Source of the DNA: a virus
Taxonomy: Duplodnaviria; Heunggongvirae; Uroviricota; Caudoviricetes
Strand: one strand, 5' to 3'
Length of the DNA: 64,000 nucleotides
IMG/VR virus record: IMGVR_UViG_3300033463_000001
Location: 211,298 to 275,297 of that record
Shown: piece after piece, positions 1 through 64,000 of the stretch
How the letters are laid out: the number at the start of each line of letters is the position of its first letter
Numbering within the stretch: the first letter of the stretch is position 1
Translations under genes and position numbers: made by a program
Notes under the pieces: model-generated
What the model was told of the DNA's origin: nothing
Databases searched by the model: none
Seen by the model: only the letters and a program-made list of their open reading frames with translations

Positions 1-2475
1 GTTAGTGTTGTTTATGACACAAAACTCGGTAAATATGTTTGGTATTACAAAAACAACCATAGTAACGTACTGAATTTCAACCTGTTTGAGGTTAAGTATA
101 AAAGCGTGAAGGTTTCCGGTGGTGATTGTGGTCTTGAATTGGATAGTTATGGCCACAGTACAACGGAGGCTGGCGGTAATGTAACTGTTAACGTAAGTGG
201 TATACAAGGCACACAGGGAGTAACCGGAACAACTGATTCTTCATGGCTACATGTAACGAAAAATAGTAATAGCCGTTTCACTGTATCGTTTGATGCAATG
301 ACTGGCTTTAACAAGTGGGCGGACGATGAAACGTTAAAGCTTAGCCGCACTGGAACTGTAACAATCGGAGAGGTCGACAGTAAGTATAGCGACTGTACGT
401 GTGAATTCAATGTAACGCAGACACTTACCAACTACATATTTGTTAGCCGGCCGTATCATAAAGAGAATGGTGTTAAAATATACGAACCAGGAACTACATC
501 GTTCACACTTAACTCTGGAATCCGTGATTATTTCATGGATGTATTAACCGATGCGACGACTTTCACTAAGAGTACACAATCAGGAGACTCAGGAAACTTT
601 ACTGTTGTGCCGAATGGTGTATCGAAACCGATTACAGTCACGTGTAATCCGAACTACGGCGTTAAGCGGCAAACAACATATGCATTCAGTATCGGGCGTT
701 CAGGGGTACATAATCAGGCGACGGTAACGCTTGTACAGGAAGCACAAACAAACTTATTCCATATTGAACCAGACGGTCCTAACGCATTCAGATTTGGTAA
801 TAGAGCTGGAACGAGTACGTATCACATCTCGTCATCAACTCCTGTTGCGCGGCCTACGTTGGTCACTGGTGTTAACTGGGGTACTATCTCAAGCTACACA
901 GATGTAACGCAGCCTGGCCAGGTTGATGACACAATCTATGAATACGACATGGCAATTTCATATACGGATAACGGAGACGGCGTTCACGACATTGATGGAC
1001 GTACCGGCACGTTGACGTTCATTGTTAACAGCAAAGAGGTGAAATACAATGTCGTTCAAGATGGGTTCCGTGAACCGAGGTTTGACATGGACTATACAAC
1101 ACCTGAGTTCTTTGTTGATGAGGCACTGACACGCCAGGACACATCCAAACATGAGTTTGAAAATGTCACACTTCATACGTTAGGACGAGGTGCGGATATT
1201 ACATTACCGCTTGATGATGAGTATTGGATTACATTGACTGCTCTTACGTCGTTTGATACAGTTGGTATTACTACTGATAGAAATGTAGACGGTATTAGCA
1301 TAGATGTTCGGACTACACAAATGGGTAATGGCAACTATCGATTAGAAGCCATAATTCACGTTGAGCCGCTTCCATTTAGCCACGAGTTACGTCCTGCGCA
1401 CGGTATATGGGAACATATCACTACTGGTGGTGCAATTGGCAAAGACGTTTATCTCAAACCTGGAGAGTGGGCTGATGTATATGGAGCATTCTATGTTGCA
1501 CGTTTCTATGACGGTCTTGAATACGAATATGTACCAATGACTAAGGATACAACGAGTGGTTTGTATCATGCTGCATATAGTGGAGATTTGTTTACTTCAT
1601 GCTGTTTTATGGTGTGCGCTGGCCAATTCAATGCACGGTTCCCTGAGACGAATGTATTGGAAAAGACTGGAGAACAGACTGTATTCGCAGGTGGCAACAC
1701 ATTCAAAATTACATCAGGATATAGGAACGTTACATACACTCTGTATAATACACTTGACGAAGAGAACGAGACAACGTACGAGACGATTAAACTGATGCAA
1801 CCGAACAGGAGATACTTGTCAATTGACCCTGCTCTTGATGACATCATATTTACGTCTCGTGGAGGTAAACAAACATATACAATGCATGCGGCACCTGTCG
1901 GGTATTACCTTGAGTTGGAATGCATGGATGATTGTGGATTAACTACAATGTATGGTGGAACATCTGGAACTAAAACATCAGTAAAGGTTCCAGCTAACGG
2001 TGAGGTAAAAGTTACTGTTGAAGCCATGGAGAACTTTGTAGGGTACGAGGTAGTTGGTGAGGCAGAAATTCAGTTTAAGCGTCATACGAGTGACATGGAT
2101 GTAATAACAAGCGCAGAGTTTGAGGTTACAATTCCGGAAGCACAACACTTGTGTACGTTGGATTATTTAGGTACGTCAGGTGTTACACTTAACCTAGCCA
2201 ATAGACACGTAACGAATATCCACTCACAGCGAGTACGCTCAAGCGATGACACATTCTCATCAACAAGTGATGTTCATTGTGTTGACTACACGCTAGATAC
2301 ATCGAAACAAGAAGTGACATTATTCCTGCTTCCAGGCACAAGAGACTTATTCGTAACAACCCTGAAATCAGGACAGACGGAACGTACATTTGACGTATCA
2401 TATTCGTATTACGCCACATTTGAAGAGGAAGAAACGTATTTCTCAGACAAAATACAATTAAGAGTAAAAACGTAA
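1..2475 (+). CDS. large virion surface/tail-associated protein, 5' end outside window
   Basis: Frame of ORF 106..2475 has no stop back to nt 1, so the gene starts upstream. 789+ aa, Thr/Ser/Gly/Val-rich. It heads a co-directional block of giant ORFs. Confidence 0.55.
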   Translation, partial: VSVVYDTKLGKYVWYYKNNHSNVLNFNLFEVKYKSVKVSGGDCGLELDSYGHSTTEAGGNVTVNVSGIQGTQGVTGTTDSSWLHVTKNSNSRFTVSFDAMTGFNKWADDETLKLSRTGTVTIGEVDSKYSDCTCEFNVTQTLTNYIFVSRPYHKENGVKIYEPGTTSFTLNSGIRDYFMDVLTDATTFTKSTQSGDSGNFTVVPNGVSKPITVTCNPNYGVKRQTTYAFSIGRSGVHNQATVTLVQEAQTNLFHIEPDGPNAFRFGNRAGTSTYHISSSTPVARPTLVTGVNWGTISSYTDVTQPGQVDDTIYEYDMAISYTDNGDGVHDIDGRTGTLTFIVNSKEVKYNVVQDGFREPRFDMDYTTPEFFVDEALTRQDTSKHEFENVTLHTLGRGADITLPLDDEYWITLTALTSFDTVGITTDRNVDGISIDVRTTQMGNGNYRLEAIIHVEPLPFSHELRPAHGIWEHITTGGAIGKDVYLKPGEWADVYGAFYVARFYDGLEYEYVPMTKDTTSGLYHAAYSGDLFTSCCFMVCAGQFNARFPETNVLEKTGEQTVFAGGNTFKITSGYRNVTYTLYNTLDEENETTYETIKLMQPNRRYLSIDPALDDIIFTSRGGKQTYTMHAAPVGYYLELECMDDCGLTTMYGGTSGTKTSVKVPANGEVKVTVEAMENFVGYEVVGEAEIQFKRHTSDMDVITSAEFEVTIPEAQHLCTLDYLGTSGVTLNLANRHVTNIHSQRVRSSDDTFSSTSDVHCVDYTLDTSKQEVTLFLLPGTRDLFVTTLKSGQTERTFDVSYSYYATFEEEETYFSDKIQLRVKT

Positions 2476-2479
2476 ATCA

Positions 2480-4642
2480 ATGGAAGATAGAATTGTCAAG
2501 AAAATATCTTTAGAACCGCTTAAATCAAGGGTTCCAGGTTCTCTTTGGTATATAGGCCAGGAGGACGCGATTGGTACGTTATGCGCTACAACTGTGGCAA
2601 AATCCGGCAATTACAATAAGATAATCAGCGATATTGAGATTCCGGAGGAGTTCGTCGACATCATACGAGACTTTACAGATATAGATATCCTTCTTCCTAA
2701 TCCTGATGAAGATGGTAAGTACTATAGTATTCAGCCGTACACACCGGAATACATGGAAGAACACAAAGATGACCAGATTGTTTATTACACGAAGGCTGTT
2801 GATGTGCTTTATCCTGCAAGTGTTCTGGAAGACGGAGGAAGTGGTGATGTTACCGTTCAGCAAATGCACATTTTCAGCAAAGAAAGCGGTTCCGGTGAAC
2901 AAATACACAAATATCTACGTTACTATACATTGCGTAAGTGGTATCAATTCTTTCTTGAGTACTACAAAATGCTCGACGTTGAAATCTGTAAGGACGGAAC
3001 GCGCAAAAAATACGATTCTTTTGCGACGCTGCGCGAGGAATACCCGGAGTTGACACGTGATTACACCTATGTTTTTATGAACAGGATGGACGACCTGTGT
3101 GAGATACGTGGCGGTCGCGACTTCTTTGAGTGGATGTGCGAGAAGTGTTTCAAGATGTATCGCATGCCTGACGGTACAAATTATCCAACGTATATGTACT
3201 ACTCCGAGATATCCGCAGAGATTGACTGGTTCGAGAAATACAATAAGAAATTCAGTGGTGTTACAACCATTGATGAATGTATAGCCAGCGATGATTGCTG
3301 TGTATGCCAGGCGTATCTTCGAAAAGGTGGATATGATACCTATTTGTGGATGATTAACCTTCCGGAACCTACACACGATATCGAAACAAAGGAGGCTGAG
3401 ATTACCATACCGTTCCTGCTACCAGTTCGCACAGAGAATCTAGGTAGCCTATCAATGTTTGCGAAGGAATGGGATGCAAACGAGGTTTATAATGTCAATG
3501 CGGACGGAGTGAAGAGTACTGGTAGACTTGTTCTTTTCCAAGGGATGAGTTATGCATTGTCTGCACTCGGTAAAACGAACGGAGGTTTCAATTATAGCGA
3601 AATATACAGGGAACGTATCTTTGGTAATTTGGATGCAACGAACTACAACGATGTAGAACGCAAATACGAGGAATTACCAGATAGTAAGAAACAATGGGAA
3701 GATGCTACAGACCTTGAGGGATATGCTTATGACCAAGATATTTTTGTCAGCGGTGTATGCGATAGCTCATCAAGCATGTTGGAGGACCCTATTTTCCCAA
3801 CTGACGATAGAGGACAGCAACTGCCTGGGTCTCTCAAGAAGAGATTGAATCCAGACGGTACTTTTAACGGTTTTATCAACCCAGGTTCATATGACACACT
3901 TGATATCACGTACCATGCAGGCAATGTGGCTTGCTTGGATGAACTATGTGTCCTTACAGGGGACAATTTTAAGAACTCCGGTCTACCCGTTTCGGACAGT
4001 GGTAAAACGCTTTACACGGGGCATATCATCGTAGGCATGCTTTTTGAAGTGGTTGCTTCGGATGGTACTGTTGTAGTCAGCGCAGCAACAACTCCTGATA
4101 ACTCATTCTTCGATATTGAGTCGTTCAGTAGTTACATGACCGGCAATTCGCTGCAATGTCAAATCTACTACCTTAAAAACGCACGCATATTGCGCTATGA
4201 TAATGGCGGATATTATAGCCCTGATGTAGTTTATAATGCAAATAACACAGTTAGTATTGAAAATTTACCAATTCACAATACATTGTATGTAGATACATTT
4301 GGTGTGTCGTTGTCGAAGTGGGTTTATAACCTTGCTGGTGGTATGAGTTATCCTATTTACTACTACAAGTTAACAGGTGATTCATCGTCAAATTGCATAT
4401 TTTATATGCATTCAACGTTTATGAGCCCGGACAATCACTACGGTGGGGTGATATTTATCCCTACTGTAAGAAACGAGGTTTATTTAGGTATTAGCAACCA
4501 GGAAAAACGAGACGTTGATATTTATATAGATAGAGGGCTTCATACTCTGTATGAGAAACAATTGAAGCTTGGCGAAGTGGCATCATTGGACGATTTGGTG
4601 CAGTACGGTAATGGATTTTATAATATATTGAGTGACAAGTAA
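2480..4642 (+). CDS. hypothetical structural protein (720 aa)
   Basis: Long ORF starting 5 nt after the upstream stop, same strand as the tail-fibre block. No recognisable catalytic motif. Confidence 0.55.
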   Translation: MEDRIVKKISLEPLKSRVPGSLWYIGQEDAIGTLCATTVAKSGNYNKIISDIEIPEEFVDIIRDFTDIDILLPNPDEDGKYYSIQPYTPEYMEEHKDDQIVYYTKAVDVLYPASVLEDGGSGDVTVQQMHIFSKESGSGEQIHKYLRYYTLRKWYQFFLEYYKMLDVEICKDGTRKKYDSFATLREEYPELTRDYTYVFMNRMDDLCEIRGGRDFFEWMCEKCFKMYRMPDGTNYPTYMYYSEISAEIDWFEKYNKKFSGVTTIDECIASDDCCVCQAYLRKGGYDTYLWMINLPEPTHDIETKEAEITIPFLLPVRTENLGSLSMFAKEWDANEVYNVNADGVKSTGRLVLFQGMSYALSALGKTNGGFNYSEIYRERIFGNLDATNYNDVERKYEELPDSKKQWEDATDLEGYAYDQDIFVSGVCDSSSSMLEDPIFPTDDRGQQLPGSLKKRLNPDGTFNGFINPGSYDTLDITYHAGNVACLDELCVLTGDNFKNSGLPVSDSGKTLYTGHIIVGMLFEVVASDGTVVVSAATTPDNSFFDIESFSSYMTGNSLQCQIYYLKNARILRYDNGGYYSPDVVYNANNTVSIENLPIHNTLYVDTFGVSLSKWVYNLAGGMSYPIYYYKLTGDSSSNCIFYMHSTFMSPDNHYGGVIFIPTVRNEVYLGISNQEKRDVDIYIDRGLHTLYEKQLKLGEVASLDDLVQYGNGFYNILSDK

Positions 4643-5544
4643 TGGCAAACGGACTTTACGGACAGACAATTCCGGCGAACATAACATCCAGAGATGTTGA
4701 GATATGGTACACGTACAGTGAAAACCATAATACTGTTAGTAGCGAATCGGGTATATGGAAACAGCTTGATTCGAATATTTTGCGTCAACAGACACGAGAT
4801 GTAAGCAACGGTGCGCCGGATGAGTTCCTTGAGGGTATGTATAAAATTAACCTTCCGGCAAGCGTGTTTAATAAGCCTGGATTCTACAGTGTCTACATTA
4901 AACCGCGCGAGATTCGTGCAACAATTGTTGACGTATCTGCATTGCGTGATTTCCCGGATGTACGTGGAATCGTTGTCAACGCAGAAGCCGTAGATGGTGA
5001 GTTCCGTTCGCTTTTCAACACAAATGATGGACTTGTTGGGTACCGCGTGTGCTATCTTGACACATCAACCGGAACAAGGCAGGATTATGTAAGGCTTGTA
5101 ACTAGTAACACAAAATGTGAACCAGTTATTAAGCAAGCCAGGAACAGCTCTGACCGTTCACGTATGTACGTTTACAACTCATCGTCCACGCTTACATTCA
5201 TTACACTTACTCCGTCTATGACAACGTCGTATTCGGCAGCGAATATTGTCCCGTACATTGGTGTTAAAGACCAGGAGGTTTTATTCATCAACACAAAGTT
5301 CACGCCGATACACTTCGATATACACATTGTTGAGAATGACGCAGATACTCTGACAACTCTCATCAAGGGTGACCAAGTTCTCAATATGGAGAATGGTCTC
5401 ACAACCATCTTCACAGATAATGGTGAACCGTTTACACAGTATCGCACTGTTACAATCAAGGATGAGTACACCGGTCAACCCGTTAAGCGTCAGCGTGTCA
5501 ATATGGGTGGCAACATCGATACAAGAGAGACAATTGATATGTAA
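4642..5544 (+). CDS. hypothetical structural protein (300 aa)
   Basis: ORF with start overlapping the upstream stop (ATGG/TAATGG coupling); long and gap-free. Confidence 0.5.
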   Translation: MANGLYGQTIPANITSRDVEIWYTYSENHNTVSSESGIWKQLDSNILRQQTRDVSNGAPDEFLEGMYKINLPASVFNKPGFYSVYIKPREIRATIVDVSALRDFPDVRGIVVNAEAVDGEFRSLFNTNDGLVGYRVCYLDTSTGTRQDYVRLVTSNTKCEPVIKQARNSSDRSRMYVYNSSSTLTFITLTPSMTTSYSAANIVPYIGVKDQEVLFINTKFTPIHFDIHIVENDADTLTTLIKGDQVLNMENGLTTIFTDNGEPFTQYRTVTIKDEYTGQPVKRQRVNMGGNIDTRETIDM

Positions 5545-8500
5545 TGGCTACAAAGAGTTATACACAATATAGCAAACGGACGAAACACCAAGTTGCTGGT
5601 AAATCTGTCATTTTCGAAACAGACCTGACCACATTGCAGGACATGTCGAGTGTAGAGAATGACAGTGTTCCTGTGTACTCTAGCGGTAATATTGTCATTA
5701 CAAAATCAAACGAACAACACTACCAGCGCTCACACAAGACGGCCGGATACCTAGAAAACCAGCATGGTGGCACAATATGGAACGGAGAGATACTTAATGA
5801 GCTTCCGGTTGACGCAAATAGTTGCTCTGCGACACAGATTCTCAAGCGTGACTATAATAAGTTACAGTCATTTGCATATTACGGTTCATGCATGGAGTTG
5901 TTCCGTGCGTCTCTGAACCACATTGTAGAGGCATTTCCGGGTGAAATTTTCGTTGAGGCGTTTCCATCAGGTAGCGGCATTGGTATCCCTCATAGAGATT
6001 CAACGGCAAACGGTACTCCGTTGAGTGGTACCACTTCGGATGGTCTTGTTGCCGACTGTATGTGCAGTAATCCATTCAACATTGATATATTCGCAACTTC
6101 GGTTAGCAAGGACTTGACGTTAAGTAATAAACTCAAATACTTTGCCAACGGAGGATGCCGCAATTATAATGTGATAAGGCCGGATGGTAGCAAATATGCT
6201 ATTGAAGAATGGAACGTTATCAACCGCAGCGACAAAGACTGTTTCATTCCTGGAGATATTGTATGTGAAGTTGAAATAGGCGCAGCCGTTAACGACTTGG
6301 GTATCAGCACAATGGAAATCAATAAGGATTTCGAGGTTGGCTTGGGTCACCAGGATGGCAACTTCATGCGTGTGCTTATTATCAAGACAGATAGCGGCTA
6401 TGGTATTTTTACCAATGAGAAATACCTTGGCTACCACATCCGTCCGAATGACGCGTGCATCAACGAAGCCTACTCAAAACTGTCTATATTTGAACAATAT
6501 CTTTTAAATAGAGAGACACTGCCGATGTATAAGGCAACGTTCGAGGTTATCTACGAGACTTCGACAGGATACGAGCGTGGCCTCGAATATTTCATTTTCC
6601 CGACAGACATTAGCGGTTACAACTTGGATATCACCGGCAACCAATACGACGTATATGCCGGTTCGCTCGCTAATCTTGGTGTTCTGTACGATGAGTTATA
6701 CTCTGACAACCTGTATCGTTCAATGACACATGAGGCCATCAGCAACATGGACTTCACAAAGATTGACGAAAACAGTGAGACAGAGTACACACTTGGTGTG
6801 GAGAAAATGAAGAAAGTTATCCGTGTCCTTGGTAGGTGCTTCGACGAGATAAAGGTCTATATTGACGGTATTGAGAATGTTCACACCATCTCTTACTCTA
6901 ATGCGGCCGGAACCAGTGACTATTCTCTTTCTGACGAGTTGGAGAATGACGGTTGGGATATCGCAAGCGTTGTTGCGTTACAAAAGAAAAACTACTACGA
7001 ACATACCGGAGAAACGTTCACTGAGGAAAGCACGATGCCTATCAATGACACAGATTTCATTGATAAGATAATTTACTACATCGGTGCAGACAATCACCAG
7101 TTTGAACACGGTAAGTTCTATAGGTGCACACAGGATACATCACGTATTCAAATAACAAACACGCGTAGTGGTTCTATCGACTTTGTTGACGGTGGAATCA
7201 TGAAGACATTGCGTACATGTTTGTCTAAACTTACTCCTGCTTGGAAACAATATCTGCCGCTTACATTGAAAAGAAGCAGTGGAAAGTGGCGCCTCACCAT
7301 GAGCAACGGTACTGAGTTGATGAATGCCGATACAATCGACGAGTTCAAGTTCGGTATCACACAAGACATGATTGTTGACACGCCTATTACTAGGTACGTC
7401 TTCAATATCACCATGTTCTTATGGGAGGAGAGTGTTCCGTATGCTGCCGGTGAAAAGGTTTACACTGATAAGGAGCCTTTTGATGTATGTACCAACCTTA
7501 TTGTTGACAGCAAGGGTGAAACACATACACTATACCGTGAGTTTTCTGAGGTTGACGCAGAATATAAGCCGTATGGCAATGAGAGTGATGCGAAGTTCCT
7601 GACTTGCTGTGGTGGAGAAGTTCCGGCTAACGGGCAACAACTCATGACTGAGATTGTGAAGTTTATCCACTACAATGGAAAGAAGTACATCCTTGACTGC
7701 AACGATGAACTGCGTGAACTTGTTAATGGTGAGGTTGTAACACATCCTATTGTAAACGGATGTATTGAGTTGCGCGGTGAGACTATTCCAGTTCAAAGCG
7801 AGAAACGCATCCTGCACACTGTAACGAGTTATTTCGACAATAAGACTTGGACGGCCAGTGAGATAAACTACGAGTTCCAGAAAAGGTTGAAGCTCAACTC
7901 TCGCGCCATTTTACGCAAGAAAGGTACGGCAAACGCAATTGAGTCGTTGCTTGCTCTGTGGGGAATGAAATCGGATAGGTTCGTTAGCAATAGTTCTAAC
8001 ACCGACCTTGTTTCTGACTACAGCATACGCGAGACATCCATCTATACAGATGCCATTAAAGACACGTACGAGCCTACCAGAGAGCTTCCGACGATGGATT
8101 GGTATAACTATATCAAAACATACACATACGACACTCCAAACGCAAGAATGAATATCTACGATGCATATCGTGGATTGCCGGTTACGTATGTACAATACTA
8201 CATCGACCCGACGGACGTAAGCGGCGAAGCCTACACAACCAACGCATACGACTACAAGAACACAAAGCGCAAGGAGGCGTTCCGTATGGTATATCCGTAT
8301 TTTGACAACACAGCAGAATACGACGGTGGTATGTACTACCAGATGTACGGTGGGTGGTTAAAGAAGACTCCGTACTGTTTCGGTGATAAGAACTTGATTC
8401 TTTGCGGTGAGACATTCACTGAGACACTGCGCAACATTCACTTAGTTGACAATATAGAAGCATTGAAAGGACTGCGCTATAACTCCTTGTACGATGGATT

Positions 8501-9878
8501 CGTTTGTGAGGTACGGGATAACAGCATTCCTTACATGAATATTAGCGGTGAGTTGCTTCCGGTGAAGACTGAGAGTGTGAAATTTGTCAATAACGGTGGC
8601 ATCCTGAATGAACGTACCATATTGTCTTATGTTGAGGTACCGATGTACTTTGACGGATTCACTGTTGGTAACGTAACATATAGCGGTGATGTAAAAATAT
8701 CCAATCCTTGCTTCGAAGACTTCGAGGAGATTATTGACCTCTACGACCTGCCTAGTGAGCGCCCGACAACGAAGAAGATATACCTATATTACACAAAGGA
8801 TGGTGAGAAATACCCTGTTGACATTTACAACCTTGAATCCGGCGTTACTGCTGATATGATTCACGTGGATATCGAGATGGATACGGATATGGGCGGCGAT
8901 GACCCGTCTGTTCTCATGTACGCTGTTAGCGAATACTTGGAACCAGGACAAAACTATTCAAACTACTGGGTACTGGACGACGTTGACAACTACCAGTCTT
9001 TCGCCATGTCTAATAACCCATACTACCAAATAGGTTGGACTAGACTCAAGGAAAACGACCCGCGCGCATTGACGCTTAACTCGATTAAGACCATCATAAC
9101 AGGTAATAACCCACACAGTGCACGTATTCCTTATGATGATGGTTCCGAGTACTTATATCGCTTCGTGAAACTGTTTAAATACCCGTACATGCATCGTGAC
9201 TTCGATGAGCGTTGTTTCCAGGATGTAGAGGCGGCGTATGATGAGATATACATGTATGGATTTGAGAATATCTTTACTGATAAGTACTCAACGTACATCA
9301 ATCCGACTCCGATTGCAGAATATCGTTACGAGGACATGTCCGGCGCAACTCCGGATGATGACGGGAAACTTGTGCGCTATATCGGCGAGACGCGTACGCA
9401 AGAACCTAAATATATCAAAGGTGCATTCTATCGCTATGCCAAGAGTAGTGATACGTGGAATTTCGAGGAACAGGAGAAGGTTTATATCAACGGCATCTAC
9501 GACACAAAGTGCCATGCCTTTGCAAATGTTAAACTGAGTGACGGTTCCGTATTAAAGTGGGGTGATGTTGGTAACCAGTTAACTGATATCGCAGCGTACG
9601 GAGACACTCCGTTCCCGAAACTGTATGACGACGACACAGATTCTAACCCGAACCGTATCATCAACACGAAGTATGTTGATATTGAGTTCCACAACGACAG
9701 TGCTGACATAGAATTGGTGAAGTACTATGATGTTGCATTGGTACACTATATTCAACAGTTGCTCCCGTCAACTATTATTGCGTCGATACGTTTCGGTCGT
9801 TACCGTGATTGTGGTATCGGATGTATGATGGTACCGTACATTGTTCCTATACATGAGGACGATTTCTTGGTGCGCTAA
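5544..9878 (+). CDS. giant virion/tail protein (1444 aa)
   Basis: 4.3 kb uninterrupted ORF, start coupled to the upstream stop (TAATGG). Size and position immediately before the fibre modules suggest a tail/baseplate component. Confidence 0.6.
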   Translation: MATKSYTQYSKRTKHQVAGKSVIFETDLTTLQDMSSVENDSVPVYSSGNIVITKSNEQHYQRSHKTAGYLENQHGGTIWNGEILNELPVDANSCSATQILKRDYNKLQSFAYYGSCMELFRASLNHIVEAFPGEIFVEAFPSGSGIGIPHRDSTANGTPLSGTTSDGLVADCMCSNPFNIDIFATSVSKDLTLSNKLKYFANGGCRNYNVIRPDGSKYAIEEWNVINRSDKDCFIPGDIVCEVEIGAAVNDLGISTMEINKDFEVGLGHQDGNFMRVLIIKTDSGYGIFTNEKYLGYHIRPNDACINEAYSKLSIFEQYLLNRETLPMYKATFEVIYETSTGYERGLEYFIFPTDISGYNLDITGNQYDVYAGSLANLGVLYDELYSDNLYRSMTHEAISNMDFTKIDENSETEYTLGVEKMKKVIRVLGRCFDEIKVYIDGIENVHTISYSNAAGTSDYSLSDELENDGWDIASVVALQKKNYYEHTGETFTEESTMPINDTDFIDKIIYYIGADNHQFEHGKFYRCTQDTSRIQITNTRSGSIDFVDGGIMKTLRTCLSKLTPAWKQYLPLTLKRSSGKWRLTMSNGTELMNADTIDEFKFGITQDMIVDTPITRYVFNITMFLWEESVPYAAGEKVYTDKEPFDVCTNLIVDSKGETHTLYREFSEVDAEYKPYGNESDAKFLTCCGGEVPANGQQLMTEIVKFIHYNGKKYILDCNDELRELVNGEVVTHPIVNGCIELRGETIPVQSEKRILHTVTSYFDNKTWTASEINYEFQKRLKLNSRAILRKKGTANAIESLLALWGMKSDRFVSNSSNTDLVSDYSIRETSIYTDAIKDTYEPTRELPTMDWYNYIKTYTYDTPNARMNIYDAYRGLPVTYVQYYIDPTDVSGEAYTTNAYDYKNTKRKEAFRMVYPYFDNTAEYDGGMYYQMYGGWLKKTPYCFGDKNLILCGETFTETLRNIHLVDNIEALKGLRYNSLYDGFVCEVRDNSIPYMNISGELLPVKTESVKFVNNGGILNERTILSYVEVPMYFDGFTVGNVTYSGDVKISNPCFEDFEEIIDLYDLPSERPTTKKIYLYYTKDGEKYPVDIYNLESGVTADMIHVDIEMDTDMGGDDPSVLMYAVSEYLEPGQNYSNYWVLDDVDNYQSFAMSNNPYYQIGWTRLKENDPRALTLNSIKTIITGNNPHSARIPYDDGSEYLYRFVKLFKYPYMHRDFDERCFQDVEAAYDEIYMYGFENIFTDKYSTYINPTPIAEYRYEDMSGATPDDDGKLVRYIGETRTQEPKYIKGAFYRYAKSSDTWNFEEQEKVYINGIYDTKCHAFANVKLSDGSVLKWGDVGNQLTDIAAYGDTPFPKLYDDDTDSNPNRIINTKYVDIEFHNDSADIELVKYYDVALVHYIQQLLPSTIIASIRFGRYRDCGIGCMMVPYIVPIHEDDFLVR

Positions 9879-9892
9879 TTATGTTGTGAAAG

Positions 9893-9901
9893 TATTTATT
9901 G
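9893..9901 (+). promoter_or_regulatory. TATTTATTG motif 13 nt upstream of ATG (recurring, 5 copies)
   Basis: Exact 9-mer shared with 14456, 32838, 33409 and 52065, always 13-19 nt upstream of a + strand structural gene start; consensus (G/A)TATTTATTGnTAG. Confidence 0.4.
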
Positions 9902-9914
9902 ATAAACGTTAGAA

Positions 9915-10631
9915 ATGGATACAATAGCGGATACACTACGTGGAACGATTTTGTCACTCAAGCAAATTAGTGATAGGCTGAAAAAGCTCGCTAATGCGCT
10001 TGGTGATATGCCATCTGGTACCACAATATACACATCAATCGAAGAGATAAATAATACAGTTTATGAAAGTGCCGCCTCTATTATCGAGTACCTTCAAGGC
10101 GAAGATAGTGGCGCTACAAACACTGCCATTTTGGAGGCTATTGGTGCAATTGAATTTGATAAGTCGGGATTAGCTACAGATATTCAAGCCAATGAAATAA
10201 TTAGCGACGTCAGTGGCCTACCAAGTGAATTACACACAGTATTGGAAACCGTGTCCGGTATAACTGGTTATGCCATACAGGGTAGTGGTACTCCTGAAGA
10301 TGTGAACCTCACTGTTGTAGATGACAAAATAGGAGACATTGCAGAAATTGTAAGTGCGATTACTGGTGGTGAGATTGATTGTACAATACCAGGTAACTAC
10401 GCTCTCGAAACAACACTTGTTAATGCTCGCGATTCAATCCTAAATGAAGTTAGTGGCGTAAGTCGCGAAATAGGTACAGACACAGACCAGGTTACAGTGC
10501 ATGAAAAACTAGATTGGCTCGTCGACTCAACGGGGGAATGCACATTTGTAAGAAACAACGATGGAACCGATACATGGACGCTTATTCTAGATAGGAGTGC
10601 GTCGATTAACAATAACACACTAAACGTATAG
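9915..10631 (+). CDS. fibre-like module protein, paralog family (copy 1 of 3)
   Basis: 238 aa. Shares block FDKxGLATDxQANEIIxDVSGLPxEL...VLExVSGITGYAxQGSGxxEDVNLTVVDxKIGD with ORFs 14483..15277 and 17871..18548, each preceding a DGR target gene. Confidence 0.6.
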   Translation: MDTIADTLRGTILSLKQISDRLKKLANALGDMPSGTTIYTSIEEINNTVYESAASIIEYLQGEDSGATNTAILEAIGAIEFDKSGLATDIQANEIISDVSGLPSELHTVLETVSGITGYAIQGSGTPEDVNLTVVDDKIGDIAEIVSAITGGEIDCTIPGNYALETTLVNARDSILNEVSGVSREIGTDTDQVTVHEKLDWLVDSTGECTFVRNNDGTDTWTLILDRSASINNNTLNV

Positions 10632-10639
10632 TCTAAGAT

Positions 10640-11944
10640 ATGGATGTAACAAAAATACAAAAAGGTAATACAACGTACAATATTTCTGTACAAGGTGTTG
10701 CAACACAAGTAGAACGTGCTGAGGCTGCTGCAAATCAAGCTACAGTTGCTGCCGTTGCTGCTCAACAGGCCGTGACATCAACACACGAGCTTGTCGGTGG
10801 TGAATATGTTCCTAGCTTCGACGCTACAGTAACTTATCATGTTGGTAATTTAGTATTCCATCGTAATAACGACGATGGTCATGTGTTCAGGTGTATTGCA
10901 GAGAGAGCTCCAGGGCCTTGGGTTGGTTCAACGGATGCTTCTTTCGTTCAGACATCTTGCTACGGTGAGATAATGGATATGCGTGGCCACGATATAAATA
11001 TTGAGAGTGTAACTGTTAAACTAAAACCGGACATGGTTAAAGAGTCTCTTGGTGGAGCACCTGCGCTTTCTGGTATCACTGTATTCTTAAAAACAGGAGT
11101 CGGTGATGAAGGCTCGACTTATTCCGGAGTAACAGATGAGAATGCAGAATATACTTTCTCAAACATCCCTTGGGGAACTCAGTATACAATTTTCACAGAA
11201 ACTGAAGCCGTATCTGGTTATGCAGACCCACGGCCGAAGTCTGTTCAATCTGCGAACATGTACCACCGAAACGTAACGCTTTTCTATAGGTTGCAAATGA
11301 CGGGATGGTATGTGATTACAAAGAGTAGTGTTGAACACATTGATATCGCAGACTGGGATACATCAAACAACGACCAGGCAGAGTTACTTGGTTATCAAAA
11401 TAGTCAGTTTAGGTTTGCTATTAAGATTAAAGGACGCGCAACTCAACAGGGCGCATGGTCTAATCCAGGAAACGTAGAAATTAATATTCCGAGCTTATAC
11501 TATGCAAGTACTAACTCTGCCACGTTCATGACAGATGCCTACCTTGCAGATGTTGAGTATCCGGCAGGTGGTGAAGTTTATAGCCGTCTCGCTTTCAACA
11601 CAAAGGCGATTCTTGATAATAAAGGTACACAAGGTGTTCAAGCTGCTACGTTCTGCCATAACGCTACAGTAGAAATCGGAGGTGAAACATATCATGGATG
11701 CTTGCCGCTGCTTGCTATGCTCAACCTGTTTACTAATGGTAGTGCGGAGCGTACTGAGTTCTATAACACCATGAACGAATACCTGACGTGGCTTGGTGGT
11801 ACGCCACTGTTTCTTCGCAGTGGCACCTGGTGGTCCAGCGAGCAGTACAATAACGAGCAAGCTTGGTACATCTACCATGGTAGTCTGAGCAACCACAACA
11901 AGACTAACACGAACAACGTTGCGGTGCCGTTTTACGACCTTTAA
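10640..11944 (+). CDS. DGR target protein 1 (putative receptor-binding protein) with C-terminal variable region
   Basis: 434 aa. The last ~42 codons (...TWWSSEQYNNEQAWYIYHGSLSNHNKTNTNNVAVPFYDL) match TR1 except at TR adenines. N-terminus is paralogous to the other two targets. Confidence 0.8.
   Translation: MDVTKIQKGNTTYNISVQGVATQVERAEAAANQATVAAVAAQQAVTSTHELVGGEYVPSFDATVTYHVGNLVFHRNNDDGHVFRCIAERAPGPWVGSTDASFVQTSCYGEIMDMRGHDINIESVTVKLKPDMVKESLGGAPALSGITVFLKTGVGDEGSTYSGVTDENAEYTFSNIPWGTQYTIFTETEAVSGYADPRPKSVQSANMYHRNVTLFYRLQMTGWYVITKSSVEHIDIADWDTSNNDQAELLGYQNSQFRFAIKIKGRATQQGAWSNPGNVEINIPSLYYASTNSATFMTDAYLADVEYPAGGEVYSRLAFNTKAILDNKGTQGVQAATFCHNATVEIGGETYHGCLPLLAMLNLFTNGSAERTEFYNTMNEYLTWLGGTPLFLRSGTWWSSEQYNNEQAWYIYHGSLSNHNKTNTNNVAVPFYDL
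11818..11943 (+). repeat. DGR variable region VR1
   Basis: ~126 nt nearly identical to 12513-12638. There are 6 mismatches, all A in the TR copy (A->C,G,T,C,G,C in VR), plus one G/C at the extreme 3' end. Confidence 0.85.
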
Positions 11945-11979
11945 TTTTTAGTTTAAAGCTGCTTGCAAGGCATATTGTA

Positions 11980-12450
11980 ATGCCGCCGCACAGCTATACA
12001 AAGAAATACAAAAAAAGACAATTCATAAAAACATCACACGCAGTGGCGCGGATAACTAAAGTTCAGATTTTTAACTCCGTTCTTGGCCTATTAAAGTACC
12101 TAGAACGTACAAAAGACCAGTTTCCGAAAGGCGCAGGACGCGAATATAAGGAACGGATATCACATATCGTGCTATACGAGCTGATTCCGTTTTTGAAAGA
12201 CGCGTACGAAAGCAAAGGAGACCAGAAACGGAGGTTGGATGCCCTGAAGTCGTTTAAGAACAGTTTGGATATTCTGAGCTATGTTTTGAAACTATGTTCG
12301 GATTTCCACTGGATTTCAGTTACACACATGGCGAAAATATCTCTTATGATAGATGATATTGAAACACAATGTAATAGCTGGATTAAACGAACGAAGGCAT
12401 CCGGGTCAGAGTCCGAAGACTTACTGGTCGACGGAGAGTGCCCTAAATAA
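11980..12450 (+). CDS. avd: accessory variability determinant-like small basic helical protein
   Basis: 156 aa ORF between target and TR/RT, the canonical Avd position. Basic and helix-rich, with an FPKGAGREYKERI segment resembling four-helix-bundle Avd family proteins. Confidence 0.55.
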   Translation: MPPHSYTKKYKKRQFIKTSHAVARITKVQIFNSVLGLLKYLERTKDQFPKGAGREYKERISHIVLYELIPFLKDAYESKGDQKRRLDALKSFKNSLDILSYVLKLCSDFHWISVTHMAKISLMIDDIETQCNSWIKRTKASGSESEDLLVDGECPK

Positions 12451-12512
12451 AGGTGGCAACATACTCACCCCCAGCAATGGAAGAGTTATATCGATAATTG
12501 TTGCAAAAACGA
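12451..12512 (+). other. conserved TR leader element (copy 1)
   Basis: AGGTGGCAACATACTCACCCCCAGCAATGG...AGTTATATCGATA immediately 5' of TR1. Homologous leaders precede TR3 (16988-17059) and TR2 (20588-20651). Confidence 0.5.
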
Positions 12513-12638
12513 CAGTGGCAACTGGTGGTCCAGCGAGCAGTACAATAACGAACAAGCTTGGTACATCAACAATGGTAGTCTGAACAACAACAACAAGACT
12601 AACACGAACAACGTTGCGGTGCCGTTTTACGAGCTTTA
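12513..12638 (+). repeat. DGR template region TR1
   Basis: Non-coding copy of VR1, rich in AAC (Asn) codons in the VR frame. It ends 3 nt before the RT start codon. Confidence 0.85.
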
Positions 12639-12641
12639 TTC

Positions 12642-13877
12642 ATGGAAAATAACGTAGTGGATATTGAAGAACTTTGGCTGGCAGAACAAGACTGTGCCAA
12701 GAGAAAAAGGAGTAGCACTGCGTGTGATGAATTTATGATAAACGAAGCCGCCAATGTGGCTAAGCTTTGGAAGGAACTAAACGACGGAACGTATGAGATA
12801 GGTTATAGCACAGCGTTTGTTGTAACAAGGCCTAAATTGCGAGAGGTGTTTGCGGCTGATTTTAGGGATAGGATTGCGCACCACTATATAATCAATAGGA
12901 CAATAAACCTGTTTGAAGCCCACTTTATTGAAGACAGCTACAATTGTCGTAAAGGAAAGGGCACGACATACGCAATTAAACGCATAGACGAACAGATACG
13001 CCAGATTTCCAATAACTTCACAACTGATTGTTGGATTCTGAAGTGTGATATCAAGAATTTTTTTATGAGCATCAACAAGAATATCCTTTGGAGAATGCTC
13101 GAAAAGTTCTTGATTGAAAACTACCAAGGAGACGATAAAGCATTTGTAATTAGCCTGACAAAGCAGATTGTAATGCATCGTCCGGAATTGAAATGTATCA
13201 GGCACGGTACGAATGACTTATGGGATGCGCTTGACACAGGGAAAAGTCTGTTTAACAGTCTACCGTACAAAGGTCTTGCAATAGGCAACCTGACCAGTCA
13301 GATATTTGCAAACTTCTACCTCTCGTATTTCGATAAGTGGATAATCAGCAAACCAGGACTTGGGTACGGAAGATATGTGGACGACTTCATCGTATTAGCA
13401 AAGACAAAAGAGGAGTTGTTATCTCTAATACACGAAATTAGAGCATACCTCAAGGATAATCTTGAACTCCAACTACACCCGAAGAAGTTCTACCTGCAGC
13501 ACTACACGAAGGGTGTGAAGTTCACAGGGTACGTCTGGAAGATGAATCGCATCTACACAAGCAACCGGACTGTAAACAATGCTATTATGATGGTTAGAGA
13601 ATGGAACATGCATCCAGGATTGCCTGGTATAGAGCGATACATACAGAGATATAACTCATTTATGGGTTTCTTGCTATACACGTGTTCGTATAATATACGC
13701 AAGCGAATATGGGAGATGCTTGATGCAAAAATAAAGGAATTGATATATATTGATAAAGATTACAAAGCCGTCCATATCAAGGACAGATTCAACCGAATAA
13801 ACCTAAGAGCAAATGCAATACGGAATCATAAACATAGAAAGCGAAAACTTCGCTCAGTCAAAAAAAATAGCCGATAA
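12642..13877 (+). CDS. DGR-type reverse transcriptase 1
   Basis: 411 aa; RT motifs including IGNLTSQIFANFYL (DGR-specific I/LGxxxSQ instead of QGxxxSP) and YGRYVDDFIV (YxDD catalytic box). Confidence 0.9.
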   Translation: MENNVVDIEELWLAEQDCAKRKRSSTACDEFMINEAANVAKLWKELNDGTYEIGYSTAFVVTRPKLREVFAADFRDRIAHHYIINRTINLFEAHFIEDSYNCRKGKGTTYAIKRIDEQIRQISNNFTTDCWILKCDIKNFFMSINKNILWRMLEKFLIENYQGDDKAFVISLTKQIVMHRPELKCIRHGTNDLWDALDTGKSLFNSLPYKGLAIGNLTSQIFANFYLSYFDKWIISKPGLGYGRYVDDFIVLAKTKEELLSLIHEIRAYLKDNLELQLHPKKFYLQHYTKGVKFTGYVWKMNRIYTSNRTVNNAIMMVREWNMHPGLPGIERYIQRYNSFMGFLLYTCSYNIRKRIWEMLDAKIKELIYIDKDYKAVHIKDRFNRINLRANAIRNHKHRKRKLRSVKKNSR

Positions 13878-14376
13878 CCTATATTTTATCCGCGTAAAAT
13901 TAGGCGAAGACGGTAGTGGTTTTACACAAGCAATTGAGGCCGTCGTAACGCACGAACCAACAGAAGAAGATTTTGCCGGCTTACTGAATAGCTATACCGA
14001 TGGTGTTAAGCGTCATAAGATTGACGACGTGGATACATACGATAAGTCAGATAATGTGAACGGTTTCATTATAAATGGCGAGCATGCTTGGTTTGATAAG
14101 ACGACGCGCATGGGAATTATCAATTTGTTAGAATGTCAACAAAAGACCGGTGAGACATTCACAACTATAGACATCAACGATAAGCTATATGAACTAACAA
14201 TCAGTAGAGGGCTTGAGATGATGCAACAATTGGAGGTGTACGCCGGACAGTGTTTCTTGCGCACGGCGATACACAAGAAGAATATACAAGCACTTGATTC
14301 CGTTAGTGACATTGTAGCATATGACATAACGGATGGCTATCCGGAGCAACTGGAGTTCACACTGGCAGCACTCTAA
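13813..14376 (+). CDS. DGR-module-associated ~187 aa protein, paralog family (copy 1 of 3)
   Basis: Shares NxFxINGxxAWxDKxTRxGxxNLL...LEVYAGQC...TxGYPExLEF with 17302..17868 and 21941..22501, each located at the 3' end of a module. Overlaps the RT 3' end by 65 nt in another frame. Confidence 0.55.
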   Translation: MQYGIINIESENFAQSKKIADNLYFIRVKLGEDGSGFTQAIEAVVTHEPTEEDFAGLLNSYTDGVKRHKIDDVDTYDKSDNVNGFIINGEHAWFDKTTRMGIINLLECQQKTGETFTTIDINDKLYELTISRGLEMMQQLEVYAGQCFLRTAIHKKNIQALDSVSDIVAYDITDGYPEQLEFTLAAL

Positions 14377-14390
14377 CTGACTGGATTTGG

Positions 14391-14424
14391 GCGAGAACAC
14401 GATGCGTTGTTCTCGCTTTCTTTG
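14391..14424. terminator. Rho-independent terminator
   Basis: GCGAGAACA-cgatgcg-TGTTCTCGC hairpin followed by TTTCTTTG. Confidence 0.6.
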
Positions 14425-14455
14425 TCTATGTCCGTGGACAAACGCAGCAATTTGA

Positions 14456-14464
14456 TATTTATTG
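14456..14464 (+). promoter_or_regulatory. TATTTATTG motif (copy 2)
   Basis: GATATTTATTGTTAG, 19 nt upstream of ATG 14483. Confidence 0.4.
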
Positions 14465-14482
14465 TTAGATGTAGATACAATT

Positions 14483-15277
14483 ATGACAATAACAGAGTTA
14501 TTTAGAAAAGCAATCATGAGTCTCTCCGGGATTTCTCAAGTCCTCAAAGAGCTCTATAACTGGTCACACGAGAGTGTTGCCACAAAGGAGTCTGTTCAAC
14601 AGGAGCTTACCAACAAGGCCACCAAGCAGAATGTGACGGATGCACAATCCGCTATTATTGGTGCAATCAACAGCAAACCTGTTACACCGGCTACTGACCT
14701 AACACCGGTTACACAGGTCTTGGGTAGCTATAACTCCAGCAAAGGTACTATTCAAGACCAAATCGGCAATATTGTATTCGATAAGAATGGACTCGCTACT
14801 GATGCGCAGGCTAATGAAATTATCGGAGATGTCAGTGGGCTACCTGGTGAGTTGAATGCCGTTTTGGAAAGTGTTTCTGGTATTACCGGATATGCTTACC
14901 AAGGAAGTGGGTCTTCAGAGGATGTTAATCTCACAGTAGTAGACAATAAGATTGGTGACGTACAGGAGGTAATCGACACAATTAACGGCGGAACGATGGA
15001 TATTAATATTCCATCGGATTACGTTCGCGACACAACGGTTACAAGTGCCAAAACTGAGATTCTTAGCGCTATTACTGCTGTTAGTGGCTCGGTTGGTGTT
15101 GACAATAGCGGCGTGACTGTACACGAAAAAGTTGATACAATAGAAGCAATGGTGCGATACCTGTTCAATGGGTGTAGCATTGTAGAGAATAGTGACGATG
15201 TCGGAACAGGAAATCAAGGATATACAGTAATACTTGACCAGACAGCATCGATTAACGACGGAATACTTACATTATAA
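14483..15277 (+). CDS. fibre-like module protein, paralog family (copy 2 of 3)
   Basis: ORF track begins at TTG 14462; first ATG is 14483 (MTITELFRK). Strong identity to 9915..10631 over FDKNGLATDAQANEIIGDVSGLPGEL...VHEKVD. Confidence 0.6.
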   Translation: MTITELFRKAIMSLSGISQVLKELYNWSHESVATKESVQQELTNKATKQNVTDAQSAIIGAINSKPVTPATDLTPVTQVLGSYNSSKGTIQDQIGNIVFDKNGLATDAQANEIIGDVSGLPGELNAVLESVSGITGYAYQGSGSSEDVNLTVVDNKIGDVQEVIDTINGGTMDINIPSDYVRDTTVTSAKTEILSAITAVSGSVGVDNSGVTVHEKVDTIEAMVRYLFNGCSIVENSDDVGTGNQGYTVILDQTASINDGILTL

Positions 15278-15278
15278 C

Positions 15279-16841
15279 ATGAGCGCGAATAAAATTACAA
15301 AATTTCAGAAGGGTAACGTTATATACGACCTGTTTGCTCCCGGATTGGATGAAGCAGTAGCAAGTGCTGCTACCGCACAGAATAACGCCGAGTATGCTGC
15401 CAACACGGCTTCGTACGCTGCGGCTATGACATACCATATGCTTGGACTTGAGAATGTTCCTTTGTGGAACCAGTCCGATGCCTATGCAAAGAATGACATT
15501 GTTCGTAAGACGGTTGTTTCTGGGGGCGTGTCCAGTGACCATATCTTCCGTGCCAACAACGAAATTGCTGCAGGAACGGCGTGGAATGATGACCTATGGA
15601 CGGATACATCTGTGTGGGGTGAGATTCAAAACATGAAGGTTGGTGCTTTGTCTGTTGAGACGGTGCGTGTTACAGGATATATGTTCCAGGATGGCTCACT
15701 TATACCGGTTCCGGAAGGAGAGGCATTGAATGTTGTCTATAACGAGACCAACCACTTTTATTCCTTTAAGGCAGGCCTATGTGAGTTCTCAGTACCGCGT
15801 GGTACGGAATATGGCATCATTTATAGCCCGATTAATGGTTACAATACTCCGTCTGCTGCCTACTATAACGCTAATATGTCAACGCGTAGTATCACAGCTA
15901 CATATCACTATCGTCAAAGTGGTTGGTTTGGTGTTAAGACTGTAACTACAACGGTTAACAACACATCAAGTGTAAGCATCGAAGAAGTTCCAATGTCAGA
16001 GTGGAACCAGGCTGATAATGATGCATCAATAGGTATTAAGTTCTACGGACCTCTTGGTCACTACTTCCTGCCGAAAAACTGGAAAGACTATAGAACAACA
16101 GGTGTTCAATTCTCTTCTCTAAATATTGAGTTCTCTACCACTACTGCGGCAAACATGGAAGCATTGGTTATTGACCGGTATTTCCGCATTGGAACAGAGC
16201 TAACCTATCAAAAGAGTGGTGGTGTTGCAACGTGCATCATTACAAAGGCACAGGCAGACACTTGGTATCAAGGCAACGACGTTACCGATACCGACGGTGA
16301 CTTAATTGTCAGCGGACTTTCTTCTGAGGATAAAACAGCGTATCAAGCAGTTATCACGGCTCGTTATGACTATGGATTGAGTCCTGCGGTTGGTGGACAT
16401 ACGTTAAGTTCTAACAATGCAACACTGACGAATGACTGGGATGCCTTTGATGCAACGCAACAACTTGTTGAGATGTGGCAGGCATTTGCCAGCTTTAACC
16501 TTCAATCATTAACTGCGTGCGCTGCAGTGTGGGCACGTGGTAAATCGCTAACCATTGGAGAGTCAACGTATTACGGAAACTTACCTACTGCCGGTATGGT
16601 TCTCAGCCTTAGTGGAAACAGAAGCCAAATTCAACAGCATCTCAAGACAATCGGCGTCGACGCAGCCTATGCTGAAGCGTTTACCATCGGTACGGCGTCG
16701 TGGGGTTCCGGCAGCGCCGGTAACACCTGGTCGTCCTCACAGTTTAATGCTAGCATCGCGTGGTGCTTGAATACGTCTGGGGCGTTGCTCAGCCACAACA
16801 AGAGCTACAGTTACTCGGCGGTGGCCGTGTTCGACCTATAA
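15279..16841 (+). CDS. DGR target protein 3 with C-terminal variable region
   Basis: ATG at 15279 (MSANKITKFQKGN), directly after the upstream stop; N-terminus paralogous to 10640 (MDVTKIQKGN). The last ~43 codons match the orphan TR3 except at TR adenines. Confidence 0.8.
   Translation: MSANKITKFQKGNVIYDLFAPGLDEAVASAATAQNNAEYAANTASYAAAMTYHMLGLENVPLWNQSDAYAKNDIVRKTVVSGGVSSDHIFRANNEIAAGTAWNDDLWTDTSVWGEIQNMKVGALSVETVRVTGYMFQDGSLIPVPEGEALNVVYNETNHFYSFKAGLCEFSVPRGTEYGIIYSPINGYNTPSAAYYNANMSTRSITATYHYRQSGWFGVKTVTTTVNNTSSVSIEEVPMSEWNQADNDASIGIKFYGPLGHYFLPKNWKDYRTTGVQFSSLNIEFSTTTAANMEALVIDRYFRIGTELTYQKSGGVATCIITKAQADTWYQGNDVTDTDGDLIVSGLSSEDKTAYQAVITARYDYGLSPAVGGHTLSSNNATLTNDWDAFDATQQLVEMWQAFASFNLQSLTACAAVWARGKSLTIGESTYYGNLPTAGMVLSLSGNRSQIQQHLKTIGVDAAYAEAFTIGTASWGSGSAGNTWSSSQFNASIAWCLNTSGALLSHNKSYSYSAVAVFDL
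16709..16838 (+). repeat. DGR variable region VR3
   Basis: 130 nt versus 17060-17189 at a constant offset of 351 nt. About 20 mismatches, all at TR adenines, plus one terminal G/C. Confidence 0.85.
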
Positions 16842-16987
16842 ATTTAGGTTCGCAAGTTACAGCATTGGGTCATTGCAGACACAATGCGCTATATAATACA
16901 TAAGTGAACATTGACATATACAGCAAGAGGTTAAATTCTCGACGCAATGTAAGCCAGCATGCTGATACTTACGGGTTAGGCAGCGCG

Positions 16988-17059
16988 CATTAATCATAGG
17001 TGGCCTACCACTTTCCCCCTGCTTGCAGGATAAGTTATATCGATAGAGTAGGCGTATAA
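16988..17059 (+). other. conserved TR leader element (copy for orphan TR3)
   Basis: AGGTGGCCTACCACTTTCCCCCTGCTTGCAGG...AGTTATATCGATAGAG, homologous to the leader 5' of TR1. Confidence 0.5.
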
Positions 17060-17189
17060 CGGCAACGCCGGTAACACCTGGTCGTCCTCACAGTATAATG
17101 CTAACAACGCGTGGTACTTGAATACGTCTGGGGCGTTGAACAACAACAACAAGAACAACAGTTACTCGGCGGTGGCCGTGTTCGAGCTA
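17060..17189 (+). repeat. DGR template region TR3 (orphan: no adjacent avd or RT)
   Basis: Intergenic, AAC-rich (aacaacaacaacaagaacaac) copy of VR3. Confidence 0.8.
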
Positions 17190-17192
17190 GGA

Positions 17193-17204
17193 ATGAAATG
17201 CTAA
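17193..17204 (+). pseudogene. vestigial RT start (ATG AAA TGC TAA) at the position where RT genes begin after TR1 and TR2
   Basis: In modules 1 and 3 an RT ATG lies 3-5 nt after the TR end. Here an ATG at the same offset is followed by a stop after 3 codons. Confidence 0.4.
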
Positions 17205-17301
17205 TAGCAGATTTAATTACATTGGCGTGCCGGAGACGGCTCGTTTAGGAAGGTCGAGAATACCTCTTTGCTGTATTTATTGTAAGACAAAAACATGTTA
17301 T

Positions 17302-17868
17302 ATGGAATATATAATTGAGAGATATGCGTCGGACGATTTCCGTACGTCAGAAAAGATTGGAAATAGGTACATCATACGCACAAAAATTGAAGACTTGCCG
17401 GAAAGTGAGTCTGTTCGCTGCGTCGAAAGTATCATTGACCATAGTCCGGCACAAGCAGATTATGATGCACAGGTAGCAAGCTACATAGGAGATGTGCAAC
17501 AGGAGAAACTGTCATGCATACGGCGCTATGATGTGTCGGATAACGTCAATATCTTCTACATTGATGAGCACGCAACATGGCTTGACAAAGATACTCGCGT
17601 CGGTCTGGACAACCTCATTAAGAAACAAAAGGAGGCCGGTGCTACAGAAACGACCTTGTGGTTAGCTGGTGTCAGCTTTGTTATCGAGATTGACCATGCA
17701 ATAGACCTTCTCAGACAACTTGAGATTTACGCAGGTCAATGCTACAACAAGACAGAGGAACATAAGGCAGCAGTTCTTGCAACTACAACAATAGCTGGCG
17801 TTGAGAACTACGACTACACAACAGGTTATCCGGAGCCACTGCACTTTACGATTAGTAATAATGAATAA
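17302..17868 (+). CDS. DGR-module-associated ~188 aa protein, paralog (copy 2 of 3)
   Basis: ORF track starts at 17227. Paralog alignment and ATG 17302 (MEYIIERYASDDF) give 188 aa. Conserved NIFYIDEHATWLDKDTRVGLDNL...LEIYAGQCYN...TTGYPEPLHF. Confidence 0.55.
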   Translation: MEYIIERYASDDFRTSEKIGNRYIIRTKIEDLPESESVRCVESIIDHSPAQADYDAQVASYIGDVQQEKLSCIRRYDVSDNVNIFYIDEHATWLDKDTRVGLDNLIKKQKEAGATETTLWLAGVSFVIEIDHAIDLLRQLEIYAGQCYNKTEEHKAAVLATTTIAGVENYDYTTGYPEPLHFTISNNE

Positions 17869-17870
17869 CC

Positions 17871-18548
17871 ATGCCAGAGTCTATTAGCCAATTGTTTAAC
17901 AAGACCATACTCAGTCTAACAGGGATATCTACATTCCTGAGTAATATCTACGCCTGGCTTACAAGCAACGTTGCTACGAAGAGTGACGTTTCTACAGCCA
18001 CGCAGAATGGTGCTACAAAGACAGACCTTAGCACATCAACCAATACCATTGTAACTGCTATCACGAATAAGCCAGTGACACAGATTGGACCTATAATGGA
18101 TGTGCTGGGTGACTTCAATGCAGGTAATGGTACAATACAAGACCAGATTGCAGACCTTGGAACTGCTGTTGGGCAGATTGAGTTTGATAAGACCGGGTTG
18201 GCAACAGAGAGTGGAACAACGAGCGCCGTTACGGCAGCGGCCGGGAGTGTTATCAATGCGCTACCAAAAGACTACGCACAGAGAGGGGAGAATAGTGGTG
18301 CAACTAATAGTGCAATTCTAAACGCTTTGAGCGATGATAGTGGAAATACTGTTGTTGATATTCTTACCGACGAAACAAGTGGCCTATCAGCCATAAGTAA
18401 TGCAGTTTCAGGACTGCCTGAAGTAATGAAAAATATGTATGCGGCACACTTTGAACAAAACGAAGATGGTGAGGATACGTATACAATGGTAATGCCGTTA
18501 ACAGCCATAGTTAGTGAAACCGGCGAAGCAATCACAATAAACATTTAA
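17871..18548 (+). CDS. fibre-like module protein, paralog family (copy 3 of 3, diverged)
   Basis: 225 aa; retains the IQDQI...FDKTGLATE block and the same position in the module. Confidence 0.5.
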   Translation: MPESISQLFNKTILSLTGISTFLSNIYAWLTSNVATKSDVSTATQNGATKTDLSTSTNTIVTAITNKPVTQIGPIMDVLGDFNAGNGTIQDQIADLGTAVGQIEFDKTGLATESGTTSAVTAAAGSVINALPKDYAQRGENSGATNSAILNALSDDSGNTVVDILTDETSGLSAISNAVSGLPEVMKNMYAAHFEQNEDGEDTYTMVMPLTAIVSETGEAITINI

Positions 18549-18556
18549 TACAATAT

Positions 18557-20128
18557 ATGTCAACACCTACAAAAATAGCTACTAGATTAAAATCAGCAAT
18601 AACCGGTGAAGAGTTCTTTATTGGAACTGTTGGTACTCAAGAAAAGGTTTCTGTATTATTGTCTGCACCTTCCAGTGTGGATTGGACACAATATTCCGTA
18701 GTAGTACAAAATATATCACAAACTGGTTCCCAGACTCTCAATTTAACATCTGAGGCATCTGGTGCAACAACCGTCGGTGTATGTGCTTTCAATATGCCAA
18801 TGGGCGTTATATACGAAGTGCAATTACCGACAATTACGGGATACGTATCTCCAATTAACCAGCGATTCTCAGCAACATCAGCAATGAGACAACTTATTCA
18901 TGAATACACAGCTGAAGGTGAGAAATTCGAACAAGTAACAATACTTGCATCCTTTGCATCTGCAGGAGGTACTGTTGCGTTATTGGAAAATATGACTGTT
19001 ACAGCGCTGTGCACCGATGGAACATCTTATTCAGGTATGTTTAATGCTAGTGGAATGTGTACTATTACCAATATCCCATATGGTAAAACATACACAATTC
19101 AATACCCGGATGTAATTAGTAGTGACGGGTCTATTCCATTTCATCATGACCGCAATAATGAACAGTTTACCGCCGGAGAACCATCAAGGATGCTTAATGT
19201 TACCTATTATGAGGGTATCATTGGTATTCATGGTGTTGACAGGTACGGAAACCTATTAAGTCTAGAAGAAATTGAATCTGGCATCACAAACGGAACGATA
19301 GTTGCTTCCGACATTATAGCAGGATATTACAATGATTCAAGGCTATCTCAGTCAACACGTGGTGATGGTTCAGGTATAGGTAATGCTGTTGTATGGAGTG
19401 TGTGGGATAATAAAATGCAAGGTTCCTGGATGAACCCGAATGGAAGCACTGTTAATGGCGTACCATTGAATAGCTCAGAAGGATATCACCTTGATAAATC
19501 GCGCTGTGCTGGAAAATATTATACGTTGCTAATCTCAGACTACGCAACAAGTAATAGCTATGCTTCAATCATTAAAGACTGTACCGCGCGAACTATAAGA
19601 GCACAAAAACTTTATGCTGTATATAACGATATTGTATATCGCCAAGTAGAATATAGTGACAATCAATGGAAATCTGTAACAGAGACCCCTGTTATTGTTT
19701 ATACTCATGATTCTATTACAAACCTTAACGGTGTAACAGGCGTGACTTTCTATAGCACTGCGCAAGGCGCAACTGATGAAGATAGTAGCGATATCGCATT
19801 TACTGCTGATGTTTTGAACTCTGCCGCAACAAAGAATGGTTTTACGGGTTCATACGCACAGATGAAAGGAATGGCAGACAACTGGGCTAATAACACAACC
19901 AATCCAGGTGCTTATACGGCGTACAGACTCTACAAAGCTTTAGGCATTGAGACTAAGATTACATCTGCTTCCAGCAACGCGACGTCTCACAACATCCGTA
20001 ACGGCTACTGGTGGACGTCTTGTCAGGCCAGTTCGACTTATGGAGTCTTACTGCTTAGTGGCTCCTTCGACATCGGCAACAAGTACTACGGTAGCTCTGT
20101 GTTGGTTTTGTTCGACCCTTTTGAATAA
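18557..20128 (+). CDS. DGR target protein 2 with C-terminal variable region
   Basis: 523 aa. C-terminus ...GYWWTSCQASSTYGVLLLSGSFDIGNKYYGSSVLVLFDPFE corresponds to TR2 (GNWWTSCQNSSTNGVKLNSGSFNNNNKNNSNSVLVLFEP). Confidence 0.8.
   Translation: MSTPTKIATRLKSAITGEEFFIGTVGTQEKVSVLLSAPSSVDWTQYSVVVQNISQTGSQTLNLTSEASGATTVGVCAFNMPMGVIYEVQLPTITGYVSPINQRFSATSAMRQLIHEYTAEGEKFEQVTILASFASAGGTVALLENMTVTALCTDGTSYSGMFNASGMCTITNIPYGKTYTIQYPDVISSDGSIPFHHDRNNEQFTAGEPSRMLNVTYYEGIIGIHGVDRYGNLLSLEEIESGITNGTIVASDIIAGYYNDSRLSQSTRGDGSGIGNAVVWSVWDNKMQGSWMNPNGSTVNGVPLNSSEGYHLDKSRCAGKYYTLLISDYATSNSYASIIKDCTARTIRAQKLYAVYNDIVYRQVEYSDNQWKSVTETPVIVYTHDSITNLNGVTGVTFYSTAQGATDEDSSDIAFTADVLNSAATKNGFTGSYAQMKGMADNWANNTTNPGAYTAYRLYKALGIETKITSASSNATSHNIRNGYWWTSCQASSTYGVLLLSGSFDIGNKYYGSSVLVLFDPFE
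20003..20119 (+). repeat. DGR variable region VR2
   Basis: 117 nt versus 20652-20768. About 20 mismatches, all at TR adenines, plus a terminal G/C. Confidence 0.85.
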
Positions 20129-20169
20129 TTAAAAGCGCTAGGACATTCCTGTCCAGCGCATAAACAGCA

Positions 20170-20583
20170 ATGGGAAAAATTGTAGATAAATACACAGACG
20201 GTAGGGAGATACCTCTATATAAAGCAACGGAAACATTGCTTTATGACGTTGATAATTTGATTAATTTTTTACAGAAAGATAGGAAGCATACTCTTGGACA
20301 ACACATGCTTCTCCTTGTTTTGGATATGCTGGATTGCGTGGCGGTAGCATACGATTTTCCAGAAAGAAAAGTTGAACAATTAAAGTTGTATATTTCGAAG
20401 TATAACAACTTGGCAACAATTCTTAAAATGTGTGAAATAAAGGGTTATCTAATGAACAATAATAAGAACTATTATGTTGAGATGATTAAACCTTTAGGAA
20501 ACGCATATAAACAAGCTAAAGGTTGGTTAGTATCCGCAAACAAAGAAGCCGGAGTCTGTATGGATAATACAGAGAGCGCGTAA
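20170..20583 (+). CDS. avd: accessory variability determinant-like protein
   Basis: 137 aa helical ORF between target 2 and TR2. The segment KDRKHTLGQHMLLLVLDML resembles the PRKHG region of known Avd proteins. Confidence 0.55.
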   Translation: MGKIVDKYTDGREIPLYKATETLLYDVDNLINFLQKDRKHTLGQHMLLLVLDMLDCVAVAYDFPERKVEQLKLYISKYNNLATILKMCEIKGYLMNNNKNYYVEMIKPLGNAYKQAKGWLVSANKEAGVCMDNTESA

Positions 20584-20587
20584 AATT

Positions 20588-20651
20588 TAGGGTGGCTATC
20601 TACTTTCTCCAGAAATGGGAAGTTAAGAATAAGATAATGATAGCGACATAC
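20588..20651 (+). other. conserved TR leader element (copy 3)
   Basis: AGGGTGGCTATCTACTTTCTCCAGAAATGGGAAGTTAAGAATAAGATAATGATAG; same architecture as the TR1 and TR3 leaders. Confidence 0.45.
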
Positions 20652-20768
20652 GGCAACTGGTGGACGTCTTGTCAGAACAGTTCGACTAATGGAGTCAAAC
20701 TGAATAGTGGCTCCTTCAACAACAACAACAAGAACAACAGTAACTCTGTGTTGGTTTTGTTCGAGCCT
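20652..20768 (+). repeat. DGR template region TR2
   Basis: AAC-rich copy of VR2 ending 4 nt before the RT2 ATG. The ORF-track 'protein' 20592..20780 is just its translation. Confidence 0.85.
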
Positions 20769-20772
20769 AAAT

Positions 20773-21996
20773 ATGAGTGAGTGGTGTACAATAGAAGAAG
20801 TATATGCTGCCTATCTTGACTGTAAAAAGCACAAAACAAGGTCTAGTTCATACGCAGAATTTGCTGCTAACGAAGCAATAAATTTGTATGAATTATGGCT
20901 TGATTTGAATAATCATACCTATAAAATTGGTTTAAGTGACGCATTTTGTGTTACACGGCCAAAAGTTAGGGAAGTATTCGCTGCTAGGTTTCGCGACCGT
21001 ATAGTTCACCATTTGGTGATTATGCGATTGTTGCCTATATTTGAACAACATTTTATTGAAGATACGTATAATTGCCGAAAAGGGAAGGGTACGGATTACG
21101 GAATTAATCGTGTATTGAATTTTACTAAAAACCACCCAAATGGTTGGATATTAAAGTATGATATAAGTTGTTTTTTCATGAGTATTAACAAAACTTTGTT
21201 AAACTCAATGCTGAAAACATTTATTTGCGATAATTATAGTAGGGATGACAAAGACGAGATTTTATCTTTGGTAGAAATGATTGTCATGCATCGCCCTGAA
21301 TTGCTTTGTATAAGGAAAGGTGATTTAAGCTTATGGAATCAATTACAAAAAGGAAAATCTTTATTTCGCAGCGACGGAAATCACGGCCTTGCAATTGGCA
21401 ACCTTACAAGCCAGATATTTGCGAATTTCTACATGTCGCAAATAGATAAATGGCTAGCAAGTATTGATGGTGTAGAATATGGAAGGTATGTTGATGATGC
21501 AATTTTAGTATCTGACGATAAAAATTTATTACTATCTATACTCCCCAAACTGCGTGAGCGATTAAGCGTTGAGCTTGATTTAGAACTACATAAAAAGAAA
21601 ATATACATACAACCAGTCAGGCATGGCGTTTCGTTTTTAGGGAGCGTAATTAAGAATGGGCGTTTATATGCAGGAAATCATACAGTTACAAATGCATTTA
21701 ATATAACGAAAGAGTTTGCGTGTAGGTTAGATAAGGAGAGTTGCGTTGAAAAATTTGCACAGCGATACAATTCTTATATGGGATATCTAATACATCGTAA
21801 AACATACGCAATCCGATGGAATCTATGGAATAATGTAGATGAAGAAACAAAAAAGTTTGTATACTTAACAAAACGCATGGGTTTAATGCGTGTAAGGGAT
21901 GTGTACAAAGAGAAAACTAAGCTAAAAAGTCAATATAAACATGATAAAAGAAACATTAGCAATAAACGACTGGGAGGAGTTGTCAAAGGCTTTTAA
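20773..21996 (+). CDS. DGR-type reverse transcriptase 2
   Basis: Start moved to ATG 20773 (MSEWCTIEEV), downstream of TR2. Motifs IGNLTSQIFANFYM and YGRYVDDAILV. About 50% identical to RT1 by eye. Confidence 0.9.
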   Translation: MSEWCTIEEVYAAYLDCKKHKTRSSSYAEFAANEAINLYELWLDLNNHTYKIGLSDAFCVTRPKVREVFAARFRDRIVHHLVIMRLLPIFEQHFIEDTYNCRKGKGTDYGINRVLNFTKNHPNGWILKYDISCFFMSINKTLLNSMLKTFICDNYSRDDKDEILSLVEMIVMHRPELLCIRKGDLSLWNQLQKGKSLFRSDGNHGLAIGNLTSQIFANFYMSQIDKWLASIDGVEYGRYVDDAILVSDDKNLLLSILPKLRERLSVELDLELHKKKIYIQPVRHGVSFLGSVIKNGRLYAGNHTVTNAFNITKEFACRLDKESCVEKFAQRYNSYMGYLIHRKTYAIRWNLWNNVDEETKKFVYLTKRMGLMRVRDVYKEKTKLKSQYKHDKRNISNKRLGGVVKGF

Positions 21997-22501
21997 GGTT
22001 GGTAATAAGCAATTCTATTACTTACGCATGTTCAAAAAAGACCTGCCTGGTGATTTGTGTGTTTGCTACACCGAATTAGTTGACCACCAACCAACACAAG
22101 AAGAAAAGGATGAGTTGTATGCAGCTTATCTTGCCGGAATGAAAAATATGGTAATAGACGAGATTGTCGCATATGATTCTTCTAGTGCCGTAAACAAATT
22201 CTATATCAACGGTATTGAAGCGTGGCTGGATAAACAGACTCGTGTTGGATTAGTGAACCTTCTGGAATCGCAAAAGAAAACAGAACACACTCGCACAACA
22301 CTTTGGTTTAATGGAACACCAATCGAGTTAGATATTGAAACAGCGCTCAATATGTTGTATGAGCTTGAGGTATACGCTGGCTTATGTTATAACCAAACGG
22401 AATTACATAAAGCCAATGTGTTAGCTTTAGTAAATATTGATGACGTCGAAAACTATGGCTACACAACAGGATATCCTGAATACCTCGAATTTGAGGTGTG
22501 A
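21941..22501 (+). CDS. DGR-module-associated ~186 aa protein, paralog (copy 3 of 3)
   Basis: KFYINGIEAWLDKQTRVGLVNLL...LEVYAGLCYN...TTGYPEYLEF. Confidence 0.55.
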   Translation: MIKETLAINDWEELSKAFKVGNKQFYYLRMFKKDLPGDLCVCYTELVDHQPTQEEKDELYAAYLAGMKNMVIDEIVAYDSSSAVNKFYINGIEAWLDKQTRVGLVNLLESQKKTEHTRTTLWFNGTPIELDIETALNMLYELEVYAGLCYNQTELHKANVLALVNIDDVENYGYTTGYPEYLEFEV

Positions 22502-22583
22502 GTATTATAGAAACGGCCTTGTTATTAAATTCATAGGCGGAACGCTAGTAGCAGAATGGAATCGAAATGATTCGGAATAATAA

Positions 22584-22618
22584 AAACCGGTACCTCAATC
22601 GAGATGCCGGTTTTCTTG
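22584..22618. terminator. bidirectional Rho-independent terminator between convergent genes
   Basis: AACCGGTA-cctcaatcgaga-TGCCGGTT hairpin, A-run on the 5' side and TTTTCTTGTTG on the 3' side. Confidence 0.6.
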
Positions 22619-22621
22619 TTG

Positions 22622-23008
22622 TTAGTACACAACCTCTTCGCAGTTGTATCCCTGTTTCCTAATCCAGTCAGCAACGAGATGCCTATGACAGAAGTCGCCT
22701 GGTTTCTCGTAGCACAAGAGCGTTAATTCATCAAGCGCTACGCCATCGGAACCGTAGAATTCATTCAAATCGAACAGGACGTTGAGTATATCCAATTTCG
22801 ATAACACCTCATTGTTAAACCTGCGTGTATACAGTTCCGTGTCTCCTTTTTCAACTCCACCATTTTTGTAAGCATTCAAGATGCTATATGTCGGTGCTAG
22901 CTTCTTATATTCAGGTTTTCCTAGTGCTGTGTACCACACAGGTGCTTTCGCTGCGATAGAGACGGGATATTTGATTTGTTTTAACTTTGCAAAATAACTG
23001 GTTTTCAT
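22622..23008 (-). CDS. DUF488-family protein
   Basis: 128 aa with the conserved ...EKPGDFCHRHLVADWI... block typical of DUF488. Last gene of the NAD operon. Confidence 0.5.
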   Translation of the reverse strand: MKTSYFAKLKQIKYPVSIAAKAPVWYTALGKPEYKKLAPTYSILNAYKNGGVEKGDTELYTRRFNNEVLSKLDILNVLFDLNEFYGSDGVALDELTLLCYEKPGDFCHRHLVADWIRKQGYNCEEVVY

Positions 23009-23754
23009 AGTCCATAGAGTTTATGTTCATGCATGTACCTGAGCGACTCCTTGTAGTTTGGCAACCACTGTTGTAAATTTTTCTTATTTACATCAAACTG
23101 TATGCTTGCGTTAGGAATGCTTCCGATACATCTCCTCAGTTCTGTTGACGATATCTCCTGGATGTTGATATTCTCAGCGTAGATGCAGTTGTCATTCAGC
23201 AAGCGCCTATCAACCTCGTATCCTTTGCGTGGGATGATGATTATCTTAACAATGCCGGAGTTCAATAACCAGTTGTAGTCCTTGAACTTTTCTATACTAT
23301 TAAAGCTATCAACACCCATCACAAAGTAATACTGGTTCTCATTGAAGACGTTCTCACAGACGATGCGCTTCAATGTATCAACAGTATATGCACATTGCGC
23401 GGTGCCGAAGTGAACAATCTCGTAAGGACTTATAACAATTTTATCCTTGAACCAGTCACGAATGAACTGAGGGTACTCCGGATTTAATGTCATTTGTTTT
23501 AGTGCAATGTCACACAACTTGCACCGGTGGTATGCATCAACAGTTTCTGAGTTACCTGTCTTGAACGGACTACACGGAGAAGGGAGGACATAAACCTTTT
23601 GCACAAGGACAGGATTCTCACGTTGCCCATCCCCAAGCAATGCCATTACCGTCTGTACGTGCCCAGCATGGATAGGATTGAATGAACCACCGTATATGGC
23701 GATTTTCGTACACCTATCCACACCTGGATGCATTAAGCCGTCAACTTCCAACAT
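23005..23754 (-). CDS. nadD: nicotinate/nicotinamide-mononucleotide adenylyltransferase
   Basis: GGSFNPIHAGH (HxGH nucleotidyltransferase motif), ...SPYEI..., FVMGVDSF and ISSTELR blocks match the NadD pattern. Confidence 0.8.
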   Translation of the reverse strand: MLEVDGLMHPGVDRCTKIAIYGGSFNPIHAGHVQTVMALLGDGQRENPVLVQKVYVLPSPCSPFKTGNSETVDAYHRCKLCDIALKQMTLNPEYPQFIRDWFKDKIVISPYEIVHFGTAQCAYTVDTLKRIVCENVFNENQYYFVMGVDSFNSIEKFKDYNWLLNSGIVKIIIIPRKGYEVDRRLLNDNCIYAENINIQEISSTELRRCIGSIPNASIQFDVNKKNLQQWLPNYKESLRYMHEHKLYGL

Positions 23755-23756
23755 AG

Positions 23757-24287
23757 TTAGTCAATATGTAGTTGGCGTGCCATGAACGGAACATGTTTGT
23801 AGAACATCTCCGGAATCAACTCTTCGTGGCCGAAAGCCCAGTCGTATGAATCTCTATCACCGAACGGAACCCATTTAATGCCTGCAATCTCGTCCACCTC
23901 AGAGTTCGTGTCGTTGAAGGTGAAATCACTTGTTACCTTATCGTTGATAACGGTTACATAACGCAGTGTGACATTCTGGTCTTTCTTCTTACTGAAGGAT
24001 ATCGAGTCAAATACCATCTGTTCTGGCTTCAACCCAACGCCTGTCTCCTCGAAGATTTCGCGAACAACTGCCTCGTTGCCATTCTCATCGAAGTCCAGGA
24101 ATCCGCACGGTGCGTTCCACTTGAAGTTCTCATCGGGACAACCGGCACCACGCTGATTAGCAAGCACGCACCATGTACCATCTTTGTCACGACAGAAAAC
24201 GAATCCTACAACTGCTACTGAACGACTACGCCAGTATGTCTGCCCGTCCACTTCGAACGGGAAATTTTTCATTATTCTCTCACCCAT
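23757..24287 (-). CDS. Nudix hydrolase (candidate ADP-ribose/NAD(H) pyrophosphatase)
   Basis: Perfect Nudix box GFLDFDENGNEAVVREIFEETGV (Gx5Ex7REUxEExGU). Confidence 0.8.
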   Translation of the reverse strand: MGERIMKNFPFEVDGQTYWRSRSVAVVGFVFCRDKDGTWCVLANQRGAGCPDENFKWNAPCGFLDFDENGNEAVVREIFEETGVGLKPEQMVFDSISFSKKKDQNVTLRYVTVINDKVTSDFTFNDTNSEVDEIAGIKWVPFGDRDSYDWAFGHEELIPEMFYKHVPFMARQLHID

Positions 24288-24288
24288 A

Positions 24289-25446
24289 CTATTGCTTAAT
24301 ATCTAATTCTTTCATCGCAACCTCCAACTCCTCAGGAAGACCCATCATCTTTCCCTTATCGTCGGAAATCTTCACACAATAGTTCCACTTCCAACCTCTG
24401 AACTGGCAGCGATTTAACTTCATAACGATGTTCATAGGCTTGTAACCGGTATCGTTTGTTAAATTTGTTCCGATGCCGGCGCTACACATGATTTTTCCAC
24501 TGCAGTACTCAGCAATCTCCTTGTACTTTGGGAAATCCAGCGCATTCGAGAAAACAATCGTCTTCGTTGTCGGGTCAATGCCATAGCTCTTGTAGAAGGC
24601 AACAACCTTATCAACGAATTCATACTCGTCACCGCTATCCTGGCGCACACCGTCGAACAGCTTTGCCTGCTTCAGCGTGAAGTTATTCAGGAAAGCATCC
24701 AATCCCCACGTATCGGTCAGTGCGATGCCAAGGTCACCGTCATAGGTGCGTACCCAGTTCTCGTATGCCTCGAAGTTGGCGTTGCGATAGCCGTACAGTG
24801 CACCGTGCATCATTATCCATTCGTGAGCAACAGTACCGATTGGCTTCATATCATATTTCCATGCCAGATGTACATTTGATGTACCAACACAATAGGCTGC
24901 GTAGTCTTTCAAGTACTCAACCACCATATCCTGTACCTCGTAACTGAAGCGACGGCGTGTTCCAAACTCAGAGAAGAGGAGGTTGTTGGTATTGGAGAGC
25001 ATAACCTTTGCCTCCAGGCGGCTCATCACTTCTTGCTTGTCAAGCTTGTTGTGATGGTTGCATGCCTCAGAAACGATTGCGAGGATGGGAACTTCGTACA
25101 GCGTGGCCTTGTACATGAGGTCTGTAACGGAGATATGAAGATGGCGCTGCTCGTCAACCCACAGGTCGATTTTATCTGACTCGAAACGGAATCCGGATAG
25201 CCACTCCCAGTAGAAAGCAGGGATGTACGGCATTTTCTCGATTGCCCATTCCTTCATATCCGGGGACATGGAAACCTTTTCCAGGTCGAACATCGCCATT
25301 TTAATGCGTGCAACCGTAGCGGCGTCGTACTCAGTATTATTGCGGTCGTTAAACACAAACTCACCCACCACATTAGGGAAGAGTTTCATATAAGCGTAGC
25401 CCATGCTAAACTTATACAAGTCATTATCAAGAAGGCTTTGAATCAT
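24289..25446 (-). CDS. pncB: nicotinate phosphoribosyltransferase family enzyme (PncB-like; NadV/Namat-like not excluded)
   Basis: N-terminal LLDNDLYKFSMGYAY (compare PncB LLDTDAYKLHM) and FGTRRR motif. Start moved to the MIQSLL Met (ORF track 25554 gives an N-extension). Confidence 0.75.
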   Translation of the reverse strand: MIQSLLDNDLYKFSMGYAYMKLFPNVVGEFVFNDRNNTEYDAATVARIKMAMFDLEKVSMSPDMKEWAIEKMPYIPAFYWEWLSGFRFESDKIDLWVDEQRHLHISVTDLMYKATLYEVPILAIVSEACNHHNKLDKQEVMSRLEAKVMLSNTNNLLFSEFGTRRRFSYEVQDMVVEYLKDYAAYCVGTSNVHLAWKYDMKPIGTVAHEWIMMHGALYGYRNANFEAYENWVRTYDGDLGIALTDTWGLDAFLNNFTLKQAKLFDGVRQDSGDEYEFVDKVVAFYKSYGIDPTTKTIVFSNALDFPKYKEIAEYCSGKIMCSAGIGTNLTNDTGYKPMNIVMKLNRCQFRGWKWNYCVKISDDKGKMMGLPEELEVAMKELDIKQ

Positions 25447-25711
25447 GTAAATAAAGTTGTTTAAAGTTTTCGTTATATTCTGCAATCTCCTTTTCGAGAC
25501 GTGCAATGCGTTCATCGCTGTATCCGGATATATCGTATACCTGACGGTCACCAATCACTTCGTCAACTGGCATGTAGAGCACTTTAACGGTATCATCAAA
25601 CTCAGAAGATATATGCTTGATGACATGTTCTACAAACTCAGGAACGTCGCCACGGTTAACGCCACCGATGTAAATCTGGATAACGATAATGCGTTTTTCT
25701 TTATCAGTCAT
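25427..25711 (-). CDS. hypothetical protein (94 aa)
   Basis: Compact ORF coupled to neighbours inside the operon; acidic C-terminus; no motif recognised. Confidence 0.45.
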   Translation of the reverse strand: MTDKEKRIIVIQIYIGGVNRGDVPEFVEHVIKHISSEFDDTVKVLYMPVDEVIGDRQVYDISGYSDERIARLEKEIAEYNENFKQLYLHDSKPS

Positions 25712-26540
25712 CGTTACAAATGATTAATGAATCAACAAAGGCACGGCCAGCACCGGTAAGGATAGGCATTTCAGTATCTACATACCATTGCGTGCGGACA
25801 GTCTCCTCACCGTGCTGGTTAGTAAACGATACACCCCTCTTGATGCATGCAGAACCACGCTTCTGCGGAATTGGTAGGTCATTCCAGTTAATACCTTTCT
25901 CCGTGAAGAGCTTATCTTGCAGCTTATTGCAGTTCAAGCCGAACATCTCCTTGTGTGAGAAATGTGCCTGTGCCAATGCCTGAATAGAGTTGCGTGTTGC
26001 ATCTTGCTGGCGCCAGAGGATATTATTGGTTACATCCTCTTTCGGAACATTGAACGCGCGACAGTCGAAGATGGCACCATCCAGTGTTACACGGTCATAT
26101 GCGTTATATACCTTGCGGAAATTATCCGTAGTAACGGTCAGGTCAACCACTTCTTTGGAACAGATGGCCATATTTGCTACGAAGTACGAGTTAAAGGCCT
26201 TGGTTGCCATGGATGCAGCAACGGAGCACATTTTCTGTACTTCATTATCGAACCATGCAGATGAGTTGAGTTTCTTGTAGTCTACAAGGATAAGCGTTAT
26301 CTCATCCGACTGTGTATAGCCGAATACACAACCTTGTATATGCTCACAGAGATACTTCATGGTATCCTGCATGGTTTTCATCATGACCGGGTCAAACGGT
26401 TTGATAAAGCCACGGGTTGTCGTGTGGAAGTGACACCCGTCGAGACGCAGAATAACCGGCATACGAGGAACAAGAGACGTCTTGCTGACCGCCTCGTACT
26501 TCTTCATTCTATCGCCGAGTGAATCGTTTTTGTTTGCCAT
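25704..26540 (-). CDS. tRNA-His guanylyltransferase (Thg1)-like 3'-5' nucleotidyltransferase
   Basis: VILRLDGCHFH...KPFD...GYTQSDEITLIL and ...LWRQQD... align with Thg1 family signatures (RLDGRNFH, AYGQSDE, SWRQAD). Confidence 0.75.
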   Translation of the reverse strand: MANKNDSLGDRMKKYEAVSKTSLVPRMPVILRLDGCHFHTTTRGFIKPFDPVMMKTMQDTMKYLCEHIQGCVFGYTQSDEITLILVDYKKLNSSAWFDNEVQKMCSVAASMATKAFNSYFVANMAICSKEVVDLTVTTDNFRKVYNAYDRVTLDGAIFDCRAFNVPKEDVTNNILWRQQDATRNSIQALAQAHFSHKEMFGLNCNKLQDKLFTEKGINWNDLPIPQKRGSACIKRGVSFTNQHGEETVRTQWYVDTEMPILTGAGRAFVDSLIICNDD

Positions 26541-26566
26541 AGTTGTAATAGTTTTTCAAATTCGCC

Positions 26567-26617
26567 CACAAAGATATGTAAAATTTTTGATATATACAAA
26601 TCCTGTGGACGAATTTT
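26567..26617 (-). promoter_or_regulatory. Bacteroidota-type promoter (TTTG-N20-TATCTTTG) within a 50 nt conserved repeat, copy 1 of 3
   Basis: Minus-strand read: AAAATTCGTCCACAGGATTTG-tatatatcaaaaattttaca-TATCTTTG, 22 nt before the Thg1 start. Near-identical copies at 44485-44535 and 51899-51949. Confidence 0.6.
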
Positions 26618-26619
26618 CA

Positions 26620-27198
26620 TTACTCTGCAGCAGCTGCGGCGCGTTTTGCCTTCTTTTCGGCAATCTTCGCCAGCTGTGCTGCCTTACGTTCTGCGCGCTC
26701 TTTCTCTTTTGCTTCGCGACGAGTTTTGAGGTAGGCTTGTTTCTTCTCGCGCTTTTCTGCACGAGCCTTCTCGTCGGCTTCCTCCTGTTTTTTCTTCTGC
26801 TCCTCTGCTTTCTCAATTCGCTCTTTGCGCTTTGCAGCGAAGTCCTTGAAGTTCTGAATTTGCTCGTCAACAATCTCACGCAGGAAGACCTTGCCTTCAT
26901 CCGTTCCGTTGAGGAATGTAATGAATCCGCGTACTGCAGAACTGAGCGTGCTGGTCTTGTTCTCACATGCAGCAACCTCTTGTTCGAGAGAGCTCTTGGA
27001 ATTCATAATTCGTTCAACAAGAAGAGAAACTTCTTTGCGGAAACTGTAGGTAAGCGTCATCTTGGTATAGTAATGACTATACTCTTCCGGCGTCATTCCG
27101 TTGTGTTCTTTCTTGAAACGCTCCAGCGCCTCTTGGGATAACTGTTGAACATCGTCCAACGTCTCCATGGTGTTACCGTTTACACTTTTAATTGCCAT
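26620..27198 (-). CDS. hypothetical protein with Lys/Glu/Ala-rich coiled-coil tail
   Basis: 192 aa; C-terminal 70 aa low-complexity KEKRAE repeats. Confidence 0.5.
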   Translation of the reverse strand: MAIKSVNGNTMETLDDVQQLSQEALERFKKEHNGMTPEEYSHYYTKMTLTYSFRKEVSLLVERIMNSKSSLEQEVAACENKTSTLSSAVRGFITFLNGTDEGKVFLREIVDEQIQNFKDFAAKRKERIEKAEEQKKKQEEADEKARAEKREKKQAYLKTRREAKEKERAERKAAQLAKIAEKKAKRAAAAAE

Positions 27199-27211
27199 GT
27201 GTTCTCATTTG

Positions 27212-27400
27212 TTAATCGTCAATTACCTGCCAATCCTCGCGGTTAACGAACTTGTCAAACCACGGGCTGTTATCAATGGTACCTTCTTTTGTGCGTACGT
27301 AGAACAGATTATCATCGCCTACGAACCACCAGCCTTCCCACTCTGGGAGCTTAATCTTTTTGCCACTATATGCTGCGGCCAGCGCTAATCTAAAGTTCAT
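27212..27400 (-). CDS. small hypothetical protein (62 aa)
   Basis: Compact ORF between the coiled-coil gene and prs on the same strand. Confidence 0.4.
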   Translation of the reverse strand: MNFRLALAAAYSGKKIKLPEWEGWWFVGDDNLFYVRTKEGTIDNSPWFDKFVNREDWQVIDD

Positions 27401-27412
27401 ATCCTTTATTGT

Positions 27413-28309
27413 TTATACATTTGCGATTACATGTACCTTCGGATTCTTACCTGTGTAGATGCTATCCGTTGTGTAGATACCGGACAGTTCACCAACCAAC
27501 AGAGCGTCGAGAAGTTTTGTGTTCTCTGGGTGTGCATCTTTGTCTATGTAGCTGTTCTCAAGGTGTGTGCAGTATGCGAAGATATTCTTGAAACCACACT
27601 CACGCAGTTCCGATGCGCTCAGCACAACTGTTTCTCCCGTAGAGATAATATCATCGATGATGAGAGCTACCTTGTTTGCGAAGTACTCCGGCGTTGTGAT
27701 ACCTTCTGTGCCACGATGCTGGTGTAACCCGAACTCAACAATCTCCCTGGTATCGAAGTTTCGCAGTTTCTTACCGTAGAATACCGTAGATGCCAACTCA
27801 GTATCATTTGCGATATCCTTGTAGCGCTCCATGGCACCCATATCCGGGAAACAGAGTACGACGTCTCGATTGATGTAGGTCTTAATACCTTCAATTACCT
27901 TGCGGATGTATGTGTCAGGCGACATGACCTGAACGTTGTTAATCAACTCGCATGCCTTTGCAGAGTGAGGGTCAAGGAAATAAACCTTGGTGAAATGTAG
28001 TGAGTTAATGACATCAGCGAAATGCTTCAGTGTAAATACCTGCTTCTCATCCTCAACACGGTCGAGTCGTGCGTTCGGCATGTACGGCACTGTAAGCGTG
28101 ATTTGCGGGCAGCGCTTATCCATGTTTTTAAACGTGTCACGGATGTGTTTAACGAGATAGATGATTGTGATTAGTTCACCTTCGTTTTCGTACGTCCAGT
28201 GAATATCCTGAACACCATGGTAGCGCACTGCAACGTTGAACATCTTCAGTGTTCCGTCGGCAAAGTGTTCGTTGCCGACAACTAATTCTCCATTATAAAG
28301 TGTTATCAT
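27413..28309 (-). CDS. prs: ribose-phosphate pyrophosphokinase family enzyme (PRPP synthetase or ADPR-PP synthetase-like)
   Basis: VPYMPNARLDR (compare IPYFGYARQDR), FLDPHS (DLH), VALIIDDIISTGETV (PRPP-binding loop), NIFAYCTHL. Divergent from housekeeping Prs. Confidence 0.75.
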   Translation of the reverse strand: MITLYNGELVVGNEHFADGTLKMFNVAVRYHGVQDIHWTYENEGELITIIYLVKHIRDTFKNMDKRCPQITLTVPYMPNARLDRVEDEKQVFTLKHFADVINSLHFTKVYFLDPHSAKACELINNVQVMSPDTYIRKVIEGIKTYINRDVVLCFPDMGAMERYKDIANDTELASTVFYGKKLRNFDTREIVEFGLHQHRGTEGITTPEYFANKVALIIDDIISTGETVVLSASELRECGFKNIFAYCTHLENSYIDKDAHPENTKLLDALLVGELSGIYTTDSIYTGKNPKVHVIANV

Positions 28310-29061
28310 ACTGTTTGTGTTGTGTACATTGTGTTAGGTTGTAACGAATTTGGTTCGCTTACAGGCTCTTTGTATTTCTCTGCCTTTTTGAAGTCTTCGT
28401 TGAACTCGATGTAAGCTGCTTTCCATTTGTCGAACTCTTCTTGAGTGATAGGGTAGATAGCGTACTTGTCAGCCATGTACATGAATCCTGCCTCGCCGGC
28501 CATGCACTTATCGTCACCTTCTTTCAACGGGTGTCCGATGAAGATGTGGCCAAGGTGTGCTTCGTGGAAGCTTGCAATACAATTAATTTCCTCATCCGGA
28601 CGGAACGAACGTGTGAATACAAATCTGTTTACAGTTCCGGCGTATTGTTTATTGAGTCCGAATGCAACCAAGTAAGCCTCGTTTTCTTCTTTGTATGCGT
28701 GGCCACCAATCTTGACGAGCTTCTTCGCATCTTCGTTTCCGATGATATATTCAACGAAATATTCAGCCTCTACCGTAGAAACAGTAGCCGTTGGAATGTC
28801 GATACCGTTCACCTCAGTGATTGTTTCAATCTTGAGTTTATAGATATCGTTTTCTACATCGTGCTCCACTTCAAGAACCTTATCGAACAAGCGCATGCAC
28901 GCGCCGTTTTGGAACTTGTTGGTGTGGAATACCGTACCAGGCACAACTGCCTCACAGAATTTCTGAACGAGCTTACCCTGCTTGTAGAGTGCAATTAACT
29001 CACGTGCCATGAATATCAACATGATAACAATGGCTACAATAAAGACAATCTTTACAGTCAT
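28306..29061 (-). CDS. hypothetical membrane-anchored protein
   Basis: 251 aa; N-terminal hydrophobic helix (IVFIVAIVIMLIFMA); start overlaps the pncA stop. Confidence 0.5.
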   Translation of the reverse strand: MTVKIVFIVAIVIMLIFMARELIALYKQGKLVQKFCEAVVPGTVFHTNKFQNGACMRLFDKVLEVEHDVENDIYKLKIETITEVNGIDIPTATVSTVEAEYFVEYIIGNEDAKKLVKIGGHAYKEENEAYLVAFGLNKQYAGTVNRFVFTRSFRPDEEINCIASFHEAHLGHIFIGHPLKEGDDKCMAGEAGFMYMADKYAIYPITQEEFDKWKAAYIEFNEDFKKAEKYKEPVSEPNSLQPNTMYTTQTV

Positions 29062-29657
29062 ACAGCATCTGATTTAATGACTTTAATCTGGCAACTTTTC
29101 ATCACGTCCAGCGCCTCTGCGTGTTTCTCCGGTGTTGTTCCAGCACTCAGGTCTTCAATGACACGAATAACAGCGTCAGGATAGGTTGCGCGCAGGATAA
29201 GTGCATTGCTTACAACACAAATATCGGTACATACACCCATTATATCAATCACGTATCCTTCTCCGGCGAAATCATCATTGTTTTTCCTGATAGGGATAAT
29301 GTCGAGCAGGTCATACATCCAGTGTATGTTGCCGAAGGTGTTTTTCTCAATACGACGGCATGACAGTTCGCTGAACTTATCTGCTACCTCGTTAATCTGA
29401 TGATTTAACGCATGACCCCACGAACCCTTGATGCAGTGCTCAACCGGCAGGTTTATACCTTCCAACGTCTCAAGATAGTTTTTCTCGTGCGTATCGAGAG
29501 TGAAAACGGTCATCTCGTAGTCCTTGTGTGTGCGTTCCAGGAAATCAGCCATCTTCTCTACAATGGCAACCGTATCCTTATTTGCGAGTGTTCCGGTCTG
29601 TGAACAGAAGTCGTTTTGCATGTCAACGACAACCAGTAAATGTTTTGATTTAGACAT
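29058..29657 (-). CDS. pncA: nicotinamidase (isochorismatase family)
   Basis: LLVVVDMQNDFC, DTH, PVEHCIKGSWGHAL, IEK, MGVCTDICV match the PncA catalytic Asp/Lys/Cys and metal-binding positions. Confidence 0.8.
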   Translation of the reverse strand: MSKSKHLLVVVDMQNDFCSQTGTLANKDTVAIVEKMADFLERTHKDYEMTVFTLDTHEKNYLETLEGINLPVEHCIKGSWGHALNHQINEVADKFSELSCRRIEKNTFGNIHWMYDLLDIIPIRKNNDDFAGEGYVIDIMGVCTDICVVSNALILRATYPDAVIRVIEDLSAGTTPEKHAEALDVMKSCQIKVIKSDAV

Positions 29658-29669
29658 ATGCGTGCTGTG

Positions 29670-30542
29670 TTATCCGATGTTATACGAAGGAGCCAGTTCT
29701 GGTACCAATGAATCATTTACAGAGAAAAGGTAACGACCGTCACATAAAGTCGGCGTATCCTCTGTTTCAAATACAGTGTTATCCATGTCATACAAGAGTC
29801 CGGGAGCCGGTTGGAACATTGGAACAGGCATCAGCTTGAACAGGTTCTTGTTGTGACGATTGGTGATATTTTCAAGGTCTGTCTGCGATGCGCATTCGCC
29901 TGTACGGATATACTTATCAAGTGTTGCGTAGGTAAAACCGAACTTCTCTTCATCCGTAGCGCCAACGAGTCCATCAGCTGGAGCTTTCTCGATAAAGCGC
30001 TTATCAAGGCCGAGTTCATAGCCGATTTCCTTCACCTCACTTGCTGTTAGGAGTGCGAACGGCATTACGTCACCAACGGAGTCTCCCCAACGGGTCATCC
30101 ATCCAACCCAATCCTCAGAGTAGTTACTGGTGTTCACAACGCGGCCATTGCAAGACTGAGCCACTGCATATAGTACAGACATACGCAATCTCGGAGGCAA
30201 GTTCCACTTTGTCTGGTCAGTGATAGAGATGCCTGCGTCATCAATTCCTGCGAGGATGGCGTCGTATGCGCAACGTATATTAACCGTTACGTTCTGTATT
30301 CCAAGCGTTTTACACAGGTCTTGCGATACGTTAATGTCAGATTGTACACCATTCGGAATGAGAACACCGAGAACATTCTCCTTACCGATAGCAGCACAGC
30401 ACAACGCGGCCATGATACTTGAATCCTTGCCACCAGAGATACCGATGACGAGTTTACAACCTTTTGCGTTGGCCTCGTACCATGTAATCAGGAACCTCTT
30501 GAGTGATTCACATGTTTCTTTTCGATTGAAATTATAATTCAT
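29670..30542 (-). CDS. nadE: NH3-dependent NAD+ synthetase
   Basis: PP-loop VIGISGGKDSS plus LIPNGVQ, TVNI and C-terminal KAP.DGL...DE..FGFTY blocks align with NadE. Confidence 0.85.
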   Translation of the reverse strand: MNYNFNRKETCESLKRFLITWYEANAKGCKLVIGISGGKDSSIMAALCCAAIGKENVLGVLIPNGVQSDINVSQDLCKTLGIQNVTVNIRCAYDAILAGIDDAGISITDQTKWNLPPRLRMSVLYAVAQSCNGRVVNTSNYSEDWVGWMTRWGDSVGDVMPFALLTASEVKEIGYELGLDKRFIEKAPADGLVGATDEEKFGFTYATLDKYIRTGECASQTDLENITNRHNKNLFKLMPVPMFQPAPGLLYDMDNTVFETEDTPTLCDGRYLFSVNDSLVPELAPSYNIG

Positions 30543-30585
30543 ACAACGTGTATTTTCTTAAACTCAATACTAATATAGTCCTTTT

Positions 30586-31167
30586 TTAGGAATCTTGACT
30601 CTTTTCTACGTACAATTTGCAACAACAACGGTTCTTTGTACGATATCCCTCACATGGACAATGTAAATCTCCGTCATTCTCCGGGTGTTTGCACGGACAG
30701 TTGCCATCACAGCGTTGGATTCCCTTATAGATACCCTTTCGAACTGCTATATTGTCAGTCAGCTTAAATCCGTCCAACTCAGTGACAGGAACTAGGTACG
30801 TCGGTGCCTGTAGTTCAACGCGCTCTCCGTTTGGCTTATAGATGATGAACGCGAATGAGTAGCCATCCGTCTCGAAACCACGTATATCTCCGTACTCACC
30901 ATCCGGAAGTAGGTAGTCGCGACGTGTGTCTGCTTCATTTATGACGGTGTCAATCCACTCTTGCGCTCCTGCCGGAAGGTACTTGTTGTCGTTGATGAAT
31001 AAACCTTGTGCGTATGCCAGTTCCATCTGGTAGAAGAGCCTGCGCTCAGTGATATACTCTCCGCGAAGATACGGTTGCTCAATACGCAGGATAACCTTGT
31101 TGCCTTTACCGTATTTGCGCATCAGTTTCTTGAATATGCGTGCGTCTTTAGTAATATATGTTTTCAT
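30586..31167 (-). CDS. hypothetical protein with Cys-rich C-terminus
   Basis: 193 aa; C-terminal CDGNCPCKHPENDGDLHCPCEGYRTKNRCCC cluster suggests metal binding. Confidence 0.5.
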   Translation of the reverse strand: MKTYITKDARIFKKLMRKYGKGNKVILRIEQPYLRGEYITERRLFYQMELAYAQGLFINDNKYLPAGAQEWIDTVINEADTRRDYLLPDGEYGDIRGFETDGYSFAFIIYKPNGERVELQAPTYLVPVTELDGFKLTDNIAVRKGIYKGIQRCDGNCPCKHPENDGDLHCPCEGYRTKNRCCCKLYVEKSQDS

Positions 31168-31174
31168 GCGTGTG

Positions 31175-31226
31175 TTAAAAAATAGGAGGAATGTAGCCAG
31201 GACATTCCGTCAGCATACATTCCTCC
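31175..31226 (-). terminator. Rho-independent terminator downstream of the flotillin-like gene
   Basis: Perfect 10 bp inverted repeat GGAGGAATGT...ACATTCCTCC. On the minus strand it is followed by TATTTTTTAA. Confidence 0.6.
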
Positions 31227-31243
31227 ACCAATGATAGTAGTGA

Positions 31244-32752
31244 TTACTTACCCTGTTGTCCCAGGTCAACACTTGCCGTTGCAACAGTAGAGTTGTCTTG
31301 CATGATTCGACTCAGGTCAACGCCGGTAGCTTCTTTAACGACGTCCATGGTCTGTTTCATCAGCACTGGGACGTTCCCAGAAAGTCCGGAAACCTCATTA
31401 CCGGTTGTTCCATAGACACGTACATCACCAATCTGACTCAGCGGGCTTGCAACCTTCTCGGCAACCTCAGGAAGAACGTGTACCATCATCTCTGCAAGTG
31501 CTGCAGGACCGTATTTCTTGAATGCCTCAGCCTTCTTGTCCATTGCGGCTGCTTCTGCCTCACCTTTAGCCTTGATGGCTGCGGCTTCTGCCTTACCGAC
31601 AGCCTCGATACCGGCTGCTTTCTGTTGTTGAGCGAAGAGGTCTGCCTCTGCCTTTGCCTTGATGGCGCGTGCTTGTTGCTCTGCCTCGTATGCTTCGGCC
31701 TCGGCTTTACGCTTGCGTTGCTCCAGTTCAGCTGCTGCGGCTTGCTCTTTCTGATACTTCTCAGCATCGGCTTGCTTGTTAACCTTTGCAGCGAGGGTCT
31801 TCTCCTGGATGGCAATCTCTTGCTCTTTGAGCTGTTGCTGTTGTTTTGCCTTCTCAACCTCTGCCTCAACGGCCTTGCGGTTAATAAGGAGTTGCTGCTC
31901 CTGAATACGAATCTCCTTTGCGGTAGAAGCCTCAACCGTCTTGACGTTAATGTCCTTTGCTTGCTCTTGTTTCTGAATCTCATAAGCTGCGTCAGCGATA
32001 GCCTTTTGTTTATCGGCCTTGCTTTTCAACTCAGACTGTTTGATGGACAGTTCAGTGTTCTTCTCGGCAATCTGCGTCTCTGCCTCAACGCGTGCATCGT
32101 TAGCCTCTTTCTGTGCAAGTGCTTTTGCAATAGCAACGTCGCGCTCTGCGTTAGCCTTGTTGATGGATGCATCTTTTGTAATCCTGCATGTGTTGTCAGC
32201 ACCGAGGGCGTAGATGAGACCGTCGTTGTCCTTAATGGTTTGAATGTTGCAAGAGATAATCTTGATACCCAGTTCTGTCATGTCCGGAGCTGCCTTTGCC
32301 TGAATCTGGTTAGAGAATCCGTCACGGTCAGTGTTCAACGAGCGTAGGTCTTGCGTACCGATAATCTCACGCATGTTACCTTGCAAGGAGTCACGAATTT
32401 CCTCTGCGATTTCCTCACGCGACTTATTAAGGAAGTTTGCAGCGGCAATGTCAATACAGTCACGGTCAATACTTACTTTGGCAACTGCGTCGACGTCAAC
32501 ATTGATAAAGTCGGATGTCGGAACGGGTGTACCTGTTTTGATGTCAACAGACAATTGTCCGAGATAGAGGGTATCAACACGATGCAATCCAGGGATACGG
32601 AATCCACCGGTACCAGTTAAATACCTCGGCTTTTTCAACGGCCAACCAGATACAACCAACGCTTTGTTTGGTCCAACTTTCACATAGCAGACTGCGAAGA
32701 ATAGCATCGCCAGTCCAAGCACTACAAGTGCAATAATTAATCCAGTACTCAT
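31244..32752 (-). CDS. flotillin-like SPFH/band-7 membrane protein
   Basis: 502 aa. N-terminal TM helix, SPFH-like core, then a >150 aa Ala/Glu/Lys/Gln coiled coil (EAEVEKAKQQQQLKEQE...), the classic flotillin (FloT/YqiK) architecture. Confidence 0.7.
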   Translation of the reverse strand: MSTGLIIALVVLGLAMLFFAVCYVKVGPNKALVVSGWPLKKPRYLTGTGGFRIPGLHRVDTLYLGQLSVDIKTGTPVPTSDFINVDVDAVAKVSIDRDCIDIAAANFLNKSREEIAEEIRDSLQGNMREIIGTQDLRSLNTDRDGFSNQIQAKAAPDMTELGIKIISCNIQTIKDNDGLIYALGADNTCRITKDASINKANAERDVAIAKALAQKEANDARVEAETQIAEKNTELSIKQSELKSKADKQKAIADAAYEIQKQEQAKDINVKTVEASTAKEIRIQEQQLLINRKAVEAEVEKAKQQQQLKEQEIAIQEKTLAAKVNKQADAEKYQKEQAAAAELEQRKRKAEAEAYEAEQQARAIKAKAEADLFAQQQKAAGIEAVGKAEAAAIKAKGEAEAAAMDKKAEAFKKYGPAALAEMMVHVLPEVAEKVASPLSQIGDVRVYGTTGNEVSGLSGNVPVLMKQTMDVVKEATGVDLSRIMQDNSTVATASVDLGQQGK

Positions 32753-32837
32753 AATTTAATTTAGTGTGTTTTGTGAATTTCGTATCTAATATAGTCCGGA
32801 TAATCCGATTCTTGTAACGAATACTTGATTATTTTAG

Positions 32838-32846
32838 TATTTATTG
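32838..32846 (+). promoter_or_regulatory. TATTTATTG motif (copy 3)
   Basis: AGTATTTATTGTCAG, 19 nt upstream of ATG 32866. Confidence 0.4.
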
Positions 32847-32865
32847 TCAGATAATATATTATAAC

Positions 32866-33354
32866 ATGACGAAGTTGAATGAGAAAAATAAAGCTGTACG
32901 CGTAACGGAGGCTCAGCTGAATGAGATTACACGTATGACTGTCAGTCGCATGCTCAAGGAGGAAATTGCAAGTCAGAAGCACTCGATGGAGGAGCAACTG
33001 CAGGAAGCTATTGATACAATTGTATTCGGTCTCCTGGATGAAGCATGTGGTAAGAAAAAGGCAAACCTTGAGGAATACGGACCTGAGAATCTTTTCGCAA
33101 AGGACAGCCGCATTGCCGCTAATGGTTATGTAAACAAATCCGTTAACATGCCGAACCCTCACCAGCAATCCTACTACAGTGGTAACCCGTATCTTGGAGA
33201 CACAGACTCCAACCGTATGCAACAGGATATCGAGGACTTCAACCAAAAGATTAAGCGTAGCGCTCACAACAACTTGATGCGTGCATTGAAAGCCGCAGAC
33301 AAGCGTCCTCTTTATGGCAAAGATGCATTGAATAACGTCGGTGCACAGGCTTAA
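32866..33354 (+). CDS. hypothetical protein (162 aa)
   Basis: ORF with upstream TATTTATTG motif; helical N-terminus, Asn/Gln-rich C-terminus. Confidence 0.5.
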   Translation: MTKLNEKNKAVRVTEAQLNEITRMTVSRMLKEEIASQKHSMEEQLQEAIDTIVFGLLDEACGKKKANLEEYGPENLFAKDSRIAANGYVNKSVNMPNPHQQSYYSGNPYLGDTDSNRMQQDIEDFNQKIKRSAHNNLMRALKAADKRPLYGKDALNNVGAQA

Positions 33355-33408
33355 TTTGGATAAATTCCTAATTCTTGTTTGAGAACTGCCAAGAATTAAA
33401 AACTTGGC

Positions 33409-33417
33409 TATTTATTG
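33409..33417 (+). promoter_or_regulatory. TATTTATTG motif (copy 4)
   Basis: GCTATTTATTGGTAG, 16 nt upstream of ATG 33434; identical TATTTATTGGTAG at 52065. Confidence 0.4.
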
Positions 33418-33433
33418 GTAGAAAGAACTGTAC

Positions 33434-34798
33434 ATGGCACGCGTATCAAAAGAAGACTTGTGGGAGTTGTTCCGAAACGGAGATAAACCGAATGAGGAAG
33501 ATTTCTTAACCCTATTAAACGAATGTTATAACGATGGGATTGACCCTATCGCTATGATTACGTCTTTTGGTACCCCTCCGGAGAATCCGGTTGAGGGTGA
33601 CATGTATATTGCTCTTGGTGTTGGCGGTGCACGCGACAGACTCTATCAATGGGATATTGTTGACGGTGTTTGGCAATGGGTTGAAGTTGCGATAGAGCAG
33701 GATAAGTTCTACAAGGTTGTTGGTACTTCCGAGGTATATATCTACGATGGTAGGTATTTTGATGTTATCGCCGGTTGCCCTGATAATGGTGTTAAGCGAT
33801 GGCTTGATGGTGACGTAGAAGAGATTCTCGGTGCTAGCGACGAGATGACCTCCGGTGAGACTCTCGTACAAAAACAGAATTTCCGTGACTTCTGGAATGG
33901 TGCTTTGTGGGTTGTTGGTGACCGCATGAAGATAAAAAACAGGGGAAAAACGTATATTATCTCCAATGTTCATGAGTCCATTACCCCTGCAGACCCTGTA
34001 TTCTCACCAAGTGGCACAACAGACAGCGTTTACAACCAATTGGTTTATATGTCCAGTTCGCCTGCCGGATATAACATCTACTACACAACGGACGGTTCTA
34101 CACCTACCACTGCAAGCACGAAATATACAAGCGCTGGTGTTACGTTAAGCCAGGATAAGAATGTTTCCGGCAAAACATACACTGTTAAGGCTATTGCTGA
34201 GTTGAACGGTGAATTGTCGGATAGTGCAACGACTGGTACGTATACGATACTTAGGCGCTTAGATGCTCCTGGTATTAGTTTTAACGGTAATGAGTATAGC
34301 TCTGCGCGTACGTGTACCTTAACCAGTAGTGACTCAGCAGACAAAATCTACTACACAACAGACGGCACAGACCCGACCAGTGGAAGCTCTGTATACCCAA
34401 GCGGTGGATTCGTTGTCTATTCATCATGTACGGTTAAGGCGATGTGCGTTAAGAGTGGCTGGGTGGACTCTTTGGTATCATCTACAGCTGTTACTCTTAA
34501 TACTAAGACGATGTACTACGGTATCGTTGATAACGCACCGACTGCAGAATCTGGTATTACCGCATTGCATAGGCTGGAAGCTAAGACTTTGCCACAGACA
34601 ATTGAAATCCTGGATAGTGGTATTAAGAAGGTATGTTTTGCATACGCTAAGACGATTAAGGACGTTACCTCAATCAAGGATGCAAGCGGACAGCAGTACT
34701 GGCCGGTTAACTTTACCAAGACAACGGTTGGTGATTACAAGGTATATACCATGAATAGTCCGGCTGACCAATATCAGATGAAATATACATTCTCATAA
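33434..34798 (+). CDS. virion fibre/structural protein with repeated IYYTTDGSxPT (chitobiase-C/CHB_HEX_C-like) modules
   Basis: 454 aa. Two copies of the motif (NIYYTTDGSTPTTAS and KIYYTTDGTDPTSGS). N-terminus resembles ORF 52093. Confidence 0.55.
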   Translation: MARVSKEDLWELFRNGDKPNEEDFLTLLNECYNDGIDPIAMITSFGTPPENPVEGDMYIALGVGGARDRLYQWDIVDGVWQWVEVAIEQDKFYKVVGTSEVYIYDGRYFDVIAGCPDNGVKRWLDGDVEEILGASDEMTSGETLVQKQNFRDFWNGALWVVGDRMKIKNRGKTYIISNVHESITPADPVFSPSGTTDSVYNQLVYMSSSPAGYNIYYTTDGSTPTTASTKYTSAGVTLSQDKNVSGKTYTVKAIAELNGELSDSATTGTYTILRRLDAPGISFNGNEYSSARTCTLTSSDSADKIYYTTDGTDPTSGSSVYPSGGFVVYSSCTVKAMCVKSGWVDSLVSSTAVTLNTKTMYYGIVDNAPTAESGITALHRLEAKTLPQTIEILDSGIKKVCFAYAKTIKDVTSIKDASGQQYWPVNFTKTTVGDYKVYTMNSPADQYQMKYTFS

Positions 34799-34811
34799 AC
34801 ACAGTTGAGAT

Positions 34812-35114
34812 ATGCCAAAGATAGGTGCCAATTTTACATACACAGCCTACGAGCCGAACTTCACGCGCGACCAATATGCAACGCTTGAAGACATGAGTGG
34901 TGTGACCATTATGGATGAAGGCCACCTTGCTTATTGTAAAGAAACGAAGAAAACCTACCGATTCCAACCATATAGCGAATTCGTTGCTCCGGTCGGGTAC
35001 TGGCGAGAATGGGAAGCGGAGAATATTATCGATGATAACTCGCGAAGTACAAATAAGACATGGAGTGCGCATAAGCTAAGTGCGATGGAACTAATGATTT
35101 ACGCTGCGATGTAA
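34812..35114 (+). CDS. hypothetical protein (100 aa)
   Basis: Compact ORF 13 nt after the upstream stop. Confidence 0.45.
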   Translation: MPKIGANFTYTAYEPNFTRDQYATLEDMSGVTIMDEGHLAYCKETKKTYRFQPYSEFVAPVGYWREWEAENIIDDNSRSTNKTWSAHKLSAMELMIYAAM

Positions 35115-35115
35115 C

Positions 35116-35550
35116 ATGAGGTATAGAATAAACACATATGATGTCAACAAGACGGAAGATAGCGTTCGGTTGTTGATTAAAGCTCCGGAAGATGCCACCA
35201 TTGAGGGCATCCGACTGGTTATTGACGAATCGAAAACCTTACCTCTTGTTAGCTCGATGCAGAAGGGTAATGCAACGCTGGAGTCTGGTGTCACTGGCGG
35301 AGATTTTACACATGCCATTATTATACAAAGTGGTGTTGTTGACGAGGTTGGATTAAAGCTTGGCATAGCCAGCGCCTTTACTTTTGTAGAGGAGAGTGAT
35401 GAGTTTACCATTGAGGTAGACTGGGGAGATAAACTAGAAGATGTCATTGATTTAATAGGAGACCTAAACGAAATCTTGGAGGCTATTAATGGAGACACAG
35501 TTGACGGAATAGTTGCGGATTATCTAGAAGAACATCCAATAACTCCGTAA
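35116..35550 (+). CDS. hypothetical protein (144 aa)
   Basis: ORF 1 nt after the upstream stop; acidic. Confidence 0.45.
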   Translation: MRYRINTYDVNKTEDSVRLLIKAPEDATIEGIRLVIDESKTLPLVSSMQKGNATLESGVTGGDFTHAIIIQSGVVDEVGLKLGIASAFTFVEESDEFTIEVDWGDKLEDVIDLIGDLNEILEAINGDTVDGIVADYLEEHPITP

Positions 35551-35561
35551 TAAACAAAAAA

Positions 35562-35592
35562 CCGATGCCATTCACGGACATCGGTTTTCTTT
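35562..35592. terminator. bidirectional Rho-independent terminator
   Basis: AAAAAA-CCGATGcc-attcacgga-CATCGG-TTTTCTTTTT between convergent genes. Confidence 0.65.
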
Positions 35593-36090
35593 TTAGTTGA
35601 CATTAATAAACATTTTATGTGGCGCGCGAGATTTACCACCGAAGTAGAAGCCAAGCGTTGTTAGGAAACATGCGCTAGACCTCATATCAGAGAACAAAGA
35701 TACCTCATTTCCGTCAATCAGAAATCTAAATGTATAGTCTCCAAGAACTTCACTTATGCGATTTACTTCGATTCTATACGTATGCTGTTCACCAACATTT
35801 AAAGAAGCAATTTTGTTCTTTGTGAGTACTCCATTTTTGTATATGTAGCTCCAAATATAGATACTATTCATATACTCATTGTACGTCCATCCGAATCGTA
35901 TCGAGTTCTTATGCACACCGAAACCAAAACAGAATCCAAATAGTTTATTCACACAGCTCGGCTCGTCAATACTATATTTGCATGACTCATCGAATGCAAT
36001 AGTGCGCTCCATATAGAAGTATGAACTTGGTCTTTTGAACCACGGAATGAAGGTTGAATAGTGACAACCTTTAAATATTGTTTGCCTCAT
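35593..36090 (-). CDS. hypothetical protein (165 aa)
   Basis: ORF at the start of a minus-strand block; aromatic-rich; no motif. Confidence 0.45.
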   Translation of the reverse strand: MRQTIFKGCHYSTFIPWFKRPSSYFYMERTIAFDESCKYSIDEPSCVNKLFGFCFGFGVHKNSIRFGWTYNEYMNSIYIWSYIYKNGVLTKNKIASLNVGEQHTYRIEVNRISEVLGDYTFRFLIDGNEVSLFSDMRSSACFLTTLGFYFGGKSRAPHKMFINVN

Positions 36091-36091
36091 A

Positions 36092-37210
36092 TTATATCTC
36101 GTTTAATACAACAACCACACTCATAATGATGCACGTTATAATGGAAGATAGGACGACAAAAAACCATCCTGTTGATGTGACTGGTGTCTCGATGTAGTCG
36201 AAGTCTGCAAACTCCTTGCGTTTCCATTGTTTCGGAACGTTCTCAAGCAGATATCGCTCCAATACCATTAAATCCAGCGTCTCACCTTCTTCGTAGATGT
36301 GATTACACCCAACACTCATGTACGGTGTATCCTCCCAACTAAAAGAGTTGACCCATTGCACGTTATCAGTTTCGTCGATTGATATACATACAATCAACTC
36401 ATTCTTGTTGCCACCGATAAGGAAGTTCTTTTGTTCCTCCACAATACTCATTGGTTTATTCCTGTATACAAAGACAAAACACCTGAACTGATATGGCGCA
36501 CCGTAATAGGCATTAACATATTTGAATGAGTCAATTACGCTTTCACCAGGATTATAGCCAACGATTGGGTTCTGGTCGCGCACAACCGGCGGGTAATCGT
36601 ATAATCCGAGTGAATCAGCTTTATCCTCTCCAACCTCTGAGAAATTGAAGATAGACATACTGTTCTTAACCTTGTTCTTATACCTGTGCGTCAGTGTGAC
36701 TGTGTACATATGGTTCCTGTCACCGTTGAATGAGCACGTGTATTTGTCGCCATCCTTGGTGTAGTAATGCCGGTGCATATCAACGAAGACCTTTGGTGTT
36801 CCGAACCTGCACACAATCTCATCATATTCGCGCTGTGATATTTCCAATGTCCTGCCGTTGCTAAGTATCATCTCCCAGTACTCACGGTGCTCCTTTACAT
36901 ATGAACAGTCATAGGTCTCGGTGTGATACTTTGCATTTCCATCTTCATCTCTTCCGTCATACACCTCCCTTGTGCAGGTCTTATGGATATACTCATTCCA
37001 AGGCTCGTAGTAGGCAACCTGTGTTGTGTAGTAGCCAAGATACTCAGTATCTGATGATACGTACGATTTGATTGAGATATACACAATCACCGGAACTAAT
37101 ATACCTGGTATCAATACCAATAGATATTCAAGCGGGCGTACCCATTCCCGAAAGAAAACGAGAAGGAGCGCACACGCAAGAATAGGTATGAGGAAGACAA
37201 GTGCTATCAT
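36092..37210 (-). CDS. hypothetical membrane protein (N- and C-terminal TM helices)
   Basis: 372 aa; hydrophobic helices at both ends. Confidence 0.5.
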   Translation of the reverse strand: MIALVFLIPILACALLLVFFREWVRPLEYLLVLIPGILVPVIVYISIKSYVSSDTEYLGYYTTQVAYYEPWNEYIHKTCTREVYDGRDEDGNAKYHTETYDCSYVKEHREYWEMILSNGRTLEISQREYDEIVCRFGTPKVFVDMHRHYYTKDGDKYTCSFNGDRNHMYTVTLTHRYKNKVKNSMSIFNFSEVGEDKADSLGLYDYPPVVRDQNPIVGYNPGESVIDSFKYVNAYYGAPYQFRCFVFVYRNKPMSIVEEQKNFLIGGNKNELIVCISIDETDNVQWVNSFSWEDTPYMSVGCNHIYEEGETLDLMVLERYLLENVPKQWKRKEFADFDYIETPVTSTGWFFVVLSSIITCIIMSVVVVLNEI

Positions 37211-37215
37211 AGCTT

Positions 37216-37833
37216 TTAGTGATTAAACAGTTCAACCGAGTCGTCGATTCCTGTTGTGATGGTGGATTTTGTTTTTGTTGATGAGATGACTGTGTATTCA
37301 ATCGGTTCCTTGTTCTGAATGAACCACTTCGCCGGCATAGATTCACAGAGTGTTGTGTGTTGCCTAATGATGTCCAGCATGCGATACTGTGCATTAGCAA
37401 ATGAGAGACGCTGTGCCTCAATGCTCTGCATCAAGTGTTTGTAAAGCGACGTGTCGAAGTTTGGGTTTTGCTCTTGAATCCACTTCATGAGAGAACCATC
37501 TCCTTGAGAGTAGCGACCTTCGATAATAGCCGGATAGATTTCTTTGAAGGCGTTCTTGTACTCGTCAGCAACCTGTGCTTCCTGGTTGATGATTTTCCAC
37601 ATTGCGTCGAAGTTGGTTTCGATTTTACCACGTTGTGCCTCTGCTTGATTGCGCAGTGATACTTCTGTGTTGTTGTACGAGAAGTACATGATGCCGGCCG
37701 TTGCGCCAAAGAGAACTCCTAGGCCGAGAATGATTGCCGCGATGATTGCGACGATAAATGATGAATTGTTTTCCATTGTTGTTATTGTTGTTTTAGTTAG
37801 TGACCGTAGTCGTATGATATTTCTTTTCCACAT
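37216..37833 (-). CDS. LemA-family-like membrane protein
   Basis: N-terminal TM helix followed by ...SLRNQAEAQRGKIETNFDAMWKIINQEAQVADEYKNAFKEI..., reminiscent of the LemA topology and conserved core. Confidence 0.45.
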   Translation of the reverse strand: MWKRNIIRLRSLTKTTITTMENNSSFIVAIIAAIILGLGVLFGATAGIMYFSYNNTEVSLRNQAEAQRGKIETNFDAMWKIINQEAQVADEYKNAFKEIYPAIIEGRYSQGDGSLMKWIQEQNPNFDTSLYKHLMQSIEAQRLSFANAQYRMLDIIRQHTTLCESMPAKWFIQNKEPIEYTVISSTKTKSTITTGIDDSVELFNH

Positions 37834-38015
37834 TCAACCGTAATGATTACGTTTCTTGCGATGCCACGGATGCCTTGTTTTGTTGAGTAGTGTTTTCCGT
37901 CAAGGTAGCGTGTGAAGACGTAACCTGAGTGCTCGCCATAATATGCTCCGTCAGGCAGTTCTGTGATTTTTGATGTTATTTCAGGATTCATATTCCGTAT
38001 TTGATTAGTTCCCAT
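37797..38015 (-). CDS. small hypothetical protein (72 aa)
   Basis: ORF coupled to neighbours on the same strand. Confidence 0.35.
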   Translation of the reverse strand: MGTNQIRNMNPEITSKITELPDGAYYGEHSGYVFTRYLDGKHYSTKQGIRGIARNVIITVECGKEISYDYGH

Positions 38016-38275
38016 ATGTTATAACGGAAGAATTGAACAAGTCCTTTGAGAGACCGCCATATTACTTTCAGCAATGATATCAACAAACAGATAGTCATTG
38101 CTACCACATATGCGGCAATAGTTACAGGCCAGAAGAGCACTTTTGCCATTGATATTTCATCATTCCTGTCATCCGCAAACCACCCAAATAGTCCGCCGAG
38201 ACACCAGAATGCAAATCCAGCGATGCCATATATGATAAGTGCTGCGACAACGCATCCAATTGTTTCAAGCGTCAT
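37988..38275 (-). CDS. small membrane protein (95 aa, two TM helices)
   Basis: Two hydrophobic helices (IGCVVAALIIYGIAGFAFWCLGGLFGWF and FWPVTIAAYVVAMTICLLISLL). Confidence 0.45.
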   Translation of the reverse strand: MTLETIGCVVAALIIYGIAGFAFWCLGGLFGWFADDRNDEISMAKVLFWPVTIAAYVVAMTICLLISLLKVIWRSLKGLVQFFRYNIWELIKYGI

Positions 38276-38792
38276 TGTCTTCAGTGATTTTAGAGAAGTC
38301 CAACTCAGATATAATGTGTAACAGTCGTTCCAGCTCGAAGTTTCGGTAAGCCGTCATTGCGTAGGTGCGAGGATTGGAGTGGTTGTAACCAAATCGCTCG
38401 ATGTATTCTTTGCAAGCGCGTTTTGTGAGGAAAGCACCGGTGTTCATGCTAATGAAATCCTCTTGGCGAGTTGAGATGAGCCGTGCCTCGTCTACGCCAC
38501 ACATGTCGTTATAGAAATCGATAACACTCTCAATATCTGATTTATCAACATCACACCAAGCAATCCCCTCTTCTTGACCGTCAACGTACTCGTCCACGTG
38601 TTCTACAAACTCGTCACATGTGTATGTTCTATCGTCGCAGACGACCATTTCGTCATCTCCGCAGCCTTCCGGAACGCCGACTGTTTTTGTTTCAAGAACT
38701 CCCCAGTATACAGGTGATGCGTTACCGTCATTCGTCTGAGTGTTGAGTTCGTGCTGTAAATCCTTCAGGAATTCAATATCTTCTTTTTTCAT
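38265..38792 (-). CDS. hypothetical acidic protein (175 aa)
   Basis: ORF, Cys/Asp-rich. Confidence 0.45.
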   Translation of the reverse strand: MKKEDIEFLKDLQHELNTQTNDGNASPVYWGVLETKTVGVPEGCGDDEMVVCDDRTYTCDEFVEHVDEYVDGQEEGIAWCDVDKSDIESVIDFYNDMCGVDEARLISTRQEDFISMNTGAFLTKRACKEYIERFGYNHSNPRTYAMTAYRNFELERLLHIISELDFSKITEDNDA

Positions 38793-38802
38793 AATGTTAG
38801 TT

Positions 38803-39294
38803 TTATTGGATTGGCATCCAGTGAGTGATTAAACCTTGCAATATCTTCGCAGGACACCAAGTCTTTGTCGCATGGTCATACCTGGCTGATGTTCCGTCAC
38901 CTTTGTATGTCTTTACGAAAACTGTTTTTGATAATAATGTTTTATGACTATCATCTATTTCCGGAAGACGGTCATCTACACTAATCCATCTGTCGCGCAG
39001 TATAGCATTTTCAACTGACGCCATATCTACAGCTGTTGAGTAGGCAGCTATTCGCTTATCGCGCAGTGCCACGGAATCTTCCAAACGTCTGTTTGCAACG
39101 GATAGTTTTTCACACATATCTTGGAGCCTTTTGATTTCTGCATCACGACTGTGTGCTCCTGCAATAAAGGCCTTTTCACTAACAGCATGACACATGTTAC
39201 TGCCAGAATGGTCAGTATAATCGTGTTTATCATACTCACCATAATTATCTATTGCGTACTCTAATGCATTTTGTTTAATTTGTTCTTCTGCCAT
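38803..39294 (-). CDS. DUF551-like protein fused to shared N-terminal 'MTDEQIRQNA...AGAHSRD' module
   Basis: C-terminal RWISVDDRLPE...THWMPIQ. N-terminus MAEEQIKQNALEY...FIAGAHSRDAEI matches standalone ORFs 40663 and 41600. Confidence 0.55.
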   Translation of the reverse strand: MAEEQIKQNALEYAIDNYGEYDKHDYTDHSGSNMCHAVSEKAFIAGAHSRDAEIKRLQDMCEKLSVANRRLEDSVALRDKRIAAYSTAVDMASVENAILRDRWISVDDRLPEIDDSHKTLLSKTVFVKTYKGDGTSARYDHATKTWCPAKILQGLITHWMPIQ

Positions 39295-39578
39295 AGTTCT
39301 TTTAGGTAATTAACGTATCGTTGCTGCTCATCAAGCACCTTCTCCTCGCGTTCAATGACTTTCTCAATTGATATTAACGCAACATTGTTTGCAGCGCACT
39401 CATAATGCAGCTCCTTGGGTAGTCGGCAACCGTTATATCCAGCAAAAGCACAGTGTCGGCAGTGCGAGTAATCTGGATTCTGCTCCTCACACAGATATTT
39501 CTTATCATTAATAATAACGACGTCGCCGTGGTTGAGGTATTTTTCCCCTGTTAATTCGTCCGTATCCATATTGTTCAA
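39261..39578 (-). CDS. hypothetical protein (105 aa) with CxxC pairs
   Basis: ORF containing ...CEEQNPDYSHCRHCAFAGYNGC... Confidence 0.4.
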   Translation of the reverse strand: MNNMDTDELTGEKYLNHGDVVIINDKKYLCEEQNPDYSHCRHCAFAGYNGCRLPKELHYECAANNVALISIEKVIEREEKVLDEQQRYVNYLKELWQKNKLNKMH

Positions 39579-39931
39579 TGCTTCTTTTGGTTAGGCCGTT
39601 TTCCGTTATGTGTCTCGCGGTAGTCCATGTCAATGTAGTCAAGGAGCCTTATAAGGAATGGGATTTCGTTTTCTACATCTGTTAACTCGTTCGCTTCAAA
39701 TCCAATGACTGTCCTGTAGTCTTGCGCTTTGAGATAAAGCTTGAGTCCGAATTCGTTACCACTGATTATGTCAAAACAAGCGTTAAACGTTCCGAACGGC
39801 TGGAGGTAGTGTATTATCGTTTCACCAGTCAGTTCAAACTTACCATTCTCGAAATACTCTGCGATATTACGCATAAGGCGCTGCTTAATTGGTAGCAGTT
39901 GGTTTTGGTATTTTTTACTTGGTAAACTCAT
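39575..39931 (-). CDS. hypothetical protein (118 aa)
   Basis: ORF; start overlaps the upstream stop. Confidence 0.45.
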   Translation of the reverse strand: MSLPSKKYQNQLLPIKQRLMRNIAEYFENGKFELTGETIIHYLQPFGTFNACFDIISGNEFGLKLYLKAQDYRTVIGFEANELTDVENEIPFLIRLLDYIDMDYRETHNGKRPNQKKH

Positions 39932-39941
39932 AGTGTTTTAT

Positions 39942-40232
39942 TTAAAAATTCACCCAAATTACTTTATATATCATGCGATACCTATTGCGCCTTGTTAAGA
40001 CGGTGTACCGCCAATGTTTCTTAGACGAATCAAAATACTCATCGCGAATATATCTTGAATCGCCATCAGAGATGACGCTTGTTTCGCCGTTGTTTTTGCG
40101 TATCATTTCTCCGGGGAGTGGAACGCGCTCTGCGTAGGAATACCAACGTTGTTTTCCGTTAAGGAACTTAGCAATCTCTTTACTGTTCATCACGTACTTC
40201 TCCACTGTGACAGGAATAACTTCGTATGCCAT
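39942..40232 (-). CDS. hypothetical protein (96 aa)
   Basis: ORF, basic. Confidence 0.4.
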   Translation of the reverse strand: MAYEVIPVTVEKYVMNSKEIAKFLNGKQRWYSYAERVPLPGEMIRKNNGETSVISDGDSRYIRDEYFDSSKKHWRYTVLTRRNRYRMIYKVIWVNF

Positions 40233-40250
40233 AATTAACTGTTTTTATTT

Positions 40251-40658
40251 TTAATAACCAAGCAAAAGAGCTAAACATTTCCTAATTCCTTCCTCTAGTG
40301 CATACTCATACGTAAGGAAATTACCTTCTGAATAGGCGAAGTTAGCCATATTGATTACACCTTGTATACTGTATTCGTATTCTCTGTTTTCAAATGAGGC
40401 GATTTTACCATTACTCAGGATTACATGCCATTTTACAATGACTTCAATCCCCTTAACTTCTCTTAACCATCGTTGTGCTACAGCAAGCGTTGGTGCTGAT
40501 TTCAGAAGGTCTTCCTCGTTGAGATTGCATGCGTCGTACTCTTCGTTCGATAGCGTTGGTTGGTTATTGAAATAAGCATATTCACAATCCCAGTTGAAAC
40601 CAATTTCTTTCAGTAGGGATGCAGTTGCTAATGATACGTAACTTTCGTGTTTAGTCAT
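40251..40658 (-). CDS. paralog family A protein (HESYVS...SAPTLAVAQRWL), copy 1 of 4
   Basis: MTKHESYVSLATASLLKEIGFNW...SAPTLAVAQRWLREV...YEYALEEGIRKCL shared with 41182, 42396 and 45754. Confidence 0.55.
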   Translation of the reverse strand: MTKHESYVSLATASLLKEIGFNWDCEYAYFNNQPTLSNEEYDACNLNEEDLLKSAPTLAVAQRWLREVKGIEVIVKWHVILSNGKIASFENREYEYSIQGVINMANFAYSEGNFLTYEYALEEGIRKCLALLLGY

Positions 40659-40662
40659 GTTA

Positions 40663-40914
40663 TTAGTTGTTTAAGAATTTACGTGGAAGCATCATCCTGT
40701 CGCTAGCATAATCTTTCAACTCTTCGTAACGTTTGCGCAATGCGTCCAGTTCTTCGTTGCGACTGTTTGCTCCGGCAATAAATGCCCTTACTAACGGTTC
40801 CTCGTGGAATCCATCCAACGGTTCCTCACCATCCAGAAGCCGCTGCAGCTCGTATTTGTCATATCCGACTCCGATATAACTGATGGCATTGTCTCTTATT
40901 TCCTTATCTGTCAT
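40663..40914 (-). CDS. paralog family C small protein (MTD.EIR.NA...AGA.SR), standalone copy
   Basis: MTDKEIRDNAISY...AFIAGANSRNEELDAL; same module as the N-termini of 38803 and 44545. Confidence 0.5.
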   Translation of the reverse strand: MTDKEIRDNAISYIGVGYDKYELQRLLDGEEPLDGFHEEPLVRAFIAGANSRNEELDALRKRYEELKDYASDRMMLPRKFLNN

Positions 40915-41195
40915 TTCTTATCCTCCTTATCTTTCCACTTGAGTTTGTAGGTGTGCGTTGTGTCGCCATTGAGAATATGTGTCGTTTCAATGTAGACGGC
41001 GCGACCTTCGATAACGTCGGTGTCGTTAGGCGTTTCTGTTAACTCGATGATTGCCGGAATGGTCAGGAAGAACAAGAAAATTGAAAAGATACATCTTGGG
41101 TCTTCTTTAGCAAAGCCAACGCAAACGAGTACAACAAATAAAGCACAAATTGTGCAGATTAACGTAATTGCTGATGCCATATTATTTTTGTTCAA
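40911..41195 (-). CDS. small membrane protein (94 aa)
   Basis: Single long hydrophobic helix (AITLICTICALFVVLVCVGF...). Confidence 0.4.
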   Translation of the reverse strand: MNKNNMASAITLICTICALFVVLVCVGFAKEDPRCIFSIFLFFLTIPAIIELTETPNDTDVIEGRAVYIETTHILNGDTTHTYKLKWKDKEDKK

Positions 41196-41598
41196 TTAAC
41201 ATCGTTAAACATTTTTGAATGCCTTCCTCCAAAGCGTCTTCATATGTATTTGCTCTACCCATGTGGTAAAACACTTTAATGAATTCATTCTTAGCATTTG
41301 CAATCTCAGCTTCTTCTTTGGACGGAATGTAATCACATATATATTGAAAGAATCCAATGAAAGGTTCTACAAAAACGTGTAATTTGAATGTTTCTCTTAA
41401 CCACCGTTGAGCAACTGCAAGAGTTGGTGCCGATAGGCCATATTTTTTACTATTATGATTTCTTCCATCTGGGAAAAAAGACATTAAAAACGTTTTTTCA
41501 TCCCATAACTCATAGCAGTAGTTTGTATTCCAATCGAATCCGGCGTCTTTTAAGAGTTTAGCTGTTTCCTCACTAACATATGATTCGTGTGTTGTCAT
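41182..41598 (-). CDS. paralog family A protein, copy 2 of 4
   Basis: MTTHESYVSEETAKLLKDAGFDW...SAPTLAVAQRWLRE...YEDALEEGIQKCL. Confidence 0.55.
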   Translation of the reverse strand: MTTHESYVSEETAKLLKDAGFDWNTNYCYELWDEKTFLMSFFPDGRNHNSKKYGLSAPTLAVAQRWLRETFKLHVFVEPFIGFFQYICDYIPSKEEAEIANAKNEFIKVFYHMGRANTYEDALEEGIQKCLTMLIEQK

Positions 41599-41599
41599 T

Positions 41600-41809
41600 T
41601 TAATATTCCAATTCGGTAATTCTTAATTGAAGTTTTTGAACCAAAGCCCTATACTTTGCGATTTCCTCATCGCGGCTATGAGCACCCTTGATATAGGCGA
41701 CCTCAGCAGCCGTATGTATCGCTAAAGGGATACCATTATTTTGTTCCGTAATAGGAGCAGCTTTGTTAGCGTACTCCTCTGCGTTTTGTCTAATTTGTTC
41801 GTCTGTCAT
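41600..41809 (-). CDS. paralog family C small protein, standalone copy
   Basis: MTDEQIRQNAEEYA...AYIKGAHSRDEEIAKY. Confidence 0.5.
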   Translation of the reverse strand: MTDEQIRQNAEEYANKAAPITEQNNGIPLAIHTAAEVAYIKGAHSRDEEIAKYRALVQKLQLRITELEY

Positions 41810-41811
41810 AG

Positions 41812-42393
41812 TTATTTACCCTTCCAATTTTCCTGTATATACCAATTTGCCGCTTCGAGCGCCTCTTCTTTTGTATTCCATTTTTGATTGCCATCTTTAT
41901 CTACGACGTCCAGACTTCCTATTTTTGCATAGTAATGAACTCCACCAGGCCAAACAAGCACCCTAATATCAGAAGCAGAAGGTTTTTCTTCATCCGGGAA
42001 AGTTAGTGTTTCTTTTTCCACTTCGGCAATTACCTCGGATACTCTCTCATCGAAAAGCATTACTTGCATTCCATGGGTTAGGTAAATTTCTTTATCGCCA
42101 CATGATTTGATTCGAGATTGAAACGCTTCGTTTTCGACGCAAACAAGTGCTGTACGCAAATCTGTGCCTGTAGCAGCCATATATACTTCAACTGCTCGTT
42201 CAAAGTCGTTATTACAATGCCCGATAACACTTTTCAATACTTTCCTTACAAGGTGATGCGTGCCTTCTTTGATTACCGACGCAGGATATTTATACCAGTG
42301 TTCAACGACCTGTGCAACATCTTTTGGTTTAAACAACCAATATTCGTTGTTGCCATTAATTTTTTGTTTTATTTTAACAAACGTGTAAGACAT
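41812..42393 (-). CDS. hypothetical protein (193 aa)
   Basis: ORF 2 nt after the upstream stop. Confidence 0.45.
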   Translation of the reverse strand: MSYTFVKIKQKINGNNEYWLFKPKDVAQVVEHWYKYPASVIKEGTHHLVRKVLKSVIGHCNNDFERAVEVYMAATGTDLRTALVCVENEAFQSRIKSCGDKEIYLTHGMQVMLFDERVSEVIAEVEKETLTFPDEEKPSASDIRVLVWPGGVHYYAKIGSLDVVDKDGNQKWNTKEEALEAANWYIQENWKGK

Positions 42394-42395
42394 AC

Positions 42396-42806
42396 TTATT
42401 TCTCAAGTAAAATGGTTAAACATTTCTTGATACCTGCTTCAAGAGCCAATTCATAAGTATCAAAATTTTCAGGTGTAAGTGCAATGCCACCAACGTCTTC
42501 ATGCAAAAGCCAAAAGTCTTTAGCAATTAAAGGTGTCCATTTTTTACTGCCTGATAATGGTGATGCTATTATTTGAATATTCTTCACTTCTATCAACCAC
42601 CTCTGAGCAACTGCGAGGGTCGGCGCGGAGAAAAATTCATAAGGTGTATTTACCTCGTAGCTTTTTGCGTTAAAATTGTCCTGGAGGCCATCTGTTTTGT
42701 GCACAAGCTCACCATCTCTATACGCTGAGTCTATAAACCACTTAAAACCTGCTTGTTTTAGAAGTTTAGATGTTTCAAGACTTACATATGTTTCGTGTTG
42801 GTTCAT
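42396..42806 (-). CDS. paralog family A protein, copy 3 of 4
   Basis: MNQHETYVSLETSKLLKQAGFKW...SAPTLAVAQRWLIEV...YELALEAGIKKCL. Confidence 0.55.
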   Translation of the reverse strand: MNQHETYVSLETSKLLKQAGFKWFIDSAYRDGELVHKTDGLQDNFNAKSYEVNTPYEFFSAPTLAVAQRWLIEVKNIQIIASPLSGSKKWTPLIAKDFWLLHEDVGGIALTPENFDTYELALEAGIKKCLTILLEK

Positions 42807-42809
42807 AAT

Positions 42810-43535
42810 TTATTCAGGATTATTAGTTGTACCTACCAAGCGTTCATTGCCTTCGTATGGAATACAATATTTATAATCATTTGCGCAGCAACGATATGGA
42901 TAGTCCTTTGGATAGTTGCCGTCATAATAGCGAAATATATCTGGCACCCATTTTCCTTCACTATTATCCCTCACTAACACCTTATCAAACGGCTTAAACT
43001 CATATTTCTCTTTATAGTGTTTTAATTTTCTGAGTTCTACTTTAGAACATCCACATGTCCCATCTGCGAATATCAAGGCTTTATCGTTTTTAATTTCTTT
43101 TATAGTCCATATAATCTCACTACCACTTTTTGTAACTTTATCCCCAACCTTGAAATTATGTGTCCATACATCATATTTACGTTCTGTGCAATCATTAGTA
43201 CATGAATGACATTGCCCGTCACAACCTGCCAAGCCATTCAACTGCTCTGATGGCTCTTCTGGGAGTTCAATGAATAAATCAGTAGGATGCTCATCAATAA
43301 CTGCATTAAAACCATTTCTTCCATCTTTTGTAAAATTATATATAACATCCTGTTTTTCTTCAGGTAATACAATAATACCAACTATCGGATGAAATGGGTG
43401 TTTAAAATCAAAACATAGTATTTTGACGTTATATCCGCTTCTTGTTACAATTCTACCTTCAACCTCTCCTGATTGAATCTTCTTTGCTAGTTCAATAGTG
43501 AATGGCAGTTGTTTCAATTGTTTATTTTCTTCCAT
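42810..43535 (-). CDS. hypothetical Cys-rich protein (241 aa)
   Basis: ORF with CDGQCHSCTNDC and CGCS clusters. Confidence 0.45.
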   Translation of the reverse strand: MEENKQLKQLPFTIELAKKIQSGEVEGRIVTRSGYNVKILCFDFKHPFHPIVGIIVLPEEKQDVIYNFTKDGRNGFNAVIDEHPTDLFIELPEEPSEQLNGLAGCDGQCHSCTNDCTERKYDVWTHNFKVGDKVTKSGSEIIWTIKEIKNDKALIFADGTCGCSKVELRKLKHYKEKYEFKPFDKVLVRDNSEGKWVPDIFRYYDGNYPKDYPYRCCANDYKYCIPYEGNERLVGTTNNPE

Positions 43536-43554
43536 TTTTTTTTCTCGTAGTGTT

Positions 43555-43872
43555 TTAGTTTTTGTTTATATAACTTTCCATTGCTTTGTTGATGCCACCG
43601 AAATTTTCTACGATATTATCACACCAATCAATATTAAGTTCGTCAATATAGTCAGGAGCATCTTCGATACTGTAATACGTATGGATTAGAGGTATCATTT
43701 GTGTAGTGGTAAAACTGTATACACCTCCGACTTTTGTTGCGTGGAAACACCATGCTTCTTTGTTGTTGTATGCGCAAAGAAGTTTTGTTGCCATAACGGG
43801 TTCACCTTTGAGTGTATGTTCTTCGTACAATGGCGCGTTTTTTAATGCTCGTAGAATATCTTCTTTTGTCAT
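43555..43872 (-). CDS. hypothetical protein (105 aa)
   Basis: ORF, no motif. Confidence 0.4.
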   Translation of the reverse strand: MTKEDILRALKNAPLYEEHTLKGEPVMATKLLCAYNNKEAWCFHATKVGGVYSFTTTQMIPLIHTYYSIEDAPDYIDELNIDWCDNIVENFGGINKAMESYINKN

Positions 43873-43910
43873 ATTCCTAATGGTTCTTCAGCAAAGATAA
43901 TATATTGATT

Positions 43911-44261
43911 TTACTTATCAAGGAATTCTTGTATTTGTTTTACTGTCTCATCGTGCGTTTCTTTTGTGTATGGGAACACTCTCATAACTTTACTCGCTGG
44001 TGATGTGTTGCAAGCGTATGTTAGTGTGTACAGGTATTCGTTCAGGTATGCACCTTGTAGCCCTGTAGAGTCAAACACAACGAGTATTCTGTATGGTGCG
44101 CCTTTTCCCTCTGCGATGATGCGCGTAGTTCTAGCGTAAGAGCCTAGTGTGTTTCTATTATTGACATTGATACGGTGGGCTTCTTTGAAACTTGTAATGT
44201 TGAGTGATTTGATAAATGCATCACCAGTTTCAGCTCTGTCCGTTACGATGTAGAGGTTCAT
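43911..44261 (-). CDS. hypothetical protein (116 aa)
   Basis: ORF, no motif. Confidence 0.4.
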   Translation of the reverse strand: MNLYIVTDRAETGDAFIKSLNITSFKEAHRINVNNRNTLGSYARTTRIIAEGKGAPYRILVVFDSTGLQGAYLNEYLYTLTYACNTSPASKVMRVFPYTKETHDETVKQIQEFLDK

Positions 44262-44460
44262 AGTGCTCCTTTCTCTTTAAGTTTGTTTGCGAGTCGATTT
44301 GTTTTGACAATTTTATACCATATTCCATCAAATGTTGTATTTTCTCTCGTTCCTCTTTTGAAAACTGTTTCGGAGGCTTTCCACAGACCATTGGTGGGTA
44401 GTCAACAATTATAAGACCAGTCTTTTCGTACGCCCAGACGTTATTTCCTAAACTAAACAT
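44230..44460 (-). CDS. small hypothetical protein (76 aa; start moved)
   Basis: ORF-track start 44487 would fall inside the -7 box of promoter 44485-44535. The next ATG (44460, MFSLGNN) leaves a ~20 nt leader. Confidence 0.4.
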   Translation of the reverse strand: MFSLGNNVWAYEKTGLIIVDYPPMVCGKPPKQFSKEEREKIQHLMEYGIKLSKQIDSQTNLKRKEHYEPLHRNGQS

Positions 44461-44484
44461 AATACATAGTTCGTTAAAATCCGA

Positions 44485-44535
44485 CACAAAGGTAAGTAAA
44501 ATTTTTCAATTTTGCAAATCCTTTAGATGAATTTT
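44485..44535 (-). promoter_or_regulatory. Bacteroidota-type promoter within a 50 nt conserved repeat, copy 2 of 3
   Basis: Minus-strand read: AAAATTCATCTAAAGGATTTG-caaaattgaaaaattttac-TTACCTTTG (TTTG ... TAccTTTG). Confidence 0.55.
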
Positions 44536-44544
44536 ACAAACTTA

Positions 44545-44988
44545 TCACTTATTCATTGTAAATCTTGGTATTGGCATCCAGTGTGTGAACCCATCAAAAT
44601 CAACTTCACCATGTATGGTGTGCCAGCAATGGTTTTCGTTTAAATCACCAATGTTATACTCACCTTCATCTGGTTTATGAAAATCGCCTAAAATAACAGT
44701 GTCACTACATTTACCGTCACTACATGTACACTCTAGCATCGGTGTTTGTTCTTGTACAGAAATCCACCTACCTAACGCGAGTTGGTTATATCTTGACTCT
44801 AGCTCACTAATGTATGTGCGTAACGCTTCGATTTCTTTATCTCTGCTTCTGTACCCATCAACATATCCTCTGGCTGCTTGGTAATTCAGAGCGTGTTGGA
44901 AATGGTTTCCAATTTGAGTAACAGGAGAAACTTTATCCGCATACTCTTCAGAAGCGGTTACGACTTTTTCAAATTCTTCTTCCGTCAT
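44545..44988 (-). CDS. DUF551-like protein fused to family C N-terminal module
   Basis: MTEEEFEKVVTASEEYA...GYRSRDKEIEAL N-terminus. C-terminus RWISVQEQTPM...FTHWMPIPRF. Confidence 0.55.
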   Translation of the reverse strand: MTEEEFEKVVTASEEYADKVSPVTQIGNHFQHALNYQAARGYVDGYRSRDKEIEALRTYISELESRYNQLALGRWISVQEQTPMLECTCSDGKCSDTVILGDFHKPDEGEYNIGDLNENHCWHTIHGEVDFDGFTHWMPIPRFTMNK

Positions 44989-45010
44989 AATATGGCAATT
45001 GTTATTCAGA

Positions 45011-45253
45011 TTAATCCCACGAAATCATCCACTCGTTGTAGTCGCATTCTTCAACCTTGAAGCCGTCTTCTTTCAAACGGTTCTTAGTTTGCCATGTGCA
45101 TATCCAATCCGGTTTGAAACCGTCGAATCCCTCTATACCAACTATGATATTGCTTTCTCCATTCTGCATAGCCTCTTTGATGTGCTCCTGGATGATATCA
45201 TAGTTGTTTTCGTTGGTAATTGCGTACTTACGCAACATTTCGTCTTTTGTCAT
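45011..45253 (-). CDS. hypothetical protein (80 aa)
   Basis: ORF; ATGA overlap with the small ORF upstream. Confidence 0.4.
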   Translation of the reverse strand: MTKDEMLRKYAITNENNYDIIQEHIKEAMQNGESNIIVGIEGFDGFKPDWICTWQTKNRLKEDGFKVEECDYNEWMISWD

Positions 45254-45402
45254 GCTTTAGCTTGTTTTTCGTTCCACTGTTTATCACTTCCGTATTCGTG
45301 AAGCCGATTGGCTAATTCACATATTTGTGAACCGCTCAATCTTTGAGATACGACATAGTTGTATAACTCCTCAGTTATTTTCGAACTAAAACCCTTACTC
45401 AT
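45250..45402 (-). CDS. small ORF (50 aa) not in the ORF track
   Basis: ATG 4 nt after the upstream stop. MSKGFSSKITEELYNYVVSQRLSGSQICELANRLHEYGSDKQWNEKQAKA; its TGA overlaps the ATG of 45253 (ATGA coupling). It fills an otherwise empty 140 nt gap. Confidence 0.35.
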   Translation of the reverse strand: MSKGFSSKITEELYNYVVSQRLSGSQICELANRLHEYGSDKQWNEKQAKA

Positions 45403-45757
45403 AATCTTTCAATTTTGAAAAATCCATGTCACACGTACCGATAATCGTAATCAACTGTTCTATTAAAGGCTTATCGCTATAGAATAAATCCCAACTTCTG
45501 CTCTTACGAACTCTGCATGTTTTAATGATTTCAATCAGTCTTCCTGCAGACCATGCTGGTGTGTATAAACTAGAAGTTCTAAAATAATCCAGTATTACCT
45601 GTCTGTGTTCATCATCTGGCATGAGCTGTAATGTGTCGTTATTACGCCCCCAACCAACTCCTGAATAATAACAATCTACACTATATAATGGTACGCCAAT
45701 ATCCACTAGACGTTGTGATTGTTCCATAGTGGTAAATCCGTTTTGAATTGATTTCAT
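45395..45757 (-). CDS. paralog family D protein (TPEQSKRLLDLGVP...PCWSAGRLIEIYEIC), copy 1 of 3
   Basis: Start moved to MKSIQNGFTTMEQSQRLVDIGVP by paralog alignment with 48278 and 49166. This gives an ATGA-type 4 nt overlap with the upstream gene. Confidence 0.5.
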   Translation of the reverse strand: MKSIQNGFTTMEQSQRLVDIGVPLYSVDCYYSGVGWGRNNDTLQLMPDDEHRQVILDYFRTSSLYTPAWSAGRLIEIIKTCRVRKSRSWDLFYSDKPLIEQLITIIGTCDMDFSKLKDYE

Positions 45758-46191
45758 TGTTTCGTCATTACGTATATTAAACATTGTTGTAAGCCAACTT
45801 CGAGCGCCTCTTCGTACGAAGGAAAAGTCCACTTATCTGGTTCGCCTAATGGTACATCATCAGCTTCGATATCAGTATCAGTAGCAGCGGATTGCCACAT
45901 CATGCGCCATGTATCCTCACCTTTATCTACCAGCTCAAATCCTGGACATGTGTACACTGCGATGTGTTTAGACTCAAGAAGCCATTTTTGTGCAACCGCC
46001 AAGGTCGGTGCAGAATAGTATTCTACGTCCGGATTAACAGACGCAGTTGCGTTTGCGTTCCAGTCTGATTCATATCCACGGAGGATAAACTTGCCATCTT
46101 TATTGTAATGCGCTGGGCATTCCCAGTCAAAACCAACGGCTTTTAATTGTTTCGCGGTATCGAAACTAACGTATGATTCATGTTTACTCAT
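45754..46191 (-). CDS. paralog family A protein, copy 4 of 4
   Basis: Start moved to MSKHESYVSFDTAKQLKAVGFDW by paralog alignment. ...SAPTLAVAQKWLLE...YEEALEVGLQQCL. Confidence 0.55.
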   Translation of the reverse strand: MSKHESYVSFDTAKQLKAVGFDWECPAHYNKDGKFILRGYESDWNANATASVNPDVEYYSAPTLAVAQKWLLESKHIAVYTCPGFELVDKGEDTWRMMWQSAATDTDIEADDVPLGEPDKWTFPSYEEALEVGLQQCLIYVMTKQ

Positions 46192-46269
46192 ATCACTCTG
46201 TATTTTATATTGCTGTACGCATGAAATCGACAGCATTCTCTAACAATTCTGTTGGTGTCATCCTTTACA

Positions 46270-46569
46270 TCATTTTGGTAATTCTGGGATAGGCATCCAA
46301 TGCGTACATTTATATCCTGAATACCCAAGAAATCTTTTCTCTTTGTTGAGGTCAGTAACGTGCATCGCAGTATATCCAACTAACCCAATAAAGCGCACAA
46401 ATACAAAGTCTCCCTTTTCAGGAAGTTTATCTTCTACACTTATCCACGGGTTCTGCGGATGAGCATCTGCCCATTTGGCACCTTCCGTAAAGTACTCCAT
46501 AGGGTACTTATGGTACATTTCTCCATAGTACGCCTTTGCAACTTGTTTTATTTCTTCTTCGCGTGTCAT
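46270..46569 (-). CDS. DUF551-like protein (99 aa)
   Basis: MTREEEIKQ...NPWISVEDKLPEKGD...CTHWMPIPELPK. Confidence 0.55.
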   Translation of the reverse strand: MTREEEIKQVAKAYYGEMYHKYPMEYFTEGAKWADAHPQNPWISVEDKLPEKGDFVFVRFIGLVGYTAMHVTDLNKEKRFLGYSGYKCTHWMPIPELPK

Positions 46570-46585
46570 AATTCAGTTATCCTTT

Positions 46586-46909
46586 CTATAATTGGGGTAT
46601 CGGCATCCAGTGGGTTACAAATTCTCCATCTTCAAAATCAAGTGTTTCTGGTTCTTCAGAGAAAAACCAATCTTTATTGTTATAATCATATTGCCCCTTA
46701 AACCAATATCCAATATTTGTAAGGGCAATGACTGCTTTCGAAATATTGTCTTTATCCTTTATTGGTAGTTCTTTGCTTGCATCACGCCACGGATTAACCG
46801 GGTGCTCGTCTGCCCATTTGCACGCATCTTGCCATGTAGTACGTTCAGAACAGTCTAAGTCATCCCTCCATTGTTCGTATGCTTTATTTATTTCTTCTTC
46901 GCGCGTCAT
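46586..46909 (-). CDS. DUF551-like protein (107 aa)
   Basis: MTREEEINKAYEQW...NPWRDASKELPIKD...VTHWMPIPQL; adjacent tandem paralog of 46270. Confidence 0.55.
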   Translation of the reverse strand: MTREEEINKAYEQWRDDLDCSERTTWQDACKWADEHPVNPWRDASKELPIKDKDNISKAVIALTNIGYWFKGQYDYNNKDWFFSEEPETLDFEDGEFVTHWMPIPQL

Positions 46910-46923
46910 AATCAGCCATTTCT

Positions 46924-47196
46924 TTAGTCAATCGGTTTTCCGTGCTTCAACTTCTCGGATGCCTCGTTAATCCACTTGATAATCTCGTCGCTCTTCATAA
47001 TGCGTATAGCATACTCATGGATTCGGGCAGACGGTTTCATAAGGTAGTCGTCATAATAATCTAGCACCTCCTCTGTGAAGCCATGTGCCCATTCTGTCGT
47101 CTTGCTAATGATTATCAACAGGATGGCGATTGGGAACAGAATTGCCATTAGGATATAATGGCACAGCATAATTGGTACCACCAATAACTTTTTCAT
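46924..47196 (-). CDS. small membrane protein (90 aa)
   Basis: MKKLLVVPIMLCHYILMAILFPIAILLIIIS hydrophobic N-terminus; first ATG is at 47196 (the ORF track used GTG 47202). Confidence 0.45.
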   Translation of the reverse strand: MKKLLVVPIMLCHYILMAILFPIAILLIIISKTTEWAHGFTEEVLDYYDDYLMKPSARIHEYAIRIMKSDEIIKWINEASEKLKHGKPID

Positions 47197-47198
47197 TT

Positions 47199-47375
47199 TC
47201 ACTCCTCCAATTTTAGTTTTTTAAGATTAAGTAACATAATTTTATCTTCTCCGCATGTTGCAATATCCAATCTCGCATCAGTTACTTCACAATCGCAATA
47301 ATCATGATTGAAATATAATGGGATGTTCTCTACATTATATTTTTGCGCAAATTCATATAATTCTTTTGCTGTCAT
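47199..47375 (-). CDS. small ORF (58 aa) not in the ORF track
   Basis: MTAKELYEFAQKYNVENIPLYFNHDYCDCEVTDARLDIATCGEDKIMLLNLKKLKLEE. ATG 2 nt after the upstream stop; its stop abuts the next start. It fills a 175 nt gap. Confidence 0.35.
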   Translation of the reverse strand: MTAKELYEFAQKYNVENIPLYFNHDYCDCEVTDARLDIATCGEDKIMLLNLKKLKLEE

Positions 47376-47377
47376 AA

Positions 47378-47797
47378 TTACTCCCTCGATATTTCTATTG
47401 CCAGTCCTTTTTCAATTAAACCTCTGTAATCAAAATGGTGTTCATTAAGCCAATCTATTGCTTCGTATGGTATGTACCATGTTTCGTTGTTAAAGTTATG
47501 GTAAACAGTTACGTATCCATATTCCTCTGTATGTCTTCCATTATCCTCTTCTCTAACGTCTATACAGAACTCTTGTTTAAGTTCTTCTTTTTCTTCATCA
47601 GTCATACTTGACAATGGCCGAAGATATGGTTTAATTTCCATACCTGCACACCGATTATACAATACACTCAGGTTTAACTCAGTATCATAAGGCTCACGTT
47701 CATCATAGAATACGTCATGTTCAATATGCACTGTTGGTTTATATGGTAATCTTGCACATAAATCTTTGTATAATATGGTCAAATCTTCCTTTGTCAT
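47378..47797 (-). CDS. hypothetical protein (139 aa)
   Basis: ORF, acidic. Confidence 0.45.
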   Translation of the reverse strand: MTKEDLTILYKDLCARLPYKPTVHIEHDVFYDEREPYDTELNLSVLYNRCAGMEIKPYLRPLSSMTDEEKEELKQEFCIDVREEDNGRHTEEYGYVTVYHNFNNETWYIPYEAIDWLNEHHFDYRGLIEKGLAIEISRE

Positions 47798-48069
47798 AAT
47801 TTTTGACTTACAATTACAAATTTAATATGGTCTGATGGGAATCCAATTGTTTTTTCGTTTTCGATATATGGCTTACGTTCACAGTATCCATACAATCCGC
47901 TTTTTTCAACGGTTACTACCATCTTTAATGTCTTTGGTTTTTCAATAAATTCTTTAACAATTCCAGTCATTACAAAAGAATTACCGGTTGTCCATCCATC
48001 AGACATTACAATTCTATCACCAATTTTTGGTGTCTTTCCGTTTAAATCATATATATCATTAATTGTCAT
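47794..48069 (-). CDS. hypothetical protein (91 aa)
   Basis: ORF; start overlaps the upstream stop. Confidence 0.4.
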   Translation of the reverse strand: MTINDIYDLNGKTPKIGDRIVMSDGWTTGNSFVMTGIVKEFIEKPKTLKMVVTVEKSGLYGYCERKPYIENEKTIGFPSDHIKFVIVSQKL

Positions 48070-48080
48070 AATTGAGCTAT

Positions 48081-48248
48081 TTAATTTCCTAATGCAATTT
48101 CTATTGCTCTTTCAGCAGCACTAAGACTAACTACATATGAACATTCTGTATATTCTCGACAATCTGGTCCATATGATTTTTCTATGTGATGCATTTTGAA
48201 CATATTAAGATAATCCAATGCTTTCTTTTTTCTGTCTTCCTTTTTCAT
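48081..48248 (-). CDS. small ORF (55 aa) not in the ORF track
   Basis: MKKEDRKKKALDYLNMFKMHHIEKSYGPDCREYTECSYVVSLSAAERAIEIALGN; occupies the 48070-48277 gap on the coding strand of the block. Confidence 0.3.
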   Translation of the reverse strand: MKKEDRKKKALDYLNMFKMHHIEKSYGPDCREYTECSYVVSLSAAERAIEIALGN

Positions 48249-48277
48249 ATTTTATTTGTTTTCATTGTTTGTCATAT

Positions 48278-48613
48278 TCACTCATCCAATTTTAAAAAGT
48301 CAAACCTATATTTTTTCTCCACATCTTCAAAATCTTCGAGTAGCATATCAATTTTTGAATAATTTTCAATAATTTCGTTTTGCCACACTTGTCCGGTACA
48401 GATTTCATACACCTCAATCAGTTGGCCAACCGACCAACAAGGAGTAAATCTGGTGTATGTGTCAAAGAATGAACTTTCTAACTTACCGTATACTCGAACT
48501 TCTAAATTCTTGTAATGGTCATAATAGCAATCCGCACTATCAGCCGGAACGCCTAAATCCAACAGCCGTTTTGACTGCTCTGGTGTTGTGAAATTACTTC
48601 GTAGCTTCTTCAT
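48278..48613 (-). CDS. paralog family D protein, copy 2 of 3
   Basis: MKKLRSNFTTPEQSKRLLDLGVPADSADCYY...PCWSVGQLIEVYEIC. Confidence 0.5.
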   Translation of the reverse strand: MKKLRSNFTTPEQSKRLLDLGVPADSADCYYDHYKNLEVRVYGKLESSFFDTYTRFTPCWSVGQLIEVYEICTGQVWQNEIIENYSKIDMLLEDFEDVEKKYRFDFLKLDE

Positions 48614-49169
48614 GTTTCAAATTTCTTCTAAATTCAATTTCATCACGATATTGTGGTGGGATAATAGCTGTTACCAACGCTTCACCAAATTCAATTTGGT
48701 TGTAAGGTTTAATATCTTTCCCATCTTTATGGCCACATCCGAGACTGAATCCCATGCTGAAATAGTATTCCAGCATGCTTGCAAGTCTACGTTGAGCTGC
48801 GAAGACGAAATCGCCAGGAATACGATGGTTATGCCTAGCTATACTGGGGAAAACTTCCTCAACATCTTTGTCACGTGCAATTTGAAAATCGGGATGATTC
48901 TCGTATTTTTTTGCGTGGTCGAAATGCATTTCATATTCCCTTTGTATACGTGCAGCTATTTCACGGTACGCATCCTCTTTTCCCATGAAATATGAGATTT
49001 GGTCTGCTTCATTGTGCCTATCGTAATGCTCCAGAACCAGTTTCCATTGTGCATTTTTGCAGTTATCAGCGATGTTATCGAGAGCTGTCATCAATTCACT
49101 ATAAAACTTCGCATAAAGCTCAAGTGCGTACGGCAATGCTATATCAAATTCTTCTTTTGTCATGGTCAT
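48594..49169 (-). CDS. hypothetical protein (191 aa)
   Basis: ORF coupled on both sides; His-rich segments. Confidence 0.45.
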   Translation of the reverse strand: MTMTKEEFDIALPYALELYAKFYSELMTALDNIADNCKNAQWKLVLEHYDRHNEADQISYFMGKEDAYREIAARIQREYEMHFDHAKKYENHPDFQIARDKDVEEVFPSIARHNHRIPGDFVFAAQRRLASMLEYYFSMGFSLGCGHKDGKDIKPYNQIEFGEALVTAIIPPQYRDEIEFRRNLKHEEATK

Positions 49170-49525
49170 TCCTCTAGTTTTGAAAGGTCGAGTCTATGAT
49201 TCAGGAATGCAGATTCCATTGTCGTGTAGATGTCTGCGAAAACGCCATATACGTCAAGTCGAGTGAAAATCTTTCCAGAACAGATTTCGTAGATTTCAAT
49301 GAGTCGCCCGGCAGACCAACAAGGTCGCATGTTAGGCGCTATCTCATATGTAAATGCTGTTGTGAGTTGTTCCGAATAGGTTTGGTCGCCACAGTGGAAT
49401 ATTCTTGACAGTTCCTTGCGCCTATTCTCGTGGAAATAGCAATCAGCAGTATCTTCCGGGAGGCCTAACTCTAAGAGCCGTTTCGCTTGCTCCGGTGTTG
49501 TGTAGTTATTTTGTAATTTTCTCAT
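49166..49525 (-). CDS. paralog family D protein, copy 3 of 3
   Basis: MRKLQNNYTTPEQAKRLLELGLPEDTADCYF...PCWSAGRLIEIYEIC. Confidence 0.5.
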   Translation of the reverse strand: MRKLQNNYTTPEQAKRLLELGLPEDTADCYFHENRRKELSRIFHCGDQTYSEQLTTAFTYEIAPNMRPCWSAGRLIEIYEICSGKIFTRLDVYGVFADIYTTMESAFLNHRLDLSKLEE

Positions 49526-49527
49526 AA

Positions 49528-50175
49528 TCAGTCAACTAGTTCGAATTCGTAAACAAATACAATTGGGTTATACGGTTCGCACGGAAGATTCCGATACGCT
49601 TTCTTTGGTTTTTTCCGGATTTTATCCATGAGTAATAGAAATGCCTCGCGGGCGGTCGGCTTCCACTCTTCGATTGTTCCATGGCTAAATATATACGCGA
49701 CCTTGGAACCGTTTTCGCAGTAGTTTACCTCATGAATACCTTCCCTAAGAGCATCCTCTTCGCTGATATCTTGTAACTCTTGTGCTGTGATGCTTGTGAT
49801 GCGGATATGGTGTGGCATGTATTTTGCCTTAGCAAAGAGTTTATTGTTCCAACCTGTGAGAATACCTTCTCCACTGCATACAGCTTCTCTGTAACACATA
49901 CACGGAACGTCTTTGTACTTTTGTGCAACAGCTACAATCTCACCAACATGGTACTGCGAGCGGATGTACTGCTCCGGCTCATATGAGAACTCGTCCGGGT
50001 CGAGCACTTCGATGAACAGGTACTGTCCATCGCCTACGACCTTTCCTGCTGGCCATCGATAGAAGCCGATTTCCTTTTTGCCACGATAGCGAGCCACACG
50101 GCGCGTCATTGTTTTCTTTCCTTTCAGTACAGCATCTGTTAGTCTGTACTTATCGTTGAACATTATCTTTTTCAT
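49528..50175 (-). CDS. ASCH (PUA-like) domain protein
   Basis: N-terminal FNDKYRLTDAVLKGKKTMTRR resembles the ASCH GxKxxExR beta-barrel start; later ISEEDALREG. Confidence 0.45.
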   Translation of the reverse strand: MKKIMFNDKYRLTDAVLKGKKTMTRRVARYRGKKEIGFYRWPAGKVVGDGQYLFIEVLDPDEFSYEPEQYIRSQYHVGEIVAVAQKYKDVPCMCYREAVCSGEGILTGWNNKLFAKAKYMPHHIRITSITAQELQDISEEDALREGIHEVNYCENGSKVAYIFSHGTIEEWKPTAREAFLLLMDKIRKKPKKAYRNLPCEPYNPIVFVYEFELVD

Positions 50176-50178
50176 AAT

Positions 50179-50742
50179 TTACCTCCATTCGTGATGACAG
50201 TCGAGACATTCGAACCGGTCTGCAAACATGCCAGGATAACAGTGTATATTTGTCGAACCGCACTTTGGGCAGCATTCCAAGTTGTTAACTTCTATTTTTC
50301 CATAATCTCGCAGCTGTTTCAATCTTGAACAAAACTCAGTTTGCGTTAGTACGGTTTTTGTTTTATCATTTTTTCCGATTGAGTGTGTAAGCGTACACCC
50401 TTTTGTTGCTTCTAGTGCATTCCTGAACCCAGCATTCTCGTATAATGCATTGTATGCTCTATCTAGTAATACTTGATATTCTTTAGATTGACGAGCAATC
50501 GCTTTACCCTGCCAATACAAAGTTTGTGTTTTCCACCACTTTTTATTTTTACCCTTAAATTTGGCGGCTTTTCCAACAAGCGTACATACATATTTCTGCA
50601 TATCTACCGATTCAAACTTGAGAGACTGTAAAAAGCCTTCCATTGAATTGCACTGGACTCCATCTATTACAAACGGGTGCGGTGCAAAATTCGATAGAGC
50701 AGAACTTGGATAACTATTTCCACTTCCTATATCCATTACCAA
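50179..50742 (-). CDS. NADAR (YbiA/DUF1768) domain protein with C-terminal zinc ribbon
   Basis: ...SALSNFAPHPFVIDGVQCNSMEGFLQSLKF... aligns with E. coli YbiA FSNFAAWPIKVDGKTWPTSEHYFQAQKF. C-terminal CCPKCGS...CLDCHH. Confidence 0.7.
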   Translation of the reverse strand: MVMDIGSGNSYPSSALSNFAPHPFVIDGVQCNSMEGFLQSLKFESVDMQKYVCTLVGKAAKFKGKNKKWWKTQTLYWQGKAIARQSKEYQVLLDRAYNALYENAGFRNALEATKGCTLTHSIGKNDKTKTVLTQTEFCSRLKQLRDYGKIEVNNLECCPKCGSTNIHCYPGMFADRFECLDCHHEWR

Positions 50743-51149
50743 TTATATTTTAATACTCGCTCAATTTTTCTATTTCCGTACGTTCCAAAGATGCGCCCAA
50801 CCACTATACGAGCTCCTTCCTTCTGCGTGTGTATATCATATAAGGTGACTGCCAAAGTGTTGTCCTGTACATCTGAAACGATTCCGTAGTGATATCTTGG
50901 AGAATTGGCCGAGTCGTTCATAATGTAGAGAACGTGGTCTCCTCGATGCAGCTTATACGACTTGATATCAGTCCAATCTGTTTCCTTAACTTCGTCATCA
51001 GTGTCTTCCGGTGGAAACAGGTCTACAACAGCGAAGTCATTATCAACCATTACGTCACCTACGAGCGCACTCTCTTCGTTTATCGTCATCTGAACCGAGT
51101 AGTTATTCGGAACAGAGTCGAGACGTTGTATAAGTTCTTGTTTTGTCAT
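50736..51149 (-). CDS. hypothetical protein (137 aa)
   Basis: ORF; start overlaps the upstream stop. Confidence 0.45.
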   Translation of the reverse strand: MTKQELIQRLDSVPNNYSVQMTINEESALVGDVMVDNDFAVVDLFPPEDTDDEVKETDWTDIKSYKLHRGDHVLYIMNDSANSPRYHYGIVSDVQDNTLAVTLYDIHTQKEGARIVVGRIFGTYGNRKIERVLKYNW

Positions 51150-51544
51150 TCTTCTGTGTATTTGTGGAAATATTCGTTTACGAACGGCGACCCGTCTTCC
51201 TTTTGTATCTCCTCACACCTGTGAGCCCATGCTACGAATCTATGAATAGGCCAAATATCGGAATACATTCCTATAGGACAATCAATATCATTGTAGTGCA
51301 TGTGGTAGTGATGTACACAGCCGCCAATGAGCTGCATCCATTCACCTTCACTATCCTCCTCAATTTTACCACCAGAGAGTACGTAGTCAATCATTTCTTG
51401 AGCCGTGTGAAAATAACCACACAATTCCATGCGTTCATACTTTTCCTGCTTACGCTCTTCCTCACGTCTTTTCATTTCAGCATCATATTGAGCTGCAAGT
51501 TCCTCAAGAGTCTTACCACTCTTTTTTCCGTACTTGACTTCCAT
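51146..51544 (-). CDS. hypothetical protein (132 aa)
   Basis: ORF; charged N-terminus; His/Cys cluster (CVHHYHMHYNDIDC). Confidence 0.45.
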   Translation of the reverse strand: MEVKYGKKSGKTLEELAAQYDAEMKRREEERKQEKYERMELCGYFHTAQEMIDYVLSGGKIEEDSEGEWMQLIGGCVHHYHMHYNDIDCPIGMYSDIWPIHRFVAWAHRCEEIQKEDGSPFVNEYFHKYTEE

Positions 51545-51548
51545 ATTA

Positions 51549-51881
51549 TTATTCTTCTAGTTGGTCAATAATTTCTAATCCGTTATTTGTGCTGGCCTCA
51601 CAAAAGTTCCGCAAGCCTTGTTCAAACTCGTCCATATCGAACTTGCTGCCAGTACTAGTGTGACATCTGAATTTGTAGTGGCATTCCGGGCATTCAAACA
51701 CAGCCATCAATCCCCAACTTGTTTCACACCAGCCGATGATGTTTGCTTTGATGTATCTACCCTCTTTATCCCACGCCGCATATGCCAAGTCGCAACGTCC
51801 ACATTTACAGTTTAATCCTGCGGAATATGGAATAGTTTCCCATTGGGTGATTTTCGGTAAAATATCAGTAATTCTTTTCAT
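51549..51881 (-). CDS. hypothetical Cys-rich (zinc-finger-like) protein (110 aa)
   Basis: CKCGRC...CPECHYKFRC pairs. First gene after promoter 51899-51949. Confidence 0.45.
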   Translation of the reverse strand: MKRITDILPKITQWETIPYSAGLNCKCGRCDLAYAAWDKEGRYIKANIIGWCETSWGLMAVFECPECHYKFRCHTSTGSKFDMDEFEQGLRNFCEASTNNGLEIIDQLEE

Positions 51882-51898
51882 GCGCTTTCAAATTTCGG

Positions 51899-51949
51899 TG
51901 CAAAGATATGTAAAAATTTTGAATTTTGCAAATCCTTTGGACGATTTTT
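51899..51949 (-). promoter_or_regulatory. Bacteroidota-type promoter within a 50 nt conserved repeat, copy 3 of 3
   Basis: Minus-strand read: AAAATCGTCCAAAGGATTTG-caaaattcaaaatttttaca-TATCTTTG, 13 nt before ATG 51881. Divergent from the + strand fibre genes. Confidence 0.6.
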
Positions 51950-52064
51950 GGCTATTATCCATGGATTTGCATGTCTCGCTACTAATATAGTCCCGGTGAA
52001 CGGTACTTTGTACCACAATCGTTGATTTTTATCTGGCATAAGGTATGAAACCGTTGAAATACGT

Positions 52065-52073
52065 ATTTATTGG
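52065..52073 (+). promoter_or_regulatory. TATTTATTG motif (copy 5)
   Basis: ACGTATTTATTGGTAGTAG, 19 nt upstream of ATG 52093. Confidence 0.4.
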
Positions 52074-52092
52074 TAGTAGATTGCTATAGCAA

Positions 52093-53238
52093 ATGTTTGA
52101 GCACGAATATACAATAGAACAACTTAAAAGCTACTTCCTAACCGGTTTAAAACCAACTGAGGAACAGTTTGCCAGATTCATCAAAGAGTGTTACAATAAC
52201 GACGAAGAGGTTATTGCCGCACTTCAGTCATGGACAACGGATGAACTAAATGCGTTAAAGAGTTACGTCGATGAGGCCGACCAGGAAATCATCGATATGA
52301 TTAACCGCATCGCCGCACGTATTGACCATGATTTCGATGTTTCGTACAATATCGGTGGGTATAACCAAGGTGATATCATCACAAGCGGCACCACTGTTCA
52401 AGATGTAGTAGAGCATCTATTGCATACAGTATTCCAAGCAGAGGCTGCAATCGAACCGTCTGCTGTTGTAAGCATTAACGGAACCAGTGGCGACACATAC
52501 TATGTTGAGGTTGGTACAACATTTACACCGACGATTGAGTCTATCTATAATGACGGAAAATTGCTGACGTGGAATCACTATACAAGCGGCTACACAGACA
52601 GTCTTAACTCGGTTTCTACACATTATCCACAATTCTACATTGACGGTGAGTTACAAACCGGAACTGGTATGCAATGCCGCGTGCCAATTACTGTTCCTAA
52701 ACCGTCCAGTGTCACACAAGAGTCTATTGTTCCTGTTTATACAGTGCAAGAGTACGACACGTCTACAGGTGTTGCTAAAAACTCTGACGATACTGTAGGT
52801 ACTGCTGCGGTATTCCCTGCTTCTGAGTGCACTGCTCAAACAATGAATATCGTTGGTCGCTTCATGTATTTCGGCGGGTACACCACGAAGGCAGGATATG
52901 ATGCGATTATCGACTCGGATAGTGTTCGTGCATTAACCACATTCAGCGGATTCATTGATAGGAATGGTGTTGAAGTTACACGTTTCAATGAGCGCCAGTA
53001 CACCAGAACAGATGGTAGTGAGTTCTACCTTGTTGTGGCAGTTCCTGACGGATATGGTGTTAGTGTTGATAACGAAGCAAGTATGGAAACACCGATGTCA
53101 TACAGTGCAGGAACAATTGCTGTGTATACAGGTGGTGGTATGGATAAATCAAATCCTTCACTGCAACAGCAGTATCGCCTATTCTTCACACCGCAGAATG
53201 GTGCAACATTTAGAAATCTATATATCTACAAAGAATAA
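52093..53238 (+). CDS. tail fibre-associated protein (381 aa)
   Basis: N-terminus (...LKSYFLTGLKPTEEQFARFIKECYNND) resembles that of ORF 33434 (...LWELFRNGDKPNEEDFLTLLNECYNDG). Precedes the giant fibre. Confidence 0.5.
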   Translation: MFEHEYTIEQLKSYFLTGLKPTEEQFARFIKECYNNDEEVIAALQSWTTDELNALKSYVDEADQEIIDMINRIAARIDHDFDVSYNIGGYNQGDIITSGTTVQDVVEHLLHTVFQAEAAIEPSAVVSINGTSGDTYYVEVGTTFTPTIESIYNDGKLLTWNHYTSGYTDSLNSVSTHYPQFYIDGELQTGTGMQCRVPITVPKPSSVTQESIVPVYTVQEYDTSTGVAKNSDDTVGTAAVFPASECTAQTMNIVGRFMYFGGYTTKAGYDAIIDSDSVRALTTFSGFIDRNGVEVTRFNERQYTRTDGSEFYLVVAVPDGYGVSVDNEASMETPMSYSAGTIAVYTGGGMDKSNPSLQQQYRLFFTPQNGATFRNLYIYKE

Positions 53239-53246
53239 TACAATCC

Positions 53247-56200
53247 ATGGCTGATAGCAAATATTCATTACTTCGCGGTTACGAATTTTGTGACCAAACG
53301 ACATTAGATGTTGCTCAAACGGTGAGAATGACCGTGCGGGCTCCTCATGTTGCGAATCGAATCTTCCAGACACTTGCACAGGCACAGGCATATGTGAATA
53401 TCTACGACGATACAGCTACCGCCGTACGTGGCCTCGTTCTATCGGTTTATGACGATGATATTTCTGCAGACAACAATGGACTGTACCTCGTAAAGAAAGT
53501 TAAAACCAACGCAAGTGATTCAGATGGTATCTTGCAGCCAATCGGTCGTAATGACTGCTGCCTGCCAACCATCGTGATTGCCGACTACAACACAGACCTT
53601 GACGACTATCATAACGACGACATCTATTTCTGTATCTTGTCTGGTTCTCCTGAGGTCGCCACAACAACGTATATCTTTATTGTAGACAATATGGAAAACC
53701 AACTACTTTGGTATAACAAAGGCTACGGTACGCGTTGGTATAATAGCGTTGATGGCGTGTGGAGCGCATGGAAATGGGTCACATACCTTGACAGCACACA
53801 CAAGCACGTTTCTGCTGATATCATCGACTCTTTGTCATCGCTTCCGTATCAGATTGGCGATGAGGAGAAATTAGTACAAGCACAGGCTATTCAATCCTAC
53901 CTTGACGGAATAGGTGCACAGGAGGTTCCTACAGTTGACCACATGTTGATTTACTGTGAGGATAACAAGACACTTATTGCGAAGGAGTTCATGCTTCCAT
54001 ATGTGTACGTTGTTGACAACATGGAAGATGAGCTGGCTTGTTTATCACCTGCCGGCGTCAGGACGGATACAGACCGTATATTGAAAGAATGGCGCGCGTA
54101 CTCCAACTCTCAGAACATGCCGGAATTCGGTGGAGGTGTATCATGGGATGCTGATGCATATACTCCTGTTGGTTACTGTCAGGGTTATGGCAATTGGACG
54201 GTTGAACCTCGTACGAAGGCCTTGATGAGCGGTGGGCAAATGGTTGAGACGAACGGTTACATGTCTCCTTCTCCATTTGCTGAGTTAAAACTGGAGGCTT
54301 ACGTTGGTTGCAGTGATAACACATCATCCAATATACAAAACGACCACTCTAGAGGCATCTGGGTTCTCAATATGAAGGACGCAACACCTGCTAGTGTTTC
54401 TGACGGCACGATTACCTATTACCGCAACACAATGTACGATAAGGAGAACAAGACAGTTAGTTCTCCATGGAAGGCGTGGGCGTCACTTCCGGATGCAAGC
54501 GGTATCACTCGTGTTATCTACGGTGGGCAAAGCAGCACAAATACAGTGAACGAGCATGGTACTAGTGGTCCTATCACGGCTATTAGTAACGCTTTCTATC
54601 AAGATGTGTTCCCGTCCGGTAATACATACTCGTTGTTTAGTGGTAGTTCGTATGAGGATAGGCATACGCCGATTTGTACCATAACAGGGACGGATATCAA
54701 CACATCTCTCAACATGGGCGCTAGCGGTACGATTAGTGCTATTGAGGTTGACATTGACAACTTCGCTATTTCGCGTAACTCAAAAACAATTACCGTTAAG
54801 AGCCATGTGTTTGATTTAGACTCGAAATTCGTTGGCCGTATCTATTGCGATGCAGAGGATAATAGGGGTTCACAAACAGTAGTTTCAACTGACGATGAGA
54901 ATGAGGACATGTCATTCGCACACACCATCATCAATGAGACAGAGGGTAAGACGGTTGTTCCGTTCAATGTAGACGCATTTACGAACGGACAGACATCTCT
55001 CGTAAAGAGCCTTGTTGAATACAAGAATGGTGTACTGAAATTGTCATTCAGTGACGTACAAACAGACCTGACGGCGAACCTTATCCCGCAACTTAACAAC
55101 AGCAGCAACGTTGAATACAACGGTGCCAGCATTACCATTGACTTTAACACAGAAAGTGTACGCATTGTTGATACTGACGGAAATATAACAACGAAAGCGC
55201 TCCCGGCTGATGGTAGTCTGTGGGACGACTTTAAGACTGGTGAAGAAGTGAATGTGATGTACGAGAACCGTGGTTGCAAGACCAGCGTGTTTAAGTCGAC
55301 AAACAGTTCAATTCCTCACAATATCATTCTGAATGTCAACGAGACGTCACCGCATATCACGTGGTTCAATGAAGAAACGTGGATGTACGAGACAGTTGTG
55401 ACTCCGAGACCTATTGACTATATGCACGGTTCTCATATGGCATATAACGACATTACCGGTACTCTGTGGTATAGTAATGGTACGGAGATATTCCCAATTG
55501 TCATCATGCCGAAACATCACACACATGTGTCGGCTGACATCATTGACTCTGTAAGTGCTATTACTGATGAGAATAGTGCGTCAACTTGCCTTGTTGAGAC
55601 ACGTGCAGTTTATAACTACATCGACAATACCATTCCGAAGGAGTATCACGAGTTGATTTACACAGAGGATGTTGTACATGAGATTCCTGGTGGTGGACAG
55701 GTTACTAAGAAAGAGTTGGTTCCAAGAGGATTCATGTATGATGGTGGTATATATGCAAATAACGAGAAGATTTACGTTGTTAATACAAAGAAAGACCTCG
55801 ATGATTGTAAGGGTGAACAGGTTGATGAGCCAGATATCCTGCAAGAATGGAGGCAGTTCTCATATTCTCAATATTCTCCAGAATACAACACTGGTAAAAA
55901 ACCACTAGATACTGGGTCTGACGGATTTGGTTATGGACGATGGGGCGGAGTTGCAGGACATCCTGGTATTATTACAAATCCAGTAAATTCATATGATTAC
56001 ATGGGCTATATTGATGAGTCAAGAGTTAAAAACTTATCAGTAGAGTCTGTAATTGGCTGCTCGTATGCACAAACAACTGGTGACCTCCTAGGATGTGCAC
56101 TTATCAATACTGACAATGCACAACCACGTCGTGTAGTAACTACTGGAGGTGATACGTATAACCGCGATACGCTCTATGACATTACATCCGGATATACAGC

Positions 56201-58241
56201 TAGCGCAAATACAGGAACATACGAAGCAGCTTGGGTTTGTGAGAAAAACGGTATAGCTTACGTAGTGTATAGTAAAGGCGGGCAAGGATATCCAACGGAA
56301 ACATGGCCTGATTCGTCTTCTACAATCTATAGAGCTGCTGGCACACAGGATAGTGCAAAGAGAAAAAGTGTATCGCCGACAGAAAATACTCTAGGAACAA
56401 GAACGGAGGTAAATCCAAGTGGTTATATCACAACATTAAATATAATGACCGTTAACTCAACTGACATTAGTTGGGGAAGTATTGGCAGTGGGTATGGTAG
56501 TACAGGTACTGTTTATGTGTTTACACAGGTATATTCTCTTGATTCAAGAGACGGAACGTATTATGACATGAACCTGAATACGTATTATCCGTTTAGTAAA
56601 AACCAGACTCGTGCAATTATTAACGGTAACTCAGGTAGAACAGGTTCTGATTCTGGAGCTATTATGGTTCCTTACGTATCAAACCTTGACCAGACTACCA
56701 AAGGCACTAGATACTCATTTATTAAGTCAAATGTAGTATTCGATGGTGATGTTCTACAAGTCGCATTTAGTGATGTTACATCTGGAAAAACAAGTGGTGG
56801 TACACTAGAGTCATACGATTCATTCCTGGATAAACACAGCAACAGTACTGACATGCCATATAATGGGTCTGTATTAACTATCAACTTACCTGAAAGGAAG
56901 TACACTCTCATTGGACGCAAAAATGATGATAACACACAAGAGAAATATGAAGATGTAGCACTTGGTAATATGGACGTAAATGTGTATAATCCAAGTACTA
57001 ACTCATATGACACTATCAATGTGCTCGACACATTCAGTGGGAACACGAAAATCATGTATTTTGCTCAATCAGAAGCATATTTAGCCATCAAGAGTAGTGC
57101 TGTTAAATTCCAGGATAGACTTATCATTGACCTTGGTAATGAAGAGGAGTCTAGGCCGTACGCAGTATGGAGATACAACCCTTCTACTAAAACATATGAC
57201 AATATAACCGAAAGTGATAACGTTCAGCCGCTTGATGTATTCCTTGGCTCACACATGGCGTACAATGATGTCACCGGAATTCTGTGGTATAGCAACGGTA
57301 GTGAGATTTACCCGCTTACACAGAAGATGACCATCGGAATGAGTGGTTACACCGCAACAGATGTTGGTGTACTCGATGGAAACTCTCTCATTAAGGAAAG
57401 TGATACACTGAGTGAGATTTTACAGCGCATATTGTTTAAGACGTTTGAGGCAGAACTGATATCTACACCGAAGATTCAACTATCAACAGCTGCAGGTGCA
57501 AGCGCATTTGACACATACGAAGCATATTCAACTGTCAATACTACGTTGGCCATTGCGTATACTGACGCTAAATTCAAGTCATATATCAATGCGTCTACTC
57601 ATACTACAATCGATGGTGGATGCCCGCGTAAAAACACCACATTTACATATGGTTCAAACACGAATACAACGTCAGGCACAACGGCTTCAGTTAACATTAC
57701 ATTGGGAGACCATGCAACCACTGTTCTTTGTTCGGCACAGACACAATATGGTGCATCAACCGTATATCCGAAGAACTCTGATGGCCAGCAAAACACAGGA
57801 ATAACAGTTGCATCCGGCTCGTGCTCTGATTCAAGCGCGAACTATACATTCAAGGCTTCATACAAATACTTTATTGGTTATAAATCTGATGCTGACTTTG
57901 CTGGAGCAACTGACTGGTCTGCATTCGTAAGAGGACTCAGTGAGCATACTGGTTTCGTAACAAAAACAAAGGGTAGTTACGAAGGTGGTGAGTTACTTAC
58001 AACTAAAGATGCAATTTATACTGCAACTAAATATTGGTTGGTAATTGCTTTCCCGTATAATGGTAGTTATAAATATAAACCGCGCGTATGGGCAGACCTT
58101 GGAACTGAGTACTCGGAGGTGCGTAATTTCGGCGATAAGTCAGTGAAGTTGGGTGATGGTACAACAACCGCAACATACAGAATATACCGTATCGCAATCA
58201 ATAATGCGAAATACAAGAATATTACAATACAAGCAGATTAA
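53247..58241 (+). CDS. giant tail fibre protein (1664 aa) built from two duplicated ~450 aa units
   Basis: Internal repeats (HKHVSADIIDSLSS.../HHTHVSADIIDSVSA...; EWRAYSNSQNMPEFGGG/EWRQFSYSQYSPEYNTG; HMAYNDITGTLWYSNGTEIFPI/HMAYNDVTGILWYSNGSEIYPL). N-terminus paralogous to 58251. Confidence 0.65.
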   Translation: MADSKYSLLRGYEFCDQTTLDVAQTVRMTVRAPHVANRIFQTLAQAQAYVNIYDDTATAVRGLVLSVYDDDISADNNGLYLVKKVKTNASDSDGILQPIGRNDCCLPTIVIADYNTDLDDYHNDDIYFCILSGSPEVATTTYIFIVDNMENQLLWYNKGYGTRWYNSVDGVWSAWKWVTYLDSTHKHVSADIIDSLSSLPYQIGDEEKLVQAQAIQSYLDGIGAQEVPTVDHMLIYCEDNKTLIAKEFMLPYVYVVDNMEDELACLSPAGVRTDTDRILKEWRAYSNSQNMPEFGGGVSWDADAYTPVGYCQGYGNWTVEPRTKALMSGGQMVETNGYMSPSPFAELKLEAYVGCSDNTSSNIQNDHSRGIWVLNMKDATPASVSDGTITYYRNTMYDKENKTVSSPWKAWASLPDASGITRVIYGGQSSTNTVNEHGTSGPITAISNAFYQDVFPSGNTYSLFSGSSYEDRHTPICTITGTDINTSLNMGASGTISAIEVDIDNFAISRNSKTITVKSHVFDLDSKFVGRIYCDAEDNRGSQTVVSTDDENEDMSFAHTIINETEGKTVVPFNVDAFTNGQTSLVKSLVEYKNGVLKLSFSDVQTDLTANLIPQLNNSSNVEYNGASITIDFNTESVRIVDTDGNITTKALPADGSLWDDFKTGEEVNVMYENRGCKTSVFKSTNSSIPHNIILNVNETSPHITWFNEETWMYETVVTPRPIDYMHGSHMAYNDITGTLWYSNGTEIFPIVIMPKHHTHVSADIIDSVSAITDENSASTCLVETRAVYNYIDNTIPKEYHELIYTEDVVHEIPGGGQVTKKELVPRGFMYDGGIYANNEKIYVVNTKKDLDDCKGEQVDEPDILQEWRQFSYSQYSPEYNTGKKPLDTGSDGFGYGRWGGVAGHPGIITNPVNSYDYMGYIDESRVKNLSVESVIGCSYAQTTGDLLGCALINTDNAQPRRVVTTGGDTYNRDTLYDITSGYTASANTGTYEAAWVCEKNGIAYVVYSKGGQGYPTETWPDSSSTIYRAAGTQDSAKRKSVSPTENTLGTRTEVNPSGYITTLNIMTVNSTDISWGSIGSGYGSTGTVYVFTQVYSLDSRDGTYYDMNLNTYYPFSKNQTRAIINGNSGRTGSDSGAIMVPYVSNLDQTTKGTRYSFIKSNVVFDGDVLQVAFSDVTSGKTSGGTLESYDSFLDKHSNSTDMPYNGSVLTINLPERKYTLIGRKNDDNTQEKYEDVALGNMDVNVYNPSTNSYDTINVLDTFSGNTKIMYFAQSEAYLAIKSSAVKFQDRLIIDLGNEEESRPYAVWRYNPSTKTYDNITESDNVQPLDVFLGSHMAYNDVTGILWYSNGSEIYPLTQKMTIGMSGYTATDVGVLDGNSLIKESDTLSEILQRILFKTFEAELISTPKIQLSTAAGASAFDTYEAYSTVNTTLAIAYTDAKFKSYINASTHTTIDGGCPRKNTTFTYGSNTNTTSGTTASVNITLGDHATTVLCSAQTQYGASTVYPKNSDGQQNTGITVASGSCSDSSANYTFKASYKYFIGYKSDADFAGATDWSAFVRGLSEHTGFVTKTKGSYEGGELLTTKDAIYTATKYWLVIAFPYNGSYKYKPRVWADLGTEYSEVRNFGDKSVKLGDGTTTATYRIYRIAINNAKYKNITIQAD

Positions 58242-58250
58242 TAGCAAGTT

Positions 58251-60221
58251 ATGGCAGTAGATAATTCATATGGAGTTTATAGTGGTGTTACTGAAGGTTA
58301 TATCATTCAAAACCAAGGTAATACACCATGGGCGCAGACGTTTAGGATGACTATCCAGGCACCGGCTATTGCGAACCGTATCTTTGATACCAAGGCACAC
58401 GCAGAGGCTTTTATTAACGATAGTGCGACAACGGCAAGTGCTGTCGTTGGCCTTGTGTTGTCTGTGATTGGTGATTCAGACGAGGGAAATAACTGCATTT
58501 GGCGTGTTAAATCTGTCTATAATCCAACAACACATGCACTTGGTGAATTGGAGAAGGTAGGAACATCATTGCCTGCTGTACAACATGAGCTGATTTACTC
58601 TGACGACAATAAAACGCACACAACAAAACAGTTGATGTATGAGGAAGGTATTGTTGTTGATAACCCAACCGATTTAGCATTTTGTAAAGGACAAAATGAT
58701 TTCTCATTCCTTGAAGTTAAAGACACCTGGCCAACCGAGGTTATTTCCGATACTACTTCTGATATTTCAAGCGAAGGAATGCTAGAGCCAGGTGGAATTA
58801 CAGTACCATCCAACGCATTTTGGTATTACAATGAAACAGAACACACGTTAGATGCAAAATTTAACGATGATTCATATTCAAGGTTAGCTTTTTTACACGA
58901 CCCAAGTGGTGTTACTGATATGTATCACGATGCTCTCTATGGTTTTTACGACAATATAAGCACAAATGATACTATAGGGTGTAGTTTTATTGGTTTTGGC
59001 ACAACACCAATCCAAAGAGAGGGAGATGCAACACCATGGCTACCAACAGTAACACTAACCTTTAATATTGACCCGAAATATAAAAACAATACGTTTACTG
59101 CATGTAATATGGGATTTGGTGTGCGAAAACGCAAGGTAATATGGACTGATAAACGTAGCAAATATGTAGACAGGACTGCTCCATACGGGTTTGGAATTAT
59201 TGGAAGTTCTGGGTCTGAAGTTGTATCTGGAACTAGTGTAGAATATGGAAAATGCGTCGTTAAAAACACATCACTTATTAACCAACCATGGCATAGCTCA
59301 TACTACGGACCTTCCTATGTACGCGTTGTAACAGAAAAAAAAGGTGGCGTAATCACATGGACTTTTTCACAAATTGTCACATCACCAACAACAATACCAG
59401 ACTTAATTAATGGTACAAAAGTACAAATTGACCTGGTAAATTATAAAGTACGGTATATTCAAGCCTCTTTGTCTGGATGGAAAGAATTTACTGTTGGCGA
59501 CGAATATCATCAATTTTTTGATATTCTTCGTAATGATGCTCATTTTGCGTTTCACCAATCATCAACAGAATATGGACGTGTGTATAATGTTTCGTTGATT
59601 GACCATAGATTAATTCTTGATATTGATACTGAACAAGTATGGAAAAATACAGATGGCACTTGGTCTATTGAGACTGGAAAATATCCTAGGGAATTATTTA
59701 CTGGTTCTAGGCTTAATTATAATGACAAGACAAAAAAGCTATGGTATTCTAGTGGGCGACAGATATATGAGATAGGTAGTTCTGGAGCAACACCTGTTGA
59801 TGTTAGTGGTTATTTACCATTGTCAGGTGGAACAATGACAGGAACCATCCTAGCAGATGACACTGGTACGGCTCCAGACATTGGTAGTAGTACTGCTCCA
59901 TTCGGTAATATGTATGCCGGCGCATTCTATCAAACGTCAGATAGAAATAAAAAGGATATTATTTCACCGATATCGCTTGAGAAGGCATACGATGCTATTT
60001 GTGGATGTAATGCTGTACTATACACACTCAAAGATGATATAACAAAGCGAGAGCAAATCGGTCTTATTGCACAGGAAGTAGAGAAGTTCTTCCCGGAGCT
60101 TGTTATGACTGATGAAAATGGTGTTAAATCACTTGATTATGCTCGCCTGACCGTGTTGACGTTTAGTGTGTTGAAAGATTTGATTGGGCGCGTAAATGCA
60201 CTAGAAAATAAAACTGTGTAA
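58251..60221 (+). CDS. tail fibre/tailspike with C-terminal intramolecular chaperone (peptidase S74-like) domain
   Basis: N-terminus RMTIQAPAIANRIFDT...GLVLSV matches 53247 (RMTVRAPHVANRIFQT...GLVLSV). C-terminus LPLSGGTMTGT...SDRNKKDI...IGLIAQEVEKFFPELV...DYARLTVLTFSVLKDLIGRVNALE is the autoproteolytic chaperone signature. Confidence 0.75.
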   Translation: MAVDNSYGVYSGVTEGYIIQNQGNTPWAQTFRMTIQAPAIANRIFDTKAHAEAFINDSATTASAVVGLVLSVIGDSDEGNNCIWRVKSVYNPTTHALGELEKVGTSLPAVQHELIYSDDNKTHTTKQLMYEEGIVVDNPTDLAFCKGQNDFSFLEVKDTWPTEVISDTTSDISSEGMLEPGGITVPSNAFWYYNETEHTLDAKFNDDSYSRLAFLHDPSGVTDMYHDALYGFYDNISTNDTIGCSFIGFGTTPIQREGDATPWLPTVTLTFNIDPKYKNNTFTACNMGFGVRKRKVIWTDKRSKYVDRTAPYGFGIIGSSGSEVVSGTSVEYGKCVVKNTSLINQPWHSSYYGPSYVRVVTEKKGGVITWTFSQIVTSPTTIPDLINGTKVQIDLVNYKVRYIQASLSGWKEFTVGDEYHQFFDILRNDAHFAFHQSSTEYGRVYNVSLIDHRLILDIDTEQVWKNTDGTWSIETGKYPRELFTGSRLNYNDKTKKLWYSSGRQIYEIGSSGATPVDVSGYLPLSGGTMTGTILADDTGTAPDIGSSTAPFGNMYAGAFYQTSDRNKKDIISPISLEKAYDAICGCNAVLYTLKDDITKREQIGLIAQEVEKFFPELVMTDENGVKSLDYARLTVLTFSVLKDLIGRVNALENKTV

Positions 60222-61375
60222 TGTCAAGAGCTTCTAGTGGAATATCAACAATTGAGGATGCCTGGAAATATGCGGCAGAGGAAGAGGAACGTCCTTCCGG
60301 GTTAACCACAGACTATCCAGACAATCGATGCTTACCAAACGTGGCAAGCATCCTTTCCTTGTGTAATGTTTCCATTCGCACAGGTGTAACATATGAAACA
60401 AACCAACTTGTTAAGTATGAAGATTTGTTAGTCGCGCCGCGAGATTTGAAGTTTAAGATTATCGGACAAACAAACCAACTTGGTACAACTGTGGATGTTC
60501 TACCGTCGTTTATCACTTCAATGGAAATTAATGATGGCGCAATCACGCCAAGTAATATCTACAACTCTGCAACTAAAGAATATACTTTAACGAATTTCCA
60601 AAATACACGTATACATCTTGAGATAGAGGCAGAATATGCAACGCAGTCGATAACATATAGGAAAGAAGACAACGAATATACATTCAAGGCGTTGAATGGT
60701 AGTACAATTTATCTAATGAATGTGGATAGCCCTCCGTGTACACAATTGAAATACACATGGAAAGTTGCAAGTCGTGATATTGACTTGAATTTCTTTGTTA
60801 TCAAAAAAAGTGGAGATACGTATACAACACTAGGCATGTTTGGATATGACGAAAATGCTAGTAGTCATGCTGATTATTGGCCAGTTAGGTCAAATGGGAC
60901 ATTGGCTCCTGGTGTCGATACAATTCCATCTGGTGACACATATGATTTGTGTTTATCACTGGATGTGGATGACACCGGAAGTGGAAACTGGGTAGAAGTT
61001 TTAACAATTTATCCTATTGGAAAAACATGGGCGCAATTAATGCAAGAATATAATTTTGTATATGCTGCAATTGATTATCGTGGCGAACATGGAATGTCTG
61101 GTATGACTGCAACTGCACGTAGTGACGCAGACCCAAGTATTCAAGAAGAATTTCAAATAGAACCACCTGATGGTGTTACATTTGACAATATTAATGCTTG
61201 GTTAATTTGTCGTTTTGGTGTATCCACAAATGGCCGTGTTGTTGAATACAGAGGTGATGATAATAAAAGTATTGTTTATAGTGGTAACAATAACATCACA
61301 GTTGATGCGGACGTAAGTAAAGTTGGCACATCACTACTACTTAAAAAGGGTTCTTCATGGACACCATCATCATAA
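60221..61375 (+). CDS. hypothetical virion/fibre-associated protein (384 aa)
   Basis: ORF; start overlaps the upstream stop (TAATG). Last gene of the + strand fibre block. Confidence 0.5.
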   Translation: MSRASSGISTIEDAWKYAAEEEERPSGLTTDYPDNRCLPNVASILSLCNVSIRTGVTYETNQLVKYEDLLVAPRDLKFKIIGQTNQLGTTVDVLPSFITSMEINDGAITPSNIYNSATKEYTLTNFQNTRIHLEIEAEYATQSITYRKEDNEYTFKALNGSTIYLMNVDSPPCTQLKYTWKVASRDIDLNFFVIKKSGDTYTTLGMFGYDENASSHADYWPVRSNGTLAPGVDTIPSGDTYDLCLSLDVDDTGSGNWVEVLTIYPIGKTWAQLMQEYNFVYAAIDYRGEHGMSGMTATARSDADPSIQEEFQIEPPDGVTFDNINAWLICRFGVSTNGRVVEYRGDDNKSIVYSGNNNITVDADVSKVGTSLLLKKGSSWTPSS

Positions 61376-61382
61376 ACAAAAA

Positions 61383-61414
61383 AAGCGGGCTACAATAGCT
61401 CGCTTTCTTTTTCT
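61383..61414. terminator. bidirectional Rho-independent terminator
   Basis: AAAAAA-AGCGGGCT-acaat-AGCTCGCT-TTCTTTTTCTC (one G-U wobble) between convergent genes. Confidence 0.6.
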
Positions 61415-61416
61415 CA

Positions 61417-61716
61417 TTATCGCGTTGGATAGATAATCACCACACTATCATTTGTCGTTACGGTTTGAACTGTACTGTCTTTGCGAAGTAAATGGAATGT
61501 TCCACCGCGCACGCCGGTTATCTTAACACTATCGGCCTTAAACACTGTATCATTCCCATGAATAATGTACATACTAACCAAATCGGTCTGTTCTCTACGC
61601 GAAATGTGATTGTGCTGACAGTTGAGTGTTAAAAGCCCAACTACAATCGCAAAAATCGTCGCAAAGCATGCAAACACCGAGATGGCAACCGTGGTTGATA
61701 CAGTACGTCTTATCAT
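61417..61716 (-). CDS. small membrane protein (99 aa)
   Basis: N-terminal helix VAISVFACFATIFAIVVGLLTL. Confidence 0.45.
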   Translation of the reverse strand: MIRRTVSTTVAISVFACFATIFAIVVGLLTLNCQHNHISRREQTDLVSMYIIHGNDTVFKADSVKITGVRGGTFHLLRKDSTVQTVTTNDSVVIIYPTR

Positions 61717-62693
61717 AATGTGACAGGTTTTACTTCGATACCATCAACATGGAATGCGGAACCATATTTCTCCAGGTCAACCTTAGCAGCCAACTTGTGC
61801 CCACCTAGTCCAAATTGAGTGGCTATTTTCGATAGGTCTAATTCATCACCAATCGCACGCAGTGAACCTCCGTCAGGCTCTGAAATCAAGATGAAATCTT
61901 CTTCCGGATGCGTTTCTCTCAATATCTGTGCAATCAACGACTGGTAATAGTTTCCATCCTCGCAGTAGATAAAGGATAAACGTCCATATGCCTCTGTATC
62001 AACCCAGCCTGTTTTCTTTCCGCGAATAACATTAACGATAGTCATGAGTTGTTTATCGTTGTATTTGCGAATACGGTTCATATCCGTCTTTGAGAACATA
62101 TGCGGCTCAGAACCGGATAGATAAGCCATAATATTACTTTCAAATCTGCTCGTAGATAGCATTCCATTTGCATTTGAAAGCAGTAACGGTTTGTTTTTGT
62201 ACAAATACGTTCTATCGTACTTATCCGGGTTCGTCCATGTCCACAAATCCCACTGGTTTACCAAATCCAAATATGATTTAACACGGCGATGAACATAGTG
62301 ACGTTCGTAGTAATCGGTAGGTGCGTTTTTCAAAAGCATTTCAAAGAGAAGAACAGCGCCACACTTATCACCATCAGCAACGCAGTTACAGTGGTGACCC
62401 TTCCACGGTAAGAAGATGTCATTCATCCATGTTGACGTCATATGGTGGTCTGCGATGAATACCTCGTGCTTTGACAAAAGCTCAATAGTAATATCAGAGC
62501 ATTCCTGTGAGTATGATATATCAGATATCAGCACACGAGCGGAGTGGTGATGTTTAGCCAACTCCTCTCGCATGATATCGTTAACCTCGTGATAGTTGCA
62601 GTAGAACACCTTTACGTTTGGGTAAAAGAGTTTTGCGACAATCGCGCACGATATACCATCAAGGTCTGTGTGTGTAAATAATAGTGTTTTCAT
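61713..62693 (-). CDS. DHH-DHHA1 family phosphoesterase (NrnA/oligoribonuclease-like)
   Basis: Motifs HTDLDGISCA (DxD), LISDIS, FIADHHM (DHH) and C-terminal FGLGGHKLAAK (GGGH-like DHHA1). Likely start MKTLLFTHTDLDG; the ORF track's 62792 start adds a 33 aa extension. Confidence 0.7.
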   Translation of the reverse strand: MKTLLFTHTDLDGISCAIVAKLFYPNVKVFYCNYHEVNDIMREELAKHHHSARVLISDISYSQECSDITIELLSKHEVFIADHHMTSTWMNDIFLPWKGHHCNCVADGDKCGAVLLFEMLLKNAPTDYYERHYVHRRVKSYLDLVNQWDLWTWTNPDKYDRTYLYKNKPLLLSNANGMLSTSRFESNIMAYLSGSEPHMFSKTDMNRIRKYNDKQLMTIVNVIRGKKTGWVDTEAYGRLSFIYCEDGNYYQSLIAQILRETHPEEDFILISEPDGGSLRAIGDELDLSKIATQFGLGGHKLAAKVDLEKYGSAFHVDGIEVKPVTL

Positions 62694-62833
62694 ATTAAAT
62701 TGGTTCGGCTGTACCGCAATCTCTATCGCATCCTTCGTTCCATGCGTCTTTGATGACGTGTCTATCCCAGAAGCATTGGAGCTCGCGGCCAACCAACATT
62801 GTATCAGGACATATACGACAGTGGCTTTTCATA

Positions 62834-63931
62834 TTACTCCTGTGCGAATAAACTAATAAGCGTGTCTTTCTCCGGTGCTGTCAAGTCAACTGCAACATCC
62901 TCACCTTCCTCTGCCTGGTGCATTCCGCATTCCTTCAGCAAAGTTTCCATGTCGATGACATGTTTCAGACGGTATGCAAGCGACAGTGTCAGCTCCGCAC
63001 GGTACTTCGACGGGATGCGCGTGTTACCAGATGCGATATTGGTAATATACAGGATGCTGTCCTTGATAATACCAATATTCATGGTGCGTTCATCCGCAGT
63101 CAACTCCGCGTCGATGATGATGTGGTTCGGATTGCAGGTATAGTTGCGCGAAAGAGTATCAACTTCCTCGTTCGTGAAGAACACCCTAAACATAGAGTTC
63201 GGGCGACCATGGTACATACTTACTGAAAGTACAGAATCCGGCATTTCTACCTTATTGCAGTAGATGAGTTCTGTAGCCTCAGGGTCTGCATTAGTCATAT
63301 CACCTGAATAGATATACCCAGGATTGTTCATATCATACTTGTGGTAGTAACCAGCGTTCCAACCGATATGATTACCCTTAGTGTCATGGAGGTGTAAGTC
63401 AAAGTCATGTGCTCCCCACTCGTTGCGCCAGTATATACCGATGATGTTAGCTCCGGCACCGTTAATGCTGGTTCCAATCGGGTAGTTACCGATGAAATTT
63501 TTCTCCGACGTAGGAGCTGCTACCTTCACAAGTGGATTGACGCGATAAGCCTTAGACGGAAGTTTCTCAATGTTCTTAGTGAGAACTGTCTTAATATAGC
63601 CTATCAAGAAGGCCTCAAGACTTTCATACCACAAGTCGTTAAACTCTTCCGGTTGGTAGTTGGTATCCACAAATAACTTACCGTTACGAATGAGATAGGA
63701 TTTCGTAGTATTCTCGTCCTCTACACGGTGCATAGATGCGCGCAACTCATTCAAGAGTGCAATTGCCTTGTACACAGTAAGAGAAGGAAGGTGTGCCTCC
63801 ATATCCTCGTAGCTTGCCGGGAATGCAATGATGTTCTGCCAGAATCCTGGCTTCATCGGCTTGTGCATAGTCTTTGCATAGCGGCGAATAACGTTCACAG
63901 GGTGTACGTTAGCCTTCGATGCGCGTCTCAT
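62834..63931 (-). CDS. hypothetical protein (365 aa)
   Basis: Long ORF at the window end; no motif recognised. Confidence 0.45.
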   Translation of the reverse strand: MRRASKANVHPVNVIRRYAKTMHKPMKPGFWQNIIAFPASYEDMEAHLPSLTVYKAIALLNELRASMHRVEDENTTKSYLIRNGKLFVDTNYQPEEFNDLWYESLEAFLIGYIKTVLTKNIEKLPSKAYRVNPLVKVAAPTSEKNFIGNYPIGTSINGAGANIIGIYWRNEWGAHDFDLHLHDTKGNHIGWNAGYYHKYDMNNPGYIYSGDMTNADPEATELIYCNKVEMPDSVLSVSMYHGRPNSMFRVFFTNEEVDTLSRNYTCNPNHIIIDAELTADERTMNIGIIKDSILYITNIASGNTRIPSKYRAELTLSLAYRLKHVIDMETLLKECGMHQAEEGEDVAVDLTAPEKDTLISLFAQE

Positions 63932-64000
63932 GGCAAGGAACAGTGGCTTGTACCTGTAAAAGATACAGGCAAGCGTGCGCAGGTGTTTGTCTTCGAGGCA

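Follow-up and report, generated by a model that had tools for sequence, protein, structure and literature searches.

The stretch of DNA analyzed here (64,000 nt, hereafter the window) belongs to a contig of about 327.3 kb (327,292 bp as JGI 3300028797 Ga0265301_10000011; also ENA ERZ27257207 k141_3338118), of which JGI, ENA, and Logan data gave independent assemblies. Megablast and tblastn searches found no nucleotide or protein relatives of it among 50,697 phage records. Its minus strand carries, between positions 22622 and 32752, a NAD salvage set (NAPRTase, NAD synthase, NUDIX, cytidylyltransferase-like, isochorismatase-like, and PRPP-synthetase-like proteins) together with a Thg1-like tRNA-His guanylyltransferase homologue, a DUF488 protein, and a 502-aa flotillin/SPFH protein, while further minus-strand genes include a homologue of T4 gp30.3 and DUF551 proteins. 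This gene set matches the published "NAD-jumbo phages" of animal guts, whose hosts are mostly assigned to Bacteroidota (PMC11662467), and the minus-strand promoters described below likewise point to a host of this phylum. We therefore take the source to be a gut or rumen jumbo phage of about 327 kb infecting a Bacteroidota host. No Shine-Dalgarno sequence was found before any of the genes examined.

On the plus strand, a run of giant proteins (2524, 953, 1673, 720, 300, 1444, and 1664 aa) extends from the left of the window (L004 1-9996) into it (window 1-9878 and 53247-58241). The 720-, 300-, 1444-, and 1664-aa proteins gave no Pfam match, and the 1444- and 1664-aa proteins no PHROG match either, while the 2524-, 953-, and 1673-aa proteins, which lie or start left of the window, have no precomputed Pfam hits. 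Within the 1664-aa protein about 750 aa are duplicated, and the two halves align with each other. Ten plus-strand, virion-side proteins matched no PHROG family, and PDB sequence searches with the 1664-aa and 656-aa proteins returned no match. The region from 9.9 to 22.5 kb (9915-22501) consists of three tandem paralogous tail-fibre modules, each made of a small "A" protein and a variable protein ending in the variable repeat (VR) of a diversity-generating retroelement (DGR). Additional annotation came from the 188-aa protein that starts at 17302 (weak matches to DUF4376 and to a tail-fibre PHROG), the 454-aa protein that starts at 33434 (Fn3_assoc and CHB_HEX_C domains), and the 656-aa protein encoded at 58251-60221 in the operon that starts at 52093 (strong tail-fibre PHROG matches and a Peptidase_S74 chaperone domain).

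An exact search for the 9-mer TATTTATTG revealed six copies in the 64 kb window, all of them on the plus strand. An earlier note on this DNA had listed five; four of these (9893, 14456, 32838, and 33409) lie where it placed them, the one given as 52065 exists but starts one base earlier, at 52064, and the copy at 17274 had been overlooked. Copy 1 (9893-9901) ends 13 nt before the ATG at 9915, the first gene of DGR tail-fibre module 1. Copy 2 (14456-14464) ends 18 nt before the ATG at 14483, which opens module 2, and lies 38 nt after a terminator-like plus-strand hairpin followed by a T-run (14391-14416), with which the module 1 transcription unit ends. Copy 3 (17274-17282) is separated by 19 nt from the ATG at 17302, a start backed by alignment with two paralogues, where the 188-aa DUF4376/tail-fibre-like gene heads module 3. 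Copy 4 (32838-32846) lies in the divergent region 32753-32865, 19 nt before the ATG at 32866, and copy 6 (52064-52072) in the divergent region 51882-52092, 20 nt before the ATG at 52093, from which the tail-fibre operon 52093-61375 extends. Copy 5 (33409-33417) precedes the ATG of the 454-aa protein by 16 nt and follows immediately upon a hairpin of the form GCCAAG-N9-CTTGGC (33388-33408; with the motif, 33388-33417), so that the T-rich 9-mer also supplies the U-tract of what resembles a terminator of the upstream 162-aa gene. The five ATGs named in the earlier note were all correct, and its distance of 13 to 19 nt came close, the range over six copies being 13 to 20 nt. Its description of the downstream genes as structural or fibre genes held for those with tail-fibre hits, DGR targets, or carbohydrate-binding domains, but the 162-aa (ATG 32866) and 381-aa (ATG 52093) first genes carry no annotation; a virion or fibre role is thus evident for most units and presumed for these two. 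An AlphaFold model of the 381-aa protein reached a pLDDT of only 37 and gave no usable structure.

Each of the six ATGs belongs to the first gene of a plus-strand unit, and both plus-strand blocks that start within the window open with the motif (32838 and 52064). The three plus-strand blocks that finish within the window do so at hairpin-plus-T terminators: one with A-run and T-run flanks at the switch from the plus to the minus strand (22587-22610), likely the end of the unit begun at 17274, and two two-way terminator-like hairpins, at 35562-35584, where the unit begun at 33409 ends, and at 61385-61403, where the tail-fibre unit begun at 52064 ends. Ten gaps of at least 18 nt precede plus-strand genes; TATTTATTG occupies six of them, and the remaining four are internal gaps of DGR cassettes. 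It stands before none of the approximately 15 internal, tightly packed plus-strand genes, as would be expected of a promoter rather than of a translation signal. Judged from the gene map, the placement of the motif and of the terminators is the layout of operon-initial promoters.

The number of copies is well above what the composition of the window predicts: in the comparison with shuffled sequence that the earlier note had proposed, 100 dinucleotide-preserving shuffles gave a mean of 1.21 and a maximum of 3 copies, compared with the 6 observed. Intergenic DNA, according to a gene map derived from the ORF list, amounts to 2,358 nt (3.7% of the window), and all six copies fall into it, for which random placement gives a probability of 0.0368^6 ≈ 2.5e-9; by intergenic occurrences TATTTATTG ranks first among all 9-mers of the window. 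The signal is also sharp. With one mismatch allowed, 34 occurrences were observed and 31.3 expected, that is, no excess, and all 28 non-exact copies lie within ORFs; likewise, the 13-mer with two mismatches showed no excess (38 observed, 31 expected). Counts, placement, and sharpness therefore show that AT-rich background is not the cause, and this objection, which the earlier note had raised against its own reading, was borne out neither by the shuffles nor by the mismatch counts nor by the intergenic placement. The copies at 33409 and 52064 share the extended form TATTTATTGGTAG, in agreement with the earlier claim of two such copies; the wider consensus is TATTTATTGnTAGA, and nTAGA follows the 9-mer in the alignment of the sites. 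When the six copies were aligned with a seventh from the contig L007 (see below), the sole shared upstream feature was an A at -15 (7/7 sites) and at -14 (6/7) from the start of the motif, which may be a weak second element, and no TTTG or -33/-35-like box was found at a fixed distance in this seven-site alignment. The sequence TATTTTTG corresponds to TATTTATTG with one base deleted.

The seventh site was found through the 381-aa protein, for which a search of 5.8 billion proteins yielded a single diverged homologue (42% identity), encoded on the 8.8 kb contig L007 (SRR12177858), where the neighbouring fibre protein is 40% and the Thg1-like protein 56% identical to its counterpart. Although blastn detected no similarity between the DNA of L007 and that of the window, an exact TATTTATTG lies 20 nt before the orthologous ATG, in a divergent spacer of 36 nt, and it is the only copy on that contig even when one mismatch is allowed. 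Outside the motif and the ATG, the flanks of the two sites are about 36% identical. This conservation rests on one diverged relative and thus on one orthologous site, bringing the sites to seven in all. In L007 the motif lies inside a near-perfect inverted repeat, CCTATTTATTGTTG-AAA-CAACAATAGG (3300-3326), which may be an operator or a leader hairpin and is not seen at the window sites. Near-identical assemblies and strains of 96 to 97% identity (L001-L006, L011, and L012) keep the motif copies that they cover, which is only weakly informative. Scans of IMG/VR and JGI metagenomes for further relatives found none, and among GTDB genomes the only hit was a tail-fibre N-terminus from Muribaculaceae (L010), which is unrelated. 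Homologues of the 454-aa protein (P0002, P0010, and P0018) were set aside, as they come from unrelated phages and have only carbohydrate-binding domains in common with it, and at a gene of the 454-aa type L003 has a host-type promoter. A profile of the three "gene A" paralogues returned self hits only. An IMG/VR scan for TATTTATTGNTAGA-N8-17-ATG gave scattered single hits among the matches listed; the sole locus with 10 copies among these (L103) turned out to be a coding repeat.

Two other promoter-like classes occur in the same genome. The housekeeping (sigma-ABfr) promoter of Bacteroidota has the consensus -33 TTTG / -7 TAnnTTTG (PMC7366714), and the minus-strand early genes are preceded by sites of this type, TTTG-N20-TAnnTTTG, in three near-identical copies, GGATTTGcAAAATTgAAAAATTTTACaTAtCTTTG, at 26569-26600, 44487-44518, and 51901-51932 (all minus strand), the last of which reads TTTG-N20-TATCTTTG. 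Together with a fourth, right of the window (L013 14462-14541, minus strand), they conform to GGATTTG-N20-TAnCTTTG and stand before early or minus-strand operons. Since the copy at 51901-51932 lies inside a 53-aa ORF (51878-52039), this ORF is probably not a gene. The use of host-type promoters implies that, at least early in infection, the phage needs the host polymerase. As the earlier note had maintained, TATTTATTG is distinct from this minus-strand class: TAnnTTTG was found at none of the six TATTTATTG sites, and the combined pattern TTTG-N20-TAnnTTTG finds the minus-strand class only. Three copies of another exact motif, GGACTATATTAG, lie in the window, all on the minus strand (30570-30581, 32786-32797, and 51982-51993), before NAD synthase and flotillin genes. 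Beyond the right end of the window the motif recurs on the plus strand before a primase/SbcC-like operon (L013, about 16480) and, with one change, on the minus strand before a metallophosphatase gene (L013 15418-15504). All GGACTATATTAG copies, inside and outside the window, are intergenic and lie 18 to 33 nt upstream of their genes, and the host-type and GGACTATATTAG classes together sit 18 to 35 nt from their ATGs, similar to TATTTATTG. We regard GGACTATATTAG as a candidate middle promoter or as a candidate target of a phage sigma factor. No TATTTATTG was found in the 8 kb right of the window, including the plus-strand replication operon, and hence the motif tracks gene function and not strand.

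The earlier note had proposed recognition by a modified polymerase or a phage factor, and a protein of the proposed kind is indeed encoded about 7 kb past the right end of the window (window-equivalent 71010-71666; L015 1028-1684, minus strand). This 218-aa member of the sigma-70 family matches Sigma70_r2 (E=5e-10), Sigma70_r4 (E=1.4e-11), and phrog_351 (E=8e-37), its best relatives of solved structure in the PDB being SigA and RpoS. It comprises regions 1.2 (weak), 2, and 4 but lacks region 3, and its gene is third from last in a replication operon with primase, SbcC-like, and YqeY-like genes. The protein is the best visible candidate for the reader of TATTTATTG. It might just as well be the reader of GGACTATATTAG, and the remaining ~240 kb may contain further sigma or polymerase genes. 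Region 4 of a sigma factor normally reads the -35 element, and it speaks against this assignment that the 218-aa protein has region 4, yet no clear -35 box is seen at the TATTTATTG sites.

We consider it probable (about 75%) that TATTTATTG, with its extended form, is the core of a phage-specific, single-element late promoter class that serves virion and tail-fibre operons. The orientation of the motif in the sense of the genes, its position at the heads of plus-strand units and at both strand switches (32838 and 52064), and its exact conservation in L007 all argue for a promoter. As only 13 to 20 nt separate the motif from the ATG, no separate core promoter fits downstream, and since nothing else is shared among the sites, the 9-mer itself must be the core recognition element. 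It would act as a highly specific -10/-7-like element without a fixed -33/-35 box, recognized by RNA polymerase that a phage-encoded specificity factor has redirected; the host housekeeping holoenzyme would not read it. Initiation would be expected a few bases further on, either at the conserved purines 3 to 5 nt past the motif or at a distance of 6 to 8 nt, the spacing known from T4 and phiEco32, and the resulting leaders would be short, about 5 to 17 nt. A start 6 to 8 nt after the motif would, however, leave the gene at 9915 a leader of just 5 to 7 nt; in Bacteroides thetaiotaomicron, leaders of less than 10 nt make up only about 3.7% (PMC7366714). We infer the timing ("late") from gene content, and likewise the start of transcription at the motif and the identity of its reader. 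The promoter reading of the earlier note is thus supported, as far as sequence analysis goes, by every computational test able to refute it, though its term "-7-like" applies to geometry only, as the motif does not fit TAnnTTTG.

Several other explanations can be weighed against this reading. Exact, high-information sites are typical of operators too, and the 9-mer might be the binding site of a phage regulator (an activator, a repressor, or a factor loading an anti-terminator) beside a weak, cryptic core promoter; the inverted repeat around the L007 copy would suit this, as would a candidate sigma that has region 4 with no -35 box in sight. We nonetheless find such a site unlikely, for the motif is asymmetric and has one orientation at all seven sites, the inverted repeat is confined to L007, and the 13 to 20 nt before the ATG, with nothing shared but the A at -15/-14, leave no separate core promoter to regulate. 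The same narrow distance to the ATG could instead indicate an element acting in RNA, UAUUUAUUG in the late leaders, as a translation enhancer, a site for a phage RNA-binding protein, or a processing site. Bacteroidota do not use Shine-Dalgarno pairing, no such sequence precedes these genes, and four copies lie between co-oriented genes, where read-through transcription is possible. Against a role in RNA stand the restriction of the motif to genes that come first in their units, with none before the ~15 internal plus-strand genes, and the copies at 32838 and 52064, which open plus-strand blocks where no upstream plus-strand transcript is expected. Moreover, folding of the seven leader regions gave no shared or significant structure (z-scores from +1.2 to -1.6), and the other two motif classes, including the recognized host promoter, sit at similar distances from their ATGs, which makes an RNA element quite improbable.

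It is also improbable, to a slightly greater degree, that the unmodified host holoenzyme (sigma-ABfr type) reads the motif as a variant promoter, without the help of a phage factor and without a separate temporal class. The motif does resemble the host -7 element plus one base (TAttT-A-TTG as compared with TAnnTTTG), and the position of its 3' G relative to the conserved downstream purines matches the host -7 geometry (consensus from PMC7366714). But alignment to TAnnTTTG needs an insertion, TTTG is missing at the fixed distance of about 20 nt, none of the nine positions varies, not even those left free in host promoters, and the phage's own host-type promoters form a separate, internally similar class that stands only before other genes. 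We treat the likeness to the host element with a one-base insertion as an observation and not as evidence of descent. The least probable explanation, to which we give almost no weight, is chance or a duplication artefact, in which an AT-rich word was carried along as the tail-fibre module duplicated: copies 1 and 2 do precede paralogous genes, and 9.9-22.5 kb is made of three paralogous modules. These two copies, however, differ completely in their flanks and in spacing (13 as against 18 nt) and are therefore not carried-over duplicated DNA, copies 3 to 6 precede unrelated genes, and chance is excluded by the enrichment and placement statistics and by a motif kept in L007 without similarity of the surrounding DNA. 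Two smaller candidates were also discarded. The TTG of the motif is in frame with the downstream ORF at only one of six sites, and so it was rejected as a start codon. A recurring downstream ACAATA encodes Thr-Ile in three genes where it is coding (two of them paralogues), lies within the leader in L007, and varies in spacing from 9 to 40 nt.

A late promoter of this kind has several counterparts among known systems. T4 late promoters carry TATAAATA at -10, which is recognized by gp55 as the sigma, together with gp33 and the clamp protein gp45. Like them, TATTTATTG is one short, AT-rich, strongly conserved element that stands just before presumed late (virion) genes of a large lytic phage and would mark a temporal class distinct from the host-type early promoters. 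No -35 box is conserved upstream of it, although the A at -15 and -14 may be a weak second element. The window also encodes a T4 gp30.3 homologue. The sequence differs, though: the sense strand here has TATTTATTG, and a T4-like reading exists on the opposite strand only, TATTTAT being the reverse complement of ATAAATA. So read, the element points away from the genes at four of six sites and in L007 lies only 7 nt from the ATG of the opposite gene, and because of this orientation the reverse complement, CAATAAATA, was not accepted as a T4-like element. In addition, the visible sigma has regions 2 and 4, unlike gp55, and no genes for a gp55-like sigma, gp33, or a sliding clamp were seen in the ~80 of 327 kb examined.

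Another close precedent is phiEco32, in which the phage sigma gp36 recognizes one 9-bp element, tAATGTAtA, and transcription starts 6 to 8 bp downstream of it (PMC8948821). In both phages a single, near-invariant 9-bp element is the sole recognizable promoter feature and the sigma gene belongs to an earlier expression class; the phiEco32 element is read by a phage factor of the sigma-70 family on the host core enzyme, and the same is proposed here. Yet the sequences are unrelated, and the host phyla differ. Furthermore, gp36 lacks region 4, which is why the phiEco32 promoter has no -35 element, whereas the sigma found here has this region. More generally, the features in common with promoters read by phage sigmas (phiEco32 gp36, 7-11 gp47, and SPO1 gp28/gp34) are a phage-encoded factor of the sigma-70 family and a conserved non-host motif at operon heads. 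With the housekeeping promoter of Bacteroidota, TATTTATTG shares the host phylum, a TA start and a TTG end, and presumably a position near the start site and short, AT-rich leaders without Shine-Dalgarno sequences, but it is one base longer, has ATTG where the consensus has TTTG, and is fixed at all positions. The jumbo phages AR9 and phiKZ use the late motifs AACA-N6-TA/G and TATG, read by non-virion multisubunit polymerases (PMC5312081). This phage, too, is a jumbo phage with a short late motif proximal to the presumed start site, but the motifs are unrelated, the seven sites sharing neither TATG nor AACA-N6-TA/G, and no split beta/beta' polymerase genes were found in the ~80 kb examined (window and flanks).

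A fuller scheme, which we put forward tentatively and regard as possible rather than probable, would be a three-tier cascade. Host-type promoters would act early, and GGACTATATTAG would act in the middle phase, on genes for replication, NAD metabolism, and the sigma without region 3, after which this sigma would recognize a single-element late promoter, TATTTATTG, derived from the host -7 element by expansion of one base. If true, it would be the first case in which the promoter logic of an alternative sigma is defined for a phage of Bacteroidota and would show a phage sigma evolving specificity through a changed length of the host -7 element. To our knowledge, promoters of Bacteroidota phages are almost unknown. 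Searches gave no relevant literature hit for the 9-mer as a promoter, and no late-promoter consensus for Bacteroidota phages was found in the literature searched, including the crAss001 paper and PMC11662467, the latter yielding no promoter analysis. TATTTATTG would then be a late-promoter consensus not described before, ordinary in kind but new in sequence, and because an element of this kind was to be expected, its value is practical and confirmatory and not one of surprise. With the two other classes, it would permit annotation of operons and temporal classes in a 327 kb genome whose virion proteins are mostly without matches. It would also offer a direct experimental handle, with the phage sigma and host core enzyme on three defined templates, and could provide orthogonal, phage-specific promoter parts for the engineering of Bacteroides and Prevotella.

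The DGR modules headed by copies 1 to 3 deserve a separate description. Their variable and template repeats (VR/TR) lie at 11818/12513 in module 1, 16709/17060 in module 2, and 20001/20650 in module 3, with reverse transcriptase genes at 12642-13877 and 20707-21996, and differences between TR and VR fall on template adenines in 6/7, 11/14, and 16/17 cases. Between the window and L004, two independent assemblies, all 11 differences over 14.6 kb lie inside VR1 (window 11825-11913), which is direct evidence that the DGR is active in the population sampled. Module 2 contains a template repeat, yet no reverse transcriptase or Avd gene of its own; its VR is nonetheless diversified, which implies the use of a reverse transcriptase acting in trans. 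In a 97% identical strain (L011; JGI 3300041717), the first reverse transcriptase gene is missing through a deletion corresponding to window 12402-13762, and an IS605-type insertion (Y1 transposase and TnpB/OrfB) lies at window 17220/17221, between TR2 and motif copy 3.

Follow-up and report, generated by a model that had tools for sequence, protein, structure and literature searches.

The prototype diversity-generating retroelement (DGR), that of the Bordetella phage BPP-1, is arranged as mtd-avd-TR-brt and has a single TR, a single VR and a single reverse transcriptase (RT). Only one DGR RNP has been solved, and there the elements for priming and for Avd binding are located downstream of the TR; in BPP-1 a 140-nt spacer at this position holds the priming site and an Avd-binding stem-loop (bioRxiv 10.1101/2023.10.23.563531). 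Genomes with multiple DGRs account for ~10% of complete genomes bearing DGRs (PMC5758913) and for 278 of 618 DGR-carrying Bacteroides isolates (bioRxiv 10.1101/2024.11.15.621889). One RT complex can also serve more than one target, as in Stenotrophomonas sp. SKA14, which has two TRs along with six VRs that are merged (PMC6642488), in Quimbyvirus, with one RT and two VRs (PMC8008677), and in Treponema denticola.

We analyzed a 64-kb window (64,000 nt) of a ~327-kb phage genome and confirmed that it carries three tail-fiber cassettes in tandem (positions 9915–22501). The array is a DGR of an unusual multi-template variant. Every cassette encodes a fiber protein (F), a target with the VR at its C-terminal end (T) and a DUF4376 tail-fiber chaperone (S), with the DGR core placed between T and S. 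The original prediction of one gene order common to the three modules holds for cassettes 1 and 3, both of which possess all parts of the core (avd, structured leader RNA of 60 nt, TR and RT), and fails for cassette 2 (14483–17868), whose DGR parts are reduced to leader and TR, with no avd or RT. As a whole, the data are best explained by three tail-fiber cassettes, two DGR cores and one TR served in trans, a reading to which we assign a probability of roughly 85%. The features are as follows:

9915–10631, +: F1, fiber-like protein of cassette 1 (238-aa ORF)
10640–11944, +: T1, DGR target and putative receptor-binding protein (434 aa), VR1 at its C-terminal end
11818–11943, +: VR1, with six adenine mismatches and one G/C mismatch to TR1
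11957–11995, +: weak inverted repeat 3' of VR1 (DNA fold −9 kcal/mol, z −1.15)
11980–12450, +: avd1 (156 aa; PHROG 3206 "Avd protein of DGR", 1.9e-10)
12449–12508, +: type A leader RNA of cassette 1 (covariance model 74 bits, E 2e-15)
12513–12638, +: TR1, with 10 in-frame AAC codons
12642–13877, +: RT1, DGR-type reverse transcriptase (411 aa; RVT_1 3e-20; PHROG 1423 1e-78)
13813–14376, +: S1, DUF4376 tail-fiber chaperone homologue (187 aa; DUF4376 at 0.0078)
14483–15277, +: F2, fiber-like protein of cassette 2 (264 aa, gene call)
15279–16841, +: T2, DGR target of cassette 2 (520 aa, gene call), VR at the 3' end
16709–16838, +: VR of cassette 2, with 11 adenine mismatches and one G/C mismatch to its TR
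16862–16887, +: inverted repeat 3' of the cassette-2 VR (75-nt stretch, DNA fold −10.2 kcal/mol, z −2.1)
16996–17057, +: type A leader RNA of cassette 2 (covariance model 68 bits, E 7e-14), no avd or RT adjoining
17060–17189, +: TR of cassette 2, an orphan lacking its own RT and avd
17302–17868, +: S2, DUF4376 chaperone homologue (188 aa, gene call)
17871–18548, +: F3, fiber-like protein of cassette 3 (225 aa)
18557–20128, +: T3, DGR target of cassette 3 (523 aa), VR near the 3' end
20001–20119, +: VR of cassette 3, with 16 adenine mismatches and one G/C mismatch to its TR
20135–20159, +: inverted repeat 3' of the cassette-3 VR (DNA fold −11.3 kcal/mol, z −3.0)
20170–20583, +: avd3 (137 aa; PHROG 3206 3e-6)
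20588–20648, +: type B leader RNA of cassette 3 (covariance model 63 bits, E 1e-12)
20650–20768, +: TR of cassette 3, pairing with the cassette-3 VR
20773–21996, +: RT3, DGR-type reverse transcriptase (407 aa; RVT_1 2e-15; PHROG 1423 9e-76)
21941–22501, +: S3, DUF4376 chaperone homologue (186 aa)

The expected description of the modules as receptor-binding was supported by the chaperone and target proteins. S is a fiber chaperone of the DUF4376 family, a known tail-fiber chaperone family (PMC10579305): 11 of 19 S family members match DUF4376 (best 1.4e-8), the structure resembles prefoldin and the Pam3 fiber chaperone, and many related DGRs have an S homologue immediately 3' of their RT. The model of T1 resembles the Bacteroides pilus-tip adhesin 4EPS, the reference for the Type V pilin-like binding folds of the "domain group 1" Bacteroides DGR variable proteins (bioRxiv 10.1101/2024.11.15.621889). 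No C-type-lectin fold was recovered for the VR domain, the Mtd, TvpA and TaqVP structures being absent from the top 60 matches. F1 matched neither Pfam nor PHROG entries. Identities between paralogues reach 43% for F1/F2, 44% for F2/F3 over the N-terminal region, 28% for T1/T2 and 36–44% among S1, S2 and S3.

Both predicted RTs were found with their IGNLTSQ and YVDD motifs, and their DGR type was corroborated by the PHROG 1423 matches and by the best solved-structure match of RT1, the Bordetella phage DGR RT bRT (8ub7_A, E 1.3e-27). One detail was corrected: RT3 had been started at GTG 20707, and the gene call places its start at ATG 20773, so that both RTs begin 3–4 nt past the end of the TR. 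Avd1 additionally matches NCBIfam DivGenRetAVD (1e-8) and Pfam bAvd (4.6e-5), and Avd3 matches DivGenRetAVD (0.0039), all below the curated cut-offs. RT1 and RT3 are 48–50% identical; RT1 is nearer to the RT of L003, a small podovirus-like contig (58%), and RT3 to the RT of L005 (57%). BLASTP detects no similarity between Avd1 and Avd3, and the foreign Avd matched by one is not that matched by the other. By sequence comparison, the two cores represent different sublineages, type A and type B.

All three VR/TR pairs were present where they had been predicted. The TRs are mutually distinct, as originally proposed, and each has exactly one VR across both strands of the window. TR adenines take 33 of the 36 TR/VR mismatches (115 A sites versus 260 non-A sites; Fisher p = 9.6e-16). 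The earlier count of six in pair 1 was reproduced, while "about 20" for each of the other pairs was too high. Adenine specificity likewise stood, with the amendment that the single G/C exception is in fact three, one per pair, at VR positions 11938, 16835 and 20116. Each falls in the same 3' motif, CGAGC in all three TRs and CGACC in the VRs, and elsewhere in the clade a TR/VR discriminator of 1–2 nt is repeatedly found at this 3' position. The AAC codons of TR1 allow ~10^20 protein variants.

Comparison of assemblies revealed that VR1 and the cassette-2 VR are diversified at present. Over 21,236 nt, the independently assembled ENA contig L001 differs from the window by 25 substitutions and is identical at the other 21,211 positions; 11 substitutions lie in VR1, 14 in the cassette-2 VR and none in the cassette-3 VR or elsewhere, and all 25 occupy TR-adenine positions. 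The VR heterogeneity anticipated from the sequence was therefore seen in two VRs and, together with adenine specificity, RT class and the Avd homologues, upholds the DGR assignment; individual VR haplotypes may be chimeric, since each VR is the assembly consensus of a mixed population. Two relatives ~97% identical to the window, L002 and L084, differ from it in all three VRs, with a divergence of 11–20% against ~2–3% in the remaining aligned sequence; the cassette-3 VR has 22 differences from L002. In L002, a 1359-bp deletion removes the 3' end of avd1, leader 1, TR1 and RT1, and RT3 carries a frameshift.

The 60-nt leader has no Rfam match. Its covariance model yielded exactly three matches in the window, each directly 5' of a TR, and 24 matches in 100 sources, all on the RT strand and just upstream of a TR. 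In the leader alignment, 97.9% of cells were paired and 13 of 14 pairs showed compensatory changes; none of 500 shuffles equaled the observed covariation score, percentage paired or doubly-changed cell count, and slid-partner controls gave ~30% pairing. All three leaders share the fold and a conserved 5' block, AGGUGGC, and may take part in Avd-RT binding. The internal loop distinguishes them: UAUAUCGAUA travels with RT1, Avd1 and L003, and UAAGAAUAAGAUAAU with RT3, Avd3 and L005. In other phages as well, loop type follows the RT and Avd sublineage. The 3' internal loop of the cassette-2 leader matches cassette 1 at 10 of 12 positions and cassette 3 at 6 of 15, and differs from the latter by 3 nt in length.

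The reality and origin of the array can be judged from the same comparisons. Metagenome assemblies are known to be disrupted by DGR variable regions (PMC8008677), so that the pattern might have come from repeats collapsed or mis-joined in assembling a metagenome contig; the probability of such an assembly or annotation artefact is nevertheless negligible, as the same gene order was recovered from four independent assemblies (JGI, ENA, Logan and a second JGI sample), the paralogues, at 28–48% identity, are too divergent for mis-joining, and no TR cross-matches with 25 or fewer non-A mismatches were found. The original prediction of a tandem triplication fared poorly if understood as a recent event. 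Such a triplication in this phage, after which the copies diverged and one RT was lost, would account for the common F-T-(core)-S order and for the paralogy of all four protein sets, but we consider it improbable: RT1 and RT3 are each closer to a foreign RT than to one another, the Avds have separate foreign counterparts, no remnant of avd or RT was found in cassette 2, and the full T-avd-TR-RT-S unit occurs singly in other phages. Because RT1 and RT3 belong to different sublineages, the array does not appear to be a recent triplication, and an old duplication or stepwise uptake of whole cassettes is favored.

No avd or RT ORF, or detectable remnant of one, was found beside the cassette-2 TR, and active diversification of this cassette therefore requires an RT acting in trans. 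That cassette 2 is instead a dead relic, an orphan TR left by RT loss with VR differences from past activity, agrees with its missing genes and with the L002 deletion, which demonstrates that core loss happens. This explanation is disfavored and very unlikely, given 14 VR sites, all at TR adenines, that differ between otherwise near-identical assemblies, and a leader that is intact (68 bits against the model) and unchanged over 75 nt in L084. As to the enzyme, the type A loop of the leader points to Avd1/RT1, and cassette 2 most likely borrows the RT and Avd of cassette 1. A tentative, less probable option is service by Avd3/RT3, or by both complexes interchangeably: the fold, the AGGUGGC block and the 3' CGAGC motif are common to all three cassettes, and L002 has a distinct cassette-2 VR despite lacking RT1. 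However, RT3 of L002 is frameshifted, so its VR state may predate the loss of both RTs; the loop of the cassette-2 leader, in both matches and length, is that of the sublineage of RT1; and it was VR1 and the cassette-2 VR that differed between the isogenic assemblies, the cassette-3 VR being unchanged. The assignment to RT1 over RT3 draws on two observations, leader similarity and this joint change. Contrary to what had been proposed, the three proteins probably do not switch fully independently, since cassette 2 must borrow its RT and Avd.

We saw directly that the changes are adenine-specific, that VR1 and the VR of cassette 2 are diversified at present, that the leader RNA is structured and which families the proteins belong to, and on these findings we base a mechanism. 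An Avd-RT complex would bind each leader-TR RNA, and the RT would make cDNA from the TR, misincorporating opposite adenines. The cDNA would replace the cognate VR as far as a fixed 3' boundary, presumably marked by CGAGC (TR) versus CGACC (VR) as an IMH*/IMH discriminator; an inverted repeat follows each VR. For the cassette-2 template, copying would take place in trans, and its cassette-1-type leader makes Avd1/RT1 the most probable complex. Each of the three fiber tips would thereby have ~10^17 to 10^20 variants open to it, which may in turn affect host range.

Compared with BPP-1, the locus shares the order of target-VR, avd, TR and RT on one strand, adenine-specific TR-to-VR differences, a VR at the C-terminus of a tail-fiber receptor-binding protein, and an IMH/IMH*-like 3' discriminator with an inverted repeat after the VR. 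It differs in having a pilus-tip-like rather than an Mtd-like target, and in place of the downstream spacer, the RT ATG follows the TR almost immediately and the conserved structured RNA is the upstream leader. Among deposited phages, the closest relatives of RT1 are the RTs of Bacteroides phages F2, F4 and Bacuni_F1 (41–45%), each record containing one RT1-matching place, as opposed to the ~327-kb genome described here, with its three cassettes, two RTs and a TR that has no RT. The arrangement is indeed unusual, as predicted: among 80 related IMG/VR loci, each covered to 10 kb on both sides, none had a second RT or a second genuine TR. The two-RT arrangement is not unique, since metagenome contig L101 (Ga0247609_10003376) carries two cassettes in tandem, both containing a target-VR, a TR and an RT, and a DUF4376 homologue after the first RT; L101 has only two cassettes and no RT-less TR, and the match of its two RTs to RT1 is very uneven (44% and 27%). 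The window phage resembles SKA14, Quimbyvirus and Treponema denticola in that more than one target is served by the same RT complex. Whereas a single TR feeds several VRs in most of these systems, the present array consists of repeated fiber cassettes in which every VR is paired with a TR used by it alone and preceded by its own leader, and one of these TRs lacks an RT, though it is active at present.

Each of the three tandem cassettes in the window (9915-22501) is a fibre gene set with its own chaperone, and the DGR core sits between the tip protein and the chaperone gene. A fibre-like protein (F) is followed by a target protein (T) ending in the variable repeat (VR), and a DUF4376 chaperone homologue (S) closes the unit; numbers denote the cassette of origin. 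The common gene order that the original prediction gave to all three modules holds for cassettes 1 and 3, each with avd and a reverse transcriptase (RT) gene, and fails for cassette 2, which has neither and carries only a leader and a template repeat (TR). The three VR/TR pairs themselves were recovered by repeat finding as predicted. A scan of both strands of the 64-kb window, with any change permitted at A, found exactly one VR for each TR and zero cross-matches between TRs, so every VR has a private TR.

Features of the three cassettes (window coordinates; genes from ORFs, VR and TR from repeat finding, leaders as the exactly three hits in 64 kb of a covariance model built from five copies)
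Cassette 1, + strand: F 9915-10631; T 10640-11944, with VR1 at 11818-11943; avd 11980-12450; leader 12449-12508; TR 12513-12638; RT 12642-13877; S 13813-14376
Cassette 2, + strand: F 14483-15277; T 15279-16841, with VR at 16709-16838; avd none; leader 16996-17057; TR 17060-17189; RT none; S 17302-17868
Cassette 3, + strand: F 17871-18548; T 18557-20128, with VR at 20001-20119; avd 20170-20583; leader 20588-20648; TR 20650-20768; RT 20773-21996; S 21941-22501

Identity among the paralogues is low (F1/F2 43%, T1/T2 28%, S 36-44%, RT1/RT3 48%). Both RTs match RVT_1 and PHROG 1423 (1e-78 for RT1 and 9e-76 for RT3), and both carry the predicted IGNLTSQ and YVDD motifs. The best PDB match of RT1 was the Bordetella phage DGR RT, bRT (8ub7_A, E 1.3e-27), the next matches, group II intron and retron RTs among them, being at 2e-7 or weaker; among deposited phage RTs the nearest come from Bacteroides phages F2, F4 and Bacuni_F1 (41-45%). 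Both enzymes scored far under the NCBIfam cut-offs for the group II, retron and Drt families, and on sequence grounds RT1 and RT3 are predicted to be DGR-clade reverse transcriptases. The avd1 and avd3 products match PHROG 3206, 'Avd protein of DGR' (1.9e-10 and 3e-6), and NCBIfam DivGenRetAVD at 1e-8 and 0.0039, both under the curated cut-off. An early MAFFT alignment had hinted at a pseudogenised RT 5' end in the ~100 nt after the cassette-2 TR; this was withdrawn after local alignment of the region beside that TR against avd1, avd3, RT1 and RT3, which stayed at chance (z -1.1 to 0.7, shuffle controls).

PF14301 (DUF4376) was matched by 11 of 19 S homologues, at best with 1.4e-8; S1 reached 0.0078, which falls short of the cut-off, and S3 had no match. 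Members of this family are tail-fibre chaperones (PMC10579305, PMC7882524), and S is predicted to be such a Tfa-like chaperone from the family match, its fibre-gene neighbour and a chaperone-like fold. Pfam, PHROG and PDB sequence searches returned no significant C-lectin match for T1 or T3.

Base-by-base comparison placed 6 of 7 TR/VR mismatches in pair 1, 11 of 12 in cassette 2 and 16 of 17 in cassette 3 on a TR adenine; the ~20 mismatches originally estimated for each of two pairs were too many, the adenine counts being 11 and 16. When the pairs were pooled, 33 of 115 A sites differed versus 3 of 260 non-A sites (Fisher p = 9.6e-16), and this tabulation by TR base upheld the adenine rule (33/36 mismatches), with one G/C exception per pair, three in total, in place of the single one predicted. 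Each exception is a TR G facing a VR C within a motif common to all three pairs (TR ...CGAGC versus VR ...CGACC); relatives, too, show a corresponding 1-2 nt difference at the 3' end. Throughout the RT clade (loci L003-L162), TR-VR homology ends in a conserved block, the 1-2-nt difference, 4-5 identical nt and then zero similarity, the difference reading GAG or GAA in the TR and GAC, GCT or GCC in the VR. Judged from this sequence pattern, the 3' difference is a probable clade-wide IMH/IMH*-like discriminator. In all three cassettes the VR 3' end lies 1-9 nt ahead of the stop codon of the target gene, and the hairpins downstream of the VRs gave z values of -1.2, -2.1 and -3.0 for cassettes 1, 2 and 3, respectively (DNA fold), with no such hairpin after TR1 or the cassette-3 TR.

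Comparison with a near-identical ENA contig (ERZ27257207 k141_3338118) revealed diversification at the present day. Over 21,236 nt compared position for position there were 25 substitutions, 11 in VR1, 14 in the cassette-2 VR, 0 in the cassette-3 VR and 0 elsewhere, with 25/25 at TR-adenine positions and the TRs identical in the two sequences. The VR heterogeneity expected from the original prediction was thus found for VR1 and the cassette-2 VR, while the cassette-3 VR was unchanged between these two assemblies. Two ~97% identical relatives, a 34-kb contig (L002, JGI 3300041717) and a 12.9-kb contig (L084, Logan SRR24912566), differ from the window by 11-20% in the VRs versus ~2-3% in the rest of the aligned sequence; all three VRs vary among them, the cassette-3 VR at 22 of 119 positions in L002. 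The VRs also vary in length, in frame, within their AAC-repeat tract, as is known for DGRs (PMC5758913). The system is a genuine, active DGR.

The templates have also changed among these relatives. In the TRs of cassettes 2 (17060-17189) and 3 (20650-20768), 8/8 substitutions relative to L002 and L084 fall at adenine, several of them polarised A-to-N in L002, and one AAC unit was gained as well; L084 has the same TR1 and leaders as the window. The TR changes at adenine hint that the template is itself occasionally altered by mutagenic homing or VR-to-TR conversion.

Directly 5' of every TR in the window lies a conserved block of ~60 nt. A second-round covariance model gave 24 hits in 100 sources (0.99 Mb), all on the RT strand and just 5' of a TR. 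The fold comprises an outer 6-bp helix, a 4-bp helix (ACUN/NAGU) and a short hairpin frequently capped by a GNRA loop, with a conserved single-stranded segment of 12-15 nt on the 3' side. Across the 24 hits, in an alignment itself fitted to the model, 97.9% of cells are paired and compensatory double changes occur in 13 of 14 pairs; none of 500 shuffles matched the real alignment in covariation score, in percentage paired or in doubly changed cells, and sliding the partner by 1-3 columns lowered pairing to 28-51%. There was no Rfam match for the leader, a permissive cmscan of 9000-23500 giving one chance-level hit elsewhere in the region (E 0.88). The leader is a conserved structured RNA, strongly supported by covariation and apparently uncatalogued, and may act as an RNP assembly or priming element of this DGR clade. 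Pairing of its internal loop with the TR 3' ends was inspected by eye and was unconvincing.

Cassette 2, without RT or Avd, is undergoing diversification now. Since its VR is diversified without an RT or Avd of its own, an RT complex must act on the cassette-2 template in trans. Two sublineages of leader and RT are available in the array:

Subtype A: RT1 and Avd1; RT1 58% identical to the RT of L003, a locus of another phage; leader loop UAUAUCGAUA
Subtype B: RT3 and Avd3; RT3 57% identical to the RT of L005, likewise from another phage; leader loop UAAGAAUAAGAUAAU

The cassette-2 leader loop is of type A, matching cassette 1 at 10 of 12 positions and cassette 3 at 6 of 15, with different lengths. 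Both VR1 and the cassette-2 VR changed between the window and the ENA contig, and the cassette-3 VR stayed constant. Because of the type-A loop and this joint change, Avd1/RT1 is the moderately favoured candidate for the complex that serves the cassette-2 template.

A more novel reading, to which we give a probability of about 0.4, is that the cis RNA for templated mutagenesis in this clade would consist of the TR and a self-contained stem-loop leader 5' of it, in place of the downstream spacer of the Bordetella prototype, that such leader-TR units would then be portable, and that the loop type (A or B) would address each unit to one of the two co-resident RT complexes. If this is true, several private templates can share one Avd-RT complex by multiplexing, and cassette 2, whose template is used in trans, would be a natural example. 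Lacking RT and Avd and yet used, cassette 2 amounts to a natural experiment on the cis needs of a DGR template, and the suggested requirement is the TR with its structured 60-nt leader and no more than ~100 nt downstream. Short portable template units of this kind suggest an engineering route to multiplexed, orthogonal DGR mutagenesis. For the phage, having three hypervariable fibre tips and a chaperone for each may greatly widen or stabilise receptor recognition.

The window proteins were found on a 327,393-bp JGI contig and on the 327,291-bp ENA contig, and the source is a jumbo phage genome, whose host is probably a Bacteroidota species. When the region was compared with 50,697 phage records by megablast, there was no match, and a metagenome scan gave no close relative among the matches listed, the best RT identity there being 49-50%; an IMG/VR search with RT1 alone gave zero matches, and related loci were found with an RT alignment as the query. 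RT1 and RT3 are each nearer to RTs of other phages (58% and 57%, respectively) than to one another (48%), and no similarity was detectable between Avd1 and Avd3; therefore, the tandem triplication proposed originally is not a recent one. The array probably reflects an old duplication or the stepwise gain of whole cassettes. L003 is a small podovirus-like contig with a single T-avd-TR-RT-S unit, near genes for an SU10-type capsid and a P22-type portal.

The array is unstable and in flux among relatives: a TR has been lost together with its RT, an IS has landed beside a TR, and an RT is frameshifted. In L002, a clean 1359-bp deletion (window 12403-13761) took out the 3' end of avd1 along with leader 1, TR1 and almost the whole of RT1, and in RT3 (window 20773-21996) 1 nt is missing from an A-run near codon 19; this relative may be left without any intact RT in the array. 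An IS200/IS605 element (Y1 transposase and TnpB/OrfB; L002:5850-7387) lies directly after TTAC, inserted at window 17220/17221, ~30 nt 3' of the cassette-2 TR (end 17189) and between it and S2. All three VRs of L002 are distinct from those of the window, despite the RT1 loss and the RT3 frameshift.

Several other genes in the window were noted. Four genes right after the array (22622-25554, - strand) encode a DUF488-N3a protein, a cytidylyltransferase-like protein, a NUDIX protein and a nicotinate phosphoribosyltransferase (NAPRTase family), and the run looks like a phage NAD+ salvage/reconstitution cluster of the kind tied to counter-defence. A second fibre-like block (52093-61375, + strand) contains a 1664-aa protein without a family match and a 656-aa tail-fibre protein with a C-terminal Peptidase_S74 intramolecular chaperone domain, and is free of any DGR signature; the fibres of this phage seem to be of at least four kinds. 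Unusual phage cargo includes an SPFH/Band 7 and flotillin-domain protein (31244-32752, - strand) and a protein with two CHB_HEX_C/Fn3-associated domains (33434-34798, + strand). An ARAGORN search of the 64-kb window (1-64000) was negative for tRNA and tmRNA genes, despite the jumbo-sized genome.

The Bordetella DGR has its essential RNA elements, namely a priming adenosine, an Avd-binding stem-loop and a stop duplex, within a 140-nt spacer 3' of the TR (bioRxiv 10.1101/2023.10.23.563531). In contrast, the RT start codon here is only 3-4 nt past the TR in cassettes 1 and 3, and the leader is 5' of the TR, on the side opposite to the functional RNA elements in the only DGR with a solved structure. 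A conserved 3' stem-loop in the style of the BPP-1 spacer was not established among the three TRs. The orphan cassette-2 TR is followed after ~35 nt by a GNRA-capped hairpin (CGUGCCG-GAGA-CGGCUCG, window ~17225-17244), with at most a weak stem-loop after TR1 and none after the cassette-3 TR; this hairpin could be a terminator or a Bordetella-type Avd-binding stem-loop.

DGRs are usually described with one RT, one TR and one or few VRs. The view that the present arrangement is unusual for a phage was borne out in IMG/VR, where 0 of 80 loci with RTs 40-52% identical had a second RT or a second genuine TR in the 10 kb on either side, and qualified by one metagenome contig (Ga0247609_10003376) that also has two RTs. 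Among the matches listed, this unrelated 16-kb contig is the sole case with two RTs and two tandem TR/VR pairs in 29 metagenome loci of at least 8 kb; each of its cassettes (2177-11206) combines a target-VR with a TR and an RT, the first RT is followed by a DUF4376 homologue, and its RTs are 44% and 27% identical to RT1. Multiple DGRs have been reported in ~10% of DGR-bearing complete genomes (PMC5758913) and in 278 of 618 DGR-carrying Bacteroides isolates (bioRxiv 10.1101/2024.11.15.621889), alongside a Stenotrophomonas DGR with two TRs (PMC6642488) and two-target phage DGRs (PMC8008677, PMC10743442). A literature search for phages with two RTs or several TRs returned only multi-DGR cellular genomes and multi-VR phages, and in the literature searched, with incomplete coverage that makes this weak evidence, no phage was described that combines fibre cassettes in tandem, private TRs and an active RT-less TR. 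The system is a DGR of known kind with an uncommon architecture, in which three templates are served by two RT complexes from separate sublineages and one of the templates is used in trans.

Follow-up and report, generated by a model that had tools for sequence, protein, structure and literature searches.

An RNA element upstream of the template repeat in phage diversity-generating retroelements, a probable counterpart of the BPP-1 spacer

Introduction

Knowledge of priming, processivity and stopping in diversity-generating retroelements (DGRs) rests on one system, that of phage BPP-1, in which the RNA module lies downstream of the template repeat (TR). In many DGRs, including those of gut Bacteroidota phages, the TR abuts the RT gene and leaves no room for such a spacer. 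In retrons, terminal complementary strands of the msr-msd RNA bring the template 3' end beside a G-containing site, and the RT primes in cis.

In BPP-1, only the final 20 nt of avd are required upstream, and the RNA machinery is mostly located downstream of TR (bioRxiv 10.1101/2023.10.23.563531). The primer strand is Sp47-56, with A56, G57 and C58, and Sp59-70 pairs with avd369-379 to form the cPRT Stop duplex; the RNA also contains a 2-bp UUCG hairpin, the A-minor contacts of G79-A80-A81 and a 13-nt Thumb Ring, and the cDNA ends at avd383-387 (bioRxiv 10.1101/2023.10.23.563531). The priming chemistry is disputed, the primer being either the 2'-OH of Sp A56 (bioRxiv 10.1101/2023.10.23.563531) or the 3'-OH of nicked RNA (PMC5703328). 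The BPP-1 spacer corresponds to RF03022, the RT-10 motif of Weinberg et al. 2017 (PMC5737381). The same study left the function of another motif, RT-15 (RF03018), unassigned and speculated that other RT motifs serve DGRs (PMC5737381). A preprint surveyed other DGRs as well and folded no more than 40 nt before and 100 nt after each TR (bioRxiv 10.1101/2023.10.23.563531), a range in which an upstream module would be missed. Our literature searches found neither a description of an upstream DGR RNA module nor a paper tying RT-15 to DGR function.

Here we analyse a stretch of phage DNA of 64 kb, referred to as the window, which contains three DGR units. An earlier note on this DNA had proposed that a related element of about 60 nt precedes all three TRs and acts as a structured RNA. 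We propose, at a probability of about 0.6, that this leader is a cis-acting structured RNA core of the DGR template transcript and the upstream equivalent of the BPP-1 Spacer RNA.

Results

Three DGR units in the window

The three DGR units (units 1, 2 and 3, or W1, W2 and W3) all lie on the + strand, to which the coordinates below refer unless marked. In unit 1, VR1 (11818-11943) forms the 3' end of a target ORF (10640-11944) and is followed by avd1 (11980-12450, 156 aa), TR1 (12512-12633) and RT1 (12642-13877, 411 aa). The bAvd match of avd1 is weak (24.3 bits, below the 40-bit cutoff), whereas RT1 matches RVT_1 with 73 bits and has more than 5000 homologues. Unit 3 comprises VR3 (20001-20119) at the 3' end of the target ORF 18557-20128, avd3 (20170-20583, 137 aa), TR3 (20650-20765) and RT3 (20773-21996, 407 aa). 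Here avd3 is assigned by position only, its Pfam match being absent; ORFs at the avd position in relatives carry PF22296. RT3 matches RVT_1 as well, and each of the two RT genes adjoins a template repeat. In unit 2, VR2 (16709-16843) ends the target ORF 15234-16841, and TR2 (17059-17186) is an orphan template, with no remnant of avd or RT found by tblastn.

Within the window, mismatches between TR and VR fall at TR adenines at 6 of 7, 11 of 14 and 16 of 17 positions in the three pairs. The RT start codon follows 4-5 nt after the TR when the TR ends are set by the repeats, and 1 and 0 nt after the pairing strand S1' (described below) in units 1 and 3, respectively.

RT1 and RT3 are 48% identical, and blastp detected no similarity between Avd1 and Avd3. 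The units are old paralogues. A megablast search of 9900-22500 against phage records returned zero matches, and a scan of viral contigs with RT1 as a single protein found no relatives; alignment-based scans were needed.

The leader and its parts

In a MAFFT alignment, the three leaders share 68% mean column identity, which agrees with the claim of a related element of about 60 nt 5' of every TR. The claimed signature AGGTGGC-N-ACT was also recovered, as GGTGGC-N5-ACT has four occurrences in the window, where chance would give 0.28. Three of them are at the leaders (12452, 16999 and 20591). At 42478(-), the fourth falls inside coding sequence, lacks the leader architecture and is a chance match. 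Exact-string scans of viral contigs with W1-type and W3-type leaders gave chance matches plus the contig of locus L001 only.

The same plan is found before each TR. P1, a helix of 6 bp, surrounds a hairpin with a tetraloop cap, P2/P3, and an A-rich single strand of 12-15 nt, J. In the window, the P1 3' arm ends 5-8 nt before the TR, and these last nucleotides are a spacer. A G stands directly 5' of P1, as is characteristic of the motif. One nucleotide after the P1 5' arm, P2 (4-5 bp) begins with the consensus ACUN.../...NAGU or GCUN.../...NAGC, and its inner stem often carries a GNRA, UNCG or CUUG tetraloop. J begins with UA and has the consensus UAAGA-AYAAGAnAGU, of which UAUAUCGAUAAU represents the shorter type. 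What the earlier note wrote as CCCC..GG is the small hairpin capped by a GCAA, CUUG or GAAA tetraloop; its A/T-rich stretch is present but is better read as the single-stranded joining segment J. P1 itself is formed by three different helices in the same place, GCAACA/UGUUGC, GCCUAC/GUAGGC and GCUAUC/GAUAGC, followed by AAAAAC, GUAUAA and GACAUA.

In unit 1, the strand S1 (AAUAAAG, 12446-12452) pairs with S1' (CUUUAUU, 12634-12640) in the unconstrained MFE fold of 12436-12650. Directly after S1 comes a GUG linker (12453-12455), and then the P1 5' arm (12456-12461), which is supported by covariance models, pair counts and the fold. The P2/P3 hairpin (12463-12486) is closed by ACUC/GAGU and contains the inner CCA-GCAA-UGG (12471-12480), with identical MFE and centroid structures. 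The single strand J, UAUAUCGAUAAU (12487-12498), is of the RT1-lineage type and leads into the P1 3' arm (12499-12504) and the spacer (12505-12511). S1' ends 1 nt before the RT1 AUG at 12642.

In unit 2, S1 (UCAUAG, 16994-16999) pairs at 5 of 6 positions with S1' (CUAGGA, 17187-17192). The GUG linker (17000-17002) is followed by the P1 5' arm (17003-17008), which is found by the covariance models R1 and R2 described below, and by the P2/P3 hairpin (17010-17035) with ACUU/AAGU and the inner CCUG-CUUG-CAGG (17018-17029). J, UAUAUCGAUAGA (17036-17047), is of the same type as in unit 1, and the P1 3' arm (17048-17053) is followed by the spacer 17054-17058.

In unit 3, S1 (AUUUAGG, 20585-20591) pairs with S1' (CCUAAAU, 20766-20772) in the MFE fold of 20578-20785, and S1' abuts the RT3 AUG at 20773. 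The GUG linker (20592-20594) precedes the P1 5' arm (20595-20600), seen in the covariance models and the fold. The P2/P3 hairpin (20602-20623) has ACUU/AAGU and the inner CCA-GAAA-UGG (20609-20618), J is UAAGAAUAAGAUAAU (20624-20638), of the RT3-lineage type, and the P1 3' arm (20639-20644) is followed by the spacer 20645-20649.

The earlier note placed the core of the leader correctly, but the element begins further upstream and extends into the last ~40 nt of avd. The claim that it is not simply the 3' coding region of avd is right in that the orphan unit keeps the element without avd; the two do overlap, however, with S1 covering part of the avd1 stop codon (12448-12450) and, at locus L270, the avd ORF reaching into the P2 loop. 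Within the 3' end of avd1, we notice a conserved GGAGAGTGCC block (12433-12442) with an irregular hairpin before it. A GAGAG(Y)GC block is common to W1, W3, L001, L241, L268 and L270 despite differing encoded amino acids, and a search for its pairing partner found none. The hairpin and the GAGAGYGC block are candidates for equivalents of Avd- or RT-binding stem-loops.

Single-sequence stability is weak, with z-scores of -0.6 for W1 and -2.4 for W3. For W2, the family fold (-12.3 kcal/mol) is 3.4 kcal/mol less favourable than an alternative MFE fold (-15.7 kcal/mol).

Covariation of P1 and P2

To read the anatomy, we compared the last 100 nt before the TR across 80 viral loci located by their RT homologues; in many of them, P1 and P2 are discernible in the unaligned sequences and in independent MFE folds. 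A covariance model (R1) was built from W3 and five foreign loci, with units 1 and 2 left out of the seed. Searching the whole window on both strands at E<=10, R1 gave exactly three matches, which are the three leaders: 20587-20648 (60.6 bits), 12448-12508 (20.8 bits, E 0.002) and 16995-17057 (14.2 bits, E 0.17). A refined model (R2) was made from 39 R1 hits. With filters off, it scored the leaders at 48.6, 31.5 (W1) and 30.9 bits against 11.3 for the next best match in the window; these scores are not independent, because units 1-3 are in the R2 training alignment. R2 with default filters misses W1, and its E-values are rough.

Among 240 RT-anchored loci from viral, genomic and metagenomic collections, R2 matches about 60, and all matches at E<=1 lie on the RT strand. 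It also detects six loci fetched later and absent from training. Two matches downstream of RT, at L125 and L225, are probably false, as ordinary coding sequence comes after them, and two copies at L211 lie in a 765-bp tandem duplication resembling a TR/VR mis-assembly.

In 34 distinct hits, 97.8% of the cells are paired, compared with 27-49% when the 3' partner is slid, in alignments whose fitting to the model biases them toward the structure. The six P1 pairs all covary and are ~98% paired (21-63% with the partner slid). Ten of 11 pairs vary on both sides, and none of 500 shuffles matched the observed covariation score. In the closest subfamily, nine distinct sequences, P1 is 100% paired and all six of its pairs vary on both sides. 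G-U pairs are frequent, which points to the RNA of the TR sense strand. The earlier note had named covariation in homologues as a check of its structured RNA; it is seen here, conservation extends beyond the three window copies, and P1 and P2 are kept by compensatory changes in ~60 loci. The leader is thus a folded RNA element common to many DGRs.

Model-based alignments were used because MAFFT misplaces gaps and broke P1 in one alignment. RNAalifold on a MAFFT alignment of 10 close leaders recovers P2/P3 but not P1, because J is either 12 or 15 nt long. A generic closing helix of at least 6 bp near the TR does not discriminate, being found at 90% of true anchors and at ~62% of shifted ones.

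The position of the element is fixed relative to the TR. The hits almost always come to within 0-4 nt of the point where TR/VR homology begins, as seen in ~48 loci; since a hit includes 4 nt past P1, the helix ends 4-8 nt before the TR. Meanwhile, the gap between TR and RT in the hit loci has a median of 19 nt and ranges from -23 to 71 nt, with none above 100 nt.

Long-range pairing of S1 and S1'

S1 is the strand directly 5' of a conserved A(A/U)GG, which reads AGGUG in the window, and it is complementary to S1' at the 3' edge of the TR. S1' starts 0-7 nt past the TR/VR homology or overlaps its last few nucleotides. In 22 non-redundant loci, the own S1:S1' duplex has a mean energy of -11.1 kcal/mol, compared with -6.4 kcal/mol for cross-locus pairs (permutation p<5e-5), and the own partner ranks first at 10 of the 22. 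Compensatory examples are AAAUAGAAA/UUUCUAUUU at L002, AUAAUCCAU/AUGGAUUAU at L048 and CGAAAUCCU/AGGAUUUCG at L046. The duplex reaches 12 bp at L026, and at L242 UUGUAAAA is paired with UUUUGCAA. Across the family, the evidence for S1:S1' pairing is strong.

The three duplexes of the window itself are less firmly supported. They are AU-rich and 5-7 bp long, the one in W2 with a mismatch, and their energies are indistinguishable from those of cross-locus pairs (ranks 13, 9 and 3 of 22). In a fixed register, ten close relatives in the window subfamily show 6.2 of 8 own pairs versus 4.9 of 8 cross pairs (p~0.001). When the complete W1 and W3 RNAs are folded without constraints, the MFE structures contain S1:S1', P1 and P2 at once. 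In all three units, the TR base just 5' of S1' is a G (G12633 in TR1) where the VR has a C, and it faces a G in the leader.

The orphan unit and a sister phage

The leader is retained in unit 2 although avd is gone, as the earlier note had observed; tblastn shows that RT is missing as well. A sister contig (L263), whose RT is 98% identical and which matches at 96.9% identity over 12.7 kb, provides a natural experiment. Against a background divergence of 1-3.5%, VR1 differs by 15.9% and VR2 by 10.4%. The leaders are the least diverged segments between the sister phages, with 1 difference in 86 nt for leader 1 and 0 in 89 for leader 2 (TR1, 1 in 130). Of the substituted positions, 17 of 17 in VR1 and 13 of 14 in VR2 face an adenine in the TR. 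Thus, the orphan unit underwent mutagenesis after the two strains had diverged. Because unit 2 has neither avd nor RT, its leader and TR work in trans. The cis needs of the orphan unit are all contained within the 383-nt non-coding segment 16844-17226, and RT and Avd are supplied in trans.

The type of J tracks the RT lineage. RT1, L241, L242 and L267 go with UAYAUC..., and RT3, L270, L001, L268 and L269 go with UAAGAAYAAG.... The J of unit 2 is of the RT1 type and thus indicates RT1 as the partner, so that the sequence of J suggests that unit 2 is probably served in trans by RT1.

RT-15 loci and cultured phages

Rfam gave zero matches, at gathering thresholds or E<=10, for the window and for fifteen loci of this class. 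On the other hand, the GC-rich loci L060-L078 match RF03018 (RT-15); at L064, the match scores 181 bits and the motif ends at the TR start. These loci contain compensatory pairs of their own, AAUCUG/CAGAUU, AAUCCG/CGGAUU and GAUCUG/CAGAUC. The RT-15 and R2 models do not detect each other's loci.

Two cultured phages of Bacteroides uniformis, F2 and Bacuni_F1, encode RTs that share 41-44% identity with RT1. A variant of the element lies between their avd and TR; its J contains an extra hairpin (R2 16.1 bits, E 0.14), and its S1:S1' duplex has 12 bp, GUUAUCUG..AAAA with UUUU.CAGAUAAC. The proposal made below is therefore directly testable in cultured phages.

Discussion

By analogy with the Bordetella phage, the leader probably does from upstream what the spacer does there from downstream, that is, positioning, priming and stopping the RT. 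From 5' to 3', the RNA is ordered as the avd-end hairpin with GAGAGYGC, S1, A(A/U)GG, P1 with the enclosed P2/P3 and J, a 5-8 nt spacer, the TR and S1'. Since S1' pairs back to S1 and P1 precedes the TR, the TR becomes a loop between two helices. We suggest that the module docks the RT-Avd complex. S1:S1' would set the 3' edge of the TR beside the conserved GG region, where the cDNA may be primed in cis. P1, the hairpin and the following adenosines would then act as a roadblock, and the cDNA would end a few nucleotides short of the helix, which would define the 5' border of the TR. A self-contained module of this kind would allow leader-TR cassettes such as unit 2, which have no avd or RT of their own, to be served in trans.

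A different function of the folded leader has to be weighed. It may be an RNA handle only, which recruits RT/Avd or has a part in protecting or processing the TR transcript at its 5' end, while other features, such as elements within the RT coding sequence or the DNA target, specify priming and termination. We consider this unlikely, yet several observations fit it: the structure and position of the leader are observed, whereas the chemistry at A(A/U)GG is something we infer; the S1:S1' duplexes of the window are short; and the conserved hairpin and GAGAGYGC block stand without an assigned role. However, the orphan unit was diversified although just 34 nt follow its TR and it contains no coding sequence for an RT. 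Furthermore, S1:S1' covaries across families and brackets the TR 3' border, and the spacing from P1 to the TR agrees with that of the BPP-1 stop duplex.

The closeness of S1' to the start codons, 0-1 nt before RT1 and RT3, means that S1:S1' would cover the start region, and it raises the idea of a cis-regulatory RNA for RT expression, such as an attenuator, a riboswitch-like element or a translational operator. This is improbable, as the element is kept in the orphan unit with no RT downstream and tracks the TR start rather than the RT start, the gap between TR and RT being variable. None of 15 terminator-like sites is at a leader, which rejects an intrinsic terminator, and Rfam gave no match to a riboswitch or to any other regulatory RNA family.

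A DNA-level site, whether a promoter, a protein-binding site or a recombination site for cDNA integration, would account for the conservation of the A(A/U)GG and UAAGAAYAAG blocks in sequence. We regard it as very improbable: compensatory changes, together with G-U pairs on one strand only, preserve the helices, and this speaks against a double-stranded DNA site. In addition, no sigma-70-like promoter was called at the leaders in a scan that does not cover Bacteroidota-type promoters, and the VRs, where integration occurs, do not carry the element. Although the three units are clearly paralogous modules, a relic of recent cassette triplication with no function of its own is hardly credible, and the comparative data already contradict it: RT1 has diverged far from RT3 and Avd1 from Avd3, the three P1 helices differ in sequence and are all still paired, the motif recurs in ~60 unrelated contigs, and the leaders change least between the sister phages.

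If the leader is an upstream RNA core as we propose, it would explain how DGRs that lack a spacer work and would give a function to the orphan Rfam motif RT-15. It would also provide a sequence rule for TR borders and orphan TRs, make the pairing of RT with TR predictable in phages with several DGRs, and offer a compact cis element (~60 nt) for engineering DGR-based mutagenesis. More tentatively, DGR template RNAs could have at least two architectures, the BPP-1 type and a self-contained upstream-module type. The latter would include this motif, the variants with an extra hairpin in J, among them those of F2 and Bacuni_F1, and the orphan RT-15; free-standing leader-TR cassettes could be added to a genome and served in trans, with the J type deciding which RT does so.

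Comparison with known systems

RT-15 resembles the leader in several respects. It locates directly upstream of a DGR TR, and its order is ..CUGG, the closing helix, three stem-loops, CGUAGAUA, the 3' arm, ~7 nt and the TR. Thus, ..CUGG stands before the closing helix, whose 3' arm follows a purine-rich single strand (ending GAUAG), and the strand 5' of GG pairs with the last 6 nt of the TR. In contrast to the ~60 nt leader motif with one stem-loop, RT-15 is 192 nt long, has a 5' hairpin and three internal stem-loops, and occurs in GC-rich loci.

The leader is similar to retrons in that complementary strands would place the template 3' end at a conserved G site for cis priming. Unlike in retrons, the window has a DGR-clade RT, Avd, TR/VR pairs and adenine-specific mutagenesis, and an msDNA-type structure is not implied.

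In BPP-1, the strand runs through a primer strand, a G-containing linker of 2-3 nt, a stop-duplex strand, a tetraloop hairpin, adenosines and a single strand of ~12 nt; the window has a matching order, with S1, a G-containing linker, the P1 5' arm, a tetraloop hairpin, UAA... and an A-rich strand. Some 8 nt separate the partner strand of the stop duplex from the TR (in the BPP-1 sequence, the avd369-379 duplex ends 8 nt before it); in the window, the P1 3' arm stands where BPP-1 has the avd strand. In both, the TR is looped out between two helices, and the BPP-1 pair Sp G57:TR G117 has a likeness in W1, W3 and L242, where a G faces the first template G. In contrast to BPP-1, the whole module of the window lies 5' of the TR, and its putative stop duplex is local rather than a pairing of upstream with downstream sequence. 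The 140-nt spacer is absent, and the RT start codon stands almost at the TR end, whereas the corresponding gap is 144 nt in BPP-1. Clear Avd-binding or bRT-binding stem-loops as in BPP-1 were not identified in the window.

Searching the window with RF03022 (Phage_DGR) gave zero matches at the gathering threshold or at E<=10, with a BPP-1 control of 104.7 bits, and R2 has zero matches to BPP-1. With no covariance-model homology to the BPP-1 Spacer or to RT-15, the correspondence is architectural only. The earlier note had likened the leader to the avd-TR region required in the Bordetella phage DGR. The related plan of the machinery supports this comparison, but the counterpart appears to be another part: as BPP-1 needs just the last 20 nt of avd upstream, the leader would be analogous to the whole Spacer module, moved upstream. 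Judged by this likeness in architecture, the leader is most likely a Spacer-like function placed upstream of the TR.

Possible masking of the RT start by the proposed long-range pairing

The leader, an RNA element upstream of each TR, consists of the S1 strand and a P1 helix that encloses both the P2/P3 hairpin and an A-rich single strand, J. S1 lies 5' of a conserved A(A/U)GG and is proposed to pair over a long range with S1' at the 3' edge of TR. We notice that S1' ends 0–1 nt 5' of the start codons of RT1 and RT3 (window 12634–12644 and 20766–20775), so the region where translation begins would be masked once S1 and S1' pair. An RNA molecule might therefore be unable to act as template and as mRNA for RT at the same time.

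Overlap with coding sequence occurs upstream of TR. In one related locus (L270), the avd ORF (895–1341) crosses S1 and the 5' arm of P1 and reaches its stop codon inside the P2 loop, which reveals that the RNA element is able to overlap coding sequence. In two cultured Bacteroides phages, F2 (L271, 2262–2507) and Bacuni_F1 (L272), the deposited annotation treats the leader plus TR as a CDS, with the product given as 'putative DUF1566 domain protein' or as a hypothetical protein.

Cassette organization and strain variation

Three cassette copies occupy window 9915–22501, following the order X, target protein, the avd-leader-TR-RT block, and Y, in which X has 225–271 aa and Y has 187–213 aa. The copies share 28–44% paralogue identity for X, target and Y, and two RT lineages with 48% identity between them coexist in this one phage. 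Unit 2, the orphan that keeps its leader, TR2 and VR2, has lost avd and RT. A strong terminator-like hairpin, built of 11 pairs and ending in a T-rich tail (window 14389–14418), is located directly after Y1, the gene closing unit 1.

Comparing the window with the sister phage contig L263 revealed a 3-nt insertion (AAC) in TR2 of L263 at window 17138 and another 3-nt insertion in its VR1 at window 11888, indicating that template and target lengths vary between strains. The 126-nt interval between VR2 and leader 2 (window 16844–16969) has a single difference from the sister phage, which is below the coding background. This interval contains TTGACA-N15-TAAATT, a candidate promoter for transcription of the orphan TR.

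Variant forms and multiple copies

Loci L007–L023 (for example, L007 ~2270–2360 and ~2455–2470) display a sister variant, with an additional hairpin within J and another immediately 5' of AAGG; R2, the refined covariance model of the leader motif, has no match in this group. The 5' strand of the hairpin before AAGG is also complementary to a second copy of its 3' strand, located 8–15 nt 3' of TR (for example, CGUCAC with GUGACG). With two complementary partners, this strand could form two alternative pairings, which possibly act as a switch.

Two motif copies are present in each of L211 (813–2342) and L177 (1993–2302). Those of L211 sit in a 765-bp tandem duplication that spans VR to leader and has the appearance of a mis-assembly between TR and VR.

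Comparison with known systems

In L060–L078, the Rfam RT-15 motif locates directly 5' of DGR TRs (for example, L064 2167–2361). RT-15 follows the same logic of closing helix and S1:S1' as the leader motif, with compensatory changes.

All three units carry GAG in TR versus GAC in VR (window 12633, 17186 and 20765). The differing TR G directly adjoins S1' on its 5' side and stands opposite a leader G; the base at this position is A in L001, L268 and L269. The G opposite G in the window units resembles the pair Sp G57:TR G117 of the Bordetella phage BPP-1, where Sp denotes the Spacer RNA. The TR G beside S1' may mark the initiation site.

Follow-up and report, generated by a model that had tools for sequence, protein, structure and literature searches.

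The locus analysed lies in a 64,000-nt stretch of phage DNA (hereafter the window), which is part of a ~327 kb jumbo-phage contig recovered independently in JGI and ENA assemblies. The region consists of three tandem modules, with all features on the plus strand. Each module contains an A gene, a B gene that is the DGR target, the DGR parts (Avd-TR-RT in modules 1 and 3, a TR only in module 2) and a small terminal gene, named here X.

Module 1 opens with A1 (9915-10631, 238 aa), which is paralogous to A2 and A3 and possibly encodes a fibre adaptor or proximal part. It is followed by B1 (10640-11944, 434 aa) with its variable region VR1 (11818-11943), Avd1 (accessory variability determinant; 11980-12450; bAvd PF22296, E 4.6e-5), the template repeat TR1 (12513-12638), the DGR reverse transcriptase gene RT1 (12642-13877; RVT_1, E 3e-20) and X1 (13813-14376, 187 aa), the start of which is overlapped by the RT1 3' end over 65 nt. 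Module 2 comprises A2 (14462-15277), B2 (15234-16841; VR2 16709-16843), TR2 (17060-17194), which has no RT or Avd of its own, and X2 (17302-17868, 188 aa), starting 107 nt downstream of this orphan TR. Module 3 comprises A3 (17871-18548), B3 (18557-20128; VR3 20001-20119), Avd3 (20170-20583; phrog_3206 'Avd protein of DGR', E 3e-6), TR3 (20650-20768), RT3 (20773-21996; RVT_1, E 2e-15) and X3 (21941-22501, 186 aa), which overlaps the RT3 3' end by 56 nt. A2 and A3 were recognised as ORFs paralogous to the other A genes, and the TRs by VR/TR comparison. The likely start of RT3 is ATG 20773; the longest ORF opens at GTG 20707 inside TR3, and the gene call in L010/L011 is 407 aa.

The last ~40 codons of the B genes constitute the DGR variable region. 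The three VR/TR pairs are 86-94% identical (94% for VR1/TR1, with the mismatches at TR adenines), and their mismatches are concentrated at template adenines. As this adenine specificity was observed in all three pairs, the description of the repeats as DGR modules in the original prediction is correct. The same prediction placed X at the 3' end of each module, overlapping or directly following the RT gene: the terminal position holds for all three copies and the overlap for X1 and X3, but X2 follows TR2 with no RT. It was also right that an X copy is retained in the orphan module, since X2 is intact and no RT or Avd remnant was found in the 460 nt between the B2 stop (16841) and X2.

Module 2 does not appear to be silent. 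Two independent assemblies of this phage showed 14 differences over 20,561 nt, all of them located in VR2 at positions templated by TR2 adenines, indicating that TR2/VR2 is most likely still being mutagenised, presumably served in trans by RT1 or RT3. Ongoing diversification of VR2 fits the intact X2.

B1 is presumed to be the client fibre or receptor-binding protein of module 1. It gave a weak SpaA prealbumin-like Pfam match, and no fibre-family match was obtained for B1-B3. The B proteins are considered tail fibres because of their DGR-target status, their position after large structural ORFs and the relatives described below. The idea that B1 is a C-type-lectin-tipped fibre is unsupported: only 6 homologs were found, the AlphaFold2 (AF2) model reached a pLDDT of 63, and Foldseek of this low-confidence model caught only the Ig-like/prealbumin middle domain (Ig-like adhesin/pilin matches). 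The A proteins and the neighbouring large ORFs had no match in PHROG and Pfam scans, and megablast of the region against GenBank phages returned no match.

Assignment of the X proteins to DUF4376

The presence of three paralogs of ~187 aa, as originally predicted, was confirmed by their ORFs, by end-to-end alignment and by similarity searches. X1, X2 and X3 are 35-40% identical in a full-length alignment with 45 invariant columns, with pairwise BLASTP E values of 7e-44 for X1/X3 and 2e-42 for X1/X2. When all six frames of the window were searched with the family HMM, exactly three copies were recovered (next best match, E 0.15), there was no fourth copy, and the 1444-aa ORF preceding module 1 does not end in a domain resembling X. 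Conservation among the three is concentrated in the C-terminal part (residues 76-187, 40-55% identical; residues 1-50, 20-31%). For X2, ATG 17302 agrees with the nearly invariant M1 of the family and the upstream GTG 17227 does not. The conserved motifs quoted in the prediction are essentially right, but copy 2 differs from them in carrying IDEHATW for INGxxAW, LEIYAGQC and PLHF. The X3 sequence is identical to P0002, which is found on ~327 kb contigs.

The prediction had stated that this family could not be assigned to a known one, and in this respect it was wrong. Searched individually against Pfam, X1 gave a sub-threshold match to PF14301 (E 0.0078, 17.1 bits vs the gathering cut-off of 25), and X2 and X3 gave no PF14301 match; weak matches to the C-terminus of phrog_1807 'tail fiber protein' were obtained for X1 and X2 (X2, E 4e-4). 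A profile search collected 276 relatives, with E values down to 1e-93 against the window profile, and 38 of the 61 relatives that were aligned matched PF14301 (best E 1.4e-8). The window copies are below threshold, but this proportion of matching relatives places them in the family by transitive homology. An exhaustive HMMER search at E<=1e-3 yielded 1,607 representatives at 50% identity. The proteins among the matches listed have lengths of 126-318 aa, and in them a variable N-terminal part precedes the conserved C-terminal domain.

The structural comparison, which the prediction had proposed as a check, pointed to the same family. The AF2 model of X1 built on the family alignment (pLDDT 96.1, pTM 0.84) is laid out as four strands (residues 4-45), a helix (51-77), a hairpin (85-92), a helix (96-111), a hairpin (116-129) and a final helix (130-160). 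When this model was searched against the predicted viral structures of BFVD with Foldseek, the top four matches were phage proteins annotated as 'DUF4376 domain-containing protein' (E 1.9e-15 to 1e-11, TM 0.61-0.70), and DUF4376 proteins also made up most of the matches at E<1e-3. As judged by sequence homology and predicted fold, X1-X3 are a divergent branch of Pfam DUF4376 (PF14301).

Other families were considered and set aside. Pfam scans of the three copies and the 61 relatives gave no match to Caudo_TAP/TfaMu (PF02413) or to the DGR accessory families (bAvd, HRDC), and X is unrelated to Avd. An intramolecular chaperone of the Peptidase_S74 type was likewise rejected, there being no Pfam match and a probability of 1.4% when hhalign was run against the S74 end of the window fibre. 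This Peptidase_S74 fibre is encoded at 58251-60221. Profile searches of PDB sequences with the query profiles A1 and A2 gave nothing meaningful (unrelated proteins, E 0.2-0.8).

Published DUF4376 proteins and the predicted role of X

Experiments have established DUF4376 proteins as tail-fibre chaperones in two Alteromonas phages, V22 and A5, and in a Campylobacter prophage. In the Alteromonas phage V22, gp27 is essential for active fibres (PMC7289586, PMC10579305), and A5 gp9 co-purifies with its fibre (PMC10579305). The H-fibre of Campylobacter CJIE1 showed receptor-binding function only when the downstream DUF4376 gene was co-expressed (PMC7882524). AlphaFold-Multimer models depict a trimeric helical core that caps the tip of the fibre and has beta-hairpin 'tentacles', with strands of the N-terminus extending a sheet of the fibre head, and these chaperones structurally resemble the intramolecular chaperone domains (Peptidase_S74) of the T5 fibre and the K1F tailspike (PMC10579305).

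Like V22 gp27 and A5 gp9 (DUF4376, IPR025484), the X proteins are small and have this Pfam domain in their C-terminal part, and their genes lie downstream of a fibre gene. In a qualitative comparison of the descriptions, the AF2 layout of X fits the helical body, beta-hairpins and N-terminal strands published for V22 and A5 (PMC10579305). The differences lie in the hosts, since X belongs to Bacteroidota gut or rumen phages and not to marine Alteromonas phages; in the divergence of the window copies, which are too distant to pass the Pfam threshold individually; and in the arrangement, since the X client ends in a DGR variable region, the Avd-TR-RT cassette intervenes between the two genes, and X is triplicated.

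We consider that X1-X3 are intermolecular tail-fibre chaperones of the DUF4376 class, cognate to B1-B3, and assign this reading a probability of about 0.8. Each X most likely serves one client, the DGR-diversified receptor-binding protein encoded upstream in its own module. One of the two options of the original prediction, in which X serves the receptor-binding protein encoded before it as chaperone or assembly factor, is thereby well supported by DUF4376 membership, the published DUF4376 experiments and the context in more than 200 related loci.

It is unlikely that X is instead a permanent part of the virion, that is, a distal tip or cap subunit that aids receptor binding like T4 gp38, or like Mu Tfa, which stays bound. 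DUF4376 chaperones have been proposed to stay on, possibly as transient 'caps', and the association of A5 gp9 with its fibre persists at high salt, whereas V22 gp27 dissociates easily from its fibre (PMC10579305). That an own X copy is kept with each fibre variant would suit a structural subunit, but the hypervariable ligand-binding residues are in B and not in X, and diversification would be defeated if a lasting cap covered the VR. No VR lies within X, which is itself undiversified. A chaperone dedicated to B remains the preferred reading.

Genomic context of the X relatives

To compare the neighbours of X, more than 542 X loci were collected from IMG/VR and the best 80 were analysed, with RT and VR/TR sought within 7 kb. 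In about 37 of these 80, an RT ends about -100 to +230 nt from the X start and an A-biased VR/TR pair is also present; in the other ~43, neither RT nor VR/TR lies within 7 kb. In the DGR-free loci, X starts 3-60 nt after an ORF of 500-1700 aa, and for most of these ORFs the matches are to PHROGs of tail-fibre, tail or virion-structural proteins, or to Gp53-like_C or Phage_fiber_rpt. The upstream fibre is the conserved neighbour in these loci, and what lies downstream varies (a holin, a convergent second X copy, others). A genome-side sample of 43 loci from species-dereplicated bacterial genomes and MAGs, largely of Bacteroidota, contained ~15 RT-adjacent loci. Overall, ~60% of the sampled X relatives are without a DGR.

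The DGR-linked and DGR-free X proteins are interspersed in a neighbour-joining tree of 42 clusters, and three clusters defined at 90% identity hold both states. The difference between the states could be located in closely related loci. L070 and L038 are otherwise collinear, but the fibre stop is separated from the X start by 1,878 nt (TR+RT) in L070 and by 42 nt in L038; the same presence/absence pattern of the cassette was observed in L039/L080 and L078/L031, and L009/L001 differ by the RT. In these four near-identical locus pairs the DGR cassette (~1.8 kb) is an indel placed precisely in the gap that separates the fibre gene from the chaperone gene. The partner with which X is conserved is the upstream fibre gene, and the DGR cassette represents a mobile insertion separating the two.

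The association was also examined from the RT side. RTs with 39-52% identity to RT1 were found at 76 loci that could be evaluated; X is directly downstream in 38 of these and no X is present within 5 kb in the other 38; for the 28 closest RT relatives, X follows nearly all. In the crAss-like phage cr56_1, X lies right after the annotated tail fiber gp54, and an Mtd-like DGR target and an RT are found further on, followed by a holin. X is neither needed by related DGRs nor restricted to them. The share of nearest relatives that are DGR-adjacent (~35-45%) is high, and is attributed here to the prevalence of DGRs on Bacteroidota phage fibres, a baseline that we assume. Adjacency of RT and DUF4376 genes recurs in Bacteroidota phages, including the cultured BS-TP1.

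These contexts bear on the second option of the original prediction, a new DGR accessory factor acting with RT and Avd in mutagenic retrohoming or its regulation. The overlap of X with the RT 3' end in two window modules, and by 55-106 nt in the related L007, L009, L013 and L095, suggests co-expression, and both the ~37/80 and ~15/43 loci with RT directly upstream and the regular presence of X beside the closest RT relatives are in line with such a factor. Nevertheless, this role is very improbable. More than half of the homologs sit behind fibre genes without RT or VR/TR within 7 kb, half of the related RT loci do without X within 5 kb, nearly identical X proteins of the same 90% cluster occur both with and without the cassette, and cr56_1 keeps X apart from its DGR. 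Pfam scans revealed no nucleic-acid-binding or Avd-like signature in X, and module 2 retains X without an adjacent RT. As X is found behind fibres without DGRs and half of the related RTs are without X, a fibre chaperone and not a DGR accessory factor is indicated. A wide distribution in phages without DGRs, linked to tail-fibre genes, had been named beforehand as the pattern that would speak for a chaperone, and it is essentially what was found.

It is scarcely credible that X should instead be grouped with the module after it and act on the A/B pair encoded there, as N-terminal adaptor or assembly factor. The X2 stop is only 3 nt from the A3 start, X1 ends 86 nt before A2 and L007 has an A-like gene after X, but module 1 has no X ahead of it, the genes behind X3 are convergent, unrelated ones of NAD metabolism, and in DGR-free loci the upstream fibre is constant whereas the downstream genes vary. 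The first two of these objections mark X as the last gene of its module and not the first of the next.

A large group of the DGR-free loci carries two convergent X copies overlapping by 31 nt, as in L054 (6863-7393 on the plus strand and 7363-7893 on the minus strand). Here the fibre, of 1080 aa, has Gp53-like_C at its end, Gp53-like_C tips without a promoter are encoded on the other strand, and inverted repeats of 21-38 nt are located at the junctions of constant and variable parts. Identity is 59% between X and its convergent counterpart X' and 55% between their tips. The convergent pairs look like parts of an invertible fibre-tip cassette following the logic of Mu S/U and S'/U', in which each alternative tip can have its own convergent X copy. 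In phage Mu, U/U' (Tfa, Caudo_TAP PF02413) of the invertible G segment offers an analogous arrangement, with a small chaperone gene directly after the fibre gene. As no sequence match was found between X and Caudo_TAP, Mu U/U' represents a different family; the presence of DUF4376 in Mu U, as stated in PMC7882524, was not reproduced here.

A probable chaperone gene next to a DGR

A series of events may account for the present arrangement. The ancestral unit would have been a fibre gene followed by its chaperone gene, and an Avd-TR-RT cassette would have lodged between the two in this phage lineage; with the cassette in this position, the chaperone gene comes to overlap or follow the RT gene. 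The module would then have been triplicated in tandem, one copy having a TR only and presumably being served in trans.

The action of X itself can be sketched by analogy with V22 gp27 and A5 gp9. The conserved C-terminal helical body, together with the beta-hairpins, would trimerise and cap the C-terminal tip of the nascent fibre, and this trimeric cap may nucleate folding of the fibre trimer. Docking on the fibre head would fall to the N-terminal beta-sheet domain, a part that lacks conservation across the family. We also infer a physical interaction of X with its fibre, and the B protein of the same module as the client of each copy. A strict model in which the variable N-domain sets specificity was softened, because the N-termini of X and X' in the L054 shufflon are almost identical.

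The combination of elements was compared with two known systems. In Bordetella phage BPP-1 (mtd-avd-TR-brt), as in the window, a target with a C-terminal VR, Avd, TR and RT follow one another in the same order, with adenine-specific VR/TR differences. Unlike in BPP-1, a DUF4376 gene closes each window module; BPP-1 is not known to have a dedicated chaperone gene after brt. The cultured Bacteroides phage BS-TP1 (PQ571274.1) is closer: gp27-gp24 encode a large target, a four-helix-bundle (Avd) protein, an RT and a 'DUF4376 domain-containing protein', and an A-biased VR/TR pair is present as in the window. It differs in having one module and a far larger target, in an identity to X of ~30% over the C-terminal domain, and its record gives no function.

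X1-X3 are new, divergent members of the known DUF4376 tail-fibre chaperones, and no new DGR component is involved. Deposited genomes, that of BS-TP1 among them, already contain the fibre-DGR-DUF4376 architecture without comment. The adjacency of RT and DUF4376 appears to be undescribed in the searchable literature: none of the papers found that mention DUF4376 concerns DGRs, and those found on DGRs, tail fibers and chaperones, judged by title and abstract, do not appear to address the link. The present analysis records this architecture (fibre, DGR cassette, DUF4376 chaperone) as recurring in Bacteroidota phages, and gives a testable assignment, as cognate chaperones of DGR-diversified receptor-binding proteins, to three genes that would otherwise be 'hypothetical' in an uncultivated phage of ~327 kb.

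Since the client of X ends in a hypervariable region, X must bind invariant scaffold residues. A speculative extension, which we regard as doubtful, is that the pairing of DUF4376 with DGRs is itself functional: X might grip the invariant scaffold of the VR domain and buffer the folding cost of hypermutation in the manner of a capacitor, or might cap the variable face until host contact. Buffering would widen the usable fraction of VR sequence space, and either form would explain why each module, the RT-less one included, has its own intact X, translationally nested in the RT 3' end. In practical terms, expression of DGR targets, or DGR-based fibre libraries, from these phages should include the downstream DUF4376 gene.

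Variation in the orphan module

Module 2, the "orphan" module of the window that lacks RT and Avd, carries a variable repeat (VR2, window 16709-16843) and a template repeat (TR2, 17060-17194). The ~327 kb phage has been assembled twice independently (L010 and L011); compared over 20,561 nt, the two versions differed at just 14 positions, all 14 of which lie inside VR2, each at a position templated by a TR2 adenine; VR3 was identical between them. By this pattern, the RT-less module is most likely still undergoing diversification. Because VR2 varies at TR2-adenine positions in a module without its own RT, the mutagenesis is presumably supplied in trans, from RT1 or RT3.

Reading frames and junctions of the DGR genes

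The longest ORF of RT3 begins with GTG at window 20707, within TR3 (20650-20768). Gene callers applied to L010 and L011 place the start at ATG 20773, just past TR3, paralleling RT1, whose start lies 4 nt after TR1. At the other end of the RT genes, the start codon of X, the DUF4376-type putative fibre chaperone, lies consistently 55-106 nt within the RT 3' end and in a different frame throughout the clade of the window (window 13813-13877 and 21941-21996; also L007, L009, L013 and L095), and such nesting may reflect translational coupling. In other clades, X begins 2-15 nt past the RT stop.

A ~1.8 kb DGR cassette, comprising TR and RT with or without Avd, was found as a clean indel at the junction of fibre stop codon and chaperone start in otherwise collinear phages (L070 4747-6624 versus L038 6583-6624; also L039/L080, L078/L031 and L009/L001), and in the partners that lack the DGR the fibre gene still has its VR-like 3' end.

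Two further arrangements were observed in relatives. In L009, a single TR matches two VRs (repeats at 3535-3655, 4808-4929 and 5603-5721) that lie at the 3' ends of two adjacent target genes (412 and 397 aa), both upstream of one common Avd-RT-X set. In a 365 kb relative (L007/L008, 3850-7092), an IS605-type insertion (4436-6346; resolvase/MerR gene and OrfB/TnpB) interrupts the DGR RT gene that precedes the X homolog, leaving RT fragments at 3850-4197 and 6550-7092.

Other fibre loci and the region downstream of X3

L054 carries an apparent tail-fibre shufflon (3608-9178), in which a 1080-aa fibre with a Gp53-like_C end is followed by DUF4376 genes that converge with a 31-nt overlap. The opposite strand carries three Gp53-like_C tips as promoterless cassettes, and inverted repeats of 21-38 nt mark the constant/variable junction (6506-6526/9113-9133, 95%; 6499-6536/8238-8275). 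Similar arrangements were found in L014, L047, L050, L055, L057, L058, L073, L081, L088, L101, L114 and others.

The window also encodes a second tail fibre (58251-60221, 656 aa), which matches many tail-fibre PHROGs and whose C-terminus carries an intramolecular chaperone domain, Peptidase_S74 (E 3.5e-11). With this domain encoded in an X-bearing phage, both intra- and intermolecular fibre chaperones are predicted to be used.

Directly downstream of X3, an NAD-metabolism cluster occupies the minus strand (window ~22622-30542), encoding DUF488, CTP_transf_like (NMNAT-type), NUDIX, NAPRTase/nicotinamide phosphoribosyltransferase, Thg1, phosphoribosyltransferase, isochorismatase (nicotinamidase-type) and NAD synthase, and could be a counter-defence set for NAD replenishment.
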